Virus record (IMG/VR): IMGVR_UViG_3300008113_000016 | Coordinates: 1-64,000 of that record | DNA: 64,000 bases | Strand: one strand, 5' to 3' | DNA from: a virus | Part shown: positions 1 to 64,000 of the stretch, one piece after another | How positions within the stretch are numbered: the stretch's first letter is position 1 | Layout: every line of letters starts with the position of its first letter | Translations under genes and position numbers: made by a program | The notes under the pieces: generated by a model | Told to the model about the DNA's origin: nothing | Databases searched by the model: none | Seen by the model: only the letters and a program-made list of their open reading frames with translations

Positions 1-28
1 ATATATATAAAATTATAGCAGGATTTTT

Positions 29-238
29 TTAAATGTCAACCCATTCCTTGATCTGATGCTCAAGATTAATTCCTGGAAGCATTTCTGAGTCGCAAGATAG
101 ACATTTAAAAACAGGACTATCTGTATTTGACACCGACCAAGGCATTGTGGTAGAATTGCACACTAGACAGAGGATCTGAGGGGCAATGCCCTTCTTAACT
201 AGGTTTATGTATGAGTGTACTTCTTGAAAGGTTAACAC
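29..238 (-). CDS. small Zn-ribbon protein
   Basis: 69 aa with CLVC...CLSC pairs; GTG start 6 nt after TGCTACAAT box (leaderless). Confidence 0.7.
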   Translation of the reverse strand: MLTFQEVHSYINLVKKGIAPQILCLVCNSTTMPWSVSNTDSPVFKCLSCDSEMLPGINLEHQIKEWVDI

Positions 239-244
239 GCAAAT

Positions 245-253
245 ATTGTAGCA
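245..253 (-). promoter_or_regulatory. extended -10 promoter (TGCTACAAT), leaderless transcript of 238..29 gene
   Basis: reverse complement reads TGC-TACAAT-atttgc-GTG. Confidence 0.65.
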
Positions 254-348
254 CAGAACGAAACCTAACCACTTTAAAAACTGGTTAGGATATACTATTA
301 CAACACACCCTAAAAGGGTGAATTTTTTTTCTAAGGGGATTATTACAA

Positions 349-2277
349 ATGTCTATTTCATTACCAACAGCCTACCAACAGGTTATTCACAAAACACGCT
401 ATGCACGATGGGTGGAGGATGAAAACAGACGTGAAGACTGGAACGAAACAGTTGATCGATACATCGATTATGTTTCATCATCAGTTAAAGAACACAACAA
501 GTTTGAATTACCAGAACTTGACAAAGAAAGAATTCGCAAGGCTATTCTTGATACAAAGGTGATGCCTTCTATGAGAGGTCTTATGACAGCAGGATCTGCT
601 CTAGAAAGAGACAATACATGCATTTACAACTGTGCTTACTTGACTGTTGACTCCCTAAGATCATTTGATGAAGCAATGTACATTTTGATGTGCGGTACAG
701 GTGTTGGATACTCTGTTGAATCAGAATATGTTAATTCTCTACCAGTTGTTGCAGAACACTTTGAGCAAAGCAATACAAGAATTGTTGTTGAAGATTCAAA
801 GGCAGGTTGGGCAAGAGCATTTAAAGAATTAATTGCTTTGGTATGGCAGGGACAAGTTCCAACTTGGGACATGTCACTTGTTCGTCCAGCAGGTGCAAGA
901 TTAAAAACTTTTGGTGGACGTGCATCTGGACCAGATCCATTAGATCGTCTTTTTAAATTCACAGTTGAAACAGTTATGAATGCAAAGGGAAGAAAACTAA
1001 CACCACTAGAGGCACACGATATTATGTGCAAGATTGCAGAGGTAGTTGTTGTTGGTGGAGTTCGTCGCTCTGCTATGATTTCTCTTTCTGATCTTAACGA
1101 TAGAAATATGGCAGCAGCAAAGGCTGGATCATGGTGGGAGTACAATGCTCAACGTGCACTAGCAAACAATTCAGCAGTCTATGATTCAAAACCAACTATG
1201 GAAATTTTTATGCAAGAGTGGAAGTCATTATATGATTCAAAGTCTGGAGAGCGTGGAATTTTTTCTCGTGATGCAGCAAAGAAGATTTCAGCAAAGAACG
1301 GACGAAGAGATGCAAATCATGACTTTGGCACAAACCCATGTTCAGAAATCATTCTACGACCATATCAGTTCTGCAACCTTACTGAGGTTGTAGTTAAAGA
1401 AGACGACACTTTAGAGGTATTAAAAGAAAAGGTTTATCTTGCTACAGTTTTAGGAACCCTTCAGTCAACCTTTACAAGATTTAAGTATCTTCGCACTGTA
1501 TGGAAGAAAAATAGCGAAGAGGAAAGACTTCTAGGAGTTTCTCTTACTGGTCAGATGAGCCACCCTGTTCTTAATGGAACCAAGGGTATCGAAGAACTAG
1601 AAAGATGGCTAACGGAGTTAAGAGAGCAGGCAGTATCAACAAACAAGGATTGGGCAAACAAGATTGGAATTAATCAATCTGCAGCCATTACTTGCGTAAA
1701 GCCTTCTGGAACAGTTTCTCAGTTGGTTAACTCTGCTTCTGGAATGCACCCATGGCATAGCAAGTTCTATGCTCGTACAATTCGTGGTGACATTAAAGAT
1801 CCTATTACAACAATGTTAAAAGAGATGGGTGTAAAGTGTGAGCCAGATGTTATGAAGCCAAATGACACAATGGTATTTACATTCCCTATTAAGGCACCAG
1901 AAGGTGCATTAACAAGATCAGATTTAACAGCAATCAAGCACTTAGAACTTTGGCTAACTTATCAAAGATATTGGGCAGAACACAAACCGTCAATCACAGT
2001 CTCTGTAAAAGAAGATGAGTGGATGGCAGTAGGTGCTTGGGTATATGATCACATTGACGAAATGTCAGGTGTCTCATTCCTACCCTATTCTGACCATACA
2101 TACCAGCAGGCACCGTATCAAGAGATTTCAGAAGAAGCGTACAACTTGCTAAAATCTGAAACTCCTGCTACACTAGACTGGTCTTTGCTTTCGTATTACG
2201 AAACAACAGACGGCACTACTGGCAGTCAAGAACTCGCATGCGTATCAGGCGCATGTGATATCTCAACTGTATCATAA
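349..2277 (+). CDS. nrdJ: class II (adenosylcobalamin-dependent) ribonucleotide reductase, monomeric RTPR type
   Basis: MPSMR, YNC, GGVRRSA, GTNPCSEI (thiyl Cys), CNLTEV, TCVKPSGTVS, C-terminal ACVSGAC redox pair; no intein. Confidence 0.95.
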   Translation: MSISLPTAYQQVIHKTRYARWVEDENRREDWNETVDRYIDYVSSSVKEHNKFELPELDKERIRKAILDTKVMPSMRGLMTAGSALERDNTCIYNCAYLTVDSLRSFDEAMYILMCGTGVGYSVESEYVNSLPVVAEHFEQSNTRIVVEDSKAGWARAFKELIALVWQGQVPTWDMSLVRPAGARLKTFGGRASGPDPLDRLFKFTVETVMNAKGRKLTPLEAHDIMCKIAEVVVVGGVRRSAMISLSDLNDRNMAAAKAGSWWEYNAQRALANNSAVYDSKPTMEIFMQEWKSLYDSKSGERGIFSRDAAKKISAKNGRRDANHDFGTNPCSEIILRPYQFCNLTEVVVKEDDTLEVLKEKVYLATVLGTLQSTFTRFKYLRTVWKKNSEEERLLGVSLTGQMSHPVLNGTKGIEELERWLTELREQAVSTNKDWANKIGINQSAAITCVKPSGTVSQLVNSASGMHPWHSKFYARTIRGDIKDPITTMLKEMGVKCEPDVMKPNDTMVFTFPIKAPEGALTRSDLTAIKHLELWLTYQRYWAEHKPSITVSVKEDEWMAVGAWVYDHIDEMSGVSFLPYSDHTYQQAPYQEISEEAYNLLKSETPATLDWSLLSYYETTDGTTGSQELACVSGACDISTVS

Positions 2278-2343
2278 ATTATCTAGATAGACATTTTATG
2301 ATACACTAATATAACCTCTCTCTTGCGGGGTAAGGAGGATAGC

Positions 2344-2865
2344 GTGAGCAAAACTCATCTAACTCGCAGAGACAAGGCAGTGATGTGGGTCGCTACCATG
2401 TCTCTTGCGTCACTTCTTTTTCCAGCACCAGCATTTGCTAGTGAAAACGGAAAAAGATTTGAAACAAGTAGCAACACTATGGTTGTTATGATAGATGAAC
2501 TAGGACCATTATCTAAAGCAGATAGTGCCAAGTTTATCAGATTAGTAAACAAGTTAATATGGACACCACAGGCATCCAGAGACCATGCTAAAGCCACATT
2601 GGGCGAGTATGGGTGGAACTCCACAGAGTGGAATTGCCTAGACCAATTATGGACGAAAGAAAGTAATTGGCGACACAATGCAGACAACCCCACGTCGTCT
2701 GCATATGGTATACCGCAGTTGTTGGGTATGAACCCAGGAACTCCAGCCCCAACTCAGATTGAGTTAGGATTGAAGTATATCAAACACAGATATGACACTC
2801 CATGCCGTGCATGGAAATTCTGGCAGTTTAAAGCGGGATCAGATAATATCGGTGGGTGGTACTAA
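2344..2865 (+). CDS. secreted lytic transglycosylase (SLT/lysozyme-like)
   Basis: signal peptide ending APAFA; CLDQLWTKESNW..A.NPTSSAYGIPQ..QIELGLKYIKHRY.TPC.AW..GWY motif typical of actinobacterial transglycosylases; GTG at 2344 follows AAGGAGG. Confidence 0.85.
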   Translation: MSKTHLTRRDKAVMWVATMSLASLLFPAPAFASENGKRFETSSNTMVVMIDELGPLSKADSAKFIRLVNKLIWTPQASRDHAKATLGEYGWNSTEWNCLDQLWTKESNWRHNADNPTSSAYGIPQLLGMNPGTPAPTQIELGLKYIKHRYDTPCRAWKFWQFKAGSDNIGGWY

Positions 2866-2910
2866 CGTAGCAGCCTCCTATGGTAAAATTACTATAGGAG
2901 GCTTCTACTT

Positions 2911-5352
2911 TTGTCTTATTCTGCAAATATATTAAAAGATGTTCCAACAAATGTTTATCCGCTTGATGAAACAAGTGGAACAGTTGCCTACAGCATAACA
3001 AACTGGACCCCCTCAAATGGATCTTATGTGTCTGGAAAGTTTGAAAATCGTGGATTGCCATTGGTATACGGAGGAAAGTACTCAACATATCTAACTGGAA
3101 ATAACTCTATAGGGCTTTCACTTCCAGCCCTTGGCTTTTTTACAGCCTCAAAACAAGACAATGATCATTCTCTAGAGTTTTGGCTTTCAATTGAAAAAAG
3201 CAAAGATACTGCAGTAAAGATTGTTGGAAAAAATTCTTCAGAGCATACTGGAATCTATGTTAAACAAAATCAAGTAATATTTAGGCTGCAAGAAGCAATG
3301 TGGTACAAAGAAGTTTCTTGTTATGTAGAGTCTTGGGAAAAGCCAGTTCATGTGGTTGCAAGATATCAGGATGGTAGTATTTCTTTGGTAGTAAATGGAG
3401 TAGAGTCTAAGGTTCGTAACCTAGACAAAACAAAACTAAGTTATTATCTTGGGGTAGCAGACACTCTAGACTTTTATGGTCAAACAACTAATCTTGGAAA
3501 GGTGGCAATTGATTCAGTAGCACTTTACGATCACGTTCTATCTTCAATTACCTGTAAGAGACACATGTTTTATGCTCAGGGATTTGACTCTCCAGTATCT
3601 TTCTTTACATCTAACTCTGCTTCATTCGAAGAGTACAGTTTAGACTTTTATAAGCCAAGCAAAACTCTTGGAGCACCACTACATGGAAATTGGCTTGAAG
3701 GGGTTACAGACAATCTTGTTGTTCATGACAACAAACTTGTTTTTGCATTAAAGCCAGAGGTAGAGTTTATAAATATTAATAAGGTTTCTATGATGTATGA
3801 TCCAACTGGCTTTACATTTTCAGATGGATGTTTTTTAAGATCAAAAGAAATTGGTTCGTTTTTAAAACTTGGTAATGGTGGTCTATCTGCAACAGTAAAA
3901 ATTACATCAATTCCAACTTCAGAAGAAGTAATAGCATCTATATCCGATGATGATACAAAGAGTAGCATGTCTATCAAACTAATTCCTTCTGGAGGGTCTG
4001 CAAAGTTTGCTGTAACCTATAACGATTTGATAAATGCAAAAAGTTACTCTGAAGAACTAGGTTCTGTGGCGGTAGATGGAAACTATGCAGTCTACTTCTC
4101 ATACGATCCAGAAAGACTTATTGCAAAAAGCATATCATCTACTGGAACTGTCGTAGAGGCTACATCAACATCTATATCTAGATATATTAGATTTGGCAGA
4201 AATGCAGAACTAAGAATTGGTGCAAGCCCATACTTTAACGAGTTAAGTAAAAACATAGAATCCTATAAAACCTTTAAGTCAGGAAGCGTAAACAATGTTT
4301 CAGTGCTAGACACTTGGACAAACCTAACAACATTTAATGCAATTGATACATATTACAAACTTTACACAGTTCATGCTGAATACGGAAACACTAAAGTAAA
4401 GCAAAAGGGTTCTTGGACTAAAACATACCCACTTTCTAGTATTGCCAATACAACAATAACAAATAACACTGCAACAACTAGAACAGGTATGATTCAGGCT
4501 TTTCTATCTTTTCCAGAAGTTAACTCTTCATCAAAGTATGTTACAGCAAAATATAAACTAGGATCAAATATAGAAACAGAGTTCTTTGACAATTCATTTT
4601 TAGACGGACTAAGTGAAATTGTAGTAACCAATCAGGGTCTAAAGATTACCTTTGACCTAGCAAGCGAAGATTATGAAAATCAACTTGTATTTTTGAAAGA
4701 GTTTTATCTTGTGTCTACTATCAAGCCAAATATTGGAGTCTTTGTTCCAAGCCGTGGAATTGGATCTTTTACAAAATCTAATACAGGAAAGTTTGTTGTT
4801 GAAAAAAGAAATGTTGGGGCATTAAGCCTGGGCAAAAATTCTGGTATCAGAATGTCTGGTGGTCCTATCATTGTTCAGTCAACATACGACCCACTAGCCT
4901 TTGAGTCAACTGAATCTATTAAAGTTCATGGAATAAATATGTTTGTTTATTTGGACTCTGTTACTTCTCCTACAGTTCTTACTTGGGGATCAAAAATTCT
5001 TACTCTATCCTCTGGAGCCGTTTCACCAGTCTCTGGAGCCACTGTGTACGTTGACGGTGTGTTGAACGGAACCGTTAAGGCTAAGACTTGGACAATGATA
5101 TCGGTTGCGCTTAGTACCTCAATAACAAAAGACACTGAATTTATCATTGGATCTGCAAACGAGTCTGCAATGGCAGTTAACTATGTATCTTTAATTCATA
5201 AACCATTTACACAATCATTAATTAATCAGTTTAGGTCAGTCTTTTCTGGTATTTTGTCTATTACTGGAACAGAAACTGGCATTAGAATAACAGAGCCTGC
5301 CAACTCTGCTATTGCTTACCCACTTACTTGGCAAACAGTTGCACAAATTTAG
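2911..5352 (+). CDS. virion structural protein with N-terminal LamG/concanavalin-A-like domain
   Basis: YPLDE..G, SLEFW, HVVARY..G.ISLVVNG, IDSVALYD.VLS pattern; beta-rich. Confidence 0.65.
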   Translation: MSYSANILKDVPTNVYPLDETSGTVAYSITNWTPSNGSYVSGKFENRGLPLVYGGKYSTYLTGNNSIGLSLPALGFFTASKQDNDHSLEFWLSIEKSKDTAVKIVGKNSSEHTGIYVKQNQVIFRLQEAMWYKEVSCYVESWEKPVHVVARYQDGSISLVVNGVESKVRNLDKTKLSYYLGVADTLDFYGQTTNLGKVAIDSVALYDHVLSSITCKRHMFYAQGFDSPVSFFTSNSASFEEYSLDFYKPSKTLGAPLHGNWLEGVTDNLVVHDNKLVFALKPEVEFININKVSMMYDPTGFTFSDGCFLRSKEIGSFLKLGNGGLSATVKITSIPTSEEVIASISDDDTKSSMSIKLIPSGGSAKFAVTYNDLINAKSYSEELGSVAVDGNYAVYFSYDPERLIAKSISSTGTVVEATSTSISRYIRFGRNAELRIGASPYFNELSKNIESYKTFKSGSVNNVSVLDTWTNLTTFNAIDTYYKLYTVHAEYGNTKVKQKGSWTKTYPLSSIANTTITNNTATTRTGMIQAFLSFPEVNSSSKYVTAKYKLGSNIETEFFDNSFLDGLSEIVVTNQGLKITFDLASEDYENQLVFLKEFYLVSTIKPNIGVFVPSRGIGSFTKSNTGKFVVEKRNVGALSLGKNSGIRMSGGPIIVQSTYDPLAFESTESIKVHGINMFVYLDSVTSPTVLTWGSKILTLSSGAVSPVSGATVYVDGVLNGTVKAKTWTMISVALSTSITKDTEFIIGSANESAMAVNYVSLIHKPFTQSLINQFRSVFSGILSITGTETGIRITEPANSAIAYPLTWQTVAQI

Positions 5353-5370
5353 ACTATAAGAAGCAATAAA

Positions 5371-5379
5371 TGGTAGAAT
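5371..5379 (+). promoter_or_regulatory. extended -10 promoter (TGGTAGAAT), leaderless start at 5386
   Basis: TAGAAT followed by 6 nt then ATG, no SD. Confidence 0.65.
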
Positions 5380-5385
5380 AGGGTT

Positions 5386-5733
5386 ATGTCAAATAGAAAA
5401 CCACTAAAGCACAAAGTATCAGCAGTAGATGATGGCTTTGATTTTGGAGTATATGTATGGGCTTTGCCAGAGGGTGGCTTATTTAAAGACGACGATGGAA
5501 ATGTTTTAAACATTCCATCTATGAGACACGACATTGAAAAGATGGGCATTATAACAAAAGCAGCAGCCTATTGGGGTAGAGCAGATGGACATGCACAATT
5601 TCTTTCTGGAATAGGAAGAGCAACAGATGCTATGTATGCAGAAGATCAGGAAAGATTTGCACAAGGATTAACACCATACGGAGATATTGGAGCGTTTAGA
5701 GATGAACTCAGAAACTCAAGAAATAGACATTAA
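5386..5733 (+). CDS. hypothetical protein upstream of portal
   Basis: 115-aa ORF with own promoter, overlaps portal start. Confidence 0.7.
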   Translation: MSNRKPLKHKVSAVDDGFDFGVYVWALPEGGLFKDDDGNVLNIPSMRHDIEKMGIITKAAAYWGRADGHAQFLSGIGRATDAMYAEDQERFAQGLTPYGDIGAFRDELRNSRNRH

Positions 5734-7264
5734 GATTGACTCTGGCTATACTCAGTCAGCAATTGTTACGTCTTCAGATGAATTTAAAACAGACACAGAA
5801 AGTTTGTTAAAGTTAAATGGTTTACATCCTAACTTTAAAAGAAAAGCAAATAGAAAACTTTCTAAAGCAGACGGTCACTCTTTAATAGGAGATGAATCAG
5901 AATCAAAGCAGATTATTCCAGACAAGTTTGGTTACGGTCTGTTTGATGTTGTAGAACCTCAATATAATCTTGCAGCACTAGCAAGAATCTACGAAGTATC
6001 TTCTGCCAACTATGCTGCAATCAATGCAAAGGTTTCTAATATTGTTGGTCTTGGGTATGATCTAGACATTACTCCTAAAGTAAAAGAAAGACTTGAAGAG
6101 ATTGATGGTATTGATCAACTTACTCGTGCCAGAAGAAAACTAAATAGAATGAAAAACGATTTAGTAGAGTGGATTGAGTCTAGAAACGATGAAGACACTT
6201 TTACAGCAACACTTATGAAGGTATACACAGATGTTGAGTCTACTGGAAATGGATATATTGAAATCGGCAGAAAGACAACTGGAGAGATTGGTTATATTGG
6301 TCATATTCCAGCATCTACAATTCGTGTAAGAAGACTTCGTGATGGATTTGTACAAATCGTAAATGGAAAGTTTGTATTCTTTAGAAACTTCCAAGATCTC
6401 TCTACTTCTAATCCTGGAATTGGAACAGATACCAGACCAAACGAATTAATTCATATTAAGAAGTACACACCAACAAATCAATACTATGGAGTTCCAGACA
6501 TTTTGCCAGCAAAGAATGCAATGGCAGGAAATGAGTTTGCTTCAAGATTTAACCTTGAGTATTTTGAAAACAAAGCAACACCAAGATACATTTTTTGGAT
6601 CAAGGGCGCAAAGTTGTCAAGAGAGGCAGAAAACAAGTTATTTGAGTTCTTCCAAACCAACCTTAAGGGGCAGTCTCATAGAACCCTTGTTGTTCCCCTT
6701 CCAGGAGAGCAAGATGGAGTTAAGGTAGATGCCAAGATGGAGCCTATTGAAAATGGCATTCAGGATGCATCATTTAACAACTATAGAAAGGGAAACCGTG
6801 ATGAGGTTCTTATGGCTCATCGCACCCCTATCTCTAAGATTGGATCAGCAGAAAACATTTCTTTGGCAAACGCAAGAGAGTCAGACAGAACCTTTAAAGA
6901 GCAGGTATGTCGTCCAGCCCAAGATGCCTTAGAGAAGAGAATTAACAAGATTTTAGAAGAAAAGACGGACTCTTTTAGAATTCAATTTAACGAACTAACG
7001 CTAACCGATGAAGATACACAGTCTAAGATTGACGAAAGATATTTAAGAATGCAGGTTATTCTTCCAAATGAGGTTAGAAACAGAATGGGAATGAATTCAA
7101 TTGACGGCGGAGACGACGTTGTAGAACTTAACGCCAAAGCCTCAGCAGAATCAAATGCTCAGGCAAGAGGAAGTAGAACTAGAGATCAGCAACGAGAAGG
7201 TAATCAACCTGACGAAGCAGGTACTGGAAGAAATCCACAAGGCGAAGGAAGAACACAACAATAA
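5702..7264 (+). CDS. portal protein
   Basis: TGNGYIEI.R, HIPAST.R, NELIHIK.YTP.N.YYGVP, YFEN.ATP, PNEVR; position before protease and capsid; ATG 5702 preferred to TTG 5687. Confidence 0.92.
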   Translation: MNSETQEIDIKIDSGYTQSAIVTSSDEFKTDTESLLKLNGLHPNFKRKANRKLSKADGHSLIGDESESKQIIPDKFGYGLFDVVEPQYNLAALARIYEVSSANYAAINAKVSNIVGLGYDLDITPKVKERLEEIDGIDQLTRARRKLNRMKNDLVEWIESRNDEDTFTATLMKVYTDVESTGNGYIEIGRKTTGEIGYIGHIPASTIRVRRLRDGFVQIVNGKFVFFRNFQDLSTSNPGIGTDTRPNELIHIKKYTPTNQYYGVPDILPAKNAMAGNEFASRFNLEYFENKATPRYIFWIKGAKLSREAENKLFEFFQTNLKGQSHRTLVVPLPGEQDGVKVDAKMEPIENGIQDASFNNYRKGNRDEVLMAHRTPISKIGSAENISLANARESDRTFKEQVCRPAQDALEKRINKILEEKTDSFRIQFNELTLTDEDTQSKIDERYLRMQVILPNEVRNRMGMNSIDGGDDVVELNAKASAESNAQARGSRTRDQQREGNQPDEAGTGRNPQGEGRTQQ

Positions 7265-7303
7265 TTGCCCCTATGAATAAAAGGGTATTATAATATAACT
7301 ACC

Positions 7304-9004
7304 ATGTTTGAAACTACTCAAAAGGCGCATTTTGAAACGGACGGTGGCAATCTTAAGTTTACGATGCCAATCGCTAAAGTTGATAAGGAAAACAGAATCG
7401 TAAGCGGTTTTGCAACCTTAGACAATGTTGACAAACAGGGTGATAAAGTAACCGTAGATGCATCTAAAAAGGCTTTTGAAAGATTTAAAGGCAATCTAAG
7501 ATTAATGCATCAGCCAATTCCAGCAGGAAAGGTGGTCAAGTTTAGACAAGACAACCTATTTGACAAAGAAACTGGGCAAACATACAGTGGAATTTTTGTA
7601 GATGCATACATTTCAAAGGGTGCTCAAAATATCTGGGAGATGGTTCTAGATGGAACACTAACATCTTTTAGCATTGGCGGTAACATTAAAGATTCAGAAG
7701 AAGTTTTTGACAAGTCATCAGAAGAAAAGGTAAGAGTCATTAAAGATTACGATCTTAGCGAATTATCATTAGTAGACAATCCAGCCAACCAACTTGCTAA
7801 CATTTTTTCAATTCAAAAGGTTGAGAACGGATACACAATGGAAAGTATTTTTGAAAAGTCAAACATTAAAAACGTATATTGGTGTAGTTCAGATGAACTA
7901 GCATATATGTCAGAAGACGATAATTATTCTTGTTCAGTTTGCAAAACCGATATGCCATCAATTGGATGGATTGACTCAGTAAATGAGTTAGAAACAAAAG
8001 AACTAGTAAAGTCATTAATTAATAAGTTTAATGATACAATCAAAAAGGATGTAGATTCCTCAAAGCCTATCGATAAGAATCCAGACGAGTTAAAGCCAAC
8101 AGTTTCTGTTGGTAATTACGTTTCTTGGGATTCTGCAAAAGGAAAACAAAGAGGAAAAGTAACTAGAATTGTCCGTAAGGGTAAGATATCCATTCCTGGA
8201 TCTTCTTTTACAATTACTGGCACACCAGAAGACCCTGCCATTTTGGTTAGAGTCTTTACAAAATCTGCAGAAGGTTGGATTTTATCTAACACATTGGCAG
8301 GACACAAAATGAGCACACTTCGTCAGATAAGTGCAATCTCTAAGGATCATAATGATTCAGAAGAGAAACTAATAAAGTCTGACGGAACACTACAAGGAGG
8401 TGTTGAAGTGCTACCAGAAAATAATGGAGAAGCCACAATCGAAGTAACCGAAGTTGTGGAAGCAAAAGATGAGTCAGTAGAAATCGTTAAGAGTTTTGCT
8501 GATGAGGTTGCAACGCCAGAAGCCAACGATGAGGTGGCTAAGGCAGAAAACGCCTCTGATGGTGAACCAGAAGAGGCAAAAGAAGAAACAGCAACAGAAG
8601 AAGTTCCTGCAGCAGATGCAGAGGCTCCAGCAGTTGTTGAAGAGGGATCAGATATTGCTAAGGCTCTTGACGATCTAAAATCTTTCGTATCAGATAGCCT
8701 AGTTAAGGTTTCTGATGAGAACAAAGACACAGCAAAGAGCATCGTTGATGTTATTGCTGATGTAACCAAGTCACTCACTACAAAAATTACTGAGATTTCT
8801 TCTCGTAATGAAGAGATTGAGAAGGCATTGGCAGCAGTTAAGGATTCCGTAATGGGAATTAACAAGCGTGTGGAGGCTGTTGAAGAAGATACTGCTGTAA
8901 AGAAGTCTGGTGATCTTTCTGATTCACCAGAGATATCAGAATCTGATATCAAGAAATCAGTTTGGGGTGGACGCTTCCTAAGTTCCGACTCCCTATTCAA
9001 ATAA
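7304..9004 (+). CDS. HK97-type prohead protease fused to Tudor-like domain and acidic/coiled-coil scaffold
   Basis: GFAT..VDKQGD, LMHQ, GTLTSFSIGG, LSELSLVDNPAN (U35 protease motifs); C-terminal E/A-rich coiled coil. Confidence 0.9.
   Translation: MFETTQKAHFETDGGNLKFTMPIAKVDKENRIVSGFATLDNVDKQGDKVTVDASKKAFERFKGNLRLMHQPIPAGKVVKFRQDNLFDKETGQTYSGIFVDAYISKGAQNIWEMVLDGTLTSFSIGGNIKDSEEVFDKSSEEKVRVIKDYDLSELSLVDNPANQLANIFSIQKVENGYTMESIFEKSNIKNVYWCSSDELAYMSEDDNYSCSVCKTDMPSIGWIDSVNELETKELVKSLINKFNDTIKKDVDSSKPIDKNPDELKPTVSVGNYVSWDSAKGKQRGKVTRIVRKGKISIPGSSFTITGTPEDPAILVRVFTKSAEGWILSNTLAGHKMSTLRQISAISKDHNDSEEKLIKSDGTLQGGVEVLPENNGEATIEVTEVVEAKDESVEIVKSFADEVATPEANDEVAKAENASDGEPEEAKEETATEEVPAADAEAPAVVEEGSDIAKALDDLKSFVSDSLVKVSDENKDTAKSIVDVIADVTKSLTTKITEISSRNEEIEKALAAVKDSVMGINKRVEAVEEDTAVKKSGDLSDSPEISESDIKKSVWGGRFLSSDSLFK
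8408..9004 (+). CDS. nested in-frame scaffolding protein (internal start)
   Basis: AAGGAGGTG at 8394-8402 followed by in-frame GTG at 8408, exactly where the acidic region begins. Confidence 0.65.
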   Translation: MLPENNGEATIEVTEVVEAKDESVEIVKSFADEVATPEANDEVAKAENASDGEPEEAKEETATEEVPAADAEAPAVVEEGSDIAKALDDLKSFVSDSLVKVSDENKDTAKSIVDVIADVTKSLTTKITEISSRNEEIEKALAAVKDSVMGINKRVEAVEEDTAVKKSGDLSDSPEISESDIKKSVWGGRFLSSDSLFK

Positions 9005-9027
9005 AAAAAGGTGGTGAAAAAAAAATA

Positions 9028-10077
9028 ATGAGCGAAGATATTCTAGAAAAGGCTGTTGCTGCGGGAACCGTACTATCTCCACTAACATCTCCAGGTGCTA
9101 TGACAACATCAGGAGCAACTGGTGATACAGGTGGTGTATTGCTACCAGAGCAAAGCCGTCAATTTATTGACTACATGTTCGACCAGATGGTGCTTGCACA
9201 AGATGGTCGTCGTGTCACAATGCGTGGAAACACAATGGAAATGGATAAGATTAAGGTTGGAACTCGTCTAGTAACTAAGGCTACTCAGGCAGATCAGACT
9301 GGCGCAAACAAGGCTGCACAGTTTACAAAACTTGAAATCTCAACAACAAAGTTCCGTTTGGACTACGAACTCTCAACAGAATCCCTAGAGGATAATATTG
9401 AGGGTGCAGCATTGGAAGACCACGTTGTACGCCTAATGGCTTCACAGTTCGGAAACGATCTTGAGGACATTGCAATCAACGGTGCTGCTGACACAACTGC
9501 TGGCTACTATCCAACAACTCTTGATGGTTTCATCAAGAAGATTAAGGACACAGATGCTACAGGACATGAGGCTGCTGCTGCAGTCGCAAACGTCGATGCT
9601 GTATGGGATGTAACAACTGCTGGCGTAACTGCTGGTAAGAACACCCTTACACTTAAGGTTCTTGAGGACCTATATAACGCAATGCCTCGTAAGTTCAAGG
9701 TAAACCGTTCTGCACTCAAGTACTATGTAGGATCTAAGCACCTAACTGAACTTATTGCTGACCTCCGTAAGTTGGGCACAGTCCCAGAGGAAGTTGCAGT
9801 AAGAGTCATTGATGGTCAGGTCCCACGTCTAGGTGGAAACGCAGGTGCTCAATACCGTGTATTCGGTGTTCCAGTACTTGAAGTTCCTCTATACCCAGAC
9901 AACTACATTGACATTACTGCTCCTACAAACAGAGTTTGGGGATTCCAGAGAGATGTTACTGTACATCGTGAATTCAAGCCAAAGAAGGATACTGTAGAAT
10001 ATACAGTATATACACGCTTTGGTGTTCAGGTCGAAGAGAAGTCAGCAATTGCTTGGGCAAAGCCTAAGACTGCTTAA
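9028..10077 (+). CDS. major capsid protein (HK97 fold)
   Basis: GGVLLPEQSRQFID, LEDNIEG, FGNDLED.AING, REFKPKKD..EYT..TR; SD AGGTGGTGA; CGN-biased Arg codons; followed by terminator. Confidence 0.93.
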   Translation: MSEDILEKAVAAGTVLSPLTSPGAMTTSGATGDTGGVLLPEQSRQFIDYMFDQMVLAQDGRRVTMRGNTMEMDKIKVGTRLVTKATQADQTGANKAAQFTKLEISTTKFRLDYELSTESLEDNIEGAALEDHVVRLMASQFGNDLEDIAINGAADTTAGYYPTTLDGFIKKIKDTDATGHEAAAAVANVDAVWDVTTAGVTAGKNTLTLKVLEDLYNAMPRKFKVNRSALKYYVGSKHLTELIADLRKLGTVPEEVAVRVIDGQVPRLGGNAGAQYRVFGVPVLEVPLYPDNYIDITAPTNRVWGFQRDVTVHREFKPKKDTVEYTVYTRFGVQVEEKSAIAWAKPKTA

Positions 10078-10091
10078 TTTTTAAGACTCTT

Positions 10092-10134
10092 ATTGGTGGG
10101 AGAAGAATTTATTTCTTCTCCCACTAATCTTTTA
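10092..10134 (+). terminator. intrinsic terminator after capsid gene
   Basis: ATTGGTGGGAGAAGAA/TTCTTCTCCCACTAAT stem followed by CTTTT. Confidence 0.85.
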
Positions 10135-10166
10135 TTGAGGTATAATAGTAATACACTGGAGGTATT

Positions 10167-10571
10167 ATGTCTTTTGAAACACTAACTGTTCTACAGTTAA
10201 AGAAAATTTGTAAAGAACTAAATATTGATATTTTGAATGCCAAGACCAAGAAAGATTACTTGGATCTGTTGGCAAAAGAGAACATCTCATATGATGTTTA
10301 TCTAGATAGGGCTTGGGGTCAAGAAGATGCCACAGAAAAGCCAAAAGAAGAAGTCGTTGTAAAGGACGAAACAAAGGCTACTACAACGTTAGCAGTTAAG
10401 TTAAACGTAAAGATGGCAGCCTACACAATTGACGGATTTAGATTTGACGACAACACGCCATATCACATTGTTGATAGATCTATGGCAGAAGATTTTGTAA
10501 AAAGAACAGAAGGAATTTTGGTCATTGCAGACCCTGCGGAGGTAGCCAGTTTTTATGGCATTAGCGAATGA
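10167..10571 (+). CDS. hypothetical head-associated protein with Rho-N/HeH-like motif
   Basis: LTVLQLKKICKELNI....KTKKDYL. Confidence 0.6.
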   Translation: MSFETLTVLQLKKICKELNIDILNAKTKKDYLDLLAKENISYDVYLDRAWGQEDATEKPKEEVVVKDETKATTTLAVKLNVKMAAYTIDGFRFDDNTPYHIVDRSMAEDFVKRTEGILVIADPAEVASFYGISE

Positions 10572-11509
10572 AAGAATATCTTAGACTAGACGGAGAGGGA
10601 GTAACAGTTTCATATGGTGCTCCAGTTGGAACAACCTCAGTAACTTATGTTGCTGTAGATGCAGACACAGGAGATTCCGTACAGTCTGGAAGTGCAACAT
10701 CGCTTGGAAGCCTTAACTTCTCAGTATTCTTTGACGAGACTAAAGTTGCTTATGACAGAAATTTAAAGATTACCTTTACAAATATTGCTGCTGGAGGATC
10801 TAACACAGATGTATTTTTTGCATCAATTGTTAGACCATATGCAGACCCATCAAAAATTGCAAGTGAGTTAGGATTAACAATCGTCTCATCAGTAACAGAT
10901 TCTTTTACTCAAATTACACAAGCAAAGATTGAATCTTGGGAAAGATTAGCAAGACTTTATATTAACTCTTTTACCTCAGACAGATTTAATGTAAAAAGAC
11001 AAAAACAAGAAGTTTTTGGTCAAGACTCAGACGTATTATATTTTTCAGAAAGAGTCTGGAATGTTTATAAAATTTGGGAAGACGACGCAGTTGTTTATGA
11101 TCAAACTGTAGTTCCAGCAGTCAACCTGTTTGACTACCCACTAGAGATTAACAGCACAAACCACATGGTCAAAGCACTTGTTAACGGAAACACTGATGTT
11201 ATCAATGAATACTCAGATTACTCTAAGGCAGTGCTATCCGATCCAGGAATTTTTGCAAAGCATTCTAAGTATAAGGTAGATGGAGAGTTTGGCTGGAAGT
11301 ACGTTCCTCAAGAAATTGAAATGGCAACAATCTTGCTTGCAAACGAGTACATGTGCTCAGATAATGTTTATAAGAATAGAAAAGTAAGTGCAATTCAAAC
11401 AGATGCTTACAGCGTTAGATATTCAGAATCAGCGTTTGTTGGATCTGGAAATACAATTATTGATTCTTTATTGATGCCATTCAAAAGGATTGACCTAGGA
11501 GTAATTTAA
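10568..11509 (+). CDS. head-to-tail adaptor
   Basis: ERLAR.YIN.FT, G.FGW.YVP.EI..AT, G.GN..ID.LL motifs; position. Confidence 0.75.
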   Translation: MKEYLRLDGEGVTVSYGAPVGTTSVTYVAVDADTGDSVQSGSATSLGSLNFSVFFDETKVAYDRNLKITFTNIAAGGSNTDVFFASIVRPYADPSKIASELGLTIVSSVTDSFTQITQAKIESWERLARLYINSFTSDRFNVKRQKQEVFGQDSDVLYFSERVWNVYKIWEDDAVVYDQTVVPAVNLFDYPLEINSTNHMVKALVNGNTDVINEYSDYSKAVLSDPGIFAKHSKYKVDGEFGWKYVPQEIEMATILLANEYMCSDNVYKNRKVSAIQTDAYSVRYSESAFVGSGNTIIDSLLMPFKRIDLGVI

Positions 11510-11976
11510 TGTTTCCTTGTAACACATCCGCAAAGTATAACATGAAGGCAGATGTTTATGTATCTAGCCTTACTACTAATCAATATACTGGCGCATCACA
11601 GAAGACTTGGACTCTATTAAAAAGCATAGACTGCAGTGTTAGAGGAACTTTGAGAAAGGGTGTTGGAGACAATTCAGCAATTGCTAATACAGTAGATCAA
11701 ATGGAAAAGTATTCAGAATCATTAAAAATGAGAACAAGACAAATTCTTAATACAGACTATAGAATTGCTAATGTCAGAAATAGAAGTGGCGCAATCTGGA
11801 AAGAAGGAGATGACGTTGGTCAGTTTGGAAATGGTGTAAATGGAACAACCGTCTTTGAAGTTACTGGTACAGTGCCAATTGTAGGCGTAGACGGTTCTGT
11901 ATTAGAATATGAAATTACTCTTCTTAGACAAGACATTCAAAAGTTACCACCTCCAACCACAACGCCAGCACCATAA
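11509..11976 (+). CDS. head-closure/stopper protein
   Basis: position; TGA.QKTW...KSIDC, FEVTG..P pattern. Confidence 0.6.
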   Translation: MFPCNTSAKYNMKADVYVSSLTTNQYTGASQKTWTLLKSIDCSVRGTLRKGVGDNSAIANTVDQMEKYSESLKMRTRQILNTDYRIANVRNRSGAIWKEGDDVGQFGNGVNGTTVFEVTGTVPIVGVDGSVLEYEITLLRQDIQKLPPPTTTPAP

Positions 11977-12671
11977 TGGCAAGAAAAATAATTAGAGATG
12001 GCGGAATGCCAGATAAGATTCTAGGAGTGTCAAGTTACCACTCTTCTTTGACTATGAACCTTATTGGTGAAAACACAATCAGACAAAGAATTAATAAGGC
12101 TGCTATTTGTGCATTAGTCAAAGGCTTTCATGCATACATAGATGCAATAGCAAGATCACAACCACAAAGATTTCACCATGTATATGAATGGGGTAAGGTT
12201 GGATCTAACAGGTCAAGACTCTTTGTAGCAGAAGAAAAAGCAGATTCTAAAAGAGGTCAAATAACTTTAAAGTTTAAAGATTCTTCCTCTAAGGTTCCAG
12301 GATCAAGACAGTATATTTTTAGAAAGAAGGCTTATATTATGGAAAATCAAATTCCAGTTACAATAAAGCCTAAGAATAAATTTCTTGTTTTTGAAGTAGA
12401 AGGAAAAACAGTTTTTACAACTAAGCCAGTAAGAAATAGCAGACCAGGAGGAGAGGCTGTAAGAAATAGCCTTGGAAACTCGTTTGAATTTTGGCTACAA
12501 AGCCCAATGGCAAAGCAAATCATTAAAGAGGAAATTGGTGATAAAATTAGGTTGGGACTCGTTAAAGCAGACAGAGGTACTACTTCAATTAGAAGTAGTG
12601 GGCAGGGCAGGGCTGCTGGAAAAAGAGTTGCGTTTAATATAGCAAACACCTTGGAGGTAAGCAGTGGCTGA
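11976..12671 (+). CDS. neck/tail-completion protein
   Basis: HHVYEWG..G...RLF, F..KA.IME; basic; position. Confidence 0.55.
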   Translation: MARKIIRDGGMPDKILGVSSYHSSLTMNLIGENTIRQRINKAAICALVKGFHAYIDAIARSQPQRFHHVYEWGKVGSNRSRLFVAEEKADSKRGQITLKFKDSSSKVPGSRQYIFRKKAYIMENQIPVTIKPKNKFLVFEVEGKTVFTTKPVRNSRPGGEAVRNSLGNSFEFWLQSPMAKQIIKEEIGDKIRLGLVKADRGTTSIRSSGQGRAAGKRVAFNIANTLEVSSG

Positions 12672-13197
12672 TTTTAGAATTTCACCTATAAAAATTATTT
12701 GTGATTATTTATGGTACAGACTCAAGGCTGAAGAATCAAACCTGCTGGATCCAACTGGAAGTCTTACTGGAGTAGTAACTGCTTGGGATAATTCCGTTAA
12801 CCCTTTTAGTCCAGTAATTGACTCAGGTCCTAAAGGAAATAATCCAGTTTGGTTTACTTGGGACTATATACAAGATTTTAGAAGTGGAGACCTTTTCCCA
12901 ATTAAAAGAGAGCAAGGTTTATTAAGCATTGTTTCAACCCTAGAAAATGTTCATTGGATTAATTCTGTAAAAAACTTTATTTCCTCAGAATTGGATAAAA
13001 TTGATGAAACGGCAAAAGATATAAATAACTGGGCAAAGGCAAACAACGTCAATACTGGTGGAATCACCCTTCATTGGCATAGAACGGTGGGTCAGGAGGA
13101 CTACGTTGAGGATTCAACCAACCTAAGAACCAGTTCTATAGAGCAGACTAGAGTAAGGGCAAAGATTGTCCTAGAATACGAGTATGTTAGGTCTTAA
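12664..13197 (+). CDS. probable tail terminator
   Basis: position immediately before major tail gene. Confidence 0.5.
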   Translation: MADFRISPIKIICDYLWYRLKAEESNLLDPTGSLTGVVTAWDNSVNPFSPVIDSGPKGNNPVWFTWDYIQDFRSGDLFPIKREQGLLSIVSTLENVHWINSVKNFISSELDKIDETAKDINNWAKANNVNTGGITLHWHRTVGQEDYVEDSTNLRTSSIEQTRVRAKIVLEYEYVRS

Positions 13198-13279
13198 GGA
13201 TAAAAACATGCTATCATTATTGCAGGAAGCGTTACCAAACCAAACTCATGCAATATAACAGAGGAGGTGAAATAATTTA

Positions 13280-13918
13280 ATGGCTCGTAATAATAAAAAT
13301 ATTATCGTAGGTGCAGCAGCATTGTATCTTGGAAAGAACACTGACACTGTACCAGCACTTCCATCATTTGGAGCATCAGCAACTGCAACAGCAGCACTCG
13401 ATTCTTCAGCAGATTGGAACGAAGCAGGCTATACAACTGAAGGTATTGAACTTTCATTTGAACCAGATTACGGCGAAGTACAGGTTGATCAGTTACTAGA
13501 CGTAGCAAGAATTTTTAAGCAAGGTCAAAGAGTAATGCTCAACACAACACTAGCAGAAGGTACTCTTGAGAATCTTCTTTTGGTAATCGGAGGCGTTTCA
13601 ACAGATCTTGAAACTTCAACAATTAGCGGAAGCAAGTTTGACCGCACACTTGATATTAACGCAGGCGCACTTGGATATGCTCCAGTAGAGCGTTCACTAG
13701 TCGCAGTTGGTCCAGCACCATCAGCACTACTTGAGAACGTAACTGGCAAGACAAAGGCAGAGCGTGTATACCATGCATACCGTGCTCTTTCAATGGAGAC
13801 AGTAACTGTAGGAATCAAGCGCAATGAAGCAACAGTATTCCCAGTATCTTTCCGTCTACTCTCACAGAGTGTAAGCGGTAAAGACCTATACGGCAAGATC
13901 ATTGATCGTGTCTACTAA
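13280..13918 (+). CDS. major tail tube protein
   Basis: NIIVGAA.LY, GYT.EG.E..F.P, VDQLLD, T.LAE.TLENL; strong SD GGAGGTGA. Confidence 0.88.
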   Translation: MARNNKNIIVGAAALYLGKNTDTVPALPSFGASATATAALDSSADWNEAGYTTEGIELSFEPDYGEVQVDQLLDVARIFKQGQRVMLNTTLAEGTLENLLLVIGGVSTDLETSTISGSKFDRTLDINAGALGYAPVERSLVAVGPAPSALLENVTGKTKAERVYHAYRALSMETVTVGIKRNEATVFPVSFRLLSQSVSGKDLYGKIIDRVY

Positions 13919-13936
13919 AAACTAAATATCGAATTT

Positions 13937-13973
13937 AGCAGGGTGGATAGGCAACTATCCACCCTGTTTTATT
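13937..13973 (+). terminator. intrinsic terminator after major tail gene
   Basis: CAGGGTGGATAG-GCAA-CTATCCACCCTG-TTTT (12-bp stem, GNRA loop). Confidence 0.9.
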
Positions 13974-14001
13974 TGCCTTTGTGGGATAAAAACGGTATAA
14001 T
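13973..14001 (+). promoter_or_regulatory. sigma70/SigA-type promoter for tail chaperone operon
   Basis: TTGCCT-17 nt-TATAAT. Confidence 0.65.
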
Positions 14002-14031
14002 ATTCATAAGAGAGTTGTAGGAGGATATATT

Positions 14032-14367
14032 TTGGCAACTAAAGTTTATGAGTCCGTCGACATTGAATTGCTTGACGGCAAGAGAGTTACAATTAAACCA
14101 TTGAACATTAAACTTCTTCGTGAAGTTATGAAGGCATGGTCAAAGGTACAAGACATTAAAGATGAAGACGCTTTCCTAGACATTTGCTTGGCATGCACAC
14201 AGATTGCTTTTAAGCAATTTGATCCATCACTTGCTGCAAATAAGGAAACACTTGAAGAACTTCTAGATATCCAGACAATGTACAAAATTCTTGAGATTGC
14301 TGCAGACATTAAGTTGAACGACCCAAACCTATTAGCAGCGACTCAGGAACTAGTTGGTCAGATCTAG
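14032..14367 (+). CDS. tail assembly chaperone (gpG equivalent)
   Basis: between major tail and tape measure; contains slippery site. Confidence 0.8.
   Translation: MATKVYESVDIELLDGKRVTIKPLNIKLLREVMKAWSKVQDIKDEDAFLDICLACTQIAFKQFDPSLAANKETLEELLDIQTMYKILEIAADIKLNDPNLLAATQELVGQI
14322..14328 (+). other. -1 programmed ribosomal frameshift heptamer C CCA AAC
   Basis: X XXY YYZ in the chaperone reading frame; -1 frame open from 14313 to stop at 14717. Confidence 0.8.
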
Positions 14368-14717
14368 ATCTTGCCTCATTAGAGGCTGAAGTATTTCTTC
14401 TGGGTCACTGGAAGAATTATGAAGAGTTGGAAAACCAACTCTCTGTACCAGAGTTGAATGCAACATTAAAAGCATTACAACAAAAGGAACGGAGGAATCA
14501 AGTTTTCCACGCTGCTATTCAGGGAATTGATCTAAACGAAGGTTCAGAGCCAGATTCTACTGATAAGCAAAACACTGGTAAAGCAACAACACTTGCTGAA
14601 CTTGTTGGACGGGCTGAAGCAAAATTAAGTGGAAACATGAACAAGGCTATGCAGTACACTCAAGGGTTTACTGACGACATGGGACTTGATTATGTTGTGG
14701 AGGGATTAGATGGCTGA
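14322..14717 (+). CDS. frameshifted C-terminal part of tail chaperone (gpGT equivalent)
   Basis: -1 frame reads PISSDSGTSWSDLDLASLEAEVFLLGHWKNYEELENQLSVPEL... and joins the 14427 ORF. Confidence 0.78.
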   Translation, partial: PKPISSDSGTSWSDLDLASLEAEVFLLGHWKNYEELENQLSVPELNATLKALQQKERRNQVFHAAIQGIDLNEGSEPDSTDKQNTGKATTLAELVGRAEAKLSGNMNKAMQYTQGFTDDMGLDYVVEGLDG

Positions 14718-17700
14718 AATTCGTTCGACGTTTATATATGACGGCGATTTTAGTTCTGTCCAATCTGGAATAAAAACATTAACCGCACAGGTTAACTTAC
14801 TTAATCGTTCATTTAATTCATTAGATTTAAATGCCAGAAAAGTTCAATCAGATTTAGCAAGAAGTTTTGCTGCAAACGTAGGTGCTATTGGCGGATTTAA
14901 AACAGCCATGGTCGATGTTGCTACAGCAACAGAAAGATTTGGCAATGCGTTACAAAAGCAAAAGTTAACTCTAAGAGAGTATGCAAGAGAATCAGTTAAT
15001 GCTTTTAGAAAAGCAAGTAATGCTAGGAAACTAGCAGAAGAACAAGTAAAGAGGATGCAGTCTACCCTTGTCCCAGTAGGTGGGGGCAAGGGAATGCTGG
15101 TTACCCCATTAACCCTAGATACAAAAGACTTTACAACTAAATTAGCGGTTGCAAGACAGCAATACGCTATTTTTAATAAGTTGGTCTCTGATGGAACAAC
15201 TCAGTTAATTAACTTTGGTAAGAACACTCAATGGGCTGGTAGACAGTTAACTGTTGGTCTTACAGTCCCAATAACAATTTTTGGATCCACCCTATCTAAG
15301 ACATTTAGAGAAGTGGATGCAGAGTTAACACGCTTTGCTAAAGTTTATGGAAGCGATTTAGTAAACAATAATAAGTATGCCACAGATCAAATGCGTGGAC
15401 AAGTTTTGCAACTTGCACAGACAATTGCAAAAGAATATGGAATTGCAGCAAAAGAAACTGCTGCTTTAGCAGCAGATCTTGCTGCCACTGGTCTTGAGGG
15501 TCAAGCCCTTATGGACTCAGTTGCTGAAACAACTCGTTTAGCAGTCCTTGGAGAAGTTGATAAGCAAGAGGCTATGAAGGCTACACTTGCTCTCCAAACG
15601 GCTTTTAATTTAAATACACAGGAACTAGCACAGTCAATTGACTTCCTCAACGCAGTCGAAAACCAAACCTCTACAACTCTTACTGACTTAGTTGAGGCTA
15701 TTCCTAAAGCAGGTCCAGTTGTTAAGGGCTTGGGCGGTGACATTAAAACATTATCTGTTTTGCTCACCGCAATGCGTGAAGGCGGTATTCCAGCAGCAGA
15801 AGCAGCAAATGCTATTAAGTCTGGTCTCGCTTCTCTTATTAACCCTACAAGGGCTGCTAACGAGCAACTAGCAAATTTTGGAGTAGACCTACAAGGAATT
15901 GTAGAAAGAAACAAAGGTCAACTACTTCCAACAATATTAGAATTTAAAACAGCATTAGATACACTAGATGAATTTTCAAAAGCACAAGCAATTGAAACAG
16001 TATTTGGAAAGTATCAGTTTGCAAGAATGGGTGCACTGTTCGATAACATTGGCGAATCTGGATCTCAGACAGTTAAGGTTATGGAACTTATGGGAGCATC
16101 AACAGCAGACCTTGCAAGAATTGCAGAGTCTGAAGTTTCAGCAGTAACCAACTCGACTTCAGCAAAGTTTAATAGAGCAGTTGAGTCAATTAAGGCTTCG
16201 TTAATTCCAGTTGGAGAAGCATTAACAAATGCAGTAATTCCTTTCCTAACTAAACTATCTGACTTGATTGCACAGATAACAGAAAAGTTTGACAAACTTC
16301 CAGGACCAATTCAAAACATCATTAAGGCTCTTGGAGTTATATCTGTTGTAGCAGGTCCAGTAATTATGCTTGTTGGTTTGTTTGCTAACTTTGTTGGTTA
16401 TGCAACCAAGGGTGCAATGGGAATCGTTAACCTTACTCGCAGAATGATGGGCTTGCCAGTAGATCAATTCCAGCAACTAACAAATGATCAGTTGGCAGCA
16501 AATATTGCAACAGACACTCTTACTGGATCATTTGCTTCTCAAAGATCTGCAGTAATGTCTTTGAATGCAGCATTAGAAGATTACATAATTAGTTTAAGAC
16601 AAGTACAAGCAAATCAACCTAACCTTGCTGTAGCAGGAAAAGGAAGACCACCAATTAGAAAACAAAAGGGTGGATCTATTCCAGGATATGGCGGAGGAGA
16701 TACAGTTCCAGCACTTTTGGAAAAGGGTGAGTTTGTTGTAAACAAAGCAGCAGCAAGATTCTTTAGACCACAACTAGAAGCAATGAATGCAAGAAAGATG
16801 CAAGATGGTGGAGGTACTGAAGGTTTAACTGCTGCACAAAAAGAATACATGCAAGACCTTAAGGATAATCCTTATTCAAGAAGTCACCTAACACCATTTG
16901 AAACAGAAGATGGGTTTAAGGTATTTGGTGGAACAACAGCAGCATCTACTGGTCCATATAACAGTGCACTAAATAACATTACTCAAATATTAAAAGATCC
17001 AGATAGCGAAAATTCTAAAACATTAAAGCAAGCAGCAAACATAGTTGCAGGAAAGACTGGAGTTTCTGCAGAATTTTTATTGTCTGGCAGAGAACCAGGA
17101 AATCTACAAGAAGCAAATGCACAGAGAGCATTTTTAAGCCATCCTCTTGTTGCTACAATGAAAACAAAGAAGGGTGAGCAGGCTATCAAGGGACGACGTG
17201 CTGCTGTAGGATTCTTAAGATCTTACACTGGAGGAATTAAGGGAACTCCAGACGAAAAAGAAGCAATCTTTAGACAAAGACTTGCAGAAAGAATGGCATT
17301 GAGCAGTGCGTCGCTATACAGAGATGCAACTCCAGAACAAATAAAAGCAATTTACGATGCAGAAAAGAGAAGAATTCTCCCTATCCTTGAAAGAACTCAT
17401 GGAGATCCAGATGAAAGAGGAAAGCAGTTAAGAGATTCTGCCAAAGTAACTTATTATGGCAATACTGTTGGCGGAAAACTTCTTTCTACACCATTGTTGT
17501 ATAAAGGAAAGAGCAGGGGTGATTCTGCTGGATCTGCAAGATCAATGGAAAGAACCATGCGTGAGGTTGGCGGAACATCATTTAAATTCCAAGGTGTTGG
17601 AATGGGCTTTAAGTCTCAAACTGGAGTTCCAGTAACAGTTGCAGAAAAGAGACCAGAGGTTGTAACTAATAAGCCTAAAGAAGGAACATCTAAAACTATT

Positions 17701-20637
17701 ACTACACAAAGCGGTAGAGTGTTTATTGGACCTATTGGAAAGAGACCAGGATTAGAAGAAGAAGGCGTAGTTAACCCTGATGGTTCAGTAGAAAGATTAA
17801 CAAAGAAAGAAAGAATGGCTCGTGTTGGAGCAAGTGCTGGAAATTATGGAATGACAGCATCTTTGCTTTTAAATACAATGTCTGCAATGTCAGGACAGAT
17901 GAGCAAGACAACAGAAAATCTTATTAAGTTTACAACTGCAATTGGTGTTGCAGGAATGGCAATGCAAGCAGCATCAGGTGTTGGTGGAATGTTTGGAAAG
18001 AGTGGTAAATTATTTGGAGCAGGTCAAAAGGTAGGTCTTCAAGGCGCACTGCTAAAGGGTGGAGCAAAAACTGCAGTTGGAAGAGGCGCAGGCGCAGCAA
18101 TGATGGGTGCAGGAAGAGCACTATCGTTCTTAGGTGGACCAGCAGGAATTGCAGTAGGTTTAGGTATCACTGCTGCAATATTTGCCCTAAACAAATATAA
18201 GCAAAGTTTAGAAGAGGCTAGACAACGTTCAGTTGCAGCGTTTGCTCAGTCTGCAAAAGCAGCAGAGTATTTTGGTGTTAAGTTAAAAGAAGCAACATTT
18301 GTTAGACCACAAGAGTCTAAACTTTTTGCAGATAATGCAGAAAGAGAGGCAATGCTTAAGATTGCAAATGAGGACTACAAGGTTCTTGTTAATAAGTTAA
18401 AGACTCAAAATAATGCAGATGCTATCTCAGAACTTCAACTAACATATGCTAGTTTAATTTCACAAGGATTTGATCAAGATCAAGCACAAAAGATTATTAA
18501 GGGTATTGCAGATGCAGCAAACAAAGAAAATATTGTTATTGATGTTATTGCAAACGTTAAAGATATTAAAACACCAAAGGACGCATTAAATGCCGTTGGA
18601 AACCAAGCAGTAAGAACATTGCAAGCAGGTGGAGTTGAAAATCAAGGTGCCTTTGCTGCTGCTGCAACCATGTCAATTGCTAAGAACTATCAAGCAGCAC
18701 CTCTAGAAGCATTAGGTCAGATTAAAGATATTGTTGCTGAAATTGACTCAACAGAATTTTCTGGATTTAGAACAGGGCTATATGACTCACTAAAAGAATC
18801 CCAACCTGAGTTAGCAGAATTTATTAAGGGTCTAAATAACTCTGAACAGGCTGGCAACGCATTGTTACTAGCACTAACTGGGCTTGACTACACACTAGCC
18901 TCTGGAGCAACAAGTGCAAGAGATTTAGCAGGTGCCCTAGCGCAGGCAGAAGCAAGAACTTCTGCAGCATCAGTAATTGACGAAGAGATTAAAAAAGAGC
19001 AAGAAAGATTTAAGGTTATTGAAAAGGGATACAATGATGCAATTGATGCTAGACAGTATGAGTTGGATCATCTTCAAGAGAATACCGAAAAGAAAATTAA
19101 GGCTCTTGAAAAAGAAAACCGTGCACTTCAAAAGAAACAAAACAATATTCGCAAAACAACAGATGCCTACCTTAAGGCTTTGGAAGAACAAACTAGTGCA
19201 GATAAATTCTATCAAGACCAAGCAAAAAGCGGAATTGGTGCTGCTGCTGCATTAGCATCTGGAGACGTTGTTGGATTCCTTCAAGGAAGAGCAGATATGG
19301 CTCAACAGGGTGCGGAGTTTAGCAAAGAGCAATCAATTACTGCCATTAAAGATAGATCAGATGCTGAAATTCAATTGTTGCAAGATAGAATTGATGCTAA
19401 CGAAGAGTCTATTAGAAAAGCAAGAGAGTATGCAGAAATTAGAGAGGCAACCCTTAAGAAAGAAATTACTGCCCAACGAAAAGCATTGGGTGCAGAAAGA
19501 GAAGCAAATTCAGCAAGAATTGACGCTCTTACAACTTTAAAGAATACAGATGTTACATTAAATAATGTAACTTCTACACTTGAAAAACTTAAGGGTAAGG
19601 CAAAAATGGGTAGCGATGAAATTCAGAGAATTGCTACAAGTTTAAGCAGTGCATATGGAAATGCTTATGGCAATGCAATTAAGCAGGCAGAAGTCTCAAT
19701 GAATTTGCCAGCAGGATCACTTTCTGATTTAATTAAGAATGAAGTTTCAAGAAGAATGTCTACCCCAACATACCCAACCCCATCGAATGTTTCTGGTGGA
19801 AATGGAGGAAAGGGAGGAGATGCTTCTTCTGGAATGTCAGGTGCTGGTCTTGGTTCAGTAGCATCTACTGGAGCAATGACAGATTTACCTTTGGCAGATA
19901 TTTTGAGAAGTGTTGGATCAACTTTTGGAGGAATGCCAAGTGGTGGAGATTATAGAAACCCTCTAAGTGGTTCACAATATAGAATCAGTTCTAATCCTGG
20001 AGAAAGAATAAATCCAATTACTGGAAGAAGAGAAGTTCACAAGGGAATAGATTTAGCAGCAGCACAGGGCACACCAATTGGTGCCTTCAAGAAGGGAACC
20101 GTAAAGTTTGCAGGACTAGATCCAGCAGAAGTTATGGGTAACAAAGTTGTTCTTGACCATGGCAATGGAATGACCTCAGTGTATGGTCATATGCTACCTA
20201 AACTGGGTGTCCAGAATGGGCAACAGGTGGACGCAGGAGCCATTTTGGGACGAGTTGGTAGCACTGGAAGGTCTACAGGTCCACACCTACACTTTGGTGT
20301 TTTAAAAGATGGAGAGTCATTAGATCCAAGACAGTTTGTGTCATTAAGAAAGGGCGGAATTATTGCCAAGGATGGAACTATGGCTAAACTTCACAAGGGT
20401 GAGATGGTAATGCCTAAGCCAATAGCAGAGAATATGTTTAGACAGTCAAGTCCAAGATTTAATCCTGCTGTACCAACAGCACCAAGAATGTCTCCATCAT
20501 CAACACAGAGTAGACAAACAAATGTTGGACCAACAACAGCGTACATTAGTTTCAATGGAAACATGAAGGATCCAGTTGCTGCTGCTAACGCAGTATATGG
20601 AAAAATGATGAGTATGAATAACAGGAGACCTAAGTAA
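14710..20637 (+). CDS. tape measure protein with C-terminal M23 peptidase
   Basis: 1975 aa; FGKNTQWAGRQL, TP901-like core, hydrophobic segments, coiled coils; HKGIDLAA...YGHM...GRSTGPHLHF at ~19950-20340. Confidence 0.93.
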   Translation: MAEIRSTFIYDGDFSSVQSGIKTLTAQVNLLNRSFNSLDLNARKVQSDLARSFAANVGAIGGFKTAMVDVATATERFGNALQKQKLTLREYARESVNAFRKASNARKLAEEQVKRMQSTLVPVGGGKGMLVTPLTLDTKDFTTKLAVARQQYAIFNKLVSDGTTQLINFGKNTQWAGRQLTVGLTVPITIFGSTLSKTFREVDAELTRFAKVYGSDLVNNNKYATDQMRGQVLQLAQTIAKEYGIAAKETAALAADLAATGLEGQALMDSVAETTRLAVLGEVDKQEAMKATLALQTAFNLNTQELAQSIDFLNAVENQTSTTLTDLVEAIPKAGPVVKGLGGDIKTLSVLLTAMREGGIPAAEAANAIKSGLASLINPTRAANEQLANFGVDLQGIVERNKGQLLPTILEFKTALDTLDEFSKAQAIETVFGKYQFARMGALFDNIGESGSQTVKVMELMGASTADLARIAESEVSAVTNSTSAKFNRAVESIKASLIPVGEALTNAVIPFLTKLSDLIAQITEKFDKLPGPIQNIIKALGVISVVAGPVIMLVGLFANFVGYATKGAMGIVNLTRRMMGLPVDQFQQLTNDQLAANIATDTLTGSFASQRSAVMSLNAALEDYIISLRQVQANQPNLAVAGKGRPPIRKQKGGSIPGYGGGDTVPALLEKGEFVVNKAAARFFRPQLEAMNARKMQDGGGTEGLTAAQKEYMQDLKDNPYSRSHLTPFETEDGFKVFGGTTAASTGPYNSALNNITQILKDPDSENSKTLKQAANIVAGKTGVSAEFLLSGREPGNLQEANAQRAFLSHPLVATMKTKKGEQAIKGRRAAVGFLRSYTGGIKGTPDEKEAIFRQRLAERMALSSASLYRDATPEQIKAIYDAEKRRILPILERTHGDPDERGKQLRDSAKVTYYGNTVGGKLLSTPLLYKGKSRGDSAGSARSMERTMREVGGTSFKFQGVGMGFKSQTGVPVTVAEKRPEVVTNKPKEGTSKTITTQSGRVFIGPIGKRPGLEEEGVVNPDGSVERLTKKERMARVGASAGNYGMTASLLLNTMSAMSGQMSKTTENLIKFTTAIGVAGMAMQAASGVGGMFGKSGKLFGAGQKVGLQGALLKGGAKTAVGRGAGAAMMGAGRALSFLGGPAGIAVGLGITAAIFALNKYKQSLEEARQRSVAAFAQSAKAAEYFGVKLKEATFVRPQESKLFADNAEREAMLKIANEDYKVLVNKLKTQNNADAISELQLTYASLISQGFDQDQAQKIIKGIADAANKENIVIDVIANVKDIKTPKDALNAVGNQAVRTLQAGGVENQGAFAAAATMSIAKNYQAAPLEALGQIKDIVAEIDSTEFSGFRTGLYDSLKESQPELAEFIKGLNNSEQAGNALLLALTGLDYTLASGATSARDLAGALAQAEARTSAASVIDEEIKKEQERFKVIEKGYNDAIDARQYELDHLQENTEKKIKALEKENRALQKKQNNIRKTTDAYLKALEEQTSADKFYQDQAKSGIGAAAALASGDVVGFLQGRADMAQQGAEFSKEQSITAIKDRSDAEIQLLQDRIDANEESIRKAREYAEIREATLKKEITAQRKALGAEREANSARIDALTTLKNTDVTLNNVTSTLEKLKGKAKMGSDEIQRIATSLSSAYGNAYGNAIKQAEVSMNLPAGSLSDLIKNEVSRRMSTPTYPTPSNVSGGNGGKGGDASSGMSGAGLGSVASTGAMTDLPLADILRSVGSTFGGMPSGGDYRNPLSGSQYRISSNPGERINPITGRREVHKGIDLAAAQGTPIGAFKKGTVKFAGLDPAEVMGNKVVLDHGNGMTSVYGHMLPKLGVQNGQQVDAGAILGRVGSTGRSTGPHLHFGVLKDGESLDPRQFVSLRKGGIIAKDGTMAKLHKGEMVMPKPIAENMFRQSSPRFNPAVPTAPRMSPSSTQSRQTNVGPTTAYISFNGNMKDPVAAANAVYGKMMSMNNRRPK

Positions 20638-21188
20638 TGCCAATTCAAAAGAAATATGCTAGACCCTCAATAGTTGCTTTTACAGAAACAATACCTAATT
20701 CAACAGATGTTGCAAATGGAAGTTTAAATTTTGTTTACCTGACAGACGAAGGTAGATCTCCTTTGGAAATTACATATAACCGTTTAGAGACAAAGAAAAG
20801 AATGATTAATGGTCGAATGAGATCTAGATACATTGCTGATAAAAGAACATTTAGTTTAACATGGACCAACCTTCCCTCAAGATCAAAGAATGGAACAGGT
20901 ACTGAGTTTTATATTACTGAAGCAAAGACTAACAATCAATTTGTTGCTGGAGAAGGAATGCTTAACTGGTACGAAGATCATGGCGGTCAGTTCTATATGC
21001 TATTGTCTTATGACAAATTATACAATTTTGAAACCACAACAAATACTTTAGATGCAACATCTTATAGTCACTTGCAACAAATTAACGAGATAGTTCCAGT
21101 ATACTTTTCTGGATTTAATTTTAGTGTTGAAAAAAGAGGACCTAAGCATGATCTCTGGTCACTAACAATGACCCTTGAGGAGGCTTAA
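20637..21188 (+). CDS. minor tail protein (distal-tail-like)
   Basis: follows TMP; RMING.MR..YIADKR.F.LTW..LP, V.KRG...DLW...MTLEE. Confidence 0.7.
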   Translation: MPIQKKYARPSIVAFTETIPNSTDVANGSLNFVYLTDEGRSPLEITYNRLETKKRMINGRMRSRYIADKRTFSLTWTNLPSRSKNGTGTEFYITEAKTNNQFVAGEGMLNWYEDHGGQFYMLLSYDKLYNFETTTNTLDATSYSHLQQINEIVPVYFSGFNFSVEKRGPKHDLWSLTMTLEEA

Positions 21189-24100
21189 TGCTAGGATCCG
21201 CTACCCTTAAATCATCCTTTGCTAAAGACCCATCAGTTGATGCGTCTTATTTTGTCTTATCTGAAATTAATATTAATCAGTATGCTACGATTGCAAAGTA
21301 TGGGGTATACACGGATACTGTAACTACCACATATCAAGATGTTACAAAGTTTAGAACAGACGTTCCAAAGATATTTTATAACGGTGGATCAGTAACGCTT
21401 GAAGAAGAAGACACTCAAAGATCTAAGTTATATAGTTTAAAGGATTGTTTTAAACCAAGAAGACCAAGATCTGGCTTTGCACACCTAATGTATTATTCAG
21501 ACCTTCCATCTTTTCCAATTAGATTTTCTAAGACAGACATTGAGAAGGGGTACGTCAGATATTATCCTTCTAGAGAAGACGCTAGGTTTAAGTACTGGAG
21601 TTCTGCAACCTCAGAAACAAATACAACGACAGCCATCACCAAGGGCATCTCCTCAAGAACTGCAGCGTCTGGAGCATACCCTATAACAGAAGCAAACCCA
21701 TTTGTTGTTTATGACAAAGGATACTGGTGCAACAAGATTGTAATTAAATTACAAAACTTAGAGGCAGTCCCAAAAACTTGGAGGGTTCAGTATTTAGCAG
21801 AAAATAATTCTTGGACAACTATTGCTACAAACCCAACCATTACATCTTATGCTGGTGGTGCTACTGTTCCAAACAATACATTAGAGTTATTTTGGAATGG
21901 TACTGCTTGGGTAACATCAGTTAACTATAATACGATTGTAGAAGAATTAACTTCTACTGGGGTATATTCTACTACTAGGGCTGTCAAGGTAAAAGGCATT
22001 AGATTATTAGTAGAGTCTTTAGACAGACCAAACCGTGCTTTTGAATTGTTTGAAATGTCTGCCAGACTTTTAGTAAATGTAACAGACTACGTTATAGACT
22101 TCAATGTTGATAAGTCAATTGCGGAATCTAGTGCAGGATTACCAGTAGCAAACATTATTACTGCTTATGGAAGCATGGTCCTAGACAACTCTGACCTAGC
22201 ATTTAACAATGTAAACACATCTTCAATATTATATGGATTAATTAAGCCACAGATTAGGTTTGATATTTTTGAAAAGGCTACAGTTGGATCAACATCAGAG
22301 TATATCCCTATTAAAACTGTGTATGCAGAATCCTTTGCAGAAGATAATAACTTTAATTTAAGTATGACTCTTAAAGACCACATGCTATTTTTACAGACTG
22401 AGATATCTCCAAATGTTTTTGTAGCAAGTGAGTTATCTAATAGTTCGGGTACTAAAATGTCTATTCTTGTTAAGATACTTTTAGACAATATTGGTTTTAC
22501 AAACTTTAGGCTAGAGACTTCAAACAACGCAGATCCAAATGTTTTAAACCAAGAAGATACACCCATTCCATTCTTTTACTCTAACGACAAAGAAACTGTA
22601 ATGGAGACTCTAAACAGAATCAGTGCTGCAACTCAATGCGTATTCTTTTTTGATGAACTAAACGATCTAGTGCTAATGACAAAAGAAAGAATTATGTCAA
22701 AGTCTAGGGCTGTGGACGCTTATTTAATTGGAGAAGAGTTTACTGGTACTGCTCAGAAAGGAAAAGCCTATGCACCTGGATCAGAGTATTGGAAGATTGA
22801 CAATCAGCCACAATCCACTGATCCAAGATTTGGCTTACTGTCAAACATAGAATCATTTAATATTATTAATAACGAGCCAGTAAATGGTGGGACAATTTCA
22901 TATAAGCCTCAGTACTTCTTAAAGAAGCCAATGACAGATAGTTTTCCAGTAAGCAGTATGCAGGGTGGTTTGATAAAGGCTTTCACTGACAACCTTGTTT
23001 ATAACAGCGCACCATTATGGGAGCCAGAAGAAGAGCCACTATCAAGACCAGGAATTTTACAGGGTTCAGAAAGTTCTGGTGCAGCAGCAGTAACGTTATC
23101 TTCAGCAACTCTTATAGAAGACTTATCTGCCTCAAGACCAATAGATATTTTAAGAAATGAAAACCTTTTAGAAGCATCATTTAAAACATCAGACGACGTT
23201 GTAAGATTTTTGGCAATTAATCCCAATAAACTAATGACTATTAAGTTAGACCCAATTGAGTCTTTAACCTTTGGAAGATATGAAAACTATTTAAAGTTAG
23301 ATGAAGAATATGTTAAGTTTAGAGGAAAAATTTTTGAGGTGTCGTCTAGAGATAGTTCTAACAATATTGTTTTTACAGAGAGGGTAATATTTACTCCGTC
23401 GGAATATGAAGATATTGCTGCATCTACACCAGTTGGTGGAGGAATTAGACCAACTGGCAAGTTTGTTATTGATGTAAAGTTTGAGGTTGAAAATGGAAAG
23501 TGGGTATGTAAAACAGACGGAAGAGGTCAGTTCCAAACAGCAATAACCAATCACCAAAGCCTAATCAACCCATCATTAATGACTGATCAAGATTACAAGA
23601 GCGGTCAAAAGACTTATTTGCCAGAAGGATGGAAGGCTGACTCAGTTGTTTTAGAAAATAACTATAAGACAACAAGTGGAAAGATTGCCTCAAAAGATCC
23701 TATGGTTTATACAAACATAGTAAATGAATTTAGGGACGTTGTTAATCAGAACAATATTGAGATTGTTGGTCAGGATGTTAATTACACAGACTATACAGAT
23801 TTAGCAGCAGATGCAATTGAAGATGCTGGATTAGATGTAGATAATATCCCTCTATCTAATGGAACTACAAAGAAAAAGAAATATCAACCAGATCAAGTTA
23901 ACATTGGCATGATTTATAAAAACTTTAATAGAGTATTTGACAGATATAGCACAAGATTGCGTTTGGTTAAATCTAACCGTGGAAATGGTGGCTATGCATC
24001 ATCTAGAATTGCTGGAATGGCATTTGGTCTAAGATCAGATACGGCAACAAACCAATTCTCTGGATACTATGTTGAAATAGAAACAGCAGACTCATTTGAC

Positions 24101-25201
24101 CCTACAGATTCAGAGTCGCTACAAAATAATTTAAGACTATATAGATTGTCATATTCAAATAACAAATATTACAATGTTAAACTTATTGGTTCTAGAACGG
24201 TTGCAGCCTATCACTCAGTAGACAGATTTAAAGACTATGGAAGATATCTTCCAGACGGTCAGCCTAACACAGTATACGATCTTGAGATATCTCACAAATA
24301 TATTGTTGGTGAAGGTTTACAATTTAACATCTTTTTTAATGGATTAAATGTTCTCACAGTATTTGATGAAAGCCCAATAGAACTACAGACTGGGGTAGCC
24401 TTATTTGTTAGAGGTCAATCAGATGCCGTATTTGAATTCTTTAGAGGAGCAGCAGTAGAAAAAACATTAACAAACAATCCTCTGCACGATGAAGATTTTA
24501 TTGAAAAAGCAAGAGGTATTGGATACACTGCAGCGTGGCACTCACTAGCCAAGTATACAATTGGCAACCCTATATTTGTAAACGAAGAGTTTGGCAAGAT
24601 TGCAAGAGAAGCAAGATTCTTTGACATTAGATATAAAACCTATCCAGCAATGAGACCTAGAGTTTTTGATATTAGCGAAATTAATCCAGAGTATTCTATT
24701 ACAAAACAAGAGTTTACTGGTTTTGGTGCAAAGTTTTTGGTTACTAACGTTGGTCGTGGTGACATAGTGTTTGGTGGAAGACAAGCCCCCTATCCACTAT
24801 TTATTTTTGGTATACCTTTGTATGCTGGAGGAGAAAGACAGATCACTGTTGACTCATATCTAAAAGAAACATCCTTAGATGCTAAGTATAAAACAAATGT
24901 TGAAAACAGCAAAAGAGTTTATGGAGAAAAGCAATTTAACATAGGATCAGAATTTATTCAAAAAGAATCAAATGCTCGTAATCTAATGAAGTGGGTAGTT
25001 GAGAATGCTGCAGTTCCAACAGACACAATTAATGCAGAGGTTTTTCCTAATCCGCTTTATCAACTTGGTGATATAGTTAAGGTATACTATCCATCACAAA
25101 AGGTTGACGATACAAAGAGGTTTGTTATCACTAGAATTGAATATGGTGCAAGTAGTGATGGTCCATCAATGAACATAACAGCAAAGGAGGTTCCAGCCTA
25201 A
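21188..25201 (+). CDS. large minor tail/baseplate hub protein
   Basis: 1337 aa; Q..FFFDELN.LV, EEFG.IARE, NP.YQLGDIV C-terminal hub motif. Confidence 0.75.
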   Translation: MLGSATLKSSFAKDPSVDASYFVLSEININQYATIAKYGVYTDTVTTTYQDVTKFRTDVPKIFYNGGSVTLEEEDTQRSKLYSLKDCFKPRRPRSGFAHLMYYSDLPSFPIRFSKTDIEKGYVRYYPSREDARFKYWSSATSETNTTTAITKGISSRTAASGAYPITEANPFVVYDKGYWCNKIVIKLQNLEAVPKTWRVQYLAENNSWTTIATNPTITSYAGGATVPNNTLELFWNGTAWVTSVNYNTIVEELTSTGVYSTTRAVKVKGIRLLVESLDRPNRAFELFEMSARLLVNVTDYVIDFNVDKSIAESSAGLPVANIITAYGSMVLDNSDLAFNNVNTSSILYGLIKPQIRFDIFEKATVGSTSEYIPIKTVYAESFAEDNNFNLSMTLKDHMLFLQTEISPNVFVASELSNSSGTKMSILVKILLDNIGFTNFRLETSNNADPNVLNQEDTPIPFFYSNDKETVMETLNRISAATQCVFFFDELNDLVLMTKERIMSKSRAVDAYLIGEEFTGTAQKGKAYAPGSEYWKIDNQPQSTDPRFGLLSNIESFNIINNEPVNGGTISYKPQYFLKKPMTDSFPVSSMQGGLIKAFTDNLVYNSAPLWEPEEEPLSRPGILQGSESSGAAAVTLSSATLIEDLSASRPIDILRNENLLEASFKTSDDVVRFLAINPNKLMTIKLDPIESLTFGRYENYLKLDEEYVKFRGKIFEVSSRDSSNNIVFTERVIFTPSEYEDIAASTPVGGGIRPTGKFVIDVKFEVENGKWVCKTDGRGQFQTAITNHQSLINPSLMTDQDYKSGQKTYLPEGWKADSVVLENNYKTTSGKIASKDPMVYTNIVNEFRDVVNQNNIEIVGQDVNYTDYTDLAADAIEDAGLDVDNIPLSNGTTKKKKYQPDQVNIGMIYKNFNRVFDRYSTRLRLVKSNRGNGGYASSRIAGMAFGLRSDTATNQFSGYYVEIETADSFDPTDSESLQNNLRLYRLSYSNNKYYNVKLIGSRTVAAYHSVDRFKDYGRYLPDGQPNTVYDLEISHKYIVGEGLQFNIFFNGLNVLTVFDESPIELQTGVALFVRGQSDAVFEFFRGAAVEKTLTNNPLHDEDFIEKARGIGYTAAWHSLAKYTIGNPIFVNEEFGKIAREARFFDIRYKTYPAMRPRVFDISEINPEYSITKQEFTGFGAKFLVTNVGRGDIVFGGRQAPYPLFIFGIPLYAGGERQITVDSYLKETSLDAKYKTNVENSKRVYGEKQFNIGSEFIQKESNARNLMKWVVENAAVPTDTINAEVFPNPLYQLGDIVKVYYPSQKVDDTKRFVITRIEYGASSDGPSMNITAKEVPA

Positions 25202-26952
25202 TGCCTGGTTTTTTAGATAAAATTAAGAGTGCTGCAAGCAAAGCAGTTACCGCAGTTAAGAGCGCAGCAACAAGTGCTGTAAAGGCAGTAATCTCTCCAA
25301 TCACATCTTTTCAGTCTGGAATGACAGTTGCAGCAGCACCTGCACAACTTAAAGCACCAGTTGCTCAAACACTACAGTCTTCTAAAGCAGCAGAGAAAAA
25401 AGCGGAAGAAACTGCAAAGACTGCTGTTTCAAAAAAGGGAGTAGACGTTGCTGTAAACCTTGCAAAAGAAATATCTGGAGTTGCTGGAGTAGGTAGAATT
25501 GTTGAGGCTGTTAAGACAACATCCCTTGACCCATTTAGAACTCAAACTGGATTTGGAACTGCAGGAAACTTAGCAATAGATGTTTTAGGTGCAATACCAT
25601 TAATTGGTGCAGCAGCAAAGACTGCAAAAATTGCAGCAGTTGGTACTGCTGCAACAGCAGGAACAGCACTAGAAAGTGTTGCAAAGATTCCAGGTGCACA
25701 GAGCGCAATTAGTAAGGGAATGCTAACTGCTGCTTTATTAAATCCAGCAGCAGATGTTGCAACAGCAGTCAAAGCACCAACATCTATTTCAAGGGTTGTA
25801 GACGGAACTGGATTAACAAATGCTGGAGAAAGAATAACAGATGCTGTTAGTGCTGCAGATAAAATTGCAGATGCTGCAAAGTCAAGTGCTGCAAGTAAAG
25901 CAACTAAGATAGCAGATGATGCAGAAGAAATTGGATCAGTTGGTAGAGTTGCAAAAACTCCAGTATTCAATCCTTCTTTGGCTTTAGATTCTTTTAAAAG
26001 CGAATCTAATCAAGCATCACAAGATGCAAAGTCTGCACAAGATCAAGCATCAAAAGAGGCACAAGAAAATGCTAACAAGGCAGCAGACAAAGCAGTAGAT
26101 GAAGTTAAGAGTGCTTCTGAAGATTCCAATAAAGTAGTTGCTGGAGATGAAAACTCATTATTTAATGAAGTTAATAAGGTTCAAGATGAAATAAAGAACG
26201 AAGTAGCAAAAACAGATGAAACTAACAAGGTAAATCCAACTAAGGATCCAGAGATAAGCAAAACTACCCTAGATCCAAACACTACTTTGAAACCAGTTGT
26301 AAAGCCAACTCCAGCCCCAGACCCTGACCCAACCCCTAAACCAGTTGTAGAAACCACTCTTTTTGTTCCACCTAAATACACTACAACAAATGAGCCAGAG
26401 ACTACAACAACACTTAGTCCAGAAACTACTATTTTTATTCCACCGACAACTCCTGAGCCAACTAAGTTTAAAATACTAAACCCCATTCCTGAACCACCAG
26501 TAATTGAGGCAGCCAGTTTTCCAGACGATGTTGTTAGAATGCCTAGCCTACAACAAAGAACTGCAGGTGCCTACGAGAAACTGTCCCTTGGTTTAGACAA
26601 CGATTTCCTCATAGACTCATTTGACTTTAACTCAGTAGACTTAGCCCCAACAGGTCAGAATGTAGTAAATGCTAATAGTATTGATATAATTGATGATATT
26701 GCAATGCAGTCAATTGTGTCAAAGCAGTTGCCAGATGAGGCTATTAGTGATAAAATTGTTAAAGCACCTGATTATTCTAATTCGGACTTCGGATCATTTT
26801 TGACCTTCAAACTTCAAAATGGTAAAACCGTTGCATCGAATGCTGCTGGACAGCAAACAGCAACCTCTGGATTGCCGTTCTATTCAGTAGTTCTTAATAT
26901 TCCAGAAACAGAGGGTGTAGTAAAATATGAAGTCCAGATTACGGAGGGATGA
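25201..26952 (+). CDS. tail-cluster protein with Ala-rich amphipathic N-half and Pro/Thr linker
   Basis: 583 aa, translationally coupled between tail genes. Confidence 0.7.
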   Translation: MPGFLDKIKSAASKAVTAVKSAATSAVKAVISPITSFQSGMTVAAAPAQLKAPVAQTLQSSKAAEKKAEETAKTAVSKKGVDVAVNLAKEISGVAGVGRIVEAVKTTSLDPFRTQTGFGTAGNLAIDVLGAIPLIGAAAKTAKIAAVGTAATAGTALESVAKIPGAQSAISKGMLTAALLNPAADVATAVKAPTSISRVVDGTGLTNAGERITDAVSAADKIADAAKSSAASKATKIADDAEEIGSVGRVAKTPVFNPSLALDSFKSESNQASQDAKSAQDQASKEAQENANKAADKAVDEVKSASEDSNKVVAGDENSLFNEVNKVQDEIKNEVAKTDETNKVNPTKDPEISKTTLDPNTTLKPVVKPTPAPDPDPTPKPVVETTLFVPPKYTTTNEPETTTTLSPETTIFIPPTTPEPTKFKILNPIPEPPVIEAASFPDDVVRMPSLQQRTAGAYEKLSLGLDNDFLIDSFDFNSVDLAPTGQNVVNANSIDIIDDIAMQSIVSKQLPDEAISDKIVKAPDYSNSDFGSFLTFKLQNGKTVASNAAGQQTATSGLPFYSVVLNIPETEGVVKYEVQITEG

Positions 26953-27827
26953 TGAAAGGCAAGTATAAAATTTACCTTGACGGCAAATTAGTTGCAGAGC
27001 AAGAAAACATCATTACTAATCGTGGCAAGAGCATGATCCTTAGACATATTGCTGGAACAGGTTCTCAGTTTGCTGGACAGATTGCAGTTGGAATTGGTGG
27101 AATTGCAGCCACTGCAAATGATGACACACTAGATTTTGAAATATTAAGACTTCCTATCAAGTCCTCTTCTTTAGACTCAGACTATCAGATTGTATACAAG
27201 GCTACTCTAGAAACAGAAGAAGAGTATCAGATTAAAGAGATAGGAATTTATCCAGCAGAACTATTTAGACAAAGAAAGAATATATATAGTCAGTTATTGT
27301 TTGATATGGATGTTACAGAAACTTGGCTTAAGCCTAATGGAGACAGTGCTGTGGTGGCAAAATCTAGTACCTATCCAAACGTCAGAGTGGGTTCTACGGC
27401 TGTTTCAGTCGCATCTGGTTCAACTGCATCAGCAGAAACAGTTTTAGATTTATCAGGATATTTAGACACAGATAGATTTAAGATGGCTGTTCAGAGGGTA
27501 AGCACAAACTCAACAGTTACGCTAGAATTTTATTCTGGTCAAACCTCTAAAGCAACCTTTACTGGGGTGCTAGACTCAGACTATGAGATCTTATCTTTTG
27601 CAAAGGCAACTGCTTCGTATACTGGCACAGTAGACTGGTCAAACATAACAAAAATTGTTATCTCCTCTAATGGTGGAGATATTATCGTAGATGGCATAAG
27701 GGTAGATGTTACCTCTGAGGCAACACCCCAATTCTCTTTAGTTTCTAGATCCGTATTTAGCACCGTTCAGGAAAAACCAAAATCGGTTATAATGGATATC
27801 GAATACTACTTGGACATTGACTTCTAG
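26949..27827 (+). CDS. minor tail/baseplate protein
   Basis: NIITNRGK..I..., IAVG.G, L.FEI.R, EIGIYP, C-terminal IEYYL. Confidence 0.65.
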   Translation: MMKGKYKIYLDGKLVAEQENIITNRGKSMILRHIAGTGSQFAGQIAVGIGGIAATANDDTLDFEILRLPIKSSSLDSDYQIVYKATLETEEEYQIKEIGIYPAELFRQRKNIYSQLLFDMDVTETWLKPNGDSAVVAKSSTYPNVRVGSTAVSVASGSTASAETVLDLSGYLDTDRFKMAVQRVSTNSTVTLEFYSGQTSKATFTGVLDSDYEILSFAKATASYTGTVDWSNITKIVISSNGGDIIVDGIRVDVTSEATPQFSLVSRSVFSTVQEKPKSVIMDIEYYLDIDF

Positions 27828-27835
27828 GATAAATA

Positions 27836-30800
27836 ATGCAAATAAACATTCCTGACCTAATACCTGGAAAAACATATAAAGTTAGACTTAGAGGAGTCAC
27901 CACGGATGGTGGCGTGTCTGAGTGGTCAAGAGTTTATGAATTTGCAGTACCTTCTAATCTTCCAGTTGCTCAACCAATTAACCCTTCAAGTATTGTTATT
28001 ACCCCTCAGTCTGATAAATCATTTTTAATATCTTGGGACAAGGTTGAGAACACAGGAACTCTTGTATTTAGGAATGGAAGATTTGAGATAGAAGGTCTTT
28101 CTAATAAAGGTCTTATCAAAGATTATAGAATTGATATTGGCTGGATAGGAGTTGCACCAAAAGCAAACTACAACCCGTCAGATGCGTATTGGTCTAAAAC
28201 TGCTTTGGGTTCCTTGGCTTCACGAGGAACTACTGCTGACGACACAACATTAATTCCTTTATTCTCAACAACAACAGGAAATAATAAATTTGTATTTAAC
28301 TTAGATGATAACAGTGCTGCATTTTCTGGAGCCAAGGGCGCAATTGCTATTTTTATTAGAGCAAGAACTGTTAACAATCTAGTACTTCCTCAAGACTCAG
28401 TTTATATTGTAGACACAAACAATTTAGTATACTCTGGTGGATTTTCTGGTGGCAATGCTCTTTCAATGGCATCAAGTACATCTACAGCAAATTGGCAAGA
28501 AGGTGGTCTTCAGTTATCTTGGAACCCTGTTGCTAATGCATCATCATACAAGATAGATATAACATCTACTTCTGGATCAACAAAATCATATTATTCTGTA
28601 GACAGTAATTTCTTTTACACTACAGCACAAAATCTTTTAGACTGGGGTGGAGTATTTAATCATCAGGATACTATTAAGTACAGAATATATCCATCAGATA
28701 ACTTTGAGTATTATTCTGGAACATCTGGATCTTCAGTCATATTGAGTAAGTATGGCATTCCAACTCAAGAAAATACAACTGCATTGTCAAATTTTGCTGC
28801 TATTTCAACCAACCTTAGACCAGAGGTTGTTCAAACTTCTGGAAAGTTTGTTGTATATCTGCCACTATCAATTAAGTCTTCTTTACAAACGGGAGATACA
28901 GTTAACTATTATTGGACCCAAGGAACTGTTGAAACTATTAATGGACAAGTTCAATATAATCCAGCACCAGTAACTAGAAACCCAAATAACAAAATCTCTA
29001 CAAGCCTAACCGTTGTAGAAGTTCCATCAGGTGCCAACGCTTCTCTTCAGCATGCTAATTATAGGTTTTGGTTTGGAATTGTAAAAGCAGGGTCTCAAAC
29101 AGAACAGTTTTCTCAAGCATTTCCAGAAGACTCTGTTGTTGGAATTAAGCCTGGACCAATTGTCGATGTAGATTCAGGATATCAACTTATTGCAGAAAAT
29201 GTAAAGTCTGGATCGTATGTATCTAATACTTCTGGATGGCAAATCAATAAGTCTGGTAGTGCAGAGTTTAATAACCTTCTTGCTCGTGGAGTTATTGTAG
29301 CAAAGAGCGGATCATTTGTTGAGTCCCTTAAGGTTGGTAATGCTTTAGGAAATCAATCGATTACATTAGATGGATCAGACCCTCTTGTTGGAAAGATATT
29401 TATTGGAAACGGTCAATACTTTAACACAGGAACTGGATTCTATGTTGACGGAACAGGTAACTTTAGCCTTTCAGATAGACTTGGATATTCACAAGCATTT
29501 AACCTTTTGCAGGTTAATGGAGGAATTAGGCTTACATATCCTTCTGTAGTAGAAGATAACTTTGGTGTTACCTCTGGAACTCTCTATGTTGGTAGTTCTC
29601 CAGTAAGTGGTTCAAGAATTACTCTTACCTCTTCAGGATTAAGATCTTTTGATTCATCAAACAATATAACTTTTGGAATTACTCCAACAGGACCAAGTGG
29701 TTCTGTAGCAGGATGGTCAATTACAGACTTAGACTCTTCTGGAAAATACAATGTTCTTGCATCTACTGCTTCTAAATTTTTCTTAGACTCCAAGCACTCT
29801 AGAGCCGTATTTGGTAGTTTTGCAGGAAGTAATAGACTTCAGATTACTGCCAACTCAATATCTAATGCAAACTTTCCAAATGTTAAACTAGGATTGGATA
29901 CAGAAAGTATCTCAGCACAGATTTCATCTGTTGTTGGTATGACAATTAACTCAAACACTTTCTCATTAAATCACGGTTCAAGATCAGTAAAAATAGGAAA
30001 CACGGGAGTAGACATTGTTGGACCAGTTAAACTTAATCTAAACAATATTGAAAGAACCACTGCTGGATCTACACCATACGATATGGTTGTTATGGACACA
30101 AGAGATGGTCAACTATATAGAGTTCCTTCAGCAACATATAACGTAACCACAGCAGCACCAGTATTAAAGAACACAGTAACTACAACAGTTCCTAATGTGA
30201 TTGGTCTTACTTTAAATTCAGCCTTGTCAACCGTACAAACAGCAAACCTACAAACAAGAATATCGGATACAACTATTATTACTAGCAATGCCTTGCTAAA
30301 CGGAGTCATTGCAACACAAAGCCCAATGTCATACACGTCTGCTGACGTAGGATCAACAGTTTATCTTTCTATTTACGAATACTCATCTTCTGGTCTATCT
30401 TTGGTTCAGGTACCTAACTCATTAAGTGAAAACGATGTTGTTGCTAAAAATACAATTGAGGCAATAGGATTAACATATAGAGTTAGAAGTTCAATTAATA
30501 CTACTAACCCTGCACTATATAATAAGATTGCAGAACAAGATCCAATTCCAGGAACATATGTAAAACCTGGAACAACCGTTAACGTTGTTTTGTATCAGCC
30601 AGAGGGTGCTGCAACAGTTCCGAATGTAATTGGTTTAGGACAAACTCCAGCAACTACAGCACTTACTGCTTTAGGTTTTTCTGTAACGGTCAACAATATA
30701 ACAACTTTGCAGTCAACACTAAACAATTTAATTTACACACAGTCTGTTGCCCCTGGAACAAGTTTAAGAGTAGGTTCTACAGTTGTACTAAACAAACTTG

Positions 30801-33800
30801 TTTATACAAGCGGAAGTCCAGCAGCCCCAACATCTGGAGTAGTTCCAGACCTATTTGGATACTCTTTGACGCAGGCTAATCAAAGAGCAAATACTTCTGG
30901 ATATGGTATTAGCCTTGTAGCGGGTGTTCCAACAGAAAATCCAGATCTTGCAGACAAAATTTATTCTCAGTCTCCTGCTCCAGGAACAAGTCTTACAAGT
31001 GGATCATCTATATCTGTTACAACATACAACCTAGTATCTTTTAAAACAGTTCCAAACGTTTTGGGCTTAACAACAACAAATGCAACCTCTCTTATTACTG
31101 CTGCAAACCTACAGGCTGAAGTTGTTGGAGATGTTGAGTACGTCGATTCAAGTATTGGTTTAGACTTTTCCTTTAAGGTTAAATCTATAAGTTCAACTGC
31201 ACAGTTAAACGGTCAATCTTATCCAAATCAAAACATGTACTTTTTTGTGGAGTCAACTAAATACAATGAAGCAGATACCCCTCTATCTGATGATGACTAC
31301 ACTTTATTTCCTCCATTTTCAGTAAAGATTGGAAATACCTATAAGGTAGATCAAAGCGATTCTTCAAATACTGGAAGAGCAATGTTCTTTAGCACTACAA
31401 CATCGGAAAGCAATGTTTTAACTCCATTTCAGGGTATTAGATATTATATTAATAATCAACAGGTACCAGACTATGCTGCGTATAAGGCAGCATTTAATAC
31501 TGCCACAAGCCGTTATGTAGTTATAACACCATCTTCTCAAACACCTTCAACATTTAAATACAGATGTTCTGCTGCAGACTCTAATGTTTTATTAGACTCA
31601 TCATCTCCAGACGCAGCAAAATTAACCTTAGACTCAGATAACCTAACTGGAACTGTTGCATATCAGATTCCAGTTTCTGGCTCAAAGATGATTACAGACA
31701 CAAAGATTAAGTTGTATAGATATAAAGTTGTTGGGGCAAGAGGAACAACGGCAGCACCTCAATTTTATCCAGCACCAAATACAAGTGGTTTAACAAGAAC
31801 TGACGCATCTTTAGTTGTTCAAAATACTAAATTGATTCCAGTGATTTATGAAACAAAAGTTTTGGCTACTGCTGGAACAGATAACTTTGTTTATGCTCAA
31901 AATCCACAGGCTGGATCATTTTTGGAAGAAAATAGCAACGTAAACCTTTTTGCGTATAAAGTTGTTACATCTTTCCAAAATGGTAGAACTATACCAAACC
32001 TTATTGGAAATAGTGCAACCTCTGCATTTACAGCCTTGAATGCAATCAACCTACAAAATGTTATTAATTACTATACAACTTCAAATCAATCTCTAGACAA
32101 TATTGTTTTTGATCAGTTCCCTAAGTCTGGAACAGTAGTTGAAGATGCTTCTACCATGGTAATAAGCGTATACAAGTTTGAAGAAGAGTCCACTACAACA
32201 ACTACGACAACTGCTGCGCCAACCACTACAACTACAACAACAGCAGCCCCAGGAACTGTTTTTGTTAACGCCCCACAACTCTTAAACCTAACCTTTAGTG
32301 CTGCAGTCTCTTCCCTGACCTCACTTGGTCTTATATATCAATCTGAAACCGTTAACACATCTAACCCAGACCTAAACAATAAAGTTTATTCTCAGTCTCC
32401 AGTAGCAGGAACATCTTTGCCAGTTGGATCAAGCGTCACAGTTTATTACTACACATATGTTGGTGCTACAACAGCAAGCCCAATTGTTACAACCACATTG
32501 CCACCAGCAAATACTGCAACGGTACCAAACGTTGTTGGATTGACGGAAACTCAAGCAAAGTCTACTCTAACCACAAATTCTTTTGTTGGTGTTACAACAA
32601 CAGAAACTTTGACAGCAGAGCAGTCATTAAACAATATAGTTTATGCACAATCTCCAAGTGGAGGAAACTCTGCTACAGTTTCTTCAAACGTTGCACTATC
32701 TGTTTACAGATGGAATGGAAGTACCCCCGCACCAGTTACTACGACAACAACCACGACAACTGCTGCCCCAACAACCACAGCAGCACCTACTACATCTGCC
32801 CCAGGAACAACCTCTGCTCCAAACCAAACATCTTCCGTAAGTAGTTTATCTCCTACAAGTGGGTCAACTGCTGGTGGTTATAGCGTTACAATTTATGGAA
32901 CTTTTCCTACTCCAATTACCAATATTTCGGTTGCTGGAACTAATATTGCTGTAAACAGTTGGAGCCAATCATCTTCTTCAATTTCTTTCCCAATGCCATC
33001 AAGATCTGCTGGTACTGTAGGAATTCAAGTCTTTAATGGACTGACCCCACTAATGTCTGAACTATCATTTACATATACATCTGGAACAACTGCTGCAACC
33101 AATGGACCAGTTCCAAACGTAGTTGGACTTTCATATGATAGTGCATTTACAACACTTTATAATGCTGGTTTCCAGGTTGATGCCTCTGTTGCCAGTACAA
33201 CTGTCGCTTCTAATGATCAAAAGGTTTACGCTCAAGCACCTTCTGGAAATAGCACAGCAACATATGGAACAACAGTTAATATTTATTTTTACCAATATAG
33301 TGGAACTACAACTGCAGCACCTACATTAAAACTTTGTACTCAAGCAGATGTTAGTAACATTAACAATGCTTGTACTGTTGTAAATACTTGTAGATCATAC
33401 GGAAACGGTGCTTCTTGTACAACAGACCAAACTACAACTACTACAACAACTACTGCTGCTCCTTCAGGCGCAACATGGTACTGTACATACTCTGTTTGTA
33501 ACCCATTCTCTGGATATTATTCTACACAGCCATCAAACTATGGAACTTATTCAACGGATCAATCAACAACTTATGGTGGTGGAAGTTCTTACACTAAGAT
33601 TGCTTGTAATACAACCGCTTATAATATTTCTGCAGCAGCACAGGCTCCTTGCGAGTCAGTTGCTACTACCACTACAACTACAACAACTGCAGCCCCTACT
33701 ACAACCACAACAACGGCTGCTCCAACATATTATTATGCTTCTTGGTGTTCATATGGTCAATGCTACACTGACTATGTTTCTACAAGTTGCGCTACAATGA

Positions 33801-34672
33801 GAAACTTAGCAGAAGCAGATTCTGGTGGATCGTTTAGTGGATTTACATGCTCTACATCTGGATATCCACCATGCCCTGCTGCTTGTTCTGGAGGTCAAGT
33901 AACAACTACTACAACCACAACAACAACCACAGCAGCACCAACAACATGGTATTGTACTTACTCTGTATGTCGTGGAACTTCTGGCGCATATATTACTAGC
34001 CCACAAGTTTATGGAACTTATTCTTCAAACCAAACGGCTACATCCTCTAGCGGTGGAAACACTACTAAGATTGTTTGCTATACAACTGGATACGATGTTA
34101 CAGCAGCACAGCAACCAGCATGCGAAGGATTTACCACTGCTGCACCAACTACAACCACAACAACTACTACATCTGCTTCTTGCGTTTGTGTATACTCTGA
34201 TTATGGAACATATTATTATTCACCACAGTGCTGTTCTTCTGGAGCACCAAGATCTGGTTCTTTAAGTGGGGTTACTTCTGGAGACTGCTGTCCTAACGTT
34301 AATAAGGCTACAACTGCTGCTCCCACAACAACGGCTGCTCCTACAACCACTGCTGCACCAACTACAACTTCTGCATCTTGTGTTTGCGTCTATTCTGACT
34401 ATGGAACATATTACTTTGCTCCTCAATGCTGTCCAGCAGGTGCACCAAGATCTGGAGCATTAAGCGGAACAGCATCAGGATCATGTTGTCCAGATGTTGC
34501 AAAGGCTACATCAGCACCAGCCACAACTACAACAGCAGCACCTGCTACTACAACCACTGCTGCAGCGTCTGGAAGATTCTGTACTTCTGCTAATATTGCA
34601 AACCCATCAAATCCATGCTACAGTACATCTCAGTGCAGTTCACAAGGAAGCGGTAGTTTATGTTTCGTATAA
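27836..34672 (+). CDS. giant tail-tip/fibre protein: Fn3-like N-term, ~10 PASTA domains, IPT/TIG, Thr-rich linkers, Cys-rich modules
   Basis: LIPGKTYKVRLR..SEWS (Fn3); SG.Y....SGWQI...GSAEFN (host-specificity-J-like motif); repeated VPNV.GL....A...L......Q.P..G..V..G..V.L; SLSPTSG..AGG..VTIYG. Confidence 0.85.
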   Translation: MQINIPDLIPGKTYKVRLRGVTTDGGVSEWSRVYEFAVPSNLPVAQPINPSSIVITPQSDKSFLISWDKVENTGTLVFRNGRFEIEGLSNKGLIKDYRIDIGWIGVAPKANYNPSDAYWSKTALGSLASRGTTADDTTLIPLFSTTTGNNKFVFNLDDNSAAFSGAKGAIAIFIRARTVNNLVLPQDSVYIVDTNNLVYSGGFSGGNALSMASSTSTANWQEGGLQLSWNPVANASSYKIDITSTSGSTKSYYSVDSNFFYTTAQNLLDWGGVFNHQDTIKYRIYPSDNFEYYSGTSGSSVILSKYGIPTQENTTALSNFAAISTNLRPEVVQTSGKFVVYLPLSIKSSLQTGDTVNYYWTQGTVETINGQVQYNPAPVTRNPNNKISTSLTVVEVPSGANASLQHANYRFWFGIVKAGSQTEQFSQAFPEDSVVGIKPGPIVDVDSGYQLIAENVKSGSYVSNTSGWQINKSGSAEFNNLLARGVIVAKSGSFVESLKVGNALGNQSITLDGSDPLVGKIFIGNGQYFNTGTGFYVDGTGNFSLSDRLGYSQAFNLLQVNGGIRLTYPSVVEDNFGVTSGTLYVGSSPVSGSRITLTSSGLRSFDSSNNITFGITPTGPSGSVAGWSITDLDSSGKYNVLASTASKFFLDSKHSRAVFGSFAGSNRLQITANSISNANFPNVKLGLDTESISAQISSVVGMTINSNTFSLNHGSRSVKIGNTGVDIVGPVKLNLNNIERTTAGSTPYDMVVMDTRDGQLYRVPSATYNVTTAAPVLKNTVTTTVPNVIGLTLNSALSTVQTANLQTRISDTTIITSNALLNGVIATQSPMSYTSADVGSTVYLSIYEYSSSGLSLVQVPNSLSENDVVAKNTIEAIGLTYRVRSSINTTNPALYNKIAEQDPIPGTYVKPGTTVNVVLYQPEGAATVPNVIGLGQTPATTALTALGFSVTVNNITTLQSTLNNLIYTQSVAPGTSLRVGSTVVLNKLVYTSGSPAAPTSGVVPDLFGYSLTQANQRANTSGYGISLVAGVPTENPDLADKIYSQSPAPGTSLTSGSSISVTTYNLVSFKTVPNVLGLTTTNATSLITAANLQAEVVGDVEYVDSSIGLDFSFKVKSISSTAQLNGQSYPNQNMYFFVESTKYNEADTPLSDDDYTLFPPFSVKIGNTYKVDQSDSSNTGRAMFFSTTTSESNVLTPFQGIRYYINNQQVPDYAAYKAAFNTATSRYVVITPSSQTPSTFKYRCSAADSNVLLDSSSPDAAKLTLDSDNLTGTVAYQIPVSGSKMITDTKIKLYRYKVVGARGTTAAPQFYPAPNTSGLTRTDASLVVQNTKLIPVIYETKVLATAGTDNFVYAQNPQAGSFLEENSNVNLFAYKVVTSFQNGRTIPNLIGNSATSAFTALNAINLQNVINYYTTSNQSLDNIVFDQFPKSGTVVEDASTMVISVYKFEEESTTTTTTTAAPTTTTTTTAAPGTVFVNAPQLLNLTFSAAVSSLTSLGLIYQSETVNTSNPDLNNKVYSQSPVAGTSLPVGSSVTVYYYTYVGATTASPIVTTTLPPANTATVPNVVGLTETQAKSTLTTNSFVGVTTTETLTAEQSLNNIVYAQSPSGGNSATVSSNVALSVYRWNGSTPAPVTTTTTTTTAAPTTTAAPTTSAPGTTSAPNQTSSVSSLSPTSGSTAGGYSVTIYGTFPTPITNISVAGTNIAVNSWSQSSSSISFPMPSRSAGTVGIQVFNGLTPLMSELSFTYTSGTTAATNGPVPNVVGLSYDSAFTTLYNAGFQVDASVASTTVASNDQKVYAQAPSGNSTATYGTTVNIYFYQYSGTTTAAPTLKLCTQADVSNINNACTVVNTCRSYGNGASCTTDQTTTTTTTTAAPSGATWYCTYSVCNPFSGYYSTQPSNYGTYSTDQSTTYGGGSSYTKIACNTTAYNISAAAQAPCESVATTTTTTTTAAPTTTTTTAAPTYYYASWCSYGQCYTDYVSTSCATMRNLAEADSGGSFSGFTCSTSGYPPCPAACSGGQVTTTTTTTTTTAAPTTWYCTYSVCRGTSGAYITSPQVYGTYSSNQTATSSSGGNTTKIVCYTTGYDVTAAQQPACEGFTTAAPTTTTTTTTSASCVCVYSDYGTYYYSPQCCSSGAPRSGSLSGVTSGDCCPNVNKATTAAPTTTAAPTTTAAPTTTSASCVCVYSDYGTYYFAPQCCPAGAPRSGALSGTASGSCCPDVAKATSAPATTTTAAPATTTTAAASGRFCTSANIANPSNPCYSTSQCSSQGSGSLCFV
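30185..33300 (+). repeat. array of ~10 PASTA-domain coding repeats
   Basis: units start VPNVIGL, VPNSLSE, VPNVIGL, VPDLFGY, VPNVLGL, APNTSGL, IPNLIGN, APQLLNL, VPNVVGL, VPNVVGL. Confidence 0.85.
32189..34565 (+). repeat. dispersed Thr-rich (T4-9)AAP mucin-like linkers
   Basis: TTTTTTAAP / TTTAAP blocks encoded by mixed ACA/ACT/ACC/ACG codons. Confidence 0.9.
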
Positions 34673-34688
34673 TTGAAAGGAGAAACAA

Positions 34689-35354
34689 ATGAAAGAAGTT
34701 CTAAGAATGCCTAATCTAGTTGGACTAGATGTTGGTGCAGCAACCCAAATGCTAAACAGTTTTGGTTTTCAAAATGTAGAGTTTCAGCCAGTAATTCCAA
34801 AAGATCAAAACTCTACGATTAATATGGTTTATCACCAAAGCGTACAGTTTGATACAGACATTAAAGCATTTGACGCTATTACAGTTTACTATTACTATAA
34901 AGAAGAAAAGCCCAACGAGTACTATGCTTTTGTTGGAAAAGACACATTGGTAAACACAGTAACTGGAATGAAGTTTGTTTCAGACCTTATGGCAAAAGAT
35001 GTTATTCTTTCTTTAAATGATCAGTCTTTAGCAAAAAGTGGACAGGCTCCAGAAGACCCAGTTTTAGGAGTAATCTATCAAGTTAAGCCTATAAGTTTTA
35101 AATGGTATTGGGCAATCAACGACATGACGGTTGGATATCAGCAAGAATTCCTTATAAAAAGAAATGGAATTTGGGCTTACATTATTGCTGACGATTTAAA
35201 AGTTGGAGACACAGGATTAAACTCAGAACTAGTAGAAACTCAGATAACTAGCAAGGTAAGAATAGATGCTCCAATTAGCGGATATCAATTGTTAATTGTT
35301 GACTCTAAGCCAATCATTACGGAGTCATTTGTAATCAGAACAAGAACGGAGTAA
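34689..35354 (+). CDS. PASTA domain + degenerate Hint (intein-like) domain protein
   Basis: MPNLVGL..GAA...L PASTA; AFVGKDTLV....G.K.V.DL...D.ILSL, IKRNG.W.YI.A.DLKVGD, I.S...I......Y.L Hint-like pattern. Confidence 0.65.
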   Translation: MKEVLRMPNLVGLDVGAATQMLNSFGFQNVEFQPVIPKDQNSTINMVYHQSVQFDTDIKAFDAITVYYYYKEEKPNEYYAFVGKDTLVNTVTGMKFVSDLMAKDVILSLNDQSLAKSGQAPEDPVLGVIYQVKPISFKWYWAINDMTVGYQQEFLIKRNGIWAYIIADDLKVGDTGLNSELVETQITSKVRIDAPISGYQLLIVDSKPIITESFVIRTRTE

Positions 35355-35357
35355 TTG

Positions 35358-36338
35358 ATGAAGAAGTCTATCTTCATACAAATTCCTTCCTATAAGGACT
35401 ACGAACTTGAACCTACAATTCTAGACTGTATCAATAAGTCTTCTGGCAAGTTTGATTTAAGGTTTGGAGTTTCTTTACTTGTTCATGGAAAAAACGATGT
35501 ACCAGTTCCAAAGTTATCTAATGTTCATGTAACTAGATTAACATTTGATGATGGCTATGGTGTTGGATTTTCTAGAGCAAGGGCTAACGAATGGTATGCT
35601 GGAGAAGACTACTACTTTCAAATTGATTCACATGAAAGGTTTAAACCAAACTGGGATCTATACCTAGTTTTAGAATTAGAAAGATTAAAAGCAAATGGAT
35701 ACAATAAGCCATTAATGTCTGGATACCCTCAGAATTATTGGTTTAATGATTATGGTATGCCAACATATTTTGATGATGACTATATAACTAGTTTTAAATT
35801 TGTAGATAAAAATATTACTCAATTTTCAGAAACAGGAGTGTTAGATCAAACTGCACACCTTAATGATAAAAGCAGAACAATCAGAGCAAGATCATCTTGT
35901 GCTGGAATGGTGTTTACTGTAGGAGACTACGGTCTTATAAAGCCAAATGAAAAGATTATGTTTTGGGGAGAAGAAAACCTACAGTCTGCAAGAGCAATCA
36001 CTAATGGATTTAGTTTATTTACTCCTCAAAAGAATGTTGTTTACCATCAGTATTTTGCAAAGAGTGAAGAGAACAGAAGCCACAAAAGAAATAAAAGAGC
36101 GCATGTTTGGTCAGACCTAAGAGATCATGGATTTGACGACTGGCATCAAAAAGATGAGGCTGGAAAAGAGTATCTAGTTAATCTATTTAAAAACTGGGAG
36201 ATAAGTCAAGAAGGACTAGGCAGCGTTGTAAGTAAAGAACTGTATACTCTATACACTGGGATAGATCACGACTTGCGTTCTTTGACAGAAGATGCTATAA
36301 TGGGAACTGAACCAAACGACTTATTAAGGAATATATAA
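35358..36338 (+). CDS. GT60-like glycosyltransferase (polypeptide/hydroxyproline alpha-GlcNAc transferase family, GT-A fold)
   Basis: SIFIQIPSYKD.EL..TI, GVG.SR..AN..Y.GEDYYFQIDSH.RF..NWD, KPLMSGYP, F.GEE...SARA.TNG. Confidence 0.8.
   Translation: MKKSIFIQIPSYKDYELEPTILDCINKSSGKFDLRFGVSLLVHGKNDVPVPKLSNVHVTRLTFDDGYGVGFSRARANEWYAGEDYYFQIDSHERFKPNWDLYLVLELERLKANGYNKPLMSGYPQNYWFNDYGMPTYFDDDYITSFKFVDKNITQFSETGVLDQTAHLNDKSRTIRARSSCAGMVFTVGDYGLIKPNEKIMFWGEENLQSARAITNGFSLFTPQKNVVYHQYFAKSEENRSHKRNKRAHVWSDLRDHGFDDWHQKDEAGKEYLVNLFKNWEISQEGLGSVVSKELYTLYTGIDHDLRSLTEDAIMGTEPNDLLRNI
36273..36301 (+). promoter_or_regulatory. promoter embedded in glycosyltransferase 3' end
   Basis: TTGCGT-17 nt-(TGC)TATAAT. 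Confidence 0.6.
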
Positions 36339-36520
36339 TGGAAACAAACCGATATGAACTAGTAATCACAGCACTACAGCAGCGAATTGGGGAGATAGTG
36401 GCAAACTATGAAACCCAGATTGCAATTCTTAGGGCTGAGTTAACAGCAGTAACTGCACCAGCAGAAGAAGAAACTAAGGTTGTTGAAACAACTGATAAAA
36501 AGGGGAGTGCTAAGAAGTAA
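36338..36520 (+). CDS. small coiled-coil hypothetical protein
   Basis: ELVITALQQRIGEIVANYETQIAILRAELT; SD AAGGA. Confidence 0.75.
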   Translation: METNRYELVITALQQRIGEIVANYETQIAILRAELTAVTAPAEEETKVVETTDKKGSAKK

Positions 36521-36927
36521 TGTCTTTTACTGATGGAACACCAATTACCTTTTCGTTTATTGAAAAGATTCAAAATGAGTTAAATAAGATTATTGGAAAC
36601 ATTGGCTCTAAGAGCATTCCAAAGATCTTTATCAATGGAACGATGGTAAAAGATCCACAGATTCTATCTAGACGAGTAGACATTAAGGCACCAGCAAAAA
36701 CATTAGTATTTGAATATAGAGTTAACTTTACAGATGCTGCATTTCAAACTAATCCAAATGTCACAATAACACTTCAGCACCCTAAGTATCGTGCATATGC
36801 TTCAATCACACAAATTACCCCTGCATCGTTTCAGGGATTTATTACAGTATCACCACCAACAGAAAAGGCTACAGGTATTGACACATCAGTACCATTTGTG
36901 CTAAACTATATCGCTGTAGGATCATAA
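36520..36927 (+). CDS. minor tail protein with H-type-lectin/gp53-like C-terminal domain
   Basis: VNF...F.TNP.V.IT, IT.ASF, NYIAVG terminus. Confidence 0.55.
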   Translation: MSFTDGTPITFSFIEKIQNELNKIIGNIGSKSIPKIFINGTMVKDPQILSRRVDIKAPAKTLVFEYRVNFTDAAFQTNPNVTITLQHPKYRAYASITQITPASFQGFITVSPPTEKATGIDTSVPFVLNYIAVGS

Positions 36928-36935
36928 TTAAATAA

Positions 36936-37190
36936 ATGAATAAAGGCGGATACGTTCTCGTAAACGCCCCTAATCATCCTAGAAGACATAAGGATGGAAA
37001 ATATTGGCAACACATAATTGTTTGTGAACAGATTCTCGGAAGGCAACTTCGCAGATGGGAATCTGTTCATCACATTAATGAGATAAAGAATGATAATAGA
37101 CCAGAAAACTTATTTGTTTGTTCAAGGAAAGAGCATGACAAGGCTCATAACATGCAACCAAATAAAAAAAGAAAGAATTGCAAGAAGTAA
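36936..37190 (+). CDS. HNH endonuclease (HNH_3 type)
   Basis: H..V.E..LGR.L...ESVHHINE.KNDNR.ENL..C...EH. Confidence 0.88.
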   Translation: MNKGGYVLVNAPNHPRRHKDGKYWQHIIVCEQILGRQLRRWESVHHINEIKNDNRPENLFVCSRKEHDKAHNMQPNKKRKNCKK

Positions 37191-37206
37191 AAACTTCTGC
37201 TACAAT
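37178..37206 (+). promoter_or_regulatory. promoter for replication block with inverted repeat in spacer
   Basis: TTGCAA-17 nt-(TGC)TACAAT; AGAAGT-AAAA-ACTTCT at 37183-37198. Confidence 0.65.
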
Positions 37207-37230
37207 ACGCTAATTACAGAAAGGTAATTA

Positions 37231-38031
37231 ATGAGTAACGATTTAAAATGGATGCTGTCGTCTGATCAGCAATTTCCTTATCAGGACGATAAAGCCATTG
37301 AGTTGTGGTTTAAAGTCCTAAAATGGTTTAAGCCAGATGTAGTTGATTATCTTGGAGACACAGATGATCAGGCTTGTTACAGCAAGTATACTGAGGGAAG
37401 ATCAGCAGAGTTCTTAAACCTACATAAGACTGACAGTCGAGACCTTATTGTTCCCATGATGAGACATGAGGCGAAAGGCGCAAGAGATTTTTATACAAAG
37501 ACTCGTGAGATGCTTCCAGATGCACAATTGTTTTCTGCGTTGGGAAATCACGACGTAAGAATTTTTGATTATTTAGACAAAAAGTTACCAGAATACATTT
37601 CAGAAGTAACTCCAGAATCTTTGTGGTCTTTGGACTCCTTGGGATACGAATACATTTACTACAACGAATTGCCAAAGCGTCGCTTTGGAGATATTCACGT
37701 TCATCACGGATTGTCTGTTTCGGATACAGGTGCTGTTCGTAAAGACATGAATGATCTACAGATTTCTTTGATCCGTGGACACTCACATAGAATTGCTTCA
37801 CACTTACAAACATACGAGTTGCGTAATAATGGAGAGGGCGAAACTATCCGTGGATATGAAATCGGGCACATGTGCGATGAGAAGGGTCCAGGAATGAAGT
37901 ATACCCAACACCATGATTGGCAAAAGGGGTTTGCTATTGCACACATTGTAAATGATTATCCACATATTCAGATGATTCATATTGCACCAGATTATTCATG
38001 TGTTGTAGATGGAAAGGTGTTTAAGGTTTGA
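37231..38031 (+). CDS. calcineurin-like metallophosphoesterase
   Basis: SDQQ, LGD..D, GNHD, HHG, GHSH motifs. Confidence 0.85.
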   Translation: MSNDLKWMLSSDQQFPYQDDKAIELWFKVLKWFKPDVVDYLGDTDDQACYSKYTEGRSAEFLNLHKTDSRDLIVPMMRHEAKGARDFYTKTREMLPDAQLFSALGNHDVRIFDYLDKKLPEYISEVTPESLWSLDSLGYEYIYYNELPKRRFGDIHVHHGLSVSDTGAVRKDMNDLQISLIRGHSHRIASHLQTYELRNNGEGETIRGYEIGHMCDEKGPGMKYTQHHDWQKGFAIAHIVNDYPHIQMIHIAPDYSCVVDGKVFKV

Positions 38032-38243
38032 TCAATATGTATTGTGGAAGATGTTCCACCAAAGAAAGAAAAAGCAGGGTGTTTGTTGACCGTGTGTTTA
38101 CCTCTCAACTGCACCTAGAAATGTATTGCCTTACTTGTGGTAAGAGATGGATGTTTCATCCACCAGAGGCTGGAGGAAGACTGGCTCTTCGTGTAATGGC
38201 ACTTGAGCAGAAGTTCTTGAATGGAAGTAGTCAGGGACGATGA
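38028..38243 (+). CDS. Zn-ribbon protein
   Basis: CGRC...VFVDR...CLTCG. Confidence 0.7.
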   Translation: MINMYCGRCSTKERKSRVFVDRVFTSQLHLEMYCLTCGKRWMFHPPEAGGRLALRVMALEQKFLNGSSQGR

Positions 38244-38737
38244 AAGGTATCTCACCACACTTTACTCAATACAGAAGATACTTCTTCTTAAATGGTAAAT
38301 TACATAAAATGATTTATGTTGACAAGGCTCAAAATCTTTGTCATGCTCTTTTGCTAGAGGATAATAAGTTAATGTCGTATATTTACTCTGACGTAAAGAA
38401 GATGCATAAAAAAGCATTTACTATTGGTGAGGTTGCATTATTGGTTAATCGACACAAGAATAGAATTAGAGAGGCTATGGATAACGACTCCTTGCCTTTT
38501 CCTCAATCTATTCCAGGTAAGAGAAAAACTTACATGTGGAGTGAAGACGAAGTTTTAGATGTAAGAGATTATTTTGCAAGCGTTCACAGAGGCAGACCAA
38601 GAAAAGATGGAATATCAAAGTCTTGGAATGTTCCAACCATAGAGGAGTTAAGGTCAAAGATGTTAAGGGAAACCACCTTGTATGTTCAAAACGATGAGGG
38701 TAAGTTTATCCCTTTGTGGAAAGCAGAGGGTTTCTAG
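38240..38737 (+). CDS. MerR-like HTH DNA-binding protein
   Basis: AFTIGEVALLVNRH..RIR, WSE.EV, GRPRKDG. Confidence 0.65.
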   Translation: MKGISPHFTQYRRYFFLNGKLHKMIYVDKAQNLCHALLLEDNKLMSYIYSDVKKMHKKAFTIGEVALLVNRHKNRIREAMDNDSLPFPQSIPGKRKTYMWSEDEVLDVRDYFASVHRGRPRKDGISKSWNVPTIEELRSKMLRETTLYVQNDEGKFIPLWKAEGF

Positions 38738-39078
38738 TGGGAATACTTGATAACCTAGAAGCGTACCTTGAACACGATAATCAAAGCGCACAGTTAGAGT
38801 TAAACTTTGATGAAGAGCAAGACTTAGGGGATATGGAAGAAGATGAAGAACTAATTGAATTAGATCGTGACTCTTTGCTTGGGGCAGCAGTCAACACTTT
38901 ATCTTTGGCTACAGACTATGCAAACTCTAAAAATGATTACAATGCATTGGCAAGAATATCAGATAGGTGGCTAAAAGCAGCAATGGTATTAGAGGGAATG
39001 GGCAAGCAAGAAACAAAGAAGTATCCATTAGGATTTCAAGCATTAGATTCGGAGGACGATGATGAAGGAGACAACTAA
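38737..39078 (+). CDS. acidic hypothetical protein
   Basis: GTG overlapping previous stop (TAGTG). Confidence 0.6.
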   Translation: MGILDNLEAYLEHDNQSAQLELNFDEEQDLGDMEEDEELIELDRDSLLGAAVNTLSLATDYANSKNDYNALARISDRWLKAAMVLEGMGKQETKKYPLGFQALDSEDDDEGDN

Positions 39079-39274
39079 GGTTCGTGTTGGACTAAAGTAT
39101 GTAAGAAACTTAGGAAACTATGAAAGCATACACGTTGATATTGGCATAGAAGACTGGGTAAGAGATTCAGATCAAGGAACCTCTTCAGCAGTTGACAGGG
39201 TTTATGCGTTTGTAGAAGGAAAACTACTTGAGAAGATGAAGAGTATTGAGGAGGAAATTAATCATGTCGTTTAA
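39059..39274 (+). CDS. hypothetical protein
   Basis: V.VGL.Y..NLGNYES...D.G.ED. Confidence 0.7.
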   Translation: MMKETTKVRVGLKYVRNLGNYESIHVDIGIEDWVRDSDQGTSSAVDRVYAFVEGKLLEKMKSIEEEINHVV

Positions 39275-40484
39275 AGAAGAAGCAGAGGTAATCTCTGCAG
39301 TATGCAAGAATAAAGATATTTATGTTCTTTACGAGAACAACGTAGATCCAATGATGACAAATTGTGGGGATATGTGGTCTTTTATTAAGGATTACTATAA
39401 CGAAACAAAAAGCGTTCCAAATGTAGACTTAATTCAGTCAAGATTTAAAGATTTTACCCCAGTAGAATCAGGACCTACAATCTATCATGTAAACAGATTA
39501 AAAGAAGTGTATCTTGCAGATGCTTTAAAAAATGTATTAAGAAAGTCTGCTAACTTTGTTCAGTCTGGAGAAAACTCTTCTGCCCTTAATCTTTTGAGTT
39601 CAGAGGTTTCTAACATTGCTAGAATTACATCTCGTGTTAAAGACGTTGACGTTACAGACATTGATGATGCGGTTGCCCACTTTGACTACGTTCAAAAGAT
39701 GGCAGCAGAAGGTCGTGTTGGAATCAGAACTGGAATTAAATCACTAGACATATGCTTGCCTATGGGAATTGCTGACGGTCAACTTGGAATTATGCTTGCG
39801 TATCCAGCAATTGGAAAGTCTTGGCTGGCACTGCATCTTGCAGCACAGGCATGGAAGGTTGGCAAGAAGCCAATGATCATTAGTCTTGAAATGACTGAGA
39901 AAGAAGTTAGAAATAGAATCTATACAATTCTTGGTGATGGAAAATGGTCTCATAGAAAGTTAAGTTCTGGAGATGTTGACAGAGAAGAGTTTGCAGCGTG
40001 GGCAGATGAAAATCTAAAGGATAAGCCTAAGTTTAAGATTATTTCTATGGACGGAGAAAGTGCTATGACACCAAATCTAGTTCGTGGAAAGATTGATCAA
40101 TACAAGCCAGATATTGTATTTATTGACTACCTACAATTAATGACAGATAATGGAAACACTTCTGGTAGCGAAGTCATTAAGGTTAAGAACCTTTCAAGAG
40201 AACTTAAACTATTAGCAATATCATGCAACTTACCAGTTGTAGCCATTACGTCTGCAACCCCAGACGATGCACAAGACCTAGAATCTGTACCACAATTAGG
40301 TCAGGTTGCTTGGTCAAAACAGATTGCGTATGATGCAGACTGGATTTTGGCTATGGGAAGAAAAGCACATAGTACTGCACTAGAGGTCGCTTTTAGAAAG
40401 AATAGAAACGGTTCTTTAGGAGACTTTATTATGAATGTAGACTTTGACTCTGGAAGATTTAAAGAAGTATTTGATATATCATAA
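39264..40484 (+). CDS. dnaB: DnaB-like replicative helicase
   Basis: AYPAIGKS Walker A, ISLEM, FIDYLQLM, SRELK.LA, IAYDAD, KNR; ATG 39264 after GAGGAGG. Confidence 0.92.
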   Translation: MSFKEEAEVISAVCKNKDIYVLYENNVDPMMTNCGDMWSFIKDYYNETKSVPNVDLIQSRFKDFTPVESGPTIYHVNRLKEVYLADALKNVLRKSANFVQSGENSSALNLLSSEVSNIARITSRVKDVDVTDIDDAVAHFDYVQKMAAEGRVGIRTGIKSLDICLPMGIADGQLGIMLAYPAIGKSWLALHLAAQAWKVGKKPMIISLEMTEKEVRNRIYTILGDGKWSHRKLSSGDVDREEFAAWADENLKDKPKFKIISMDGESAMTPNLVRGKIDQYKPDIVFIDYLQLMTDNGNTSGSEVIKVKNLSRELKLLAISCNLPVVAITSATPDDAQDLESVPQLGQVAWSKQIAYDADWILAMGRKAHSTALEVAFRKNRNGSLGDFIMNVDFDSGRFKEVFDIS

Positions 40485-40505
40485 GGGGGGTATAATTGTT
40501 ATGGA

Positions 40506-40853
40506 ATGGAATTCATACAGCCCAAGAACCTTAAGATGTTTATGTACGAAGGAGAGTACTCAGATGAGTCTGACGTTATCAGGCTCAAGGCTCAATATGA
40601 AAAACTATTGATCTCCTATATGAGGTCTAAAGGATATCTGAGACAGATTGACTTAGATCCAGTCTATACTGTAGACTATAACGGTAAGACTTTTAAGTTT
40701 GAATTATTTATGTATGGCATTTATGTCGGAAAGAGAAGGTCACAGTGTTACCAGTTCGTAATGGGAACAAGGCTTATACCGATGAGCAATTTACCGCAGA
40801 GCAAGTTAAATCAGTGTTGCAAGAATGCGGAATCAGTATTGGGTCGGAATTAG
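40506..40853 (+). CDS. hypothetical protein
   Basis: 115 aa, preceded by GGGTATAAT; overlaps primase. Confidence 0.65.
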   Translation: MEFIQPKNLKMFMYEGEYSDESDVIRLKAQYEKLLISYMRSKGYLRQIDLDPVYTVDYNGKTFKFELFMYGIYVGKRRSQCYQFVMGTRLIPMSNLPQSKLNQCCKNAESVLGRN

Positions 40854-41704
40854 AGACTCATTATTTAATTTATTGTCCATTTCACTATAACGTCAATACC
40901 CCTGCTTGTGAAGTAGATAAGACAAAGGGTTTGTTTATTTGTTTTTCTTGTAATGAAAAGGGAAGCCTATTTGATATTGTCACAAAGACAACAGGCAGAA
41001 AGTATTTTGAGGCTAGACGGTTTATTAATGGCAAGTCTACAGAAACTGTTAATATTGCAGAGACAATTGAGACAAACGTTGAGCCAATGCCAGAGTTTCA
41101 ACCTTTTGATATGGAGTTGATTAACTCACTGCACGAACAACTGTTAAAGTCTGATAGGGCTAAGTCTTATCTTTATAACAGAGGGATAAACGACTTTGGT
41201 ATCAAAAACTTTTTAGTAGGTTACTCTGAAAAGCAAGATATGATTACAGTTCCAGTATATAGTCCAGAAGGATTATGTGTTGGATTTGTTGGAAGATCCA
41301 TAGAAGGAAAAGTTTTTAAGAATAGTATAAATCTGCCAAGAAACAAAACATTGTTTAATTTATCAAACGTAAAGTACACTTCAGATGTTGTGGTTGTAGA
41401 ATCAAGTTTTGATTGTATTAGGCTGTGGCAGTTGGGTATCCCTGCTGTGGCTACACTAGGGGCAATGATTGGCTCAAGGCAGATATCTTTAATGTCTAAG
41501 TATTTAGAGACAATGATTTTGGCTATGGATCATGACGATGCAGGCAAGTCTTTAGAGAATAAGATTAAACAAGCATTACCTAACAAAAGCATATCCTCAA
41601 TGGAGTTTCCAGATAACTACAAGGACGTTGGGGCTATGTCAGATGAAAGCATTAAGCATTACTGGCGCAAGTCCTCTGAATTTGACGAACTGCTTTCTTT
41701 TTGA
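40745..41704 (+). CDS. dnaG: DNA primase (CHC2 Zn finger + TOPRIM)
   Basis: CPFH...CFSC, GFVGR, VVES.FD, D.DDAG, KDVG. Confidence 0.9.
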   Translation: MLPVRNGNKAYTDEQFTAEQVKSVLQECGISIGSELETHYLIYCPFHYNVNTPACEVDKTKGLFICFSCNEKGSLFDIVTKTTGRKYFEARRFINGKSTETVNIAETIETNVEPMPEFQPFDMELINSLHEQLLKSDRAKSYLYNRGINDFGIKNFLVGYSEKQDMITVPVYSPEGLCVGFVGRSIEGKVFKNSINLPRNKTLFNLSNVKYTSDVVVVESSFDCIRLWQLGIPAVATLGAMIGSRQISLMSKYLETMILAMDHDDAGKSLENKIKQALPNKSISSMEFPDNYKDVGAMSDESIKHYWRKSSEFDELLSF

Positions 41705-41710
41705 TATAAT
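41682..41710 (+). promoter_or_regulatory. near-consensus promoter for SSB gene
   Basis: TTGACG-17 nt-(TGA)TATAAT. Confidence 0.8.
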
Positions 41711-41759
41711 AGTATCAACAGGCTCACTTATAGAGCCAACTACTTAAGGAGTATAAATT

Positions 41760-42419
41760 ATGGCTGTAATTACAGGTCTCAAGAATATCCAAAAGGTTAT
41801 TGAGAAACCAAAGGGTGCAATGGATGCACCAAAAGCAACTTGGCTAAAACTAGAAGATGGTCAAGGAATCAAAGTACGTTTTATTAACGAAGTAGACGGA
41901 GACTCAAAGTTTTACGATGAAAATCGTGGTCTTGCTATTGTCGTTGCTGAACACACAAATCCAAAAGATTATCGTCGAAAGGCTGTTTGCACTATGGACG
42001 ACGAAGGTCGTTGCTATGGTTGCGAAATGGCTAGAAAAGAACCAAAGACTGGCTGGAAGGCACGTCTACGCTTTTACTGTAACGTTCTTGTTGACGATGG
42101 TAACAAGGATCCGTATGTTGCAATTTGGTCACAAGGTGTTGGTCCAAAGGTAACAAGCACAAATACAATCTTTGAATACGCATCCGACAACGGATCAATT
42201 TCAAATTTGATTTGGCGTTTAAAAAGAAATGGAACTGGAACACAAACAAATTATGTTCTAATTCCTATTGCACCAGACACAGAAACATTTGATTGGTCTG
42301 GAATTGAACCGTATGACTTGCAAAAGTCTGCAATTAGAAATGTAAACTATCCAGATCAAGAATCATTCTACATGGGCTTGATCGAAGATACAACAACCTC
42401 TACTGCTGTAGATTGGTAA
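41760..42419 (+). CDS. single-stranded DNA-binding protein (gp32-like, Zn-binding)
   Basis: WLKL.DG...KVRF, EH..C...C..C, KRNG.G..TNY, acidic tail ending DW; between primase and polymerase. Confidence 0.7.
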   Translation: MAVITGLKNIQKVIEKPKGAMDAPKATWLKLEDGQGIKVRFINEVDGDSKFYDENRGLAIVVAEHTNPKDYRRKAVCTMDDEGRCYGCEMARKEPKTGWKARLRFYCNVLVDDGNKDPYVAIWSQGVGPKVTSTNTIFEYASDNGSISNLIWRLKRNGTGTQTNYVLIPIAPDTETFDWSGIEPYDLQKSAIRNVNYPDQESFYMGLIEDTTTSTAVDW

Positions 42420-42423
42420 AAGA

Positions 42424-42459
42424 TTGGGTGGGGAGTTTAGCCATTTACTCCCCACCTAA
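42424..42459 (+). terminator. 13-bp hairpin between SSB and dnaE (no U-tract)
   Basis: TTGGGTGGGGAGT/ACTCCCCACCTAA. Confidence 0.55.
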
Positions 42460-42478
42460 CACAAACAGATAGGAAGAC

Positions 42479-45400
42479 ATGTTTAACAACCATCACTCAC
42501 ACTCATACTATAGTTTGCTAGACGGATACTCTAGCCCACTAGAGTTGATGCAACGTGCAAAAGAAGTTGGCATGTCTTCTATGTCTATTACAGATCATGG
42601 TACTTTAAGTGGTCACAGAGATTTTCTTATGGCTGCAAAAGAAACTGGTGTAAAGCCAATCCTTGGTCTTGAGGCATATTTTACAACAGACAGAAATGAT
42701 AAGCGTTCTAAGAAAGAAAGAAACGAAGATGAACAGGTTTATAATCACTTAATCGTTTTGGCAAAAAATGAAACTGGTTTATCTAATCTAAGTAAGATAT
42801 CTGAGATAGCGTGGAACGACGGGTTTTTTACAAAACCAAGAATTGACTTTGATATTCTGGAAGAAAATCATGAAGGTCTTATAGTTTTATCTGGATGCAT
42901 GAACGGAATCATTGCAAAGGCTATTCAAAACAACAACCCTTCTTTAGCAAAACAATATACTGCTTGGTTTAAGGATGTGTTTAAAGAAGACTTTTATATG
43001 GAAGTTCAGCCACATAACCCAGTAGAATTAAACATGCAACTTCTTTCCCTTGCAGATGAAATGGGAGTAAAGCCAACGGTAACCTTAGACTGCCATTATG
43101 CTTCTCCAGAAGATCGGATTGCAGAAGAGATTATGCTTATCCTTGGAACGCATCCAAATGTTCTTAAGGAATCAAGTTTTGATGCAAGCAGAAAGATCAA
43201 GGACATTATGTCCAGACTTGATTACCTATATGGAGAAAGAAAAATGTCTTTCAAGGACTTAGACATTTATTTGATGGGTTACGAAGAGTTAATGTCAAAG
43301 ATGAAAAAGTCTGGAATTGATCGACTAGACATGTTTGAGTCAAGCATGGAAATCTCTGATAAGGTTAGTAGTTATGAATTAAAGCAGAACCTAGACTTAC
43401 TACCAATTCAGGTCTCAGACCCCGCACAGGAACTCCAGAGGCTGTCTTTTGCTGGTCTTAAAGCAAAAGGTCTAAACAATGATGAAGCATACCTAAAGCG
43501 TCTTAATGATGAACTAAGTATTATTAAAGAAAAGAATTTTTCTGCATACTTTTTAGTTGTAGCCAACATGATTGGTTGGGCAAAGAATAATGAAATTATG
43601 GTTGGTCCAGGTCGTGGCTCTGCTGCTGGATCACTAGTTTGCTACGCTCTTGGAATCACTGACGTTGACCCAATAGAGCACGGACTTCTATTCTTTAGAT
43701 TTATTAATCCAGAACGTAATGACTTTCCAGATATTGACACAGACTACCAAGACTCTAGAAGAAATGAAGTTAAGGATTATTTAACAGAACAATATACTAA
43801 CGTTGCATCTATTGCAACATTCCTTACATTTAAAGATAAGGGTGTTGTGCGAGATGTTGCAAGAGCCTTTCATATTCCACTAGCAGAAGTAAATAAGTCC
43901 CTTAAGAATGTTGAAACTTGGGACGAGTTTTTATCAAGCAAAACAACAGAAGAATTTAGGTCAAAGTATCCAGAGGTTGTTTTCTATGCAGATAAATTGC
44001 GTGGAAGAATTCGTGGAACTGGAATGCATGCTGCAGGAATAGTTGCATCTCAAGAGCCTATATCAAACTTTGCTCCTATGGAAACTAGAAAAGATACACA
44101 GAGTGACTCAAGAATTCCTGTTGTTGCGGTGGATATGGAAAAAGCAGCAGACATTGGATTGATTAAAATTGATGCTCTTGGTTTAAAGACTCTTACAGTT
44201 ATAAAGCAAACGCTAGATATAATCAAAGAGAGACATGGCAAAGAGATCAATCTATCCACCCTTCCACTTCACGATGCTGAGGTCTATGCAGATCTTAGTG
44301 CAGGTTTTACAAAGGGTGTCTTTCAGGCTGAAGCAGTTCCATACACAAATCTTTTGGTTAAGATGGGCGTAAGCAACTTTGACGAACTTGCTGCTTCTAA
44401 TGCTTTGGTTCGTCCAGGAGCCATGAACACCATTGGAAAAGAATATATTTTAAGAAAAAAGGGTAAAAAGCAAGTAAAGTACATACATGATTTATTAAAA
44501 CCATATACAATAGATACCTATGGATGTATTCTCTACCAAGAACAAGTTATGCAAGCATGCGTACACCTTGGCGGTATGTCCATGTCGGAAGCAGATAAAG
44601 TTAGAAAGATCATTGGAAAGAAAAAAGATGCTAAAGAGTTTGACCAGTTCAAAGAACAATTTGTTACTGGAGCATCTAATCACATCTCAGAGAAGGAAGC
44701 AGAGGCTTTATGGCATGATTTTGAGGCTCATGCTGGCTACTCTTTTAACAAGTCTCATGCTGTTGCTTACTCTATGCTATCTTATTGGACGGCTTGGCTA
44801 AAAAAATACTATCCGCATGAGTTTATGTTTGCAATCCTTAAAAATGAAAAAGACAAGGATGCTCGTACAGAATATTTAATTGAGGCTAAAAGAATTGGAA
44901 TCAATGTTCGTTTGCCACACATTAATGAGTCTGACATTGACTTTAAACTAGAGGGTCAATCTATTCGATTTGGGTTGGGTAACGTAAAGTTTATATCAGA
45001 GAACATTGGTAAAAAGATTCTTGCTAACGCACCATACAAGTCTTATAAGGATTTTGTAGACTTTGCTATGGAAAAAGGATCTGGCATTAACAGCAGAGCA
45101 GTAGACGCATTAAACAAAGTTGGTGCTGCTGCATTTAATGACAAGCCAAGAACTGGTGAAGAAAGACAAAACTATTATGAATATCTAAATATTCCAGAAT
45201 TTAATTCAGAGATTCCTAGATATATGGAAGCATACTTTACTCCACTAGAGGAGTTTGACGAGGTTTCTTGTATGATAGTTTCTGCAATGGTAAAGTCAAT
45301 CAAACGTGGCAAGGGTTGGTCAAGAGTAGAGATTGTAGATAAGACTGGCAGCATTGGTGTTTTCCATGATGAAGATACAAACATTGAACCAGGAAAAATT

Positions 45401-45748
45401 TACATTATTTTAATTGCTAGTAACAGAATTGCTGGTTTTGCAAAAGCAGAAGATCTTGAAAATATATCAAATCCTTTTGTTAAGTTCTTAAAGGCTAGAA
45501 CTATTCCACTTGCAAACGACGAGTACTTTGTGGTAGACTTTAGTACAAGAAAAACAAAGAAGGGCGATAAGATGGCTAACGTCGTCTTATCTAATTCAGA
45601 TAAAGAACTAACATCGATTGTGGTTTTTCCATCGCTATATGCAACAGCCTTGGTAAATATGAGACCAGGAAGTGCATGTAAACCACAATTGAGTGAATTA
45701 AAAGACGGTGGACTAACATTAAAGTGGGTAGAAAATGGAAAGGCTTGA
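42479..45748 (+). CDS. dnaE: DNA polymerase III alpha subunit
   Basis: HHSHS.YSLLDG, ITDHG, GPGRGSAAGS, PDIDTD, HAAG, KID.LGL, YSFNKSHA. Confidence 0.97.
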   Translation: MFNNHHSHSYYSLLDGYSSPLELMQRAKEVGMSSMSITDHGTLSGHRDFLMAAKETGVKPILGLEAYFTTDRNDKRSKKERNEDEQVYNHLIVLAKNETGLSNLSKISEIAWNDGFFTKPRIDFDILEENHEGLIVLSGCMNGIIAKAIQNNNPSLAKQYTAWFKDVFKEDFYMEVQPHNPVELNMQLLSLADEMGVKPTVTLDCHYASPEDRIAEEIMLILGTHPNVLKESSFDASRKIKDIMSRLDYLYGERKMSFKDLDIYLMGYEELMSKMKKSGIDRLDMFESSMEISDKVSSYELKQNLDLLPIQVSDPAQELQRLSFAGLKAKGLNNDEAYLKRLNDELSIIKEKNFSAYFLVVANMIGWAKNNEIMVGPGRGSAAGSLVCYALGITDVDPIEHGLLFFRFINPERNDFPDIDTDYQDSRRNEVKDYLTEQYTNVASIATFLTFKDKGVVRDVARAFHIPLAEVNKSLKNVETWDEFLSSKTTEEFRSKYPEVVFYADKLRGRIRGTGMHAAGIVASQEPISNFAPMETRKDTQSDSRIPVVAVDMEKAADIGLIKIDALGLKTLTVIKQTLDIIKERHGKEINLSTLPLHDAEVYADLSAGFTKGVFQAEAVPYTNLLVKMGVSNFDELAASNALVRPGAMNTIGKEYILRKKGKKQVKYIHDLLKPYTIDTYGCILYQEQVMQACVHLGGMSMSEADKVRKIIGKKKDAKEFDQFKEQFVTGASNHISEKEAEALWHDFEAHAGYSFNKSHAVAYSMLSYWTAWLKKYYPHEFMFAILKNEKDKDARTEYLIEAKRIGINVRLPHINESDIDFKLEGQSIRFGLGNVKFISENIGKKILANAPYKSYKDFVDFAMEKGSGINSRAVDALNKVGAAAFNDKPRTGEERQNYYEYLNIPEFNSEIPRYMEAYFTPLEEFDEVSCMIVSAMVKSIKRGKGWSRVEIVDKTGSIGVFHDEDTNIEPGKIYIILIASNRIAGFAKAEDLENISNPFVKFLKARTIPLANDEYFVVDFSTRKTKKGDKMANVVLSNSDKELTSIVVFPSLYATALVNMRPGSACKPQLSELKDGGLTLKWVENGKA

Positions 45749-46085
45749 ACTAGATAGATTGGCATTAGAGTTGCACTCTACTGCTGTTACAAAGAAGTTT
45801 TGGGACGAATATCCTAAGAACGGAACAGAGTCAGAGAAGTTTGTTTTTTATGCAAAGCAAATCGCAATGATTCATTCTGAGGCTACAGAGGTATTGGAGT
45901 CTATTAGAAAAAGAAAAGATAGCCATGAAACAGTTGAAGAACTGGCGGATATCTTGATTAGAACGTTGGATCTTTATGGCGCAATGTATTCTTATGGATA
46001 TACTCCATTTAGTTTACAGAAGGTATTAGAATCAAAGATGGACAAAAACCTAAGTAGACCTGACAAACATGGTGTCCTTGGATAA
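45735..46085 (+). CDS. MazG-like nucleotide pyrophosphohydrolase
   Basis: HSEATEVLE..R, EELADILIR.LD, KM.KN..R..KHG. Confidence 0.85.
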   Translation: MERLELDRLALELHSTAVTKKFWDEYPKNGTESEKFVFYAKQIAMIHSEATEVLESIRKRKDSHETVEELADILIRTLDLYGAMYSYGYTPFSLQKVLESKMDKNLSRPDKHGVLG

Positions 46086-46305
46086 GAAAAAAATAGATGG
46101 TTATTTTTTAGAGGGATCAGATAACGAACTTCTTTTGGTCCTTAGAGGTTACGACGAAGAAATATTTTTGTCGTTAATCAAAAAACTTGCCACCATGAGA
46201 GATACAGATATTAAGAAGTTAACAGATAAATTGGAGGAGCATTTTTATGAAAGAGATAGCATTAGAAAGCATTCTAAGCAACCTAGATCCAAAAACAAGA
46301 AATAG
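46069..46305 (+). CDS. hypothetical protein
   Basis: 78-aa coupled ORF. Confidence 0.6.
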   Translation: MVSLDKKKIDGYFLEGSDNELLLVLRGYDEEIFLSLIKKLATMRDTDIKKLTDKLEEHFYERDSIRKHSKQPRSKNKK

Positions 46306-47254
46306 GGTTCAGAAGGCTGTAAACGTAGAGATTGAAAAGCAGCCAACACCAAGCCTTGGTCTTAACGTTGCATTAAATGGTGGTCTTGGGTATGGGCGAC
46401 AGGTTTTAGTTTGGGGAAATAAGTCTGCTGGTAAGTCTTCTTTTTGCTTACAGTTAATTGCAGAAGCGCAAAAACTTGGAAAGACCTGTGCTTGGATTGA
46501 TTCAGAGCAATCATACTCTGCAGATTGGGCAAGCAAACTAGGTGTAGATTCAGACAAACTAATCTACTCTGGAGCAAAAACTATTAACGATATGGTAGAT
46601 GTAGGAACAGATCTAATGTCTGCAGGCGTAGACATTATTGTTGTTGACTCTATCTCAGCCCTCCTTCCAGCAATTTATTTTGAAAAAGATGGAGAAGAGT
46701 TAAAGTCTCTAGAAAATACAAAGCAGATAGGTGCAGAAGCAAAAGACATGACGCATGCTGTTAAGATGCTTAATTATGCTAATAAAAATACATTGTTAAT
46801 TTTAATTTCTCAACAAAGAAATTCTTTTGGCTCAATGCATGCGACACACATTCCAACTGGAGGAATGGCTACAAAGTTTTTTAGCAGCACAATTATTAAG
46901 TTGTGGTCTTCAGAAGCAGAAGCAAACAGAATTAAATCAGACGTTCAAGTGGGAGACAAACTCATAGAACGCCCTGTAGGTCGTAGTGTAAACTGGAACG
47001 TAGACTATAACAAAACTGGTCCACAGTTTGTTTCAGGGGCATATGACTTCTACTTTTTAGGTGAACACGTTGGGGTTGATAAGGTAGCAGACCTTGTTGA
47101 TACAGCAGAACTTATGGGCTTAATTGAAAAAGGTGGTGCTTGGTATACCGTTCTTGGAGAAAGATTTCAAGGAAGAGCAAAGGTTGTTGCATATGTTAGA
47201 GACAACAAAGAGGTCTTTGAAAAATTAGAAAAGATGGTGTATGAAAAGATATGA
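46247..47254 (+). CDS. recA: RecA-like recombinase
   Basis: GNKSAGKS, WIDSE, IIVVDSISAL, TGG...KFF, KGGAWY, QGR. Confidence 0.93.
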   Translation: MKEIALESILSNLDPKTRNRVQKAVNVEIEKQPTPSLGLNVALNGGLGYGRQVLVWGNKSAGKSSFCLQLIAEAQKLGKTCAWIDSEQSYSADWASKLGVDSDKLIYSGAKTINDMVDVGTDLMSAGVDIIVVDSISALLPAIYFEKDGEELKSLENTKQIGAEAKDMTHAVKMLNYANKNTLLILISQQRNSFGSMHATHIPTGGMATKFFSSTIIKLWSSEAEANRIKSDVQVGDKLIERPVGRSVNWNVDYNKTGPQFVSGAYDFYFLGEHVGVDKVADLVDTAELMGLIEKGGAWYTVLGERFQGRAKVVAYVRDNKEVFEKLEKMVYEKI

Positions 47255-47439
47255 GCATCGATCCCAATGAGTTTATCAAAAAAGAAAACAAGCCAGTAAA
47301 AGAAGAGTTTGATACGATCACTGGAAGTTTTAGTTGTCAAAGTTGTGACGAGTCAGTAGATTCCGCATTCTATGATGAAGAGAATAGACAGATATTTTGG
47401 GATTGTTCTTGCGGTAAAAGAAACAAGGCTAGACTATGA
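47251..47439 (+). CDS. small Zn-ribbon protein
   Basis: CQSC...WDCSCG. Confidence 0.65.
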   Translation: MSIDPNEFIKKENKPVKEEFDTITGSFSCQSCDESVDSAFYDEENRQIFWDCSCGKRNKARL

Positions 47440-47738
47440 GCGAAGCAAGCGAGATTAAAAGAATGGGTGGCAAAGCCCATAAAAATAGTGGTCGTGGTCA
47501 GTATCAAAAAGCAGATGCAAGTTGGAAAATGTTTATCGTAGATATTAAAGAGTTTAGTAAATCATTTGGATTATCCAAAAGTGTTTGGTCTAAAATTGTT
47601 ACAGATACTCTTAAGACAGATAACGAAAAGTATCCAGCACTAAAGGTTGTTCTTGGTGAGGGTTCAAGTAAGGTAAGATTAGCAGTCATAGAGTGGTCTA
47701 TGTTAGAAGAGTTAGTAGAAAGGTACAATAATGAGTGA
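47436..47738 (+). CDS. PD-(D/E)xK Holliday-junction-resolvase-like nuclease
   Basis: E..E......NSG.G..K.D......D.KE..KS. Confidence 0.65.
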   Translation: MSEASEIKRMGGKAHKNSGRGQYQKADASWKMFIVDIKEFSKSFGLSKSVWSKIVTDTLKTDNEKYPALKVVLGEGSSKVRLAVIEWSMLEELVERYNNE

Positions 47739-48069
47739 TTCAACATTAGAGTTAATCAATCAGATTACAGAGTTTAACGACATACATGAGTTTATGCAGG
47801 ACAAAGATTTAGATGAGGCTTTGGCTATCATCGTTAAGATTCTTATGAAGCCAGACATTCCTGCCACACAGGCTCCAGTCTTGATTTCAAAACTGCAGGC
47901 TATGTCTGCAAAGTTTGGAGTTATGGCTACTTGGTATACAACAGTTCAGAAGGGTCCTGCAGGATCCTCCAATAACATCAAAAAGAATGTATACTATACA
48001 ATGAAAGACTCTTTAGACAAACTTGTAGATGCTCTAAAGTATGTGGCTAGATATAACCTAGGAGCGTAG
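47731..48069 (+). CDS. hypothetical protein
   Basis: 112-aa helical ORF, coupled. Confidence 0.7.
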   Translation: MSDSTLELINQITEFNDIHEFMQDKDLDEALAIIVKILMKPDIPATQAPVLISKLQAMSAKFGVMATWYTTVQKGPAGSSNNIKKNVYYTMKDSLDKLVDALKYVARYNLGA

Positions 48070-48839
48070 TGGCAAAAAACTTAATTGACTCTGTAAGACG
48101 GGGCAAAAATAAAGAAGCGTTTGATACAAAAGGATTTATCAAGGCATTGAATAAGTCCTACCTTGAAGATAAGAACGCATCAAAGTATATGAAGAAGAAT
48201 ACTTTCTCTCCAAGTACTATTGGGTATGGTCACGGAATGTGTCCTAGGTACTGGTTCCATGCCTTTAATGGTACAGAGTTTAAGGATTCATTTACTGCTC
48301 CATCCGTTGCATCTATGTTAAGTGGAACAGCAGCGCATGAAAGACTGCAGTCAATTATTTCAAAGATGGAGTTTTTTAAAGAACTTGAAAGAGAAATTTT
48401 AAGTGAGGATCCACCAGTAAGAGGCTTTGCTGACTTTGTTTTGGAGAAAGATGGCAAGGAAATTGTTGGAGAAATCAAAACAATAAAGGACGAATACTAT
48501 GACATTAGAAAGGCTAGTAATAGCCCTTCAGAAAGCCACTACCTTCAACTACTAATCTATATGAAGATTGAAAAGGTTGAGCAAGGTTTTATCCTATATG
48601 AGAATAAAAACACAAATGAGTTGCATGCAGTACCAGTAATGCTTGATGCAGAGGCTGAGAACTACATTGACTATGTGTTTGATTGGATGCGTGATGTTTA
48701 CTCTTCATACAAAAATGACACTATGCCAGAAAGAGTGTTTACTGAATCAAGCAGACAATGTAAGGGCTGTCCAGTATCTTCTACATGTTGGGCAAATGGC
48801 GATGGAGAAGTTTTCATAGAACAGTTAGAGGTTAGATAA
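48069..48839 (+). CDS. Cas4-like PD-(D/E)xK exonuclease
   Basis: CPRYW, GT..HE, G..D, EIKT, QL.IY, CKGCP..STC (4Fe-4S Cys). Confidence 0.85.
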   Translation: MAKNLIDSVRRGKNKEAFDTKGFIKALNKSYLEDKNASKYMKKNTFSPSTIGYGHGMCPRYWFHAFNGTEFKDSFTAPSVASMLSGTAAHERLQSIISKMEFFKELEREILSEDPPVRGFADFVLEKDGKEIVGEIKTIKDEYYDIRKASNSPSESHYLQLLIYMKIEKVEQGFILYENKNTNELHAVPVMLDAEAENYIDYVFDWMRDVYSSYKNDTMPERVFTESSRQCKGCPVSSTCWANGDGEVFIEQLEVR

Positions 48840-49156
48840 TGAAGGTTTGTGCTAACTGTCAGAAAAGTTTTATGTTTAAGACTCATAATCAAAAATATTG
48901 TTCAAATGAGTGCTGTCGTCTTGCAACCAATAAAAGAATAATGGAAAAGTATTATGACAAAAGGGCTAGACTAAAAGGTAAAGAAAGGCTATGTTTGTCT
49001 TGTGACGCTGCACTAAGCAGATATAACAGTGAAGATATTTGTGCTTCCTGTTATGCATCTATGGTAAAAAACAAAGTTGTTATAGCAAGGGGGTTGGTAA
49101 AAAATGTCGCTAATGCAAGCAAAAAGGGCAGACGCAAAAAGAATCCTGGGGATTGA
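48839..49156 (+). CDS. Cys-rich Zn-finger protein
   Basis: CANC..F......QKYCS.EC, CLSC...C.SC. Confidence 0.7.
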   Translation: MKVCANCQKSFMFKTHNQKYCSNECCRLATNKRIMEKYYDKRARLKGKERLCLSCDAALSRYNSEDICASCYASMVKNKVVIARGLVKNVANASKKGRRKKNPGD

Positions 49157-49655
49157 TGCATCCACCAACTCTGTAGCATTTACTTTGTTTGTTGACGGTA
49201 AGCCATCAAGATGGGGTAAGATTGAAATGGACGGAGACATATATGAAAAGGTTAGACAGTCCAGAGTAAGATTTGCTGATGCAATGAAAGAACTTAATCC
49301 AGACTACGTTGTTATTGAGTCTGCTATTTTGGTTAGATCACCAGATGCAAGCATTAAGATAGCAATGGTTGTTGGCTCTATAATTGGAAGCCTAGAAAAA
49401 CACGTTAGGGTTATTACCGTAAAGCCAACAGAGTGGCAAAATTATATAGGAAATAGAAACTGGACAAAGGTACAAAAAGACTCCTTTAAGGTTGAGCATC
49501 CTGGGTACAAAGAATCTTGGTACAGCAATAAGATCAGAGAGAAAAGAAAGCAGTTTACGGTAGACTACTTTAATAAAAAGTATTCTATAGAACTAGATGA
49601 TTTTGATGTTGCCGATTCTTTTGGAGTGGCATACTTTGCAACGGAGAGGCTATGA
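49104..49655 (+). CDS. RuvC-like resolvase
   Basis: ILGIDAS, VVIE, P.EW, D.DVADS.G.A. Confidence 0.82.
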   Translation: MSLMQAKRADAKRILGIDASTNSVAFTLFVDGKPSRWGKIEMDGDIYEKVRQSRVRFADAMKELNPDYVVIESAILVRSPDASIKIAMVVGSIIGSLEKHVRVITVKPTEWQNYIGNRNWTKVQKDSFKVEHPGYKESWYSNKIREKRKQFTVDYFNKKYSIELDDFDVADSFGVAYFATERL

Positions 49656-49813
49656 AGTTATATCAAAGTAAAGAGTGGCTTTACAGAAGGTACGTTGTTC
49701 AAAAGAAGACTGTTACAGAGATAGCAGAAGAGTGCAAGACCTCATATCAAACAGTTTATAGATATCTTGTGTCTTTTAATTTAATTAGAGATCCAAGAAA
49801 GATAAAGAGATAA
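49652..49813 (+). CDS. small HTH protein (not in ORF track, 53 aa)
   Basis: MKLYQSKEWLYRRYVVQKKTVTEIAEECKTSYQTVYRYL...; ATGA overlap with upstream stop. Confidence 0.8.
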   Translation: MKLYQSKEWLYRRYVVQKKTVTEIAEECKTSYQTVYRYLVSFNLIRDPRKIKR

Positions 49814-49855
49814 GTACTGTTTTATGGTAAACTATAATCATAACAATGGAGTAAT

Positions 49856-50383
49856 ATGAGCAAAGATATTGAATTAGCAGAGCGTTGGGAAAAGATCAAT
49901 AAGGTAGTTGAAGAATACCTTAAAGGAAATACTCCTACCCAAATTGCAAAAAGCACTGGCTATACTAGAAACCAAGTACAGGAATACATTTCTGAATGGC
50001 AGCAGGTTATCTGGAGCGATAGACAGATTCAAGAACGTGCTAAGTCTGCAATTATGTCTGCAGATCAACATTTCAATATGTTGATTCAAAGTGCTTGGGA
50101 AACATTAGACCAAGCAGATCAGGTTGGAAATCTTGGTGCAAAGACAACATCAATTAAGATTATTTCTGACATAGAGTCAAAAAGAATTGATATCTTGCAG
50201 AAGGCTGGACTATTAAACAACAATGAGTTGGCTATGCAAATCGCAGAGGCTGAAGAAAGACAAGAAGTTTTGATTAAGATATTACGAGAGGTTTCTTCTA
50301 AGTGTGATAATTGCAAGGTAGAGGTTGCAAAAAGATTGTCACAGGCTAGTGGACAGGCTGAGGTAATAGAGACCAATGGTTGA
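49856..50383 (+). CDS. probable terminase small subunit (HTH + coiled coil)
   Basis: YLKG.TPTQIAK.TG..R HTH; directly upstream of TerL. Confidence 0.6.
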   Translation: MSKDIELAERWEKINKVVEEYLKGNTPTQIAKSTGYTRNQVQEYISEWQQVIWSDRQIQERAKSAIMSADQHFNMLIQSAWETLDQADQVGNLGAKTTSIKIISDIESKRIDILQKAGLLNNNELAMQIAEAEERQEVLIKILREVSSKCDNCKVEVAKRLSQASGQAEVIETNG

Positions 50384-52175
50384 TTTTAATTTTAACGAAC
50401 TCTTTGAAATATTAGATGGAGAAGAGTTTGAAGAAAGACCAGTAACCATTGAAGAGTTTGTTGAGTCACAAAACTATCTTGGCTTGCCACCACTTTCAGA
50501 TAACCAATATAAATGTATTCGTGCCATGTCTCAGATCTATAAGCAAGAAACTTTAGAAAGACTTTATGGAAAAGAAAAAGGGTTTGAACGTTGGAAGCAA
50601 ACATGCAACGAGGTTGTTCTTCAGTTAGGTAAGGGTAGTGGAAAAGATTATATGTCTACCATTGCAGTATCTTATATTGTTTACTTATTGTTATGCTTAA
50701 AGGATCCAGCAAAATATTTTGGCAAGCCTCCAGGAGATTCAATAGACCTAATTAATATTGCTATTAACGCTCAACAGGCTAAGAACGTTTTCTTTAAAGG
50801 TCTTTGTAATAGAATCGATAAGTCACCTTGGTTTGTTGGAAAGTACAATAAAAAGGCTGACAGCATAGACTTTGATAAGAATATATCTTGCTATTCTGGG
50901 CACTCAGAACGTGAGGCTTTTGAGGGTTACAACGTACTCACAGTAATCCTTGACGAGATTTCTGGTTTTGCTATAGACAACACTAGCGGTCATGAGCAGG
51001 CTAAAACTGGTTCAGCAATTTATGATATGTACCGTGCATCAGTTGATTCTCGTTTTCCAGATCACGGAAAGGTTATTCTTCTATCATTCCCTAGATATAA
51101 AAATGACTACATCCAGCAAAGGTACAATGCTGTTGTTGGAGAAAAAAATATTATCATTAAGCAGCATGAGTTTATTTTAAATGAAGAGTTGGATGAATCA
51201 GATCCATCAAACAAGTTTACTGTAGAGTGGGAAGAAGAGGAAATTATATCTTATAAGATACCTAAAGTTTTTGCTTTGAGAAGACCTACTTGGGACGTAA
51301 ACCCACAAAGATCTATTGAAGATTTTAAGATTGCTTTCTATACAAATCCAAACGATGCATTGGCACGTTTTGCCTGTATGCCTGGAGAAGCAGAAGATGC
51401 TTTCTTTAAGTTCAGAGATAAGATTGAAAAGGCTTTTAATGGACCAGATGCTTTTGTAAACAGCCGTGTTGAAGAATGGATGGTTCCAGATCCAACAAAA
51501 CAATACTATATGCATGTTGACTTAGCACAAAAGCACGACCATTGTGCGGTAGCAATGTCTCATGTCTCAAAGTGGGTTAATGTTTCTATGGGTAGTTACT
51601 CAACAGTTCAGCCAATAGTACAAGTTGACTTTGTAAAGTTTTGGACACCAAGACCTGGAGATCCAGTAGAACTAAAAGATGTAAAACAGTTTATCATTGA
51701 TATGCGTGGCTTAGGATTTGATATAAGATTAGTAACCTTTGACCGTTGGAATTCATTTGAAATAATGAATGAGTTGAAAGGGCTTGGAATGAATAGCGAA
51801 ACTCTTTCTGTTGCAAAAAAGCACTATGAAGATATGGCTATGATCATTGCAGAAGAAAGATTATCTGGTCCAGCAATACCCCTTTTGATAGATGAATTAC
51901 TTCAACTAAGAATCGTAAGAGACAAGGTAGACCACCCTAGAAAGGGTTCTAAGGACCTTTCAGACGCTGTTTGTGGTTCAATATACAACGCAATTGCATA
52001 TAGCCCTAAAAGGGTTGGAGAAGTAGAACTAGATATACACACATATAGAGACAGCAAGGTTGACAAACCACCACTAGGTATGGGAGAATATGACAATGTT
52101 ATCAGAGCACCAAAGAGTAGATCGGAGATGCCAGCAGAGATATCTGATTATCTTGCTGGATTAAAACTATTATGA
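50376..52175 (+). CDS. terminase large subunit
   Basis: GKGSGKD Walker A, ILDE Walker B, LLSFPR, MHVDLA nuclease, DHP..GSKDLSDA. Confidence 0.92.
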   Translation: MVDFNFNELFEILDGEEFEERPVTIEEFVESQNYLGLPPLSDNQYKCIRAMSQIYKQETLERLYGKEKGFERWKQTCNEVVLQLGKGSGKDYMSTIAVSYIVYLLLCLKDPAKYFGKPPGDSIDLINIAINAQQAKNVFFKGLCNRIDKSPWFVGKYNKKADSIDFDKNISCYSGHSEREAFEGYNVLTVILDEISGFAIDNTSGHEQAKTGSAIYDMYRASVDSRFPDHGKVILLSFPRYKNDYIQQRYNAVVGEKNIIIKQHEFILNEELDESDPSNKFTVEWEEEEIISYKIPKVFALRRPTWDVNPQRSIEDFKIAFYTNPNDALARFACMPGEAEDAFFKFRDKIEKAFNGPDAFVNSRVEEWMVPDPTKQYYMHVDLAQKHDHCAVAMSHVSKWVNVSMGSYSTVQPIVQVDFVKFWTPRPGDPVELKDVKQFIIDMRGLGFDIRLVTFDRWNSFEIMNELKGLGMNSETLSVAKKHYEDMAMIIAEERLSGPAIPLLIDELLQLRIVRDKVDHPRKGSKDLSDAVCGSIYNAIAYSPKRVGEVELDIHTYRDSKVDKPPLGMGEYDNVIRAPKSRSEMPAEISDYLAGLKLL

Positions 52176-52519
52176 TGAGTGAAGATTTTGATGAGGGCGA
52201 TGCTTTTGTTTCATACCTACTACAGAATGGACATATAGAAGTTCACGGTGTTGATAAGCGTGGAGAAATATATTATAAGTTTACAGAAAAAGGAATAAAA
52301 GAGCAGGCAGAGTTTGTAAAGGATCACCAGTCTGTAATATCTGAAGTTGTTTTTGCTCTTTGGGAAAAAAATTTAATGGATATGCAGATGAACCCAGAAA
52401 CAAACGATTGGATGGGCAAGCCTACAGAACTTGCCTTTACAGATCATGGAATAGAGTTAACGGTTGAAGAAGAAGATGTTTTGGACCAGATTAAGTCACA
52501 CTTTTTAGAAGGAAACTAA
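52172..52519 (+). CDS. acidic hypothetical protein (winged-helix-like)
   Basis: L..G.IEV.GVD..GE..YKFT, LWEK. Confidence 0.6.
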   Translation: MMSEDFDEGDAFVSYLLQNGHIEVHGVDKRGEIYYKFTEKGIKEQAEFVKDHQSVISEVVFALWEKNLMDMQMNPETNDWMGKPTELAFTDHGIELTVEEEDVLDQIKSHFLEGN

Positions 52520-52525
52520 ATGTTT

Positions 52526-52598
52526 GCCTTTATAACTCAGTGGATAGAGTCACTGCCTTCTAAGCAGTTGGTCGCAGGTTCGATTCCTGCTAAGGGCG
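52526..52598 (+). tRNA. tRNA-Arg (anticodon UCU)
   Basis: GCCTTTA/TAAGGGC acceptor, ACTC/GAGT D-arm, ACTGC-CT TCT AA-GCAGT anticodon arm, GCAGG-TTCGATT-CCTGC T-arm; CCA not encoded. Confidence 0.95.
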
Positions 52599-52616
52599 CA
52601 ATGAAAGGAAATTATT

Positions 52617-53645
52617 ATGGAAGATAAGTTATATCAGATTGCTATGGCACAAATAGACCCAAACGGTCTTTGCAATTCAGGCTGTTGGTTTTGTCCAGTA
52701 GCCTATTCACCAAACCCAGAGTTTGCAAAAAAGACAATGAGTCTAGAATTATTGGACAGTATTTGTAAGCAGTTGCACGAAGGAAAAGGAGACTTTGTTA
52801 CTCCAAACTTTGATTTTATTTATACTGCACATTACAATGAGGTGCTTTTGTATAAGCACTTTGAAGAAATGCTTCAGATATTTAGAAAATATAATTTTAA
52901 AACAATGGTTCTTTCAAACGGAATACCTTTAACCAATCAAAAGGTAGATATTATTAAGCAATATCCAGATGTTGTTTATGGCATATGCTTGAATATACCT
53001 TCATCTGAGCCAGAACTTTGGGCACAATATACCAAGTTTAATGTAAAGATGTTTGACAGATTAATGGGTCAAATTCAATATGCTATGGATGAATTGCCAG
53101 AATATGTTACAAGCAATAGGCTAACTATTCAGGTTAATGGTGTTAACGAAAACTCTTTATTCCACAAAGGTGGATGGTTGATCATGAAAGAAGGAGCACC
53201 ATCAATTGATATGAACCCATTGAGTGGAACACTAGCAAATCAAGTAAAGGGTTTTCAAGATAGATTCCCAGGACTTCAGGTTTACGATAACCCTTATCTA
53301 GTTGATAGAGCAGGTACTCTTGCAGATATGGGGATTATATCTAATGGGCTAGGCATTCAAAGAGATGCTAACGCTCTAGAACTACTTGAGATTCCTTCAA
53401 CTAAAAAGGTAATTGGTTGCAAAAATGGAAGAGAAGTTGGTGGTAGAGCAAAGGGTTGGATTCATGTCAATGCAAATGGTCATATGTTCATATGTTGCAA
53501 TGACTATGAAATGCAGACCATTTATGGCAACTTAGAAGAAAAACCATTAAAGGAAATTTGGAATAGCGAAGAGCACTTGAGCATGGTTCAGCAGGCTTAT
53601 GACACATTATGCAGAACTTGTGGTGCTGCAATCTGGAGCGAATGA
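52617..53645 (+). CDS. radical SAM protein with SPASM/twitch domain
   Basis: CNSGCWFC; C-terminal C....G.M.ICCND......GNL....L.EIWNS...CRTC. Confidence 0.9.
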   Translation: MEDKLYQIAMAQIDPNGLCNSGCWFCPVAYSPNPEFAKKTMSLELLDSICKQLHEGKGDFVTPNFDFIYTAHYNEVLLYKHFEEMLQIFRKYNFKTMVLSNGIPLTNQKVDIIKQYPDVVYGICLNIPSSEPELWAQYTKFNVKMFDRLMGQIQYAMDELPEYVTSNRLTIQVNGVNENSLFHKGGWLIMKEGAPSIDMNPLSGTLANQVKGFQDRFPGLQVYDNPYLVDRAGTLADMGIISNGLGIQRDANALELLEIPSTKKVIGCKNGREVGGRAKGWIHVNANGHMFICCNDYEMQTIYGNLEEKPLKEIWNSEEHLSMVQQAYDTLCRTCGAAIWSE

Positions 53646-53659
53646 TATAATTGTATTAA

Positions 53660-53765
53660 GGTTCTGTGGCTATTATCTTAGGATGATATAGTTACAAATC
53701 GGCAAGAGGATATTAGACAGTGTTCTACCTCCCATACGGCAGGTTGACAAGGTTGCCACAGAACC
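53660..53765 (+). ncRNA. candidate structured ncRNA / leader RNA
   Basis: TGATATAAT promoter at 53643-53651; ends GGTTCTGTGGC and GCCACAGAACC pair perfectly (11 bp); internal hairpins. Confidence 0.5.
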
Positions 53766-53792
53766 CCCACTTACTTAAACTAGGAGGATATT

Positions 53793-53981
53793 ATGGATCT
53801 TAAAGAAAAGTCTTATGTACTTAATGCAACAGACCGTTGTGATAGATGCTATGCTCAGGCATATGTTTGGGTAAATGGGATTGCTGGAGAACTTTTGTTT
53901 TGTGGTCACCACTACAAAGAAAATGAAGAAAGCCTAAAGAGTTATGCTATTGAAATTGTAGATGAGAGGGATAAACTGTGA
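53793..53981 (+). CDS. small Zn-binding protein of actinobacterial type
   Basis: DRCDRC.AQAYV...G.LLFCGHH; SD AGGAGG. Confidence 0.8.
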   Translation: MDLKEKSYVLNATDRCDRCYAQAYVWVNGIAGELLFCGHHYKENEESLKSYAIEIVDERDKL

Positions 53982-54232
53982 GAGAAATTTTATACTTTAC
54001 TGCAAGTTGGTGTAACCCTTGTAAGAAGGTTAAGCCAATTGTAGAGGAGTTAAATAGTGAAATGAAAGATAAGATTAAGATTATAGATGTAGACGATAAT
54101 TTTAAAAAAGTTCAAGAGTTTGAAATCAAATCGGTTCCAACCTTTGTTGTTTTGGTTGACGGCAAAGAGGTTGAAAGAAGAACAGGTGCTCAGACAAAAG
54201 ACGAACTAGTGGAATTGTATAGTAGGGTCTGA
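53978..54232 (+). CDS. trxA: thioredoxin
   Basis: FTASWCNPCK, IDVD, I.SVPT. Confidence 0.9.
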   Translation: MREILYFTASWCNPCKKVKPIVEELNSEMKDKIKIIDVDDNFKKVQEFEIKSVPTFVVLVDGKEVERRTGAQTKDELVELYSRV

Positions 54233-54408
54233 TGCCAAGATACGATTATAAATGCAATAAGTGTGGGATTACCATAGAGTTTGAGAGAGGGTTTGGAGAG
54301 GACACAGAGCCTATTTGCTGCAGCGAAGGCATGAGCAGGGTTTGGAGTGCTCCAGCAGCCGTTTTCAAGGGCACTGGCTTTTATTCCACAGATAATGCTA
54401 AAAACTAA
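54232..54408 (+). CDS. FmdB-family Zn-ribbon protein (not in ORF track, 58 aa)
   Basis: MPRYDYKCNKCG...CC...M.RVWS.P...FKGTGFYSTD. Confidence 0.85.
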   Translation: MPRYDYKCNKCGITIEFERGFGEDTEPICCSEGMSRVWSAPAAVFKGTGFYSTDNAKN

Positions 54409-54419
54409 AAACAATACCG

Positions 54420-54428
54420 TGATACAAT
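54420..54428 (+). promoter_or_regulatory. extended -10 promoter (TGATACAAT), leaderless start at 54436
   Basis: TACAAT followed by 7 nt then ATG. Confidence 0.6.
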
Positions 54429-54435
54429 TAGGATC

Positions 54436-54906
54436 ATGGCTGATCTTGGTTTTTCCCCTGGAGAATTAAATTTAAGTTTATATAAAGGTGACACCTTTTC
54501 AGCAAAAGTCATTGCAAAAGATGGCACTGGAAACACTCTAGATTTAACTGGATGGGCTATTAAGGCTTTAATTTATGCAGCAGATGGAGTAACACCTCTT
54601 AATTTTACGGATGGTGCTACTACCATTCCAGCAGAGTTTCAGATTGGATCAAAGAATTTAGGAGCAGGAGAAATCTTCATGTTCCTTCCAGATGGAGCAA
54701 CAAGACAGATTCCAACAGGTTCAAAGTTTGACGTAGAAATATCAAAGTTTTACTCAATAGATGAACTCAATGTAGACAATAATACTTCTACTTTAGAGCA
54801 GGATCAGTGGGTAGTTTTGACAATAATTAAGGGTACAATTACAGTAGTGAATGATATCACATATTCAACTGGTACAATTCCAGTTGGTAGGGGGCAGATA
54901 AACTGA
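54436..54906 (+). CDS. virion structural protein (BppU-N/Ig-like adaptor)
   Basis: L.LYKGDTF......D..G..LDLTG...KA, FDVEI, IKG.ITV. Confidence 0.6.
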   Translation: MADLGFSPGELNLSLYKGDTFSAKVIAKDGTGNTLDLTGWAIKALIYAADGVTPLNFTDGATTIPAEFQIGSKNLGAGEIFMFLPDGATRQIPTGSKFDVEISKFYSIDELNVDNNTSTLEQDQWVVLTIIKGTITVVNDITYSTGTIPVGRGQIN

Positions 54907-56978
54907 TGGCAGACGTAAGCGTATTAAGCGATTTAGCATCCATTGAAGTTAGCGTAGGTAATTTTGGTGGTGCTCAGATTTTGTTTGCTTCTGGAGCACC
55001 TTCTAGTGCTGTAGGTTCTAATGGCGATGTTTACTTTAATAAAACTAACGGTGATGTTTACAAGAAGGCTGCAGGATCTTGGACTCTAGAAACTAATGTT
55101 GGAACTCAAACCGAAATTGATGCTGCTGTTTCAATTATCAATACTGCTCTTGGAGATAAATCAGATAAGGCAACTACAATTACTGCTGGTCTGGGATTAT
55201 CTGGCGGAGGAAGCCTAGCAGCAAATAGAACAATCGATGTTGACTTTACAACAGTTGGCGGAGACAATGGAACAAATGAAGAGGTTGCAAGAGGCAATCA
55301 TATTCATGACGGAAGATATTATACTGAAACTGAATCAGATGCAAGATTTATTAATACAAACAAACTTGGTGTTGCAAACGGAGTAGCAACACTTGATCCA
55401 GATGGAAAGATTCCAGCCGTACAAATTCCAAGCGTTTCTTTGGTTGATGTTTTTACAGTTTCATCTGTAGCAGGATTGACAGCATTGTCAACCGCAAAGC
55501 AGGGTGACATTGGTATTGTTAATTCTTTAGGTCAAGACTATGCATATATTTTATCTACTGCAGATCCAGCAACATTATCTAACTGGATTGCACTTTCTTT
55601 CTTGCCAGGAGAATCAGTAAGTTCTGTTGACGGACAAAGAGGCGCAGTTGATTTATCAGCAATCTATCTAAAATTAACTCCAGGTTCTGCTCAAACAGTT
55701 AGCGGAGTCCTTAATCTAACAGGCAATGTATCTTTTACTAATGCGCCAACAATTGGAACTGGGGCAAATGGTAACAATACAGTATTAAATCAAGGAGAAA
55801 TTGAAGCAAAGATTGCTTTAGCAATTGAAGCATCACGACCAAATAAAACTTTTGATATTATTGGAAGCAACATTAGCAATACAACTGTACAACTTCAGTC
55901 TTTAGCAAATAAGACAAGTGGTGTTTCTACTGGAAATACTCCAAATCAATTTATGGTTTCTCAAACATTAATTCCTTTTAGAACTGGAGATGCTGTTACA
56001 ACTACTGCTGGCTCTGGTGTTACTATTCCTAGCGGATTAAACGCAACAACAACCTACTACGCTAGAGTATTTTCTATCGATCCAAGCGCAGCAACAGTTC
56101 CACCTTCATCAGTAACAAACTATGCTGTTACAGTTCCTTTTGGTACTGGAAGTGGATACTACTTGAATACAGTACAAAGACCAATTCTTTCATTCTTCCG
56201 TGGAAACACATATAACTTTAATCAAAACGATTCATCAAACGCTGGACACCCAGTCGGAATTACATCTATTGTAGATGATGAAGCAGGTCTTTTGACAATA
56301 GCACAGGGAGTAAAGTATTACTTAGATGGTGCTTTAGTTGCAGACTTTGTTGCATATGAAACTGGATTTGCTGCTGCCACAACAAGAAAAGTTGAATTTA
56401 TTCCAAACGGAAATACTCCAGCAACAGTATATTATTTCTGTGGTCACCATACGCTTATGGGCAACCAAATTAATGTTACAACATATAGCACTGGAAACAT
56501 AGATGTAACTACAGCAATTCCTCTATCTAGAGGGCAGGCTTCTTCTACTCTTTACAGCAATGCATATGGAGTTCAACTTTATAATACATATGAAAATGCA
56601 ATAAATGTTGGAAGTTATACTGGTCTTATTACTATAGGAACATTTACAACAAACCTTGTAGCACCAGATTTGCTTTACATTAACACAAACAACAACTTCT
56701 TAGAGTTTGATTTTGATATTACAACAGCAATCCAATCAACAACTTCTGGTCTTCAGTTACCAGGAACATTGCTAGATTTTCCACAGGCTCATGTAACGGT
56801 ATGGGACGGAGTAAGCAAGAGAAAAGTTGAGATTGAAACAATGATAGAGGCTATTGACACAAATGCAGATTCAGTTTTAGATGCTGCAAGATTAAAAGTT
56901 ATTTTTGCAAAAAGACCAAGATTAGGAGAAAACTACAGAGTACTTGTTGGTCAGTACTCTAAGGTAGTTAATACATAG
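54906..56978 (+). CDS. fibre-like virion protein with cupredoxin-like insert
   Basis: GAP...VG.NGD.Y, H.HDGRYYTE.E.DARF, GVATLD.DGK.P..Q.P, VSSVDG..GAV; GHP...YYFCGHHTLMG. Confidence 0.75.
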   Translation: MADVSVLSDLASIEVSVGNFGGAQILFASGAPSSAVGSNGDVYFNKTNGDVYKKAAGSWTLETNVGTQTEIDAAVSIINTALGDKSDKATTITAGLGLSGGGSLAANRTIDVDFTTVGGDNGTNEEVARGNHIHDGRYYTETESDARFINTNKLGVANGVATLDPDGKIPAVQIPSVSLVDVFTVSSVAGLTALSTAKQGDIGIVNSLGQDYAYILSTADPATLSNWIALSFLPGESVSSVDGQRGAVDLSAIYLKLTPGSAQTVSGVLNLTGNVSFTNAPTIGTGANGNNTVLNQGEIEAKIALAIEASRPNKTFDIIGSNISNTTVQLQSLANKTSGVSTGNTPNQFMVSQTLIPFRTGDAVTTTAGSGVTIPSGLNATTTYYARVFSIDPSAATVPPSSVTNYAVTVPFGTGSGYYLNTVQRPILSFFRGNTYNFNQNDSSNAGHPVGITSIVDDEAGLLTIAQGVKYYLDGALVADFVAYETGFAAATTRKVEFIPNGNTPATVYYFCGHHTLMGNQINVTTYSTGNIDVTTAIPLSRGQASSTLYSNAYGVQLYNTYENAINVGSYTGLITIGTFTTNLVAPDLLYINTNNNFLEFDFDITTAIQSTTSGLQLPGTLLDFPQAHVTVWDGVSKRKVEIETMIEAIDTNADSVLDAARLKVIFAKRPRLGENYRVLVGQYSKVVNT

Positions 56979-56986
56979 GGGGAACC

Positions 56987-57649
56987 ATGGCAATTAAATA
57001 TTTATCAGATATAGATTTAGGCAACCTTCAGTTAGTTCGTGCCCGTGTTGAAAACCGATCAAACAATCCTACTGTCCCAACAGGAGAAGAAAACGATTAC
57101 AAGGGTTATGTATACTACAATACTGCAGATAACTCTTTTTACTATTTTAATGGAACTAGTTGGGTTAAACTAACCCAGGTAAACGTTGCAAGCGTTAACA
57201 ACTTAACTGGTGCAATCACTCTGACTACAAACGAAGTTCCAGAGGGAAGCAATAACAAGTATTATGTAAAAGAAACTGCACAAGATGATGTTGCTCAAAT
57301 GTTTACTGCAGCAACACACAGAGGTCTTAGCGTTAACTATAACGATTCAGCCAACACCCTCAGCGTGGACCTGACTCAAAACGTAACACTTACATTCCCT
57401 TATCAAGTTTTTACTGGATCATTAAACCAAACCACCTTTATTATGAACGAAGAAGTTCTAAGCCCAACTCACCTATTGGTGTCAGTTGGCGGAGTCATGC
57501 AAACCCCATTTGACTCCTACACAATCAATGGGTATCAACTAGTCTTCTCTGAAGCACCAGAAGAAGAAGCAAAAATCACAGTACGCTATATGGCTGCCCC
57601 TGTTGTAATCACAGATACGGTACAATTAGTAGACGGTGGAACATTTTAA
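56987..57649 (+). CDS. virion structural protein
   Basis: G.VYYNT....F.YFNG..W, V.SVN..TG.I.L, VSVGGV.Q.P...YTI.G..L.FSEAP. Confidence 0.7.
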   Translation: MAIKYLSDIDLGNLQLVRARVENRSNNPTVPTGEENDYKGYVYYNTADNSFYYFNGTSWVKLTQVNVASVNNLTGAITLTTNEVPEGSNNKYYVKETAQDDVAQMFTAATHRGLSVNYNDSANTLSVDLTQNVTLTFPYQVFTGSLNQTTFIMNEEVLSPTHLLVSVGGVMQTPFDSYTINGYQLVFSEAPEEEAKITVRYMAAPVVITDTVQLVDGGTF

Positions 57650-57664
57650 TGGAGGAATATACTA

Positions 57665-60600
57665 ATGGCACTAGATAGAGTACCATCTTATTTAATCAAG
57701 GGCGATGTAGCGTTTAGCCCAATTCAAGCATTGCTGGACCCAGTTAGCAAACTGCGTGTATCAACACCAGAGAACCTAATTGATACAGACTTCGAATATG
57801 GTCTTCAGACCACTAAGTGGGAGACTCTTGAATTAGTTAATAATATTCCAACATTCTTCAACCGTGCTGGTGACGACCCAATTGCATTTAATACTATTAC
57901 AGGAACTAACGGAACAGACGTTATTTTAGTAAACTGTCTTGCAGCACATAACCTAACAGTTGGATCTCCAATTATTGTTCAAGGTTTAAGATCAACATCT
58001 GCTGAAGGTGCTTATGTTGTAACTAGAGTTGTAGATGCAAATAATTTTGAATACAAGGCAAAAAGAACACAGACAGTGACTCAGCAACTACACGACACAT
58101 ACACATTGGTTTTTCCAGGACAACTTTATCAGGGTACACAGTACAGACTAGATGCATTGGGAGCAATTCATACAAATGGTGCAAACCCATCAACAATTAC
58201 AGTTGATACAACAGACCCACACGGTTTTGCGGTAGGAACTAAGTTCCTTCTAACAAACTCTGTATCTAACAAGGTCCTTTCTTTCTCAGGACAGGGCATT
58301 GATATTGCATCAGACATTGCATCAACAAAGGTAACCGTTGCAAACAACTTGGTTTCAGGAGCAACTGGATATCAAGAATTCAACACAATACCTTACGATT
58401 GGCAGGGAACACAGTCTTTATTCTTTAAGATTTCAAACATTGATCTAAACTTAAATAAGTTTACATTTTTGACAGTTCATGGATTGGCAAATAACGATCA
58501 GGTTATGTATGTTTCTCCTATTGGAGACAACGTTGTTGGAGGTCTTGTAAACTATGCAATGTACTATGTTAAGAAGTTAACAGACTATGAGTTCCAACTT
58601 ACAACAACATTTAATGGTTCAGCGATTGACCTTACTACAAACCCAAGCATTACTTTTGGTCCACACGCATTCTTTAGAGCCTACAAGGTTCAGCAAGTAG
58701 ATAGCGTAACTAACGACACATTGATTTTAGAAAATGCTCCAGTGTTTACAACTGGTGCAGAAATGTTTTGCTTTACATCAAACTCAGCAACTGGTGGTGT
58801 TGCAGCAACTACTACTGGAGGAATTGCAAACATTTCTCTTTCAGTAAACAACTTTAACCCAGTAAACTATGACAAGCATATCGCTGATCAAGTTGACGCA
58901 CCAAATAGAAGATTAAGACTTACTAGCCCTTCTGGTGCAGTAAGAGATATTATTAATACAAACGTAAATGGATTTACATGGTTGGTTCCATCTGTAGATA
59001 TTACAGAAAGAGATTCTATTTATGTTCAAAACCACGGCTTTGTTAACAATGATATTCTTCTACTTACTTCTGCACAGACACCTCCAGGTGGTTTGTCTAA
59101 CGGAAGCATTTATTTTACAGAAAGAGTTTCTAATGATAGATTCCGTGTAAAGGGAACCAAAGCAGGTTCTACCATTCAACTATCAAGCGTTGGAACTGCT
59201 ACATTAAACTGGGCACTTCGTAAGCCAAATGCTAACGTAGATACTGTTTTCTCAACAGCACATGGAGTTACAGATGGAACACAGTTAGTTTATAACAATG
59301 CTGGTAACCCATCAATTGGTGGTTTAACAAACTCAACAACATACTATGCATACAAGTCAGATGCAAATAGATTTAAATTAACAACACAAGCATCTAACCC
59401 AATCATTAACTCATACACATTTGTACAAAATACTTCAAATATCAACTTAACTTATGCATATGTTGAACTTGGTCAAACACATAACTGGACTACTGGAGAT
59501 GCTGTAGAGTACAAGTCTTTGTTTGAAGTTGATGGAATTATTGATTCTTCAATTTACTATGTAAGAGTTTGGACTTCATCACAGTTCTCTTTATACTATA
59601 CTAAGGCAGATGCACTTGCTGGATCTTCAAGAGATGTTGCTCTTGGAACAGATCAGCGTGTAAGATTTACAGGAAGCCCAACTGGAGACGGAACCTTTAG
59701 AAAGGTAGACTTCGTTGACCTAACATCTCAGGCTGCAGGAACTCACACATTTAACGTAATTAAGGAAGGTGGAGCAGACGATGTTTATGAAGTTGCTTCA
59801 GTTCCTACAATTAATACATTTACACTCGCTTCATCTTCACAACTAGATAAGCGTTCATTTAACTTTAACCCTTCAGACTCAGTGGACCTATATAGAGATG
59901 CAATTTATCTTCCAGGTCACAAACTATACACTGGAGCACCTATTGACTATACAGTTGGTGGTTCAGGAACGGCAATTGGTGGATTAGTTAACACAACAAG
60001 ATACTATGTCATTCGTGTAAGTCGTGACTGGATTGAACTTGCAGAAACACCAGACCTAGCCAAGGCTAAGATTGCAATTAATCTTAACTCAATTGGAACT
60101 GGATCATCACATAACTTCCTAAGCCCATCTGTTGCTGGAGAAGTTTTTGGTAATGGAACTGTTGGAATTACAGTAGGATCTAACCTTGTAACAGGAACTA
60201 ACACAAACTTCCTAAACTTGTTTAAGATTGGTGATATCTTTAAGGTTAACATTAACCAAGATAACCCTACAATTACTGTTGCTCAATCAGGAACAACTGT
60301 TAACACAACAACATCTGTGATTACGTTCAACTCTCATGGATTTGTTAACGGTGAGGCAGTTAGATATAACTCTGCTGGACCAATTGGTGGTTTAACAGAT
60401 AATAATATTTACTATGTTCGTGTTACAGATGCAAACAATTTCTCTTTGCACGAAAGTCCAGATGGAGCAAATAACAACAACCTTCGTTTAATTCTTACTA
60501 CAGTAGGATCTGGAAACGGAACCTTTAATAAGTTTAATAACGGATGTACTTTTGAATCTAGAATCACTGCTATCAGAGATAAGACTAGACTTGTAGTTGC

Positions 60601-62842
60601 AGATAATGTTCCTTCAGTTATCTTTAACAAGCCTCTTGGAAAGAGTGCTGTTATTACTAACAAAGTTTTAAGCACAAATAATGCTACTTTAACAACATTG
60701 GTTAACCATAACTTTGTTAACGGAGATCAAGTAGTAGTCACTGGAGTTGACTCTACATTTAATGGCACATACACAATTACTGGTGTCACTGGAAACACAT
60801 TTACCTATACAAAGGTTTCAGGAAACGTTCCTTCTGCATCAGTTATTCCAAATGGTTTTGCAGCACAAAATGCAAACACTGTTTCAACTCTTAACTATGT
60901 TCAGACAACAGCATTGTTCGTAAAGGCAGACGGATTTGCAATTCATAGACCATACGATGGTGGTGTAGAACTTATTCCAGCAACAAACCCTGACGCACAA
61001 ATCATTCGTCAGACAAGAAAGTACTTTAGATACCAGTCTGGTAAGGGTATCCAAGTTTCTTTTGCAATTAACTTTAGTGCTCCAACAGAAATCACAACCT
61101 TAACACGCAATAGCGGTAGCAACATTGCAATTGTAAAGACTGTTAACCCTCATAGAATGAGTAGCGGTGTAAAGATTAAGGTAGAAAACGCAGTTGTATC
61201 TGGTGGAACAAACTACTGGAATGGAAACTTTACAGTAGATACAGTCATTGATGATTATCAGTTTACATACAATATGCTTGCAGAGCCTGTTGGAACAAAG
61301 GCTCAAGGATTCCCTCAATTTGCTGTTAGAGAATGGCAGAACTCAAGACTTCGTTGTGGATTGTTTGATGATCAAAACGGTATGTTCTTTGAGTATGATG
61401 GTCAGTACCTATATTGCGTTAGAAGATCTAGCGTACAGCAGTTGTCTGGAAGAGTACAGACAACATTTAACAGTGCTAAGATATCTGGAACAGACACATC
61501 ATTTACATCTCAGATTGCAGCAGGTCAAATGATTGTAATCAAGGGTCAGTCATACAAGGTTGTTGGTGTAGATAATGATACAACAATGTATATCCAGCCA
61601 GTATATCGTGGTCAATCATCTACAAACGTAGTAGTAACAAAGACTATTGATACTAGAACAACACAATCACTTTGGTCAATTGACAAGTGTGATGGAACTG
61701 GTGTTACAGGATACAACCTAGACATTAATAAGATTCAAATGGCTTACATGGACTACTCATGGTACGGTGCTGGTAAAATTCGTTATGGATTTAAGGACCA
61801 ACTTGGAGAAGTAAAGTATGTTCATGAGTTTAAGCATAACAACATCTTCACAGAGGCTTACTTCCGCTCTGGTAACTTGCCAGCACGTTATGAAGTAATC
61901 AATACTGGAACACCAAACTATGTTCCAAGCCTTAACCACTGGGGTACATCTGTTATTATGGATGGAGAATTCCAGCAAGACGATGCATACTTGTTCACAG
62001 CAGCAGGTAACATTATTACAAATACAAACGCAACTACTGCTACATTTACAGCACAGATTGCAGCAACAACACAAAGAGCAACAAGATACGATCCAACACA
62101 GGGAAGATCTGTTCCAGTATGGAGAATTGAAGCAACTACATATTCTGCAGTTCGTAACATTCCTTCTGGAACTCCTTTGGTTAACGCTACATACCTACAG
62201 GCTGGTACAAAGACAGTAGGATCTGTACAGCAGTCTGGTTCTGTTGGTTTCATTTATATTGATAGAGCACCAATCCAAGCGATTGGAACAAACCAAACAT
62301 TTACATACGGAGACTCTACAGAACTACCAGCATTGATTCCTTTGGTTTCAATTAGATTGGCACCTTCTGTAGACAACGGAACAACTGGTGTTCTTGGTTC
62401 AAGAGAAATTATTAACAGAATGCAGTTAATTCTTAACAGCGTTGGTATCCTTACTAACTATGATGCTGAAATCAAACTGCTACTTAATGGTATCCTTGAT
62501 AACTCAGATTGGCAGAGAGTAACATCACCTTCACTTAGCCAGGTGGTATACCATGCATCTGGAAACACAATCACTGGAGGAACGCAGATTTATAACTTCC
62601 GTGCTCCAGGTGGATCTCCAGAAACAGTAGGGTCTTTGTCAAGACGTGTTTCTAACGCAACAACATTTAACTTGAACGAATTGGTTAACATGGGTAACTC
62701 AATCCTTGGTGGTGACGGTGTATATCCAGATGGTCCAGACGTTCTTACAATTGCAGCAACCGTTGTAGATCTTATCGGTGTGGGTGCGGATAACCCAATC
62801 TCAATCACTGGTAGACTATCATGGTCAGAAAGCCAAGCATAA
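57665..62842 (+). CDS. large multi-domain virion structural protein with repeated HG[FL]..G..V.Y...IGGL....YYV modules
   Basis: 1725 aa; KLRVS.P..LIDTDFEYG.Q.TKWE, RQT.KYFRYQ.GKG, YSWYGAG.IR core. Confidence 0.75.
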   Translation: MALDRVPSYLIKGDVAFSPIQALLDPVSKLRVSTPENLIDTDFEYGLQTTKWETLELVNNIPTFFNRAGDDPIAFNTITGTNGTDVILVNCLAAHNLTVGSPIIVQGLRSTSAEGAYVVTRVVDANNFEYKAKRTQTVTQQLHDTYTLVFPGQLYQGTQYRLDALGAIHTNGANPSTITVDTTDPHGFAVGTKFLLTNSVSNKVLSFSGQGIDIASDIASTKVTVANNLVSGATGYQEFNTIPYDWQGTQSLFFKISNIDLNLNKFTFLTVHGLANNDQVMYVSPIGDNVVGGLVNYAMYYVKKLTDYEFQLTTTFNGSAIDLTTNPSITFGPHAFFRAYKVQQVDSVTNDTLILENAPVFTTGAEMFCFTSNSATGGVAATTTGGIANISLSVNNFNPVNYDKHIADQVDAPNRRLRLTSPSGAVRDIINTNVNGFTWLVPSVDITERDSIYVQNHGFVNNDILLLTSAQTPPGGLSNGSIYFTERVSNDRFRVKGTKAGSTIQLSSVGTATLNWALRKPNANVDTVFSTAHGVTDGTQLVYNNAGNPSIGGLTNSTTYYAYKSDANRFKLTTQASNPIINSYTFVQNTSNINLTYAYVELGQTHNWTTGDAVEYKSLFEVDGIIDSSIYYVRVWTSSQFSLYYTKADALAGSSRDVALGTDQRVRFTGSPTGDGTFRKVDFVDLTSQAAGTHTFNVIKEGGADDVYEVASVPTINTFTLASSSQLDKRSFNFNPSDSVDLYRDAIYLPGHKLYTGAPIDYTVGGSGTAIGGLVNTTRYYVIRVSRDWIELAETPDLAKAKIAINLNSIGTGSSHNFLSPSVAGEVFGNGTVGITVGSNLVTGTNTNFLNLFKIGDIFKVNINQDNPTITVAQSGTTVNTTTSVITFNSHGFVNGEAVRYNSAGPIGGLTDNNIYYVRVTDANNFSLHESPDGANNNNLRLILTTVGSGNGTFNKFNNGCTFESRITAIRDKTRLVVADNVPSVIFNKPLGKSAVITNKVLSTNNATLTTLVNHNFVNGDQVVVTGVDSTFNGTYTITGVTGNTFTYTKVSGNVPSASVIPNGFAAQNANTVSTLNYVQTTALFVKADGFAIHRPYDGGVELIPATNPDAQIIRQTRKYFRYQSGKGIQVSFAINFSAPTEITTLTRNSGSNIAIVKTVNPHRMSSGVKIKVENAVVSGGTNYWNGNFTVDTVIDDYQFTYNMLAEPVGTKAQGFPQFAVREWQNSRLRCGLFDDQNGMFFEYDGQYLYCVRRSSVQQLSGRVQTTFNSAKISGTDTSFTSQIAAGQMIVIKGQSYKVVGVDNDTTMYIQPVYRGQSSTNVVVTKTIDTRTTQSLWSIDKCDGTGVTGYNLDINKIQMAYMDYSWYGAGKIRYGFKDQLGEVKYVHEFKHNNIFTEAYFRSGNLPARYEVINTGTPNYVPSLNHWGTSVIMDGEFQQDDAYLFTAAGNIITNTNATTATFTAQIAATTQRATRYDPTQGRSVPVWRIEATTYSAVRNIPSGTPLVNATYLQAGTKTVGSVQQSGSVGFIYIDRAPIQAIGTNQTFTYGDSTELPALIPLVSIRLAPSVDNGTTGVLGSREIINRMQLILNSVGILTNYDAEIKLLLNGILDNSDWQRVTSPSLSQVVYHASGNTITGGTQIYNFRAPGGSPETVGSLSRRVSNATTFNLNELVNMGNSILGGDGVYPDGPDVLTIAATVVDLIGVGADNPISITGRLSWSESQA

Positions 62843-62851
62843 GGAGATAAA

Positions 62852-63364
62852 ATGCCTACACAGACGCAAATCTTATTTAAGAGAAGCAACACAAGTGGTG
62901 CAGTTCCAACAACAACACAGTTGTCTGCTGGAGAAATTGCAATCAATTCTTATGATGGAAAAGTTTATTTCAAAAGAAGTAATGCTCAAGGAGACGCAGT
63001 AATTGAATTTGTTACTGCTGGAAATGATGGAAAGATTAATCCATTGTATTTGCCACCACAAAGACTACAGCAAACTTATGTTGTAGGTAGCCAAGGAGCA
63101 ATGACAGCACTAAGTTCTGCAATTACTGGAGACCTTGCTGTAAGAACAGATCAAGGTAAAACATATATTTTAGGTGGAACTGGAGATTACTCTATTTTAG
63201 GAAACTGGGTAGAGTTATTATTTGCTGCAGCAGCCGTTAACAGCGTTGACGGAAGAACTGGAGCGGTAACTCTGACAGACAAATACGCTGGAATTTCAGC
63301 ATTTGCCTCACTTTCACAACTTGTAGATGATACAATAGTAATGACATTAATGGGAGGATACTAA
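62852..63364 (+). CDS. fibre-associated protein with Mtd-N-like N-terminus
   Basis: I.FKRS...G.VP....L..GEIAIN..DGK.Y.K. Confidence 0.7.
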   Translation: MPTQTQILFKRSNTSGAVPTTTQLSAGEIAINSYDGKVYFKRSNAQGDAVIEFVTAGNDGKINPLYLPPQRLQQTYVVGSQGAMTALSSAITGDLAVRTDQGKTYILGGTGDYSILGNWVELLFAAAAVNSVDGRTGAVTLTDKYAGISAFASLSQLVDDTIVMTLMGGY

Positions 63365-63367
63365 AAA

Positions 63368-63670
63368 ATGCCAACAACACAAAAGGTACTGTACAGAGGA
63401 GTAGCACCAACAACAAACGGTACTCTTTATACAGCAGCAACAACTGGGGGTACTGTAATTACAAACATTATTGTAAGCAATGCCTCAGCATCAGCAGGAA
63501 CATTTAACTTTACCCTAGACGGTATTGTTTTTGCACAGTCAAGTGCTGTTCCAGCAAATGGTTTTGTTAACTTTGATATCAAGCAAGTTCTACCTAACAC
63601 AAAGACAATTGCTGGATCTGGTTCATCAACATCAATTTCATTTCATATTTCAGGAGTAGAACTCTCCTAA
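63368..63670 (+). CDS. small virion protein (beta-sandwich)
   Basis: LYT......VITNI.V.N, I.FHISGVE. Confidence 0.65.
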   Translation: MPTTQKVLYRGVAPTTNGTLYTAATTGGTVITNIIVSNASASAGTFNFTLDGIVFAQSSAVPANGFVNFDIKQVLPNTKTIAGSGSSTSISFHISGVELS

Positions 63671-64000
63671 TGCCAATTAATACATATCCTGCAAATGCTG
63701 GTGATCATTTTCATAGCGGTCAATACATTCAGAGCAATGGTGACGTTATGAACGGAACACTTCTTTTGAAGTCTGTTAACACAAGGTCTGTAAGTCTTGG
63801 AACAGTTAGCGGATCAGTAAACTTGGATATGGCTCAAGGTAATGACTTTATTGTTACCGTAAACGGAGCAACAACCTTTAATTTTACTGGTGTAACTGCA
63901 TCAAATGCAGTTCTAGGAACATTGGTTCACTCAGTTGGTCTACAACTTATTAATGGTGGAAACTTTACAATGTCTTTCCCTGGAGTAAAGTGGGCTGGAG
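63670..64000 (+). CDS. fibre-like protein, truncated by window end (not in ORF track)
   Basis: ATG overlapping previous stop; MPINTYPANAG...VNLDMAQGN.F..TV.GATTF.F......GG....SFPGVKWAG open to window end. Confidence 0.7.
   Translation, partial: MPINTYPANAGDHFHSGQYIQSNGDVMNGTLLLKSVNTRSVSLGTVSGSVNLDMAQGNDFIVTVNGATTFNFTGVTASNAVLGTLVHSVGLQLINGGNFTMSFPGVKWAG

Follow-up and report, generated by a model that had tools for sequence, protein, structure and literature searches.

A phage tail fibre with poly-threonine linkers encoded near a GT60-type glycosyltransferase and its putative O-glycosylation

Introduction

The CAZy GT60 polypeptide α-GlcNAc-transferases (Pfam PF11397) use two types of acceptor. 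Trypanosoma cruzi TcOGNT-2 modifies Thr in the synthetic peptide KPPTTTTTTTTKPP in a Mn2+-dependent manner (PMC3769586), while hydroxyproline (Hyp) is the acceptor in Skp1 (PMC8724618). TcOGNT-2 and Dictyostelium Gnt2 are Golgi type-II membrane enzymes that act on secreted mucins. In the Dictyostelium/Toxoplasma Skp1 pathway, by contrast, the prolyl 4-hydroxylase PhyA is followed by a soluble, cytoplasmic GT60 enzyme, Gnt1, which modifies one Pro of a regulatory protein. The metazoan and apicomplexan GT27 polypeptide GalNAc-transferases (ppGalNAc-Ts; GalNAc-T1/T2 and TgGalNAc-T3) initiate mucin-type glycosylation. In phages, glycosylation of virion proteins by phage-encoded glycosyltransferases (GTs) has been shown only recently, and only for coat/virion proteins of the mycobacteriophages Che8, Corndog and Myrna (Freeman et al. 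2023, cited in PMC12363180). The modified sites are reportedly capsid and tail-tube C-termini. Our literature searches found no paper on PF11397 or GT60 in phages, on phage cassettes combining a prolyl 4-hydroxylase (P4H) with a GT, or on glycosylated Thr-rich tail fibres.

Here we analyse a locus of an uncultured lake phage (IMG/VR record IMGVR_UViG_3300008113_000016, 96.5 kb, 83% complete), within a window of 64,000 nt (positions 1 to 64,000 of the record). The initial annotation, made from sequence alone, had described three consecutive, tightly spaced genes: a tail protein with Thr-run blocks written in mixed codons, a PASTA/pseudo-Hint protein, and a GT60-like transferase. It read them as a candidate mucin-type O-glycosylation system with enzyme and substrate encoded side by side.

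Results

The three genes lie on the + strand at 27836–34672, 34689–35354 and 35355–36338, separated by gaps of 16 and 0 nt, and the observation made in the initial annotation is confirmed. A promoter and terminator scan around the genes was no better than shuffled sequence, and we therefore make no operon claim beyond the tight spacing. A megablast search of the 8.5-kb region against 50,697 phage records found no match.

The first gene (27836–34672, P0001) is a single open frame of 2278 aa that follows the tape measure, minor tail and tail proteins and is the last large gene of the tail module. It encodes a tail-tip fibre, with a Phage_Tail_Tip domain (PF09327) at aa 410–493 and nine PASTA stretches (PF03793, 216.8 bits). 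The PASTA array spans aa ~785–1824 (30188–33307), with VPNV[IV]GL-type domain starts, and is likely peptidoglycan-binding. The distal region (33335–34663) contains small Cys-rich modules, with 34 Cys between aa 1834 and 2276 and a 198-nt imperfect duplication, strung on Thr linkers.

Eight linkers between aa 1452 and 2245 hold 87 Thr and comprise seven T6–10+AAP blocks, further TTT(T)AAP blocks, and one T8 linker ending in SAS. Linker 1 (32189–32248) reads STTTTTTTAAPTTTTTTTAA, and is followed by linker 2 (32729–32797; T8AAP TTTAAP TTS), linker 3 (33431–33475; T8AAP), linker 4 (33656–33724; T8AAP T6AAP), linker 5 (33899–33946; T10AAP), linker 6 (34139–34180; AAP T8 SAS), linker 7 (34316–34369; (AAPTTT)x3), and linker 8 (34514–34570; APATTTTAAPATTTTAAAS). 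All are encoded by mixtures of ACT, ACA, ACC and ACG, and Tandem Repeats Finder detects only weak, short, imperfect repeats in this region, which rules out a slippage-type microsatellite origin. In the whole 96.5-kb record, runs of six or more Thr occur only in this protein. The term mucin-like applies to the linkers, about 147 of 2278 residues, rather than to the protein as a whole.

The middle gene (34689–35354, P0002, 221 aa) is an ORFan. Its PASTA match is marginal (23.4 bits against a cut-off of 23.2), and its PT-HINT match (PF07591) falls below threshold (17.1 against 27.7). An AF2 model from a three-row alignment reached a pLDDT of only 32 and was not used, while the Atlas model (pLDDT 0.79) resembles Hint-domain proteins and aligns with Hint-domain clusters at TM 0.59–0.67. 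The protein lacks the catalytic nucleophile and block-B His, with no Cys anywhere and no His in residues 70–221, so that if its β domain is a Hint fold, it is inactive. P0002 has only two near-identical database hits and no homologue in any of about 150 related loci.

The third gene (35355–36338, P0003; likely start ATG at 35358) encodes a 327-aa PF11397/GT60-type protein (107.6 bits against a cut-off of 21, E 1.2e-30; phrog_24687), and all 25 database homologues carry PF11397. The motifs SYxDxEL (residues 12–18), YFQIDSH (87–93; D91 and H93) and GEE (205–207) are invariant across 24 homologues, as is H231. The AF2 model (pLDDT 85, pTM 0.89) predicts a GT-A fold, and two independent structure searches place polypeptide GalNAc-transferases first, not DNA- or lipid-modifying GTs. 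The Foldseek top hits (E 2e-8) are nearly all GT27, these enzymes filling the list down to rank 38, while VIA-align gives ppGalNAc-T1 (Z 20.0) and TgGalNAc-T3 (Z 18.6), with 256–267 residues aligned, against 16 or less for generic GT-A enzymes and 9.7 for the S-glycosyltransferase SunS. The protein starts directly with the first β strand, and neither the sequence nor the model shows a signal peptide or membrane anchor. NCBIfam returned nothing for P0002 or P0003, and a PDB sequence search with P0003 gave only a spurious weak hit.

To examine relatives, we first scanned with a pattern from the upstream tail protein (26949–27827), which found none, and then used the conserved metallophosphoesterase gene at 37231–38031, which also has no NCBIfam match, as the synteny anchor. 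The GT lies two genes after the last tail gene and keeps this synteny in relatives; in this phage it sits at a module boundary next to an HNH endonuclease gene. Co-occurrence of the GT with Thr-run proteins, proposed beforehand as a test, was strongly positive in the direction from GT to Thr-rich fibre. In 22 of 28 distinct phage loci with a GT at least 31% identical, a protein with a poly-T or (PT)n linker lies within 3.5 kb upstream, compared with 0 of 61 GT-less relatives that keep the same tail synteny (Fisher 9e-16, not corrected for phylogeny). Only 3 of the 80 closest relatives have the GT, and the two of them with enough upstream DNA both have the Thr-run/Cys-rich fibre. The link persists over at least eight GT lineages that are only 34–55% identical, with otherwise unrelated fibres, and the linker consensus recurs as Tn-[AQPGE][AGS]P. 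Most GT-linked Thr-run proteins also carry 6–38 Cys in small modules, but those of three related loci (L003, L005 and L025; L numbers denote individual loci in the comparison) have long Thr runs and only 0–1 Cys, showing that the Thr run, not the Cys modules, is the constant partner. There are exceptions: L009 keeps the GT but has a (PG/PE)n linker, and L022, L038, L043 and L045 show no clear Thr-rich linker.

One GT clade sits beside (PT)n/(PTPA)n linkers and always adds a PF13640 oxygenase, whose nearest solved relatives are prolyl 4-hydroxylases. No PF13640 gene is found in the 96.5-kb record of this phage, and none lies next to the GT in the poly-T loci. This division mirrors the two acceptor types known for GT60, Thr and Hyp. 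A radical SAM/SPASM protein (PF04055) is encoded further downstream in the window (52617–53645, + strand) and is 47% identical to the product of L017:9060–10001. Its homologues lie directly next to the GT in the (PT)n clade and in L004 and L005, although a link to the fibre in this phage is speculative.

The converse association fails. In-frame T6AAP linkers are common in IMG/VR phages, with at least 120 T6AAP loci found, 115 of these 120 in frame. Only 4 of those loci hold this GT, as do 2 of 49 whole records and 0 of 12 records that are at least 90% complete, and only 2 of 131 downstream neighbour ORFs are any kind of GT. Distant PF11397 homologues, covering 12 distinct phage loci and about 37 of the 41 bacterial loci, have no Thr-rich neighbours.

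Discussion

The interpretation in the initial annotation is partly supported. The enzyme is of the GT60 type and is coupled to Thr-rich fibres, but a three-gene system is not supported, as the middle gene is not part of the conserved pairing. We consider it probable that P0001 and P0003 form a fibre-modification pair of a freshwater actinophage. In this model, the late-expressed pair would act in the host cytoplasm, where the soluble, Mn2+-type (DxH...H) GT-A enzyme of the GT60/GT27 clan could meet the cytoplasmically assembled fibre and transfer a HexNAc, most likely GlcNAc from host UDP-GlcNAc, onto the Thr hydroxyls of the eight linkers. Dense O-glycosylation would turn the linkers into stiff, extended, protease-resistant bottle-brush stalks that space the PASTA domains and hold out the distal Cys-rich modules. 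Our analysis establishes the gene order, the family and (by model) the fold of the enzyme, its intact catalytic motifs, and the clade-wide genomic coupling to Thr-rich-linker fibre proteins. In the absence of biochemical evidence, glycosylation itself, the fibre as acceptor, Thr rather than Pro/Hyp as the residue, the donor sugar, the linkage and the physical effect are inferences; the genomic coupling to Thr-rich and (PT)n linkers is only indirect evidence.

An alternative, which we regard as unlikely, is that the GT targets a host protein, a cell-wall precursor or another virion protein and merely travels with variable fibre cassettes at the tail/replication module junction, a hot spot for morons, the Thr runs being unmodified flexible linkers. 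The abundance of Tn-AAP linkers in phages without this enzyme shows that such linkers evidently work without it, so the adjacency could be hitch-hiking within a mobile fibre cassette. The uncoupled distant homologues, the retention of the GT in L009 after loss of its poly-T linker, and the position at a module boundary agree with this view. However, coupling persists across divergent GT lineages with non-homologous fibres and is absent from the 61 syntenic GT-less relatives, the nearest folds are polypeptide-modifying enzymes, and the linker type co-varies with a prolyl-hydroxylase-like partner, which points to a peptide substrate. A DNA-modifying role is likewise unlikely given the GT27/GT60-type fold and motifs; the known phage DNA glucosyltransferases are GT-B enzymes. 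A Gtr-type seroconversion role is also unlikely, since the record has no GT2 and no membrane anchor is evident.

Glycocin-like O- or S-glycosylation inside or next to the Cys-rich modules is less likely still. While most GT-linked fibres carry such modules and a radical SAM/SPASM peptide-maturase-like gene accompanies the GT in many loci, the GT also pairs with Thr-run proteins that have almost no Cys, and SunS is a far weaker structural match than the ppGalNAc-Ts. Least likely is that the acceptor in this phage is Hyp, with the Pro of each AAP hydroxylated by a host or missing phage enzyme and then modified as on Skp1. The Thr runs end in x-x-P, the sister clade has a P4H-like oxygenase, and the record is incomplete, but no PF13640 gene was found in the record or beside the GT in poly-T loci, and the selected feature is the long Thr run, which matches the T. 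cruzi acceptor.

More tentatively, tailed phages of aquatic bacteria may carry two flavours of a eukaryote-like, cytoplasmic O-glycosylation module built on a GT60 enzyme, both making glycosylated stalks on tail fibres: a mucin flavour with poly-Thr-xxP linkers and the GT alone, as in this window, and an extensin/Skp1 flavour with (PT)n linkers, a prolyl 4-hydroxylase, the GT and a radical SAM/SPASM enzyme. The latter would be the first Hyp-linked glycosylation in a bacterial virus, extending a plant and protist hallmark to bacteriophages, and the SPASM enzyme might cross-link the Cys-rich modules in the reducing cytoplasm. If our main reading is right, a family known for starting mucin-type O-glycans in protists would also build mucin-like stalks on phage receptor-binding fibres. 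The 327-aa GT and a T8AAP peptide would provide a compact, soluble and directly testable enzyme–substrate pair, potentially useful for cytoplasmic glyco-engineering in bacteria. The reading would also explain part of the widespread poly-Thr and Pro-Thr linkers in environmental phage proteins, and glycan-coated fibres could affect host range, protease resistance and particle stickiness in lakes.

Comparison with known glycosylation systems

P0003 shares with TcOGNT-2 and Gnt2 the Pfam family, the DxH-type GT-A core and a fold nearest to the ppGalNAc-Ts, and its presumed acceptor, T8 followed by a Pro-containing tail, is almost the synthetic T. cruzi acceptor (PMC3769586, PMC8724618). Unlike these Golgi enzymes, it is a soluble phage protein that would act in a bacterial cytoplasm on a virion fibre. 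The GT27 enzymes are the nearest solved structures and also use D-x-H plus a distal His as metal ligands, but they share only 12–16% identity with P0003, which lacks a ricin-type lectin domain and is not a GT27 member by sequence. The Skp1 pathway likewise uses a soluble, cytoplasmic GT60 enzyme, and its two-step logic is mirrored by the P4H-like oxygenase of the related (PT)n clade. In this phage, however, no P4H was found in the record, and the target would be long repeats in a structural protein.

Actinobacterial and fungal cellulases also have Thr/Pro-rich inter-domain linkers, whose glycosylation stiffens them and protects them from proteases, but these are glycosylated during secretion by membrane mannosyltransferases, not by a cytoplasmic GT60. 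As in the mycobacteriophages, a phage-encoded GT beside structural genes would decorate the phage's own virion proteins in an actinobacterial host. The enzymes are not detectably homologous: a tblastn search of P0003 against 50,697 phage records gave four hits, all Xanthomonas/Stenotrophomonas jumbo phages at 23–25% identity. While the mycobacteriophage systems are reported for coat/virion proteins (PMC12363180), the target here would be the mucin-like inter-domain linkers of a tail fibre.

Genomic context of the fibre and glycosyltransferase genes

The window is the first 64 kb of a 96.5-kb IMG/VR virus record estimated at 83% complete. A siphophage-type late module comprising portal, protease, capsid, a 1975-aa tape measure with an M23 peptidase, and minor tail proteins is followed by a replication module of DnaB, primase, Pol III alpha and RecA. 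The capsid protein is about 37% identical to those of large Streptomyces phages, the record encodes a WhiB-family protein outside the window (70472-70645 of the record, + strand), and the fibre carries PASTA domains, so the host is very probably an actinobacterium. GC content is 36-42%.

The initial annotation described three consecutive, tightly spaced genes encoding a Thr-run tail protein, a PASTA/pseudo-Hint protein and a GT60-like transferase, and this observation holds. Genes 27836-34672, 34689-35354 and 35355-36338 (P0001, P0002 and P0003, respectively) are co-oriented on the + strand and separated by 16 and 0 nt. P0001 (2278 aa) contains a Phage_Tail_Tip domain (aa 410-493) and nine PASTA matches (216.8 bits). 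From aa 1452 onward it carries eight Thr-rich linkers holding 87 Thr, with seven blocks of T6-10 followed by AAP. As the initial annotation had proposed, the runs are kept at the protein level, since the Thr codons are a mixture of ACT/ACA/ACC/ACG and Tandem Repeats Finder detects only weak, short repeats. The linkers separate the last PASTA domains and a set of small Cys-rich modules (34 Cys between aa 1834 and 2276), and no other protein in the whole record has a Thr run of 6 or more. The interpretation that the three genes form a mucin-type O-glycosylation system is only partly supported, as described below.

P0003 is a PF11397 family protein with a predicted GalNAc-transferase-like fold

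P0003 matches PF11397 ("GlcNAc", the Pfam model of CAZy GT60) with an E-value of 1.2e-30. In an alignment of 24 homologues that are 34-40% identical to it, SYxDxEL, QIDxH (D91, H93), GEE (205-207) and H231 are invariant. The AlphaFold model is confident (pLDDT 85, pTM 0.89), and a Foldseek search of the PDB with this model returns polypeptide GalNAc-transferases (GT27) almost exclusively down to rank 38. An independent all-against-all VIA-align search places mouse GalNAc-T1 (Z 20.0, 267 residues) and Toxoplasma GalNAc-T3 (Z 18.6) clearly above generic GT-A enzymes (Z 16 or less). Grouping with DNA- or lipid-modifying GT2s, which had been set beforehand as a finding that would count against the proposal, is therefore not observed. 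The protein begins directly with the first beta strand of the fold and has no anchor, and is therefore, as inferred from sequence and model, a soluble cytoplasmic enzyme. An open frame of 321 aa encoding a second glycosyltransferase, of GT-B type (Glycos_transf_1, PF00534), lies at the very end of the record, outside the window (95546-96508, + strand), and could extend a glycan.

Most close homologues of the GT lie downstream of Thr-rich proteins

To ask whether the GT is coupled to Thr-rich fibres, we scanned IMG/VR and found 71 loci with GT homologues (loci retrieved in this work are denoted by L and a number). In the resulting tree, the window's GT belongs to a 36-row clade. Among distinct loci with a GT at least 31% identical and at least 3 kb of upstream DNA, 22 of 28 have a protein with a poly-T (9 or more T in 12) or (PT)n/(PTPA)n linker within 3.5 kb upstream, and the Thr-rich protein was never downstream. 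As a control, we fetched the 80 closest relatives through the neighbouring metallophosphoesterase gene (phrog_221; 37231-38031, + strand). This gene is 89-94% identical in the 80 best of 586 matching IMG/VR contigs, far more conserved than its neighbours (23-60%), which is unusual for these phages. Of the 60 relatives with at least 8 kb upstream, 58 keep the same order of tail, fibre and anchor genes. Only three of the 80 have the GT, and the two of those with enough upstream DNA (L096 and L131) have a Thr-run, Cys-rich last fibre protein. None of the 61 GT-less loci with at least 5 kb upstream has such a linker (Fisher p = 9e-16, not corrected for phylogeny).

The poly-T-linked GTs fall into at least eight lineages that are only 34-55% identical to each other, and their fibres share little beyond the linkers. 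The linker consensus recurs as Tn-[AQPGE][AGS]-P, with AAP found 9 times, QAP 5, PAP 4 and AGP 3. Loci L003, L005 and L025 have Thr runs up to 18 long with 0-1 Cys, so the Thr run, rather than the Cys modules, is the constant partner. Exceptions exist inside this close clade. L009 has a GT almost identical to that of L020, but in its orthologous fibre (L009:5579-6874 versus L020:7992-9509, 40% identical) the poly-T linkers of L020 are replaced by a (PG/PE)n linker, so linker types are interchangeable. L022, L038, L043 and L045 show no clear linker.

A related clade pairs (PT)n linkers with a prolyl-hydroxylase-like oxygenase

A well-supported derived clade of 15 GTs (100/100) has no poly-T. 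In most of its loci the upstream Cys-rich protein instead carries very long (PT)n or (PTPA)n linkers, although the L038/L043/L045 subclade shows none. In these loci a PF13640 2OG-Fe(II) oxygenase lies upstream of the GT, and most also have a radical SAM/SPASM gene directly beside the GT. The conserved cassette of linker protein, oxygenase, radical SAM/SPASM enzyme and GT60-like GT is found at L017:6964-10915, in L018, L019, L023, L027-L035, L039, L041 and L047, and, without the SPASM enzyme, at L015:7747-10912, and looks like a phage Pro to Hyp to GlcNAc pathway. The nearest solved relatives of the oxygenase by sequence are the Bacillus anthracis prolyl 4-hydroxylase, then PKHD-type hydroxylases and HIF prolyl hydroxylases, albeit with weak E-values (5e-4 at best).

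GT60 enzymes are known for exactly two acceptor types, namely Thr in mucin repeats, where the T. cruzi acceptor peptide is KPPTTTTTTTTKPP and the enzyme needs Mn2+ (PMC3769586), and hydroxyproline of Skp1, after prolyl hydroxylation (PMC8724618). Linker type thus co-varies with the presence of a hydroxylase, which is the strongest indirect argument that the linkers are the substrate. The window's own record has no PF13640 gene, which favours Thr as its acceptor. In some GT-less relatives (L078:7733-8314, L082, L110 and L111), a 2OG oxygenase-like ORF 28-32% identical to the L017 enzyme lies just upstream of the anchor gene, and in L078 and L082 it directly follows the last fibre gene. No GT and no (PT)n linker is present at these loci, so fibre hydroxylation without glycosylation may exist. 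The window itself encodes a radical SAM/SPASM protein (52617-53645, + strand, beside tRNA-Arg(TCT) at 52526-52599) that is 47% identical to the one next to the GT in the (PT)n clade. It lies 17 kb from the fibre and might act on the Cys-rich modules, but nothing links them in this phage.

Thr-run linkers are widespread without this GT

The converse association fails. A search of IMG/VR with a DNA pattern for T6AAP found at least 120 loci (L195-L314), and 115 of these 120 are in frame. Only 4 of the loci contain the GT, always 0.1-1.8 kb downstream of the Thr-run ORF. PF11397 is present in 2 of 49 whole records, and in 0 of 12 that are at least 90% complete. Of 131 neighbour ORFs downstream of such proteins in 53 loci, only two are any kind of GT. 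Thr-run linkers, often with Cys-rich modules, are therefore a widespread device in many kinds of environmental phages, including crAss-like and contractile-tail phages (crAss-like ring and muzzle proteins and baseplate genes are among the neighbours), and they function without this enzyme. The GT is an accessory found in a minority of phages with such linkers, and the data support the statement that this GT clade needs Thr-rich fibres, not that Thr-rich fibres need this GT.

The link also does not extend to the family as a whole. Distant homologues (24-30% identical) in 12 distinct phage loci have no Thr-rich neighbours, and the same holds for about 37 of 41 bacterial loci, mostly Proteobacteria. 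The four exceptions, all from bacterial MAGs, are L154, L157, L161 and L169. L154 and L161 are phage-like MAG contigs where the linker protein sits just upstream of the GT, while in L157 and L169 the (PT)n protein lies 3-4 kb away on the opposite strand. In L161 (L161:2-4620, a Planctomycetaceae TMED10 MAG contig), the GT homologue is 29% identical to the window's, is nearest to L051/L055 and lies directly downstream of an 1147-aa (TP)n protein, which may be an independent instance of the pairing outside the close clade.

The middle gene is not a conserved component

The initial annotation had included the PASTA/pseudo-Hint gene in the proposed system, but P0002 has only two database relatives (91% and 99% identical) and none in any related locus. 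Its PASTA match is marginal and its PT-HINT match is sub-threshold. The existing Atlas model resembles viral and bacterial Hint-domain proteins at TM 0.59-0.67, while our own structure prediction gave no usable model. The protein has no Cys at all and no His after residue 49, so if the fold is Hint, it is catalytically dead. P0002 is not a conserved component of the pairing, and other loci have unrelated small ORFs, a DUF7164 protein or the SPASM enzyme in that position. The DUF7164 protein lies directly upstream of the GT in some poly-T loci (L003:8943-9998, L025:9106-9999), and in L007/L008 a weak GT2-like protein with a TPR resembling the P4H peptide-substrate-binding domain sits among the fibre genes (L007:6481-7554).

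Proposed model and comparison with known systems

In our model, the soluble GT would use a host UDP-HexNAc late in infection, with UDP-GlcNAc, the peptidoglycan precursor, as the obvious candidate. It would O-glycosylate the Thr runs of the fibre before or during tail assembly, and the result would be stiff, extended, protease-resistant stalks between the PASTA domains and the distal Cys-rich modules. Our analysis establishes the enzyme family, its fold and motifs and the genomic coupling, whereas glycosylation itself, its substrate, the modified residue, the sugar and the consequence are inferred. We consider this model probable, but no more than that.

The main alternative, which we regard as unlikely, is that the GT has another target and hitch-hikes with fibre cassettes at the module junction. 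An HNH endonuclease gene (36936-37190, + strand) between the GT and the replication module is consistent with a recombination-prone module junction. Modification of the Cys modules is very doubtful, with the Thr run being the constant partner in L003, L005 and L025, and hydroxyproline as the acceptor in this phage is less likely still, given that its record lacks PF13640.

UniProt already auto-annotates uncultured-phage homologues as "Glycosyltransferase, GlcNAc", although our literature searches found no study of them. The most novel lead is the P4H-containing sister cassette, which lies outside this window. Phage-encoded virion glycosylation as such is established for the mycobacteriophages Che8, Corndog and Myrna (Freeman et al. 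2023, via PMC12363180). The system proposed here would be a variant of that process, differing in its GT, to which the mycobacteriophage enzymes are not detectably related.

What the first reader, a model, noticed from the sequence alone, without database searches (positions are those of the whole stretch)
30185..33300. About ten tandem PASTA domains in a phage tail-tip protein
Seen: ten ~65-aa units matching VPxVxGLxxxxAxxxL...QxPxxGxxVxxGxxVxL, plus an eleventh in the next gene. Established: PASTA domains normally occur on Gram-positive Ser/Thr kinases (PknB/PrkC) and PBPs, typically 1-5 copies, and bind muropeptides or lipid II. Inference: a host sensor domain repurposed as a multivalent receptor-binding rod for nascent peptidoglycan (poles/septa), or a mimic of PknB ectodomains.
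Basis: partly seen in the sequence, partly recalled or inferred. Interest (0 to 1): 0.8.

Follow-up and report, generated by a model that had tools for sequence, protein, structure and literature searches.

The report
Phage tail fibre built from PASTA domains
An uncultured lake phage that probably infects actinobacteria has a 2278-residue tail fibre whose middle is a string of ten genuine PASTA domains, the wall-sensing module of bacterial kinases and penicillin-binding proteins. Other uncultured phages carry similar arrays, so this looks like an undescribed way of building a wall-directed fibre, but no binding has been tested.

Summary
One ORF (window 27836-34672, 2278 aa) carries ten PASTA domains at aa 785-1824. 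Pfam PF03793 gives E 2.4e-65. Nine domains are intact. The fifth is split by an orphan insert of about 150 aa. The next gene holds an eleventh PASTA. AlphaFold models match solved PknB, Stk1 and PBP1 PASTA structures.

The gene lies in the tail module of a 96.5-kb IMG/VR phage that encodes WhiB, has 38% GC, and recurs almost unchanged in at least 11 freshwater studies. The array sits between an N-terminal fibre part and C-terminal Cys-rich modules on Thr stalks.

- Ten copies is not a record. Secreted cellular proteins carry up to 24.
- This phage is not alone. A 755-aa protein with 6-7 PASTAs sits downstream of the tape measure in at least 9 viral contigs, one of them a complete 19-kb genome. 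A 103-kb WhiB-encoding phage has a 3-PASTA protein among its fibre genes.
- The repeats are old (23-32% identical) and no donor is visible.

My best reading is a fibre shaft that also gives weak, multivalent adhesion to peptidoglycan or lipid II. Binding is untested, and a purely structural spacer remains a strong rival. No paper describing PASTA in phage tails was found. Earlier notes of this scan reported PASTA proteins beside tail-fibre genes on other DNA.

The parts
27836..34672 (+). Tail fibre / minor tail protein gene, 2278 aa (P0001)
   Evidence: Single ORF. It lies in the co-directional tail module after the tape measure gene 14710-20637. It is intact in independent assemblies.
27836..28090 (+). 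N-terminal module of about 85 aa, FN3-like, probably the attachment end
   Evidence: Partial fn3 match at aa 3-35. Several unrelated proteins match query aa 3-85 at their own residues 5-85, which supports the chosen start codon.
29063..29314 (+). Phage_Tail_Tip (PF09327) segment, aa 410-493
   Evidence: 26.2 bits against a cut-off of 22. tblastn matches lambda-type J / central tail fibre genes at aa 390-515. This is the only part of the N-terminal 784 aa that has relatives among 1.84 billion representative proteins.
30188..31039 (+). PASTA domains 1-4 (30188-30391, 30410-30610, 30617-30814, 30842-31039)
   Evidence: The AlphaFold2 model has pLDDT 89 and each unit shows one helix followed by strands. 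The best Foldseek matches in the PDB are PknB 2kui/5e12 (E 2e-12) and Stk1 3m9g.
31049..31156 (+). PASTA domain 5, N-terminal half (aa 1072-1107)
   Evidence: Matches positions 1-36 of my repeat HMM, E 7e-11. Pfam half-match of 19.5 bits.
31157..31603 (+). Orphan insert of about 150 aa inside PASTA 5 (aa 1108-1256)
   Evidence: No Pfam match. The only homologue is a fragment of the same gene. The Atlas search returned only unnamed viral clusters. The model is of low confidence here.
31604..31738 (+). PASTA domain 5, C-terminal half (aa 1257-1301)
   Evidence: Matches HMM positions 27-67, E 4e-13. MAFFT splits every intact repeat across the insert. In the model both halves have pLDDT above 90 and together align to one solved PASTA domain: Z 10.3, rmsd 1.2 A over 58 residues with 7o4c, and Z 10.1 with 5e10.
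31772..32722 (+). PASTA domains 6-9 (31772-31972, 31991-32188, 32270-32467, 32522-32722), with Thr-rich linkers between 7, 8 and 9
32834..33076 (+). IPT/TIG domain (aa 1667-1747)
   Evidence: PF01833, E 2.5e-9, 37.4 bits against a cut-off of 20.9.
33110..33307 (+). PASTA domain 10 (aa 1759-1824)
   Evidence: 40.1 bits.
33308..34669 (+). Distal C-terminal part: Cys-rich small modules on Thr/Ala/Pro stalks
   Evidence: Translation and composition. No Pfam match. A 198-nt DNA repeat lies at 34161-34527.
34689..35354 (+). Next gene, 221 aa: PASTA 11 (34707-34907) followed by a weak Hint-like part
   Evidence: PASTA at 23.4 bits (cut-off 23.2). PT-HINT at 17.1 bits, below its cut-off of 27.7. PASTA at 25.4 bits in the six-frame scan.
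35355..36338 (+). GlcNAc-type glycosyltransferase (PF11397). It is a neighbour and may decorate the Thr stalks.
   Evidence: E 1.2e-30. The PHROG annotation is glycosyltransferase. The link to the fibre is inference only.

Best explanation
P0001 is a virion tail fibre of an uncultured freshwater phage that probably infects an actinobacterium. Its N-terminal third, an FN3-like start followed by a lambda-J-like fibre segment, joins it to the tail tip. The middle 1040 residues are a beads-on-a-string shaft of ten PASTA domains plus one IPT/TIG domain. The distal end carries Cys-rich modules on Thr-rich stalks. I read the PASTA array as doing two jobs. First, it is an extended spacer; I estimate about 30 nm from the linear PknB ectodomain, which is my own inference. 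Second, it is a low-affinity, multivalent adhesin for stem-peptide features of peptidoglycan or lipid II that holds the tail on the wall, while the distal modules or the insert in PASTA 5 supply specificity and the tape measure's M23 peptidase opens the wall. Shown here: domain identity, fold, gene position, and recurrence in other phages. Inferred: presence in the virion, the ligand, and the division of labour.
For: PASTA identity by sequence: Pfam E 2.4e-65; 10 in-gene six-frame matches (9 above cut-off) plus 1 in the next gene; a profile of the repeats hits Stk1 3m9g (1e-13) and PknB 2kui (2e-12). PASTA identity by fold: model pLDDT 89, with only PASTA structures among the top PDB matches. 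The split domain reassembles into one PASTA fold, Z 10.3. Tail context: tape measure with a C-terminal M23/lysin domain, minor tail proteins, and a PF09327 match. Host: WhiB is present and the habitat is freshwater. Recurrence with the same layout (N-terminal anchor, PASTA array, C-terminal domain): a 755-aa protein with 6-7 PASTAs lies three genes after the tape measure and two genes before a collagen-like fibre in a complete 19.3-kb phage and in 8 more viral contigs. A 3-PASTA protein lies among the fibre genes of a 103-kb WhiB-encoding phage. Phage PASTAs in two of these families have about four times the aromatic content of cellular ones (9% against 2.4%) and more Ser/Thr/Asn, as sugar-binding surfaces often do. 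Published work shows that PASTA ectodomains bind muropeptide or lipid II and localise to septa and poles (PMC6428115; PMC9426605).
Against: No binding data exist for any phage PASTA. In PknB only the PASTA3-4 linker contacts the ligand and the other domains act through length (PMC6428115), so most units may be inert. The aromatic enrichment may partly reflect the low GC content. The C-terminal position of the Cys-rich modules suggests that they are the primary receptor binders, not the PASTAs. Virion incorporation rests on gene order alone. The host is unidentified beyond the WhiB marker, and its closest WhiB matches lie on short, probably mis-binned MAG contigs.
Confidence: 0.5

Rival explanations
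1. The array is a purely structural shaft. PASTA domains are used only as small, stable, linearly stacking beads that set fibre length, as FN3 or Ig-like arrays do in other fibres, and they bind no ligand.
For: The array lies mid-protein, between the anchor and the distal modules, in all three phage families. Domain length as such matters in PknB (PMC6428115). The repeats are as diverged from each other as from cellular PASTAs, which shows no conserved ligand-binding surface. A near-invariant Tyr in the last strand may serve inter-domain packing.
Against: Three unrelated phage fibre families chose the same wall-associated domain rather than the common Ig or FN3 folds. A further single PASTA sits on a separate small protein next door. 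Phage PASTAs are enriched in aromatic and polar residues.
Confidence: 0.3
2. The array acts as a septum- and pole-targeting device or as a mimic of host PASTA ectodomains. It binds lipid II or uncross-linked nascent peptidoglycan specifically, or pairs with the ectodomains of host PknB or PBPs, so that infection is directed to growth zones or host wall signalling is disturbed.
For: PknB PASTAs bind mDAP-type lipid II, and this binding sets septal and polar localisation (PMC6428115). The phage repeats score best against kinase-type PASTAs in the PDB.
Against: The published ligand-binding site is the PASTA3-4 linker of PknB, which offers no evidence that PASTA domains in general bind ligand, and I did not test whether the phage repeats keep such residues. 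No kinship to a particular host PknB domain was found. Lipid II lies at the membrane beneath the wall and is hard for a fibre to reach from outside.
Confidence: 0.15
3. The protein is not a virion component. It is a secreted or lysis-released adhesin or moron product that happens to be encoded in the late region.
For: Most long multi-PASTA proteins in public data are secreted cellular proteins with signal peptides. There are no proteomic data.
Against: P0001 shows no N-terminal signal-peptide-like or membrane-spanning stretch by eye. It carries a J-type fibre segment. It is tightly packed within the tail operon, 8 nt after the preceding tail gene. The analogous gene in the 19-kb phage sits between the tape measure and a collagen-like fibre.
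Confidence: 0.05

Closest known systems
Extracellular PASTA region of Ser/Thr kinases PknB (M. tuberculosis), PrkC/Stk1 (S. aureus, B. subtilis) and StkP (S. pneumoniae)
   Same: Same domain family and fold; linear strings of units of about 65 aa. These are the best PDB matches by profile and by structure.
   Different: The kinases have 3-5 units on a membrane-anchored kinase. Here there are ten units with no kinase and no membrane anchor, inside a phage fibre. One unit carries an inserted domain. The composition is much richer in aromatic residues and Ser/Thr/Asn.
PASTA domains of class B PBPs (PBP2x, S. aureus PBP1) and PonA2
   Same: Same fold. 7o4c (PBP1) is the top structural match for the split unit, Z 10.3.
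   Different: The PBPs have 1-2 units at the C-terminus of a transpeptidase. They match the repeat profile more weakly (2mgv E 0.009).
Lambda gpJ-type central tail fibre, and phage fibres with arrays of Ig-like or FN3 domains (the latter from my own knowledge of the literature)
   Same: Distal tail protein after the tape measure. PF09327 segment. Beads-on-a-string accessory domains that may give weak surface adhesion.
   Different: Only about 85-105 aa resemble J; no J hub domains were detected. The repeated bead is PASTA rather than Ig or FN3.
Multi-PASTA tail proteins of other uncultured phages: the P0166 family in IMG/VR contigs L016-L024, and the 3-PASTA protein L013:6527-7906
   Same: Anchor, PASTA array, distal domain layout. 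Position in the tail module. Low GC (39-42%). Similar aromatic-rich PASTA composition.
   Different: No sequence kinship outside the PASTA fold. They have 3-7 units, no Thr stalks or Cys modules, and no inserted domain. The P0166 family lacks WhiB.
Secreted cellular multi-PASTA proteins (P0152 with 24 units, P0153 with 18, P0154 with 14, P0162 with 13)
   Same: Long PASTA arrays without a kinase or PBP.
   Different: They have signal peptides and often C-terminal membrane anchors or enzyme domains. They are not in a phage context, and their function is unknown.

Membership tests
PASTA domain (Pfam PF03793) | Match to the family HMM above the curated cut-off | tested here: met
   216.8 bits summed. 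Nine in-gene units are individually above 23.2 bits, and so is the unit in the next gene.
PASTA domain (Pfam PF03793) | Fold of one helix packed on a small beta-sheet, about 65 aa | tested here: met
   AlphaFold2 pLDDT 89 with a repeating helix-then-strands pattern. Per-domain TM-score 0.86 and rmsd 1.7 A to PknB PASTA4 5e0y. Split unit Z 10.3 to 7o4c.
PASTA domain (Pfam PF03793) | Binding of muropeptide, lipid II or beta-lactam | not testable with these tools
   This needs biochemistry. Published ligand residues lie at the PknB PASTA3-4 linker and are not a general motif of the family (PMC6428115).
PASTA kinase / PBP ectodomain | Fusion to a Hanks kinase or a transpeptidase through a membrane span | tested here: not met
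   No Pkinase or Transpeptidase match in P0001. The protein is not a member of these proteins; only the domain is shared.
Lambda J-type central tail fibre | Phage_Tail_Tip (PF09327) segment | tested here: met
   26.2 bits against 22, aa 410-493. tblastn matches J genes.
Lambda J-type central tail fibre | N-terminal hub-forming domains of J | tested here: inconclusive
   No Pfam, PHROG or PDB sequence match for aa 1-409 apart from an fn3 fragment. The 1337-aa gene at 21188-25201 may be the hub.
Virion tail protein | Encoded in the tail module after the tape measure | tested here: met
   Gene order: tape measure, 183 aa, 1337-aa minor tail protein, 583 aa, 292-aa tail protein, P0001.
Virion tail protein | Physical presence in particles | not testable with these tools
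   There is no proteome or structure for this uncultured phage.

The most novel reading that the evidence does not exclude
A set of uncultured freshwater phages has turned the bacterial wall-sensor module into a receptor-binding device. The PASTA array would recognise uncross-linked stem peptides or lipid II and so steer adsorption to septa and poles, making nascent peptidoglycan itself the phage receptor. The domain inserted in PASTA 5 would be a new specificity module.
Probability: 0.2. Interest if true: 0.8.

Novelty: new variant of a known kind. Interest (0 to 1): 0.6.

Why it matters
The receptors of phages that infect the abundant, hard-to-culture freshwater actinobacteria are unknown. 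A fibre built from the host's own peptidoglycan-sensing module gives a concrete, testable candidate: binding to wall or lipid II. It would also add PASTA to the small list of domains that phages reuse for adhesion, such as Ig-like, FN3, CBM, LysM and SH3b domains. The arrays could also become wall-targeting probes. The split PASTA shows that this fold tolerates the insertion of a whole domain. I found no description of PASTA in phage tail proteins in the searched literature.

Tried and rejected
- **Cultured and deposited phages.** megablast and tblastn of the fibre and of two PASTA blocks against 50,697 phage records gave only J-type hits and three PASTA hits. The best, MT835527, is a bacterial priA-rsmB-rlmN-prkC-rsgA operon filed as a phage. 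I did not open the other two (MT835764 and a 386-kb Staphylococcus record); I suspect they are also host DNA. The G003 PASTA protein also found nothing.
- **Relatives of the fibre.** The N-terminal 784 aa searched against 1.84 billion representatives returned only a fragment of itself and weak hits to aa 445-520. The IMG/VR scan with the whole protein found none, and neither did the scan with the next gene.
- **Donor or recent amplification.** The phage PASTAs are as far from one another (33-43% best identity) as from cellular ones (35-47%). There are no DNA-level repeats in the array. No donor could be named.
- **Microdiversity as a guide to the receptor-binding part.** The gene is almost invariant in four runs, so nothing can be learned from it. 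The depth spike at 33800-34083 is low-complexity Thr-codon DNA shared with other organisms.
- **Insert domain.** No Pfam match, no homologues, the Atlas search returned only unnamed viral clusters, and the model confidence is low. The fold is unknown.
- **Host.** The closest WhiB matches lie on short MAG contigs labelled Arenimonas, Polynucleobacter and others, probably mis-binned phage DNA, so they give no host. The putative terminase large subunit (window 349-2277) found no match in the other PASTA-bearing phage records.
- **CisA.** The CisA paper named in earlier scan notes does not mention PASTA.
Full report
**What is there.** The finding lies inside one ORF, window 27836-34672 (+), 2278 aa. 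Pfam finds PASTA (PF03793) in 10 stretches, E 2.4e-65, and a Phage_Tail_Tip segment (PF09327) at aa 410-493. A six-frame scan of the 96,513-bp genome finds PASTA only here: nine units above the cut-off, one half-unit, and one more unit in the next gene.

An HMM built from the repeats themselves gives the following map:
- Intact units at aa 785-852, 859-925, 928-993, 1003-1068, 1313-1379, 1386-1451, 1479-1544, 1563-1629 and 1759-1824.
- A split unit at aa 1072-1107 plus 1257-1301.
- One unit at aa 7-73 of the 221-aa neighbour.

An IPT/TIG domain (aa 1667-1747, E 2.5e-9) lies between units 9 and 10. After unit 10 come Cys-rich modules on Thr/Ala/Pro stalks, which have no Pfam match. The stated coordinates and the count of ten plus one are therefore correct. 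The word "tandem" needs the qualifier that one insert, several linkers and one IPT domain interrupt the array.

**Is it real?** The repeats are only 23-32% identical to each other, and the array contains no DNA-level repeat, so this is an old array. Contigs from four public runs in three studies cover the gene with 0-2 differences in 8.5 kb and bridge the PASTA region.

**Fold.**
- A profile of the ten intact repeats (nine from the fibre, one from the neighbour) hits S. aureus Stk1 (3m9g, 1e-13), M. tuberculosis PknB (2kui, 2e-12) and, weakly, PonA2.
- AlphaFold2 on aa 785-1068 with a 39-sequence alignment gives pLDDT 89 and four helix-then-strand units. The low pTM of 0.38 means that the angles between domains are not defined.
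- Every strong Foldseek match in the PDB is a PASTA structure, led by PknB 2kui/5e12 at E 2e-12. The per-domain TM-score is 0.86 to 5e0y.

**The split unit.**
- MAFFT opens a gap of 163 columns in every intact repeat rather than aligning it to one half.
- In the model of aa 1069-1312 both halves have pLDDT above 90, while the insert is below 50.
- The two halves together superpose on single solved PASTA domains: 7o4c Z 10.3, rmsd 1.2 A over 58 residues; 5e10 Z 10.1.
- The alignment given to the predictor favours this outcome, so it is consistent with an inserted domain but is not independent proof.
- The insert has no relatives other than a fragment of the same gene.

**Context.** The record is an IMG/VR virus, linear, with CheckV completeness of 83%. 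The gene order is:
- tape measure protein (1975 aa, with a C-terminal M23/lysin domain)
- a 183-aa protein
- a 1337-aa minor tail protein
- a 583-aa protein
- a 292-aa tail protein
- P0001
- the 221-aa PASTA plus weak Hint-like protein
- a GlcNAc-type glycosyltransferase

These genes are all co-directional and tightly packed. The phage encodes WhiB, the marker used to recognise actinophages (PMC9878933). Its GC content is about 38%. It is found almost unchanged in at least 11 freshwater or lake studies. The exact host could not be named.

**Comparison.** Long PASTA arrays are not unique. Metagenomic proteins carry 24, 18, 14, 13, 11 and 10 units, and most of these have signal peptides and are presumably cellular surface proteins. 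Kinases in the same sample have 2-5 units.

Two further phage cases emerged:
- **The P0166/P0172/P0208 family.** These proteins are 755-766 aa, lack a signal peptide, and have an N-terminal Trp-rich motif plus a poly-Pro stretch, 6-7 PASTAs and a C-terminal domain of about 195 aa. The family occurs in 9 IMG/VR contigs. One of these is a complete 19,343-bp genome with terminal repeats. There the gene lies three genes after the tape measure and two genes before a collagen-like fibre. Its GC content is 38.8% and it has no WhiB.
- **A 103-kb WhiB-encoding phage.** Its GC content is 41.6%. It has a 459-aa protein with 3 PASTAs among its tail-fibre genes.

Among 50,697 deposited phage records no true phage PASTA was found, and the best hit is mis-filed bacterial DNA. 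No paper in the searched library links PASTA to phage tails. Earlier notes of this scan report a PASTA-headed small protein next to a lake-phage fibre gene, and PASTA membrane proteins in the fibre slot of contractile injection systems. I did not test those notes.

**Mechanism.** In all three phage families the array lies between an N-terminal anchor and a distal C-terminal domain, which is the position of a shaft. In PknB the ligand (mDAP-type lipid II or muropeptide) contacts the PASTA3-4 linker, the total length of the array also matters, and ligand binding sets septal and polar localisation (PMC6428115). I therefore read the array as a length-setting shaft that probably also gives weak multivalent adhesion to peptidoglycan-derived ligands. 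The Cys-rich tip modules, and possibly the PASTA 5 insert, would supply specificity, and the tape measure's M23 domain would cut the wall.

Phage PASTAs have about 9% aromatic residues against 2.4% in cellular ones, and about 30% Ser/Thr/Asn against 21%. This fits sugar or wall contact, but low GC content may contribute. Binding, virion presence and the ligand are all inferred.

The purely structural reading is the main rival. A septum-targeting device or PknB mimic is possible but unsupported, and no donor lineage is visible.

**Verdict.** This is a new variant of a known kind, namely phage fibres built from borrowed adhesion domains. It recurs in uncultured low-GC phages and appears to be undescribed in print.

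Noticed in passing
window 35355-36338 and 33308-34669: A GlcNAc-type glycosyltransferase (PF11397, E 1e-30) lies two genes after the Thr-rich, mucin-like stalks of the fibre. It may O-glycosylate the fibre. Another note of this scan covers the same idea.
   Followed up: partly
window 34689-35354: A stand-alone 221-aa protein has one PASTA followed by a Hint-like part that scores only 17.1 bits, below the cut-off of 27.7. No relatives were found in IMG/VR.
   Followed up: partly
window 14710-20637: The 1975-aa tape measure protein ends in an M23 metallopeptidase / lysin-like domain (aa about 1750-1900). This fits a host with a substantial peptidoglycan wall to cut through.
   Followed up: no
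window 31157-31603: The insert of about 150 aa inside PASTA 5 is an orphan with no family, no homologues and no confident fold. It is a candidate specificity module.
   Followed up: partly
G000:C1:70472-70645 (outside the window; L010:1501-1674): A WhiB-like gene with four Cys and the GVWGG turn. Its closest matches lie on short freshwater MAG contigs labelled Arenimonas, Polynucleobacter and others, which are probably mis-binned phage DNA.
   Followed up: partly
L001 (MT835527.1 27855-46514): A GenBank record labelled 'Bacteriophage sp.' carries a bacterial priA, rsmB, rlmN, prkC (kinase plus 4 PASTA), rsgA block and a PBP. It looks like bacterial DNA filed as phage.
   Followed up: yes
L011:9500-17086: A provirus record ends in a 2528-aa RHS/teneurin-like YD-shell protein with six N-terminal PASTA domains and NHL repeats. 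It may be a wall-anchored polymorphic toxin.
   Followed up: no
window 33800-34083: Contig depth rises to about 1000 in the lake metagenomes over the ACA/ACT (Thr codon) repeats. Many other organisms or phages in these lakes therefore carry similar Thr-stalk DNA.
   Followed up: no
window 2911-5352: An 813-aa protein with a Laminin_G_3 / concanavalin-like lectin domain lies among the head genes. It may be a capsid decoration or adhesion protein.
   Followed up: no
window 39246-47254: The phage carries its own DnaB-like helicase, a primase, a 1089-aa DNA polymerase III alpha subunit and a RecA.
   Followed up: no
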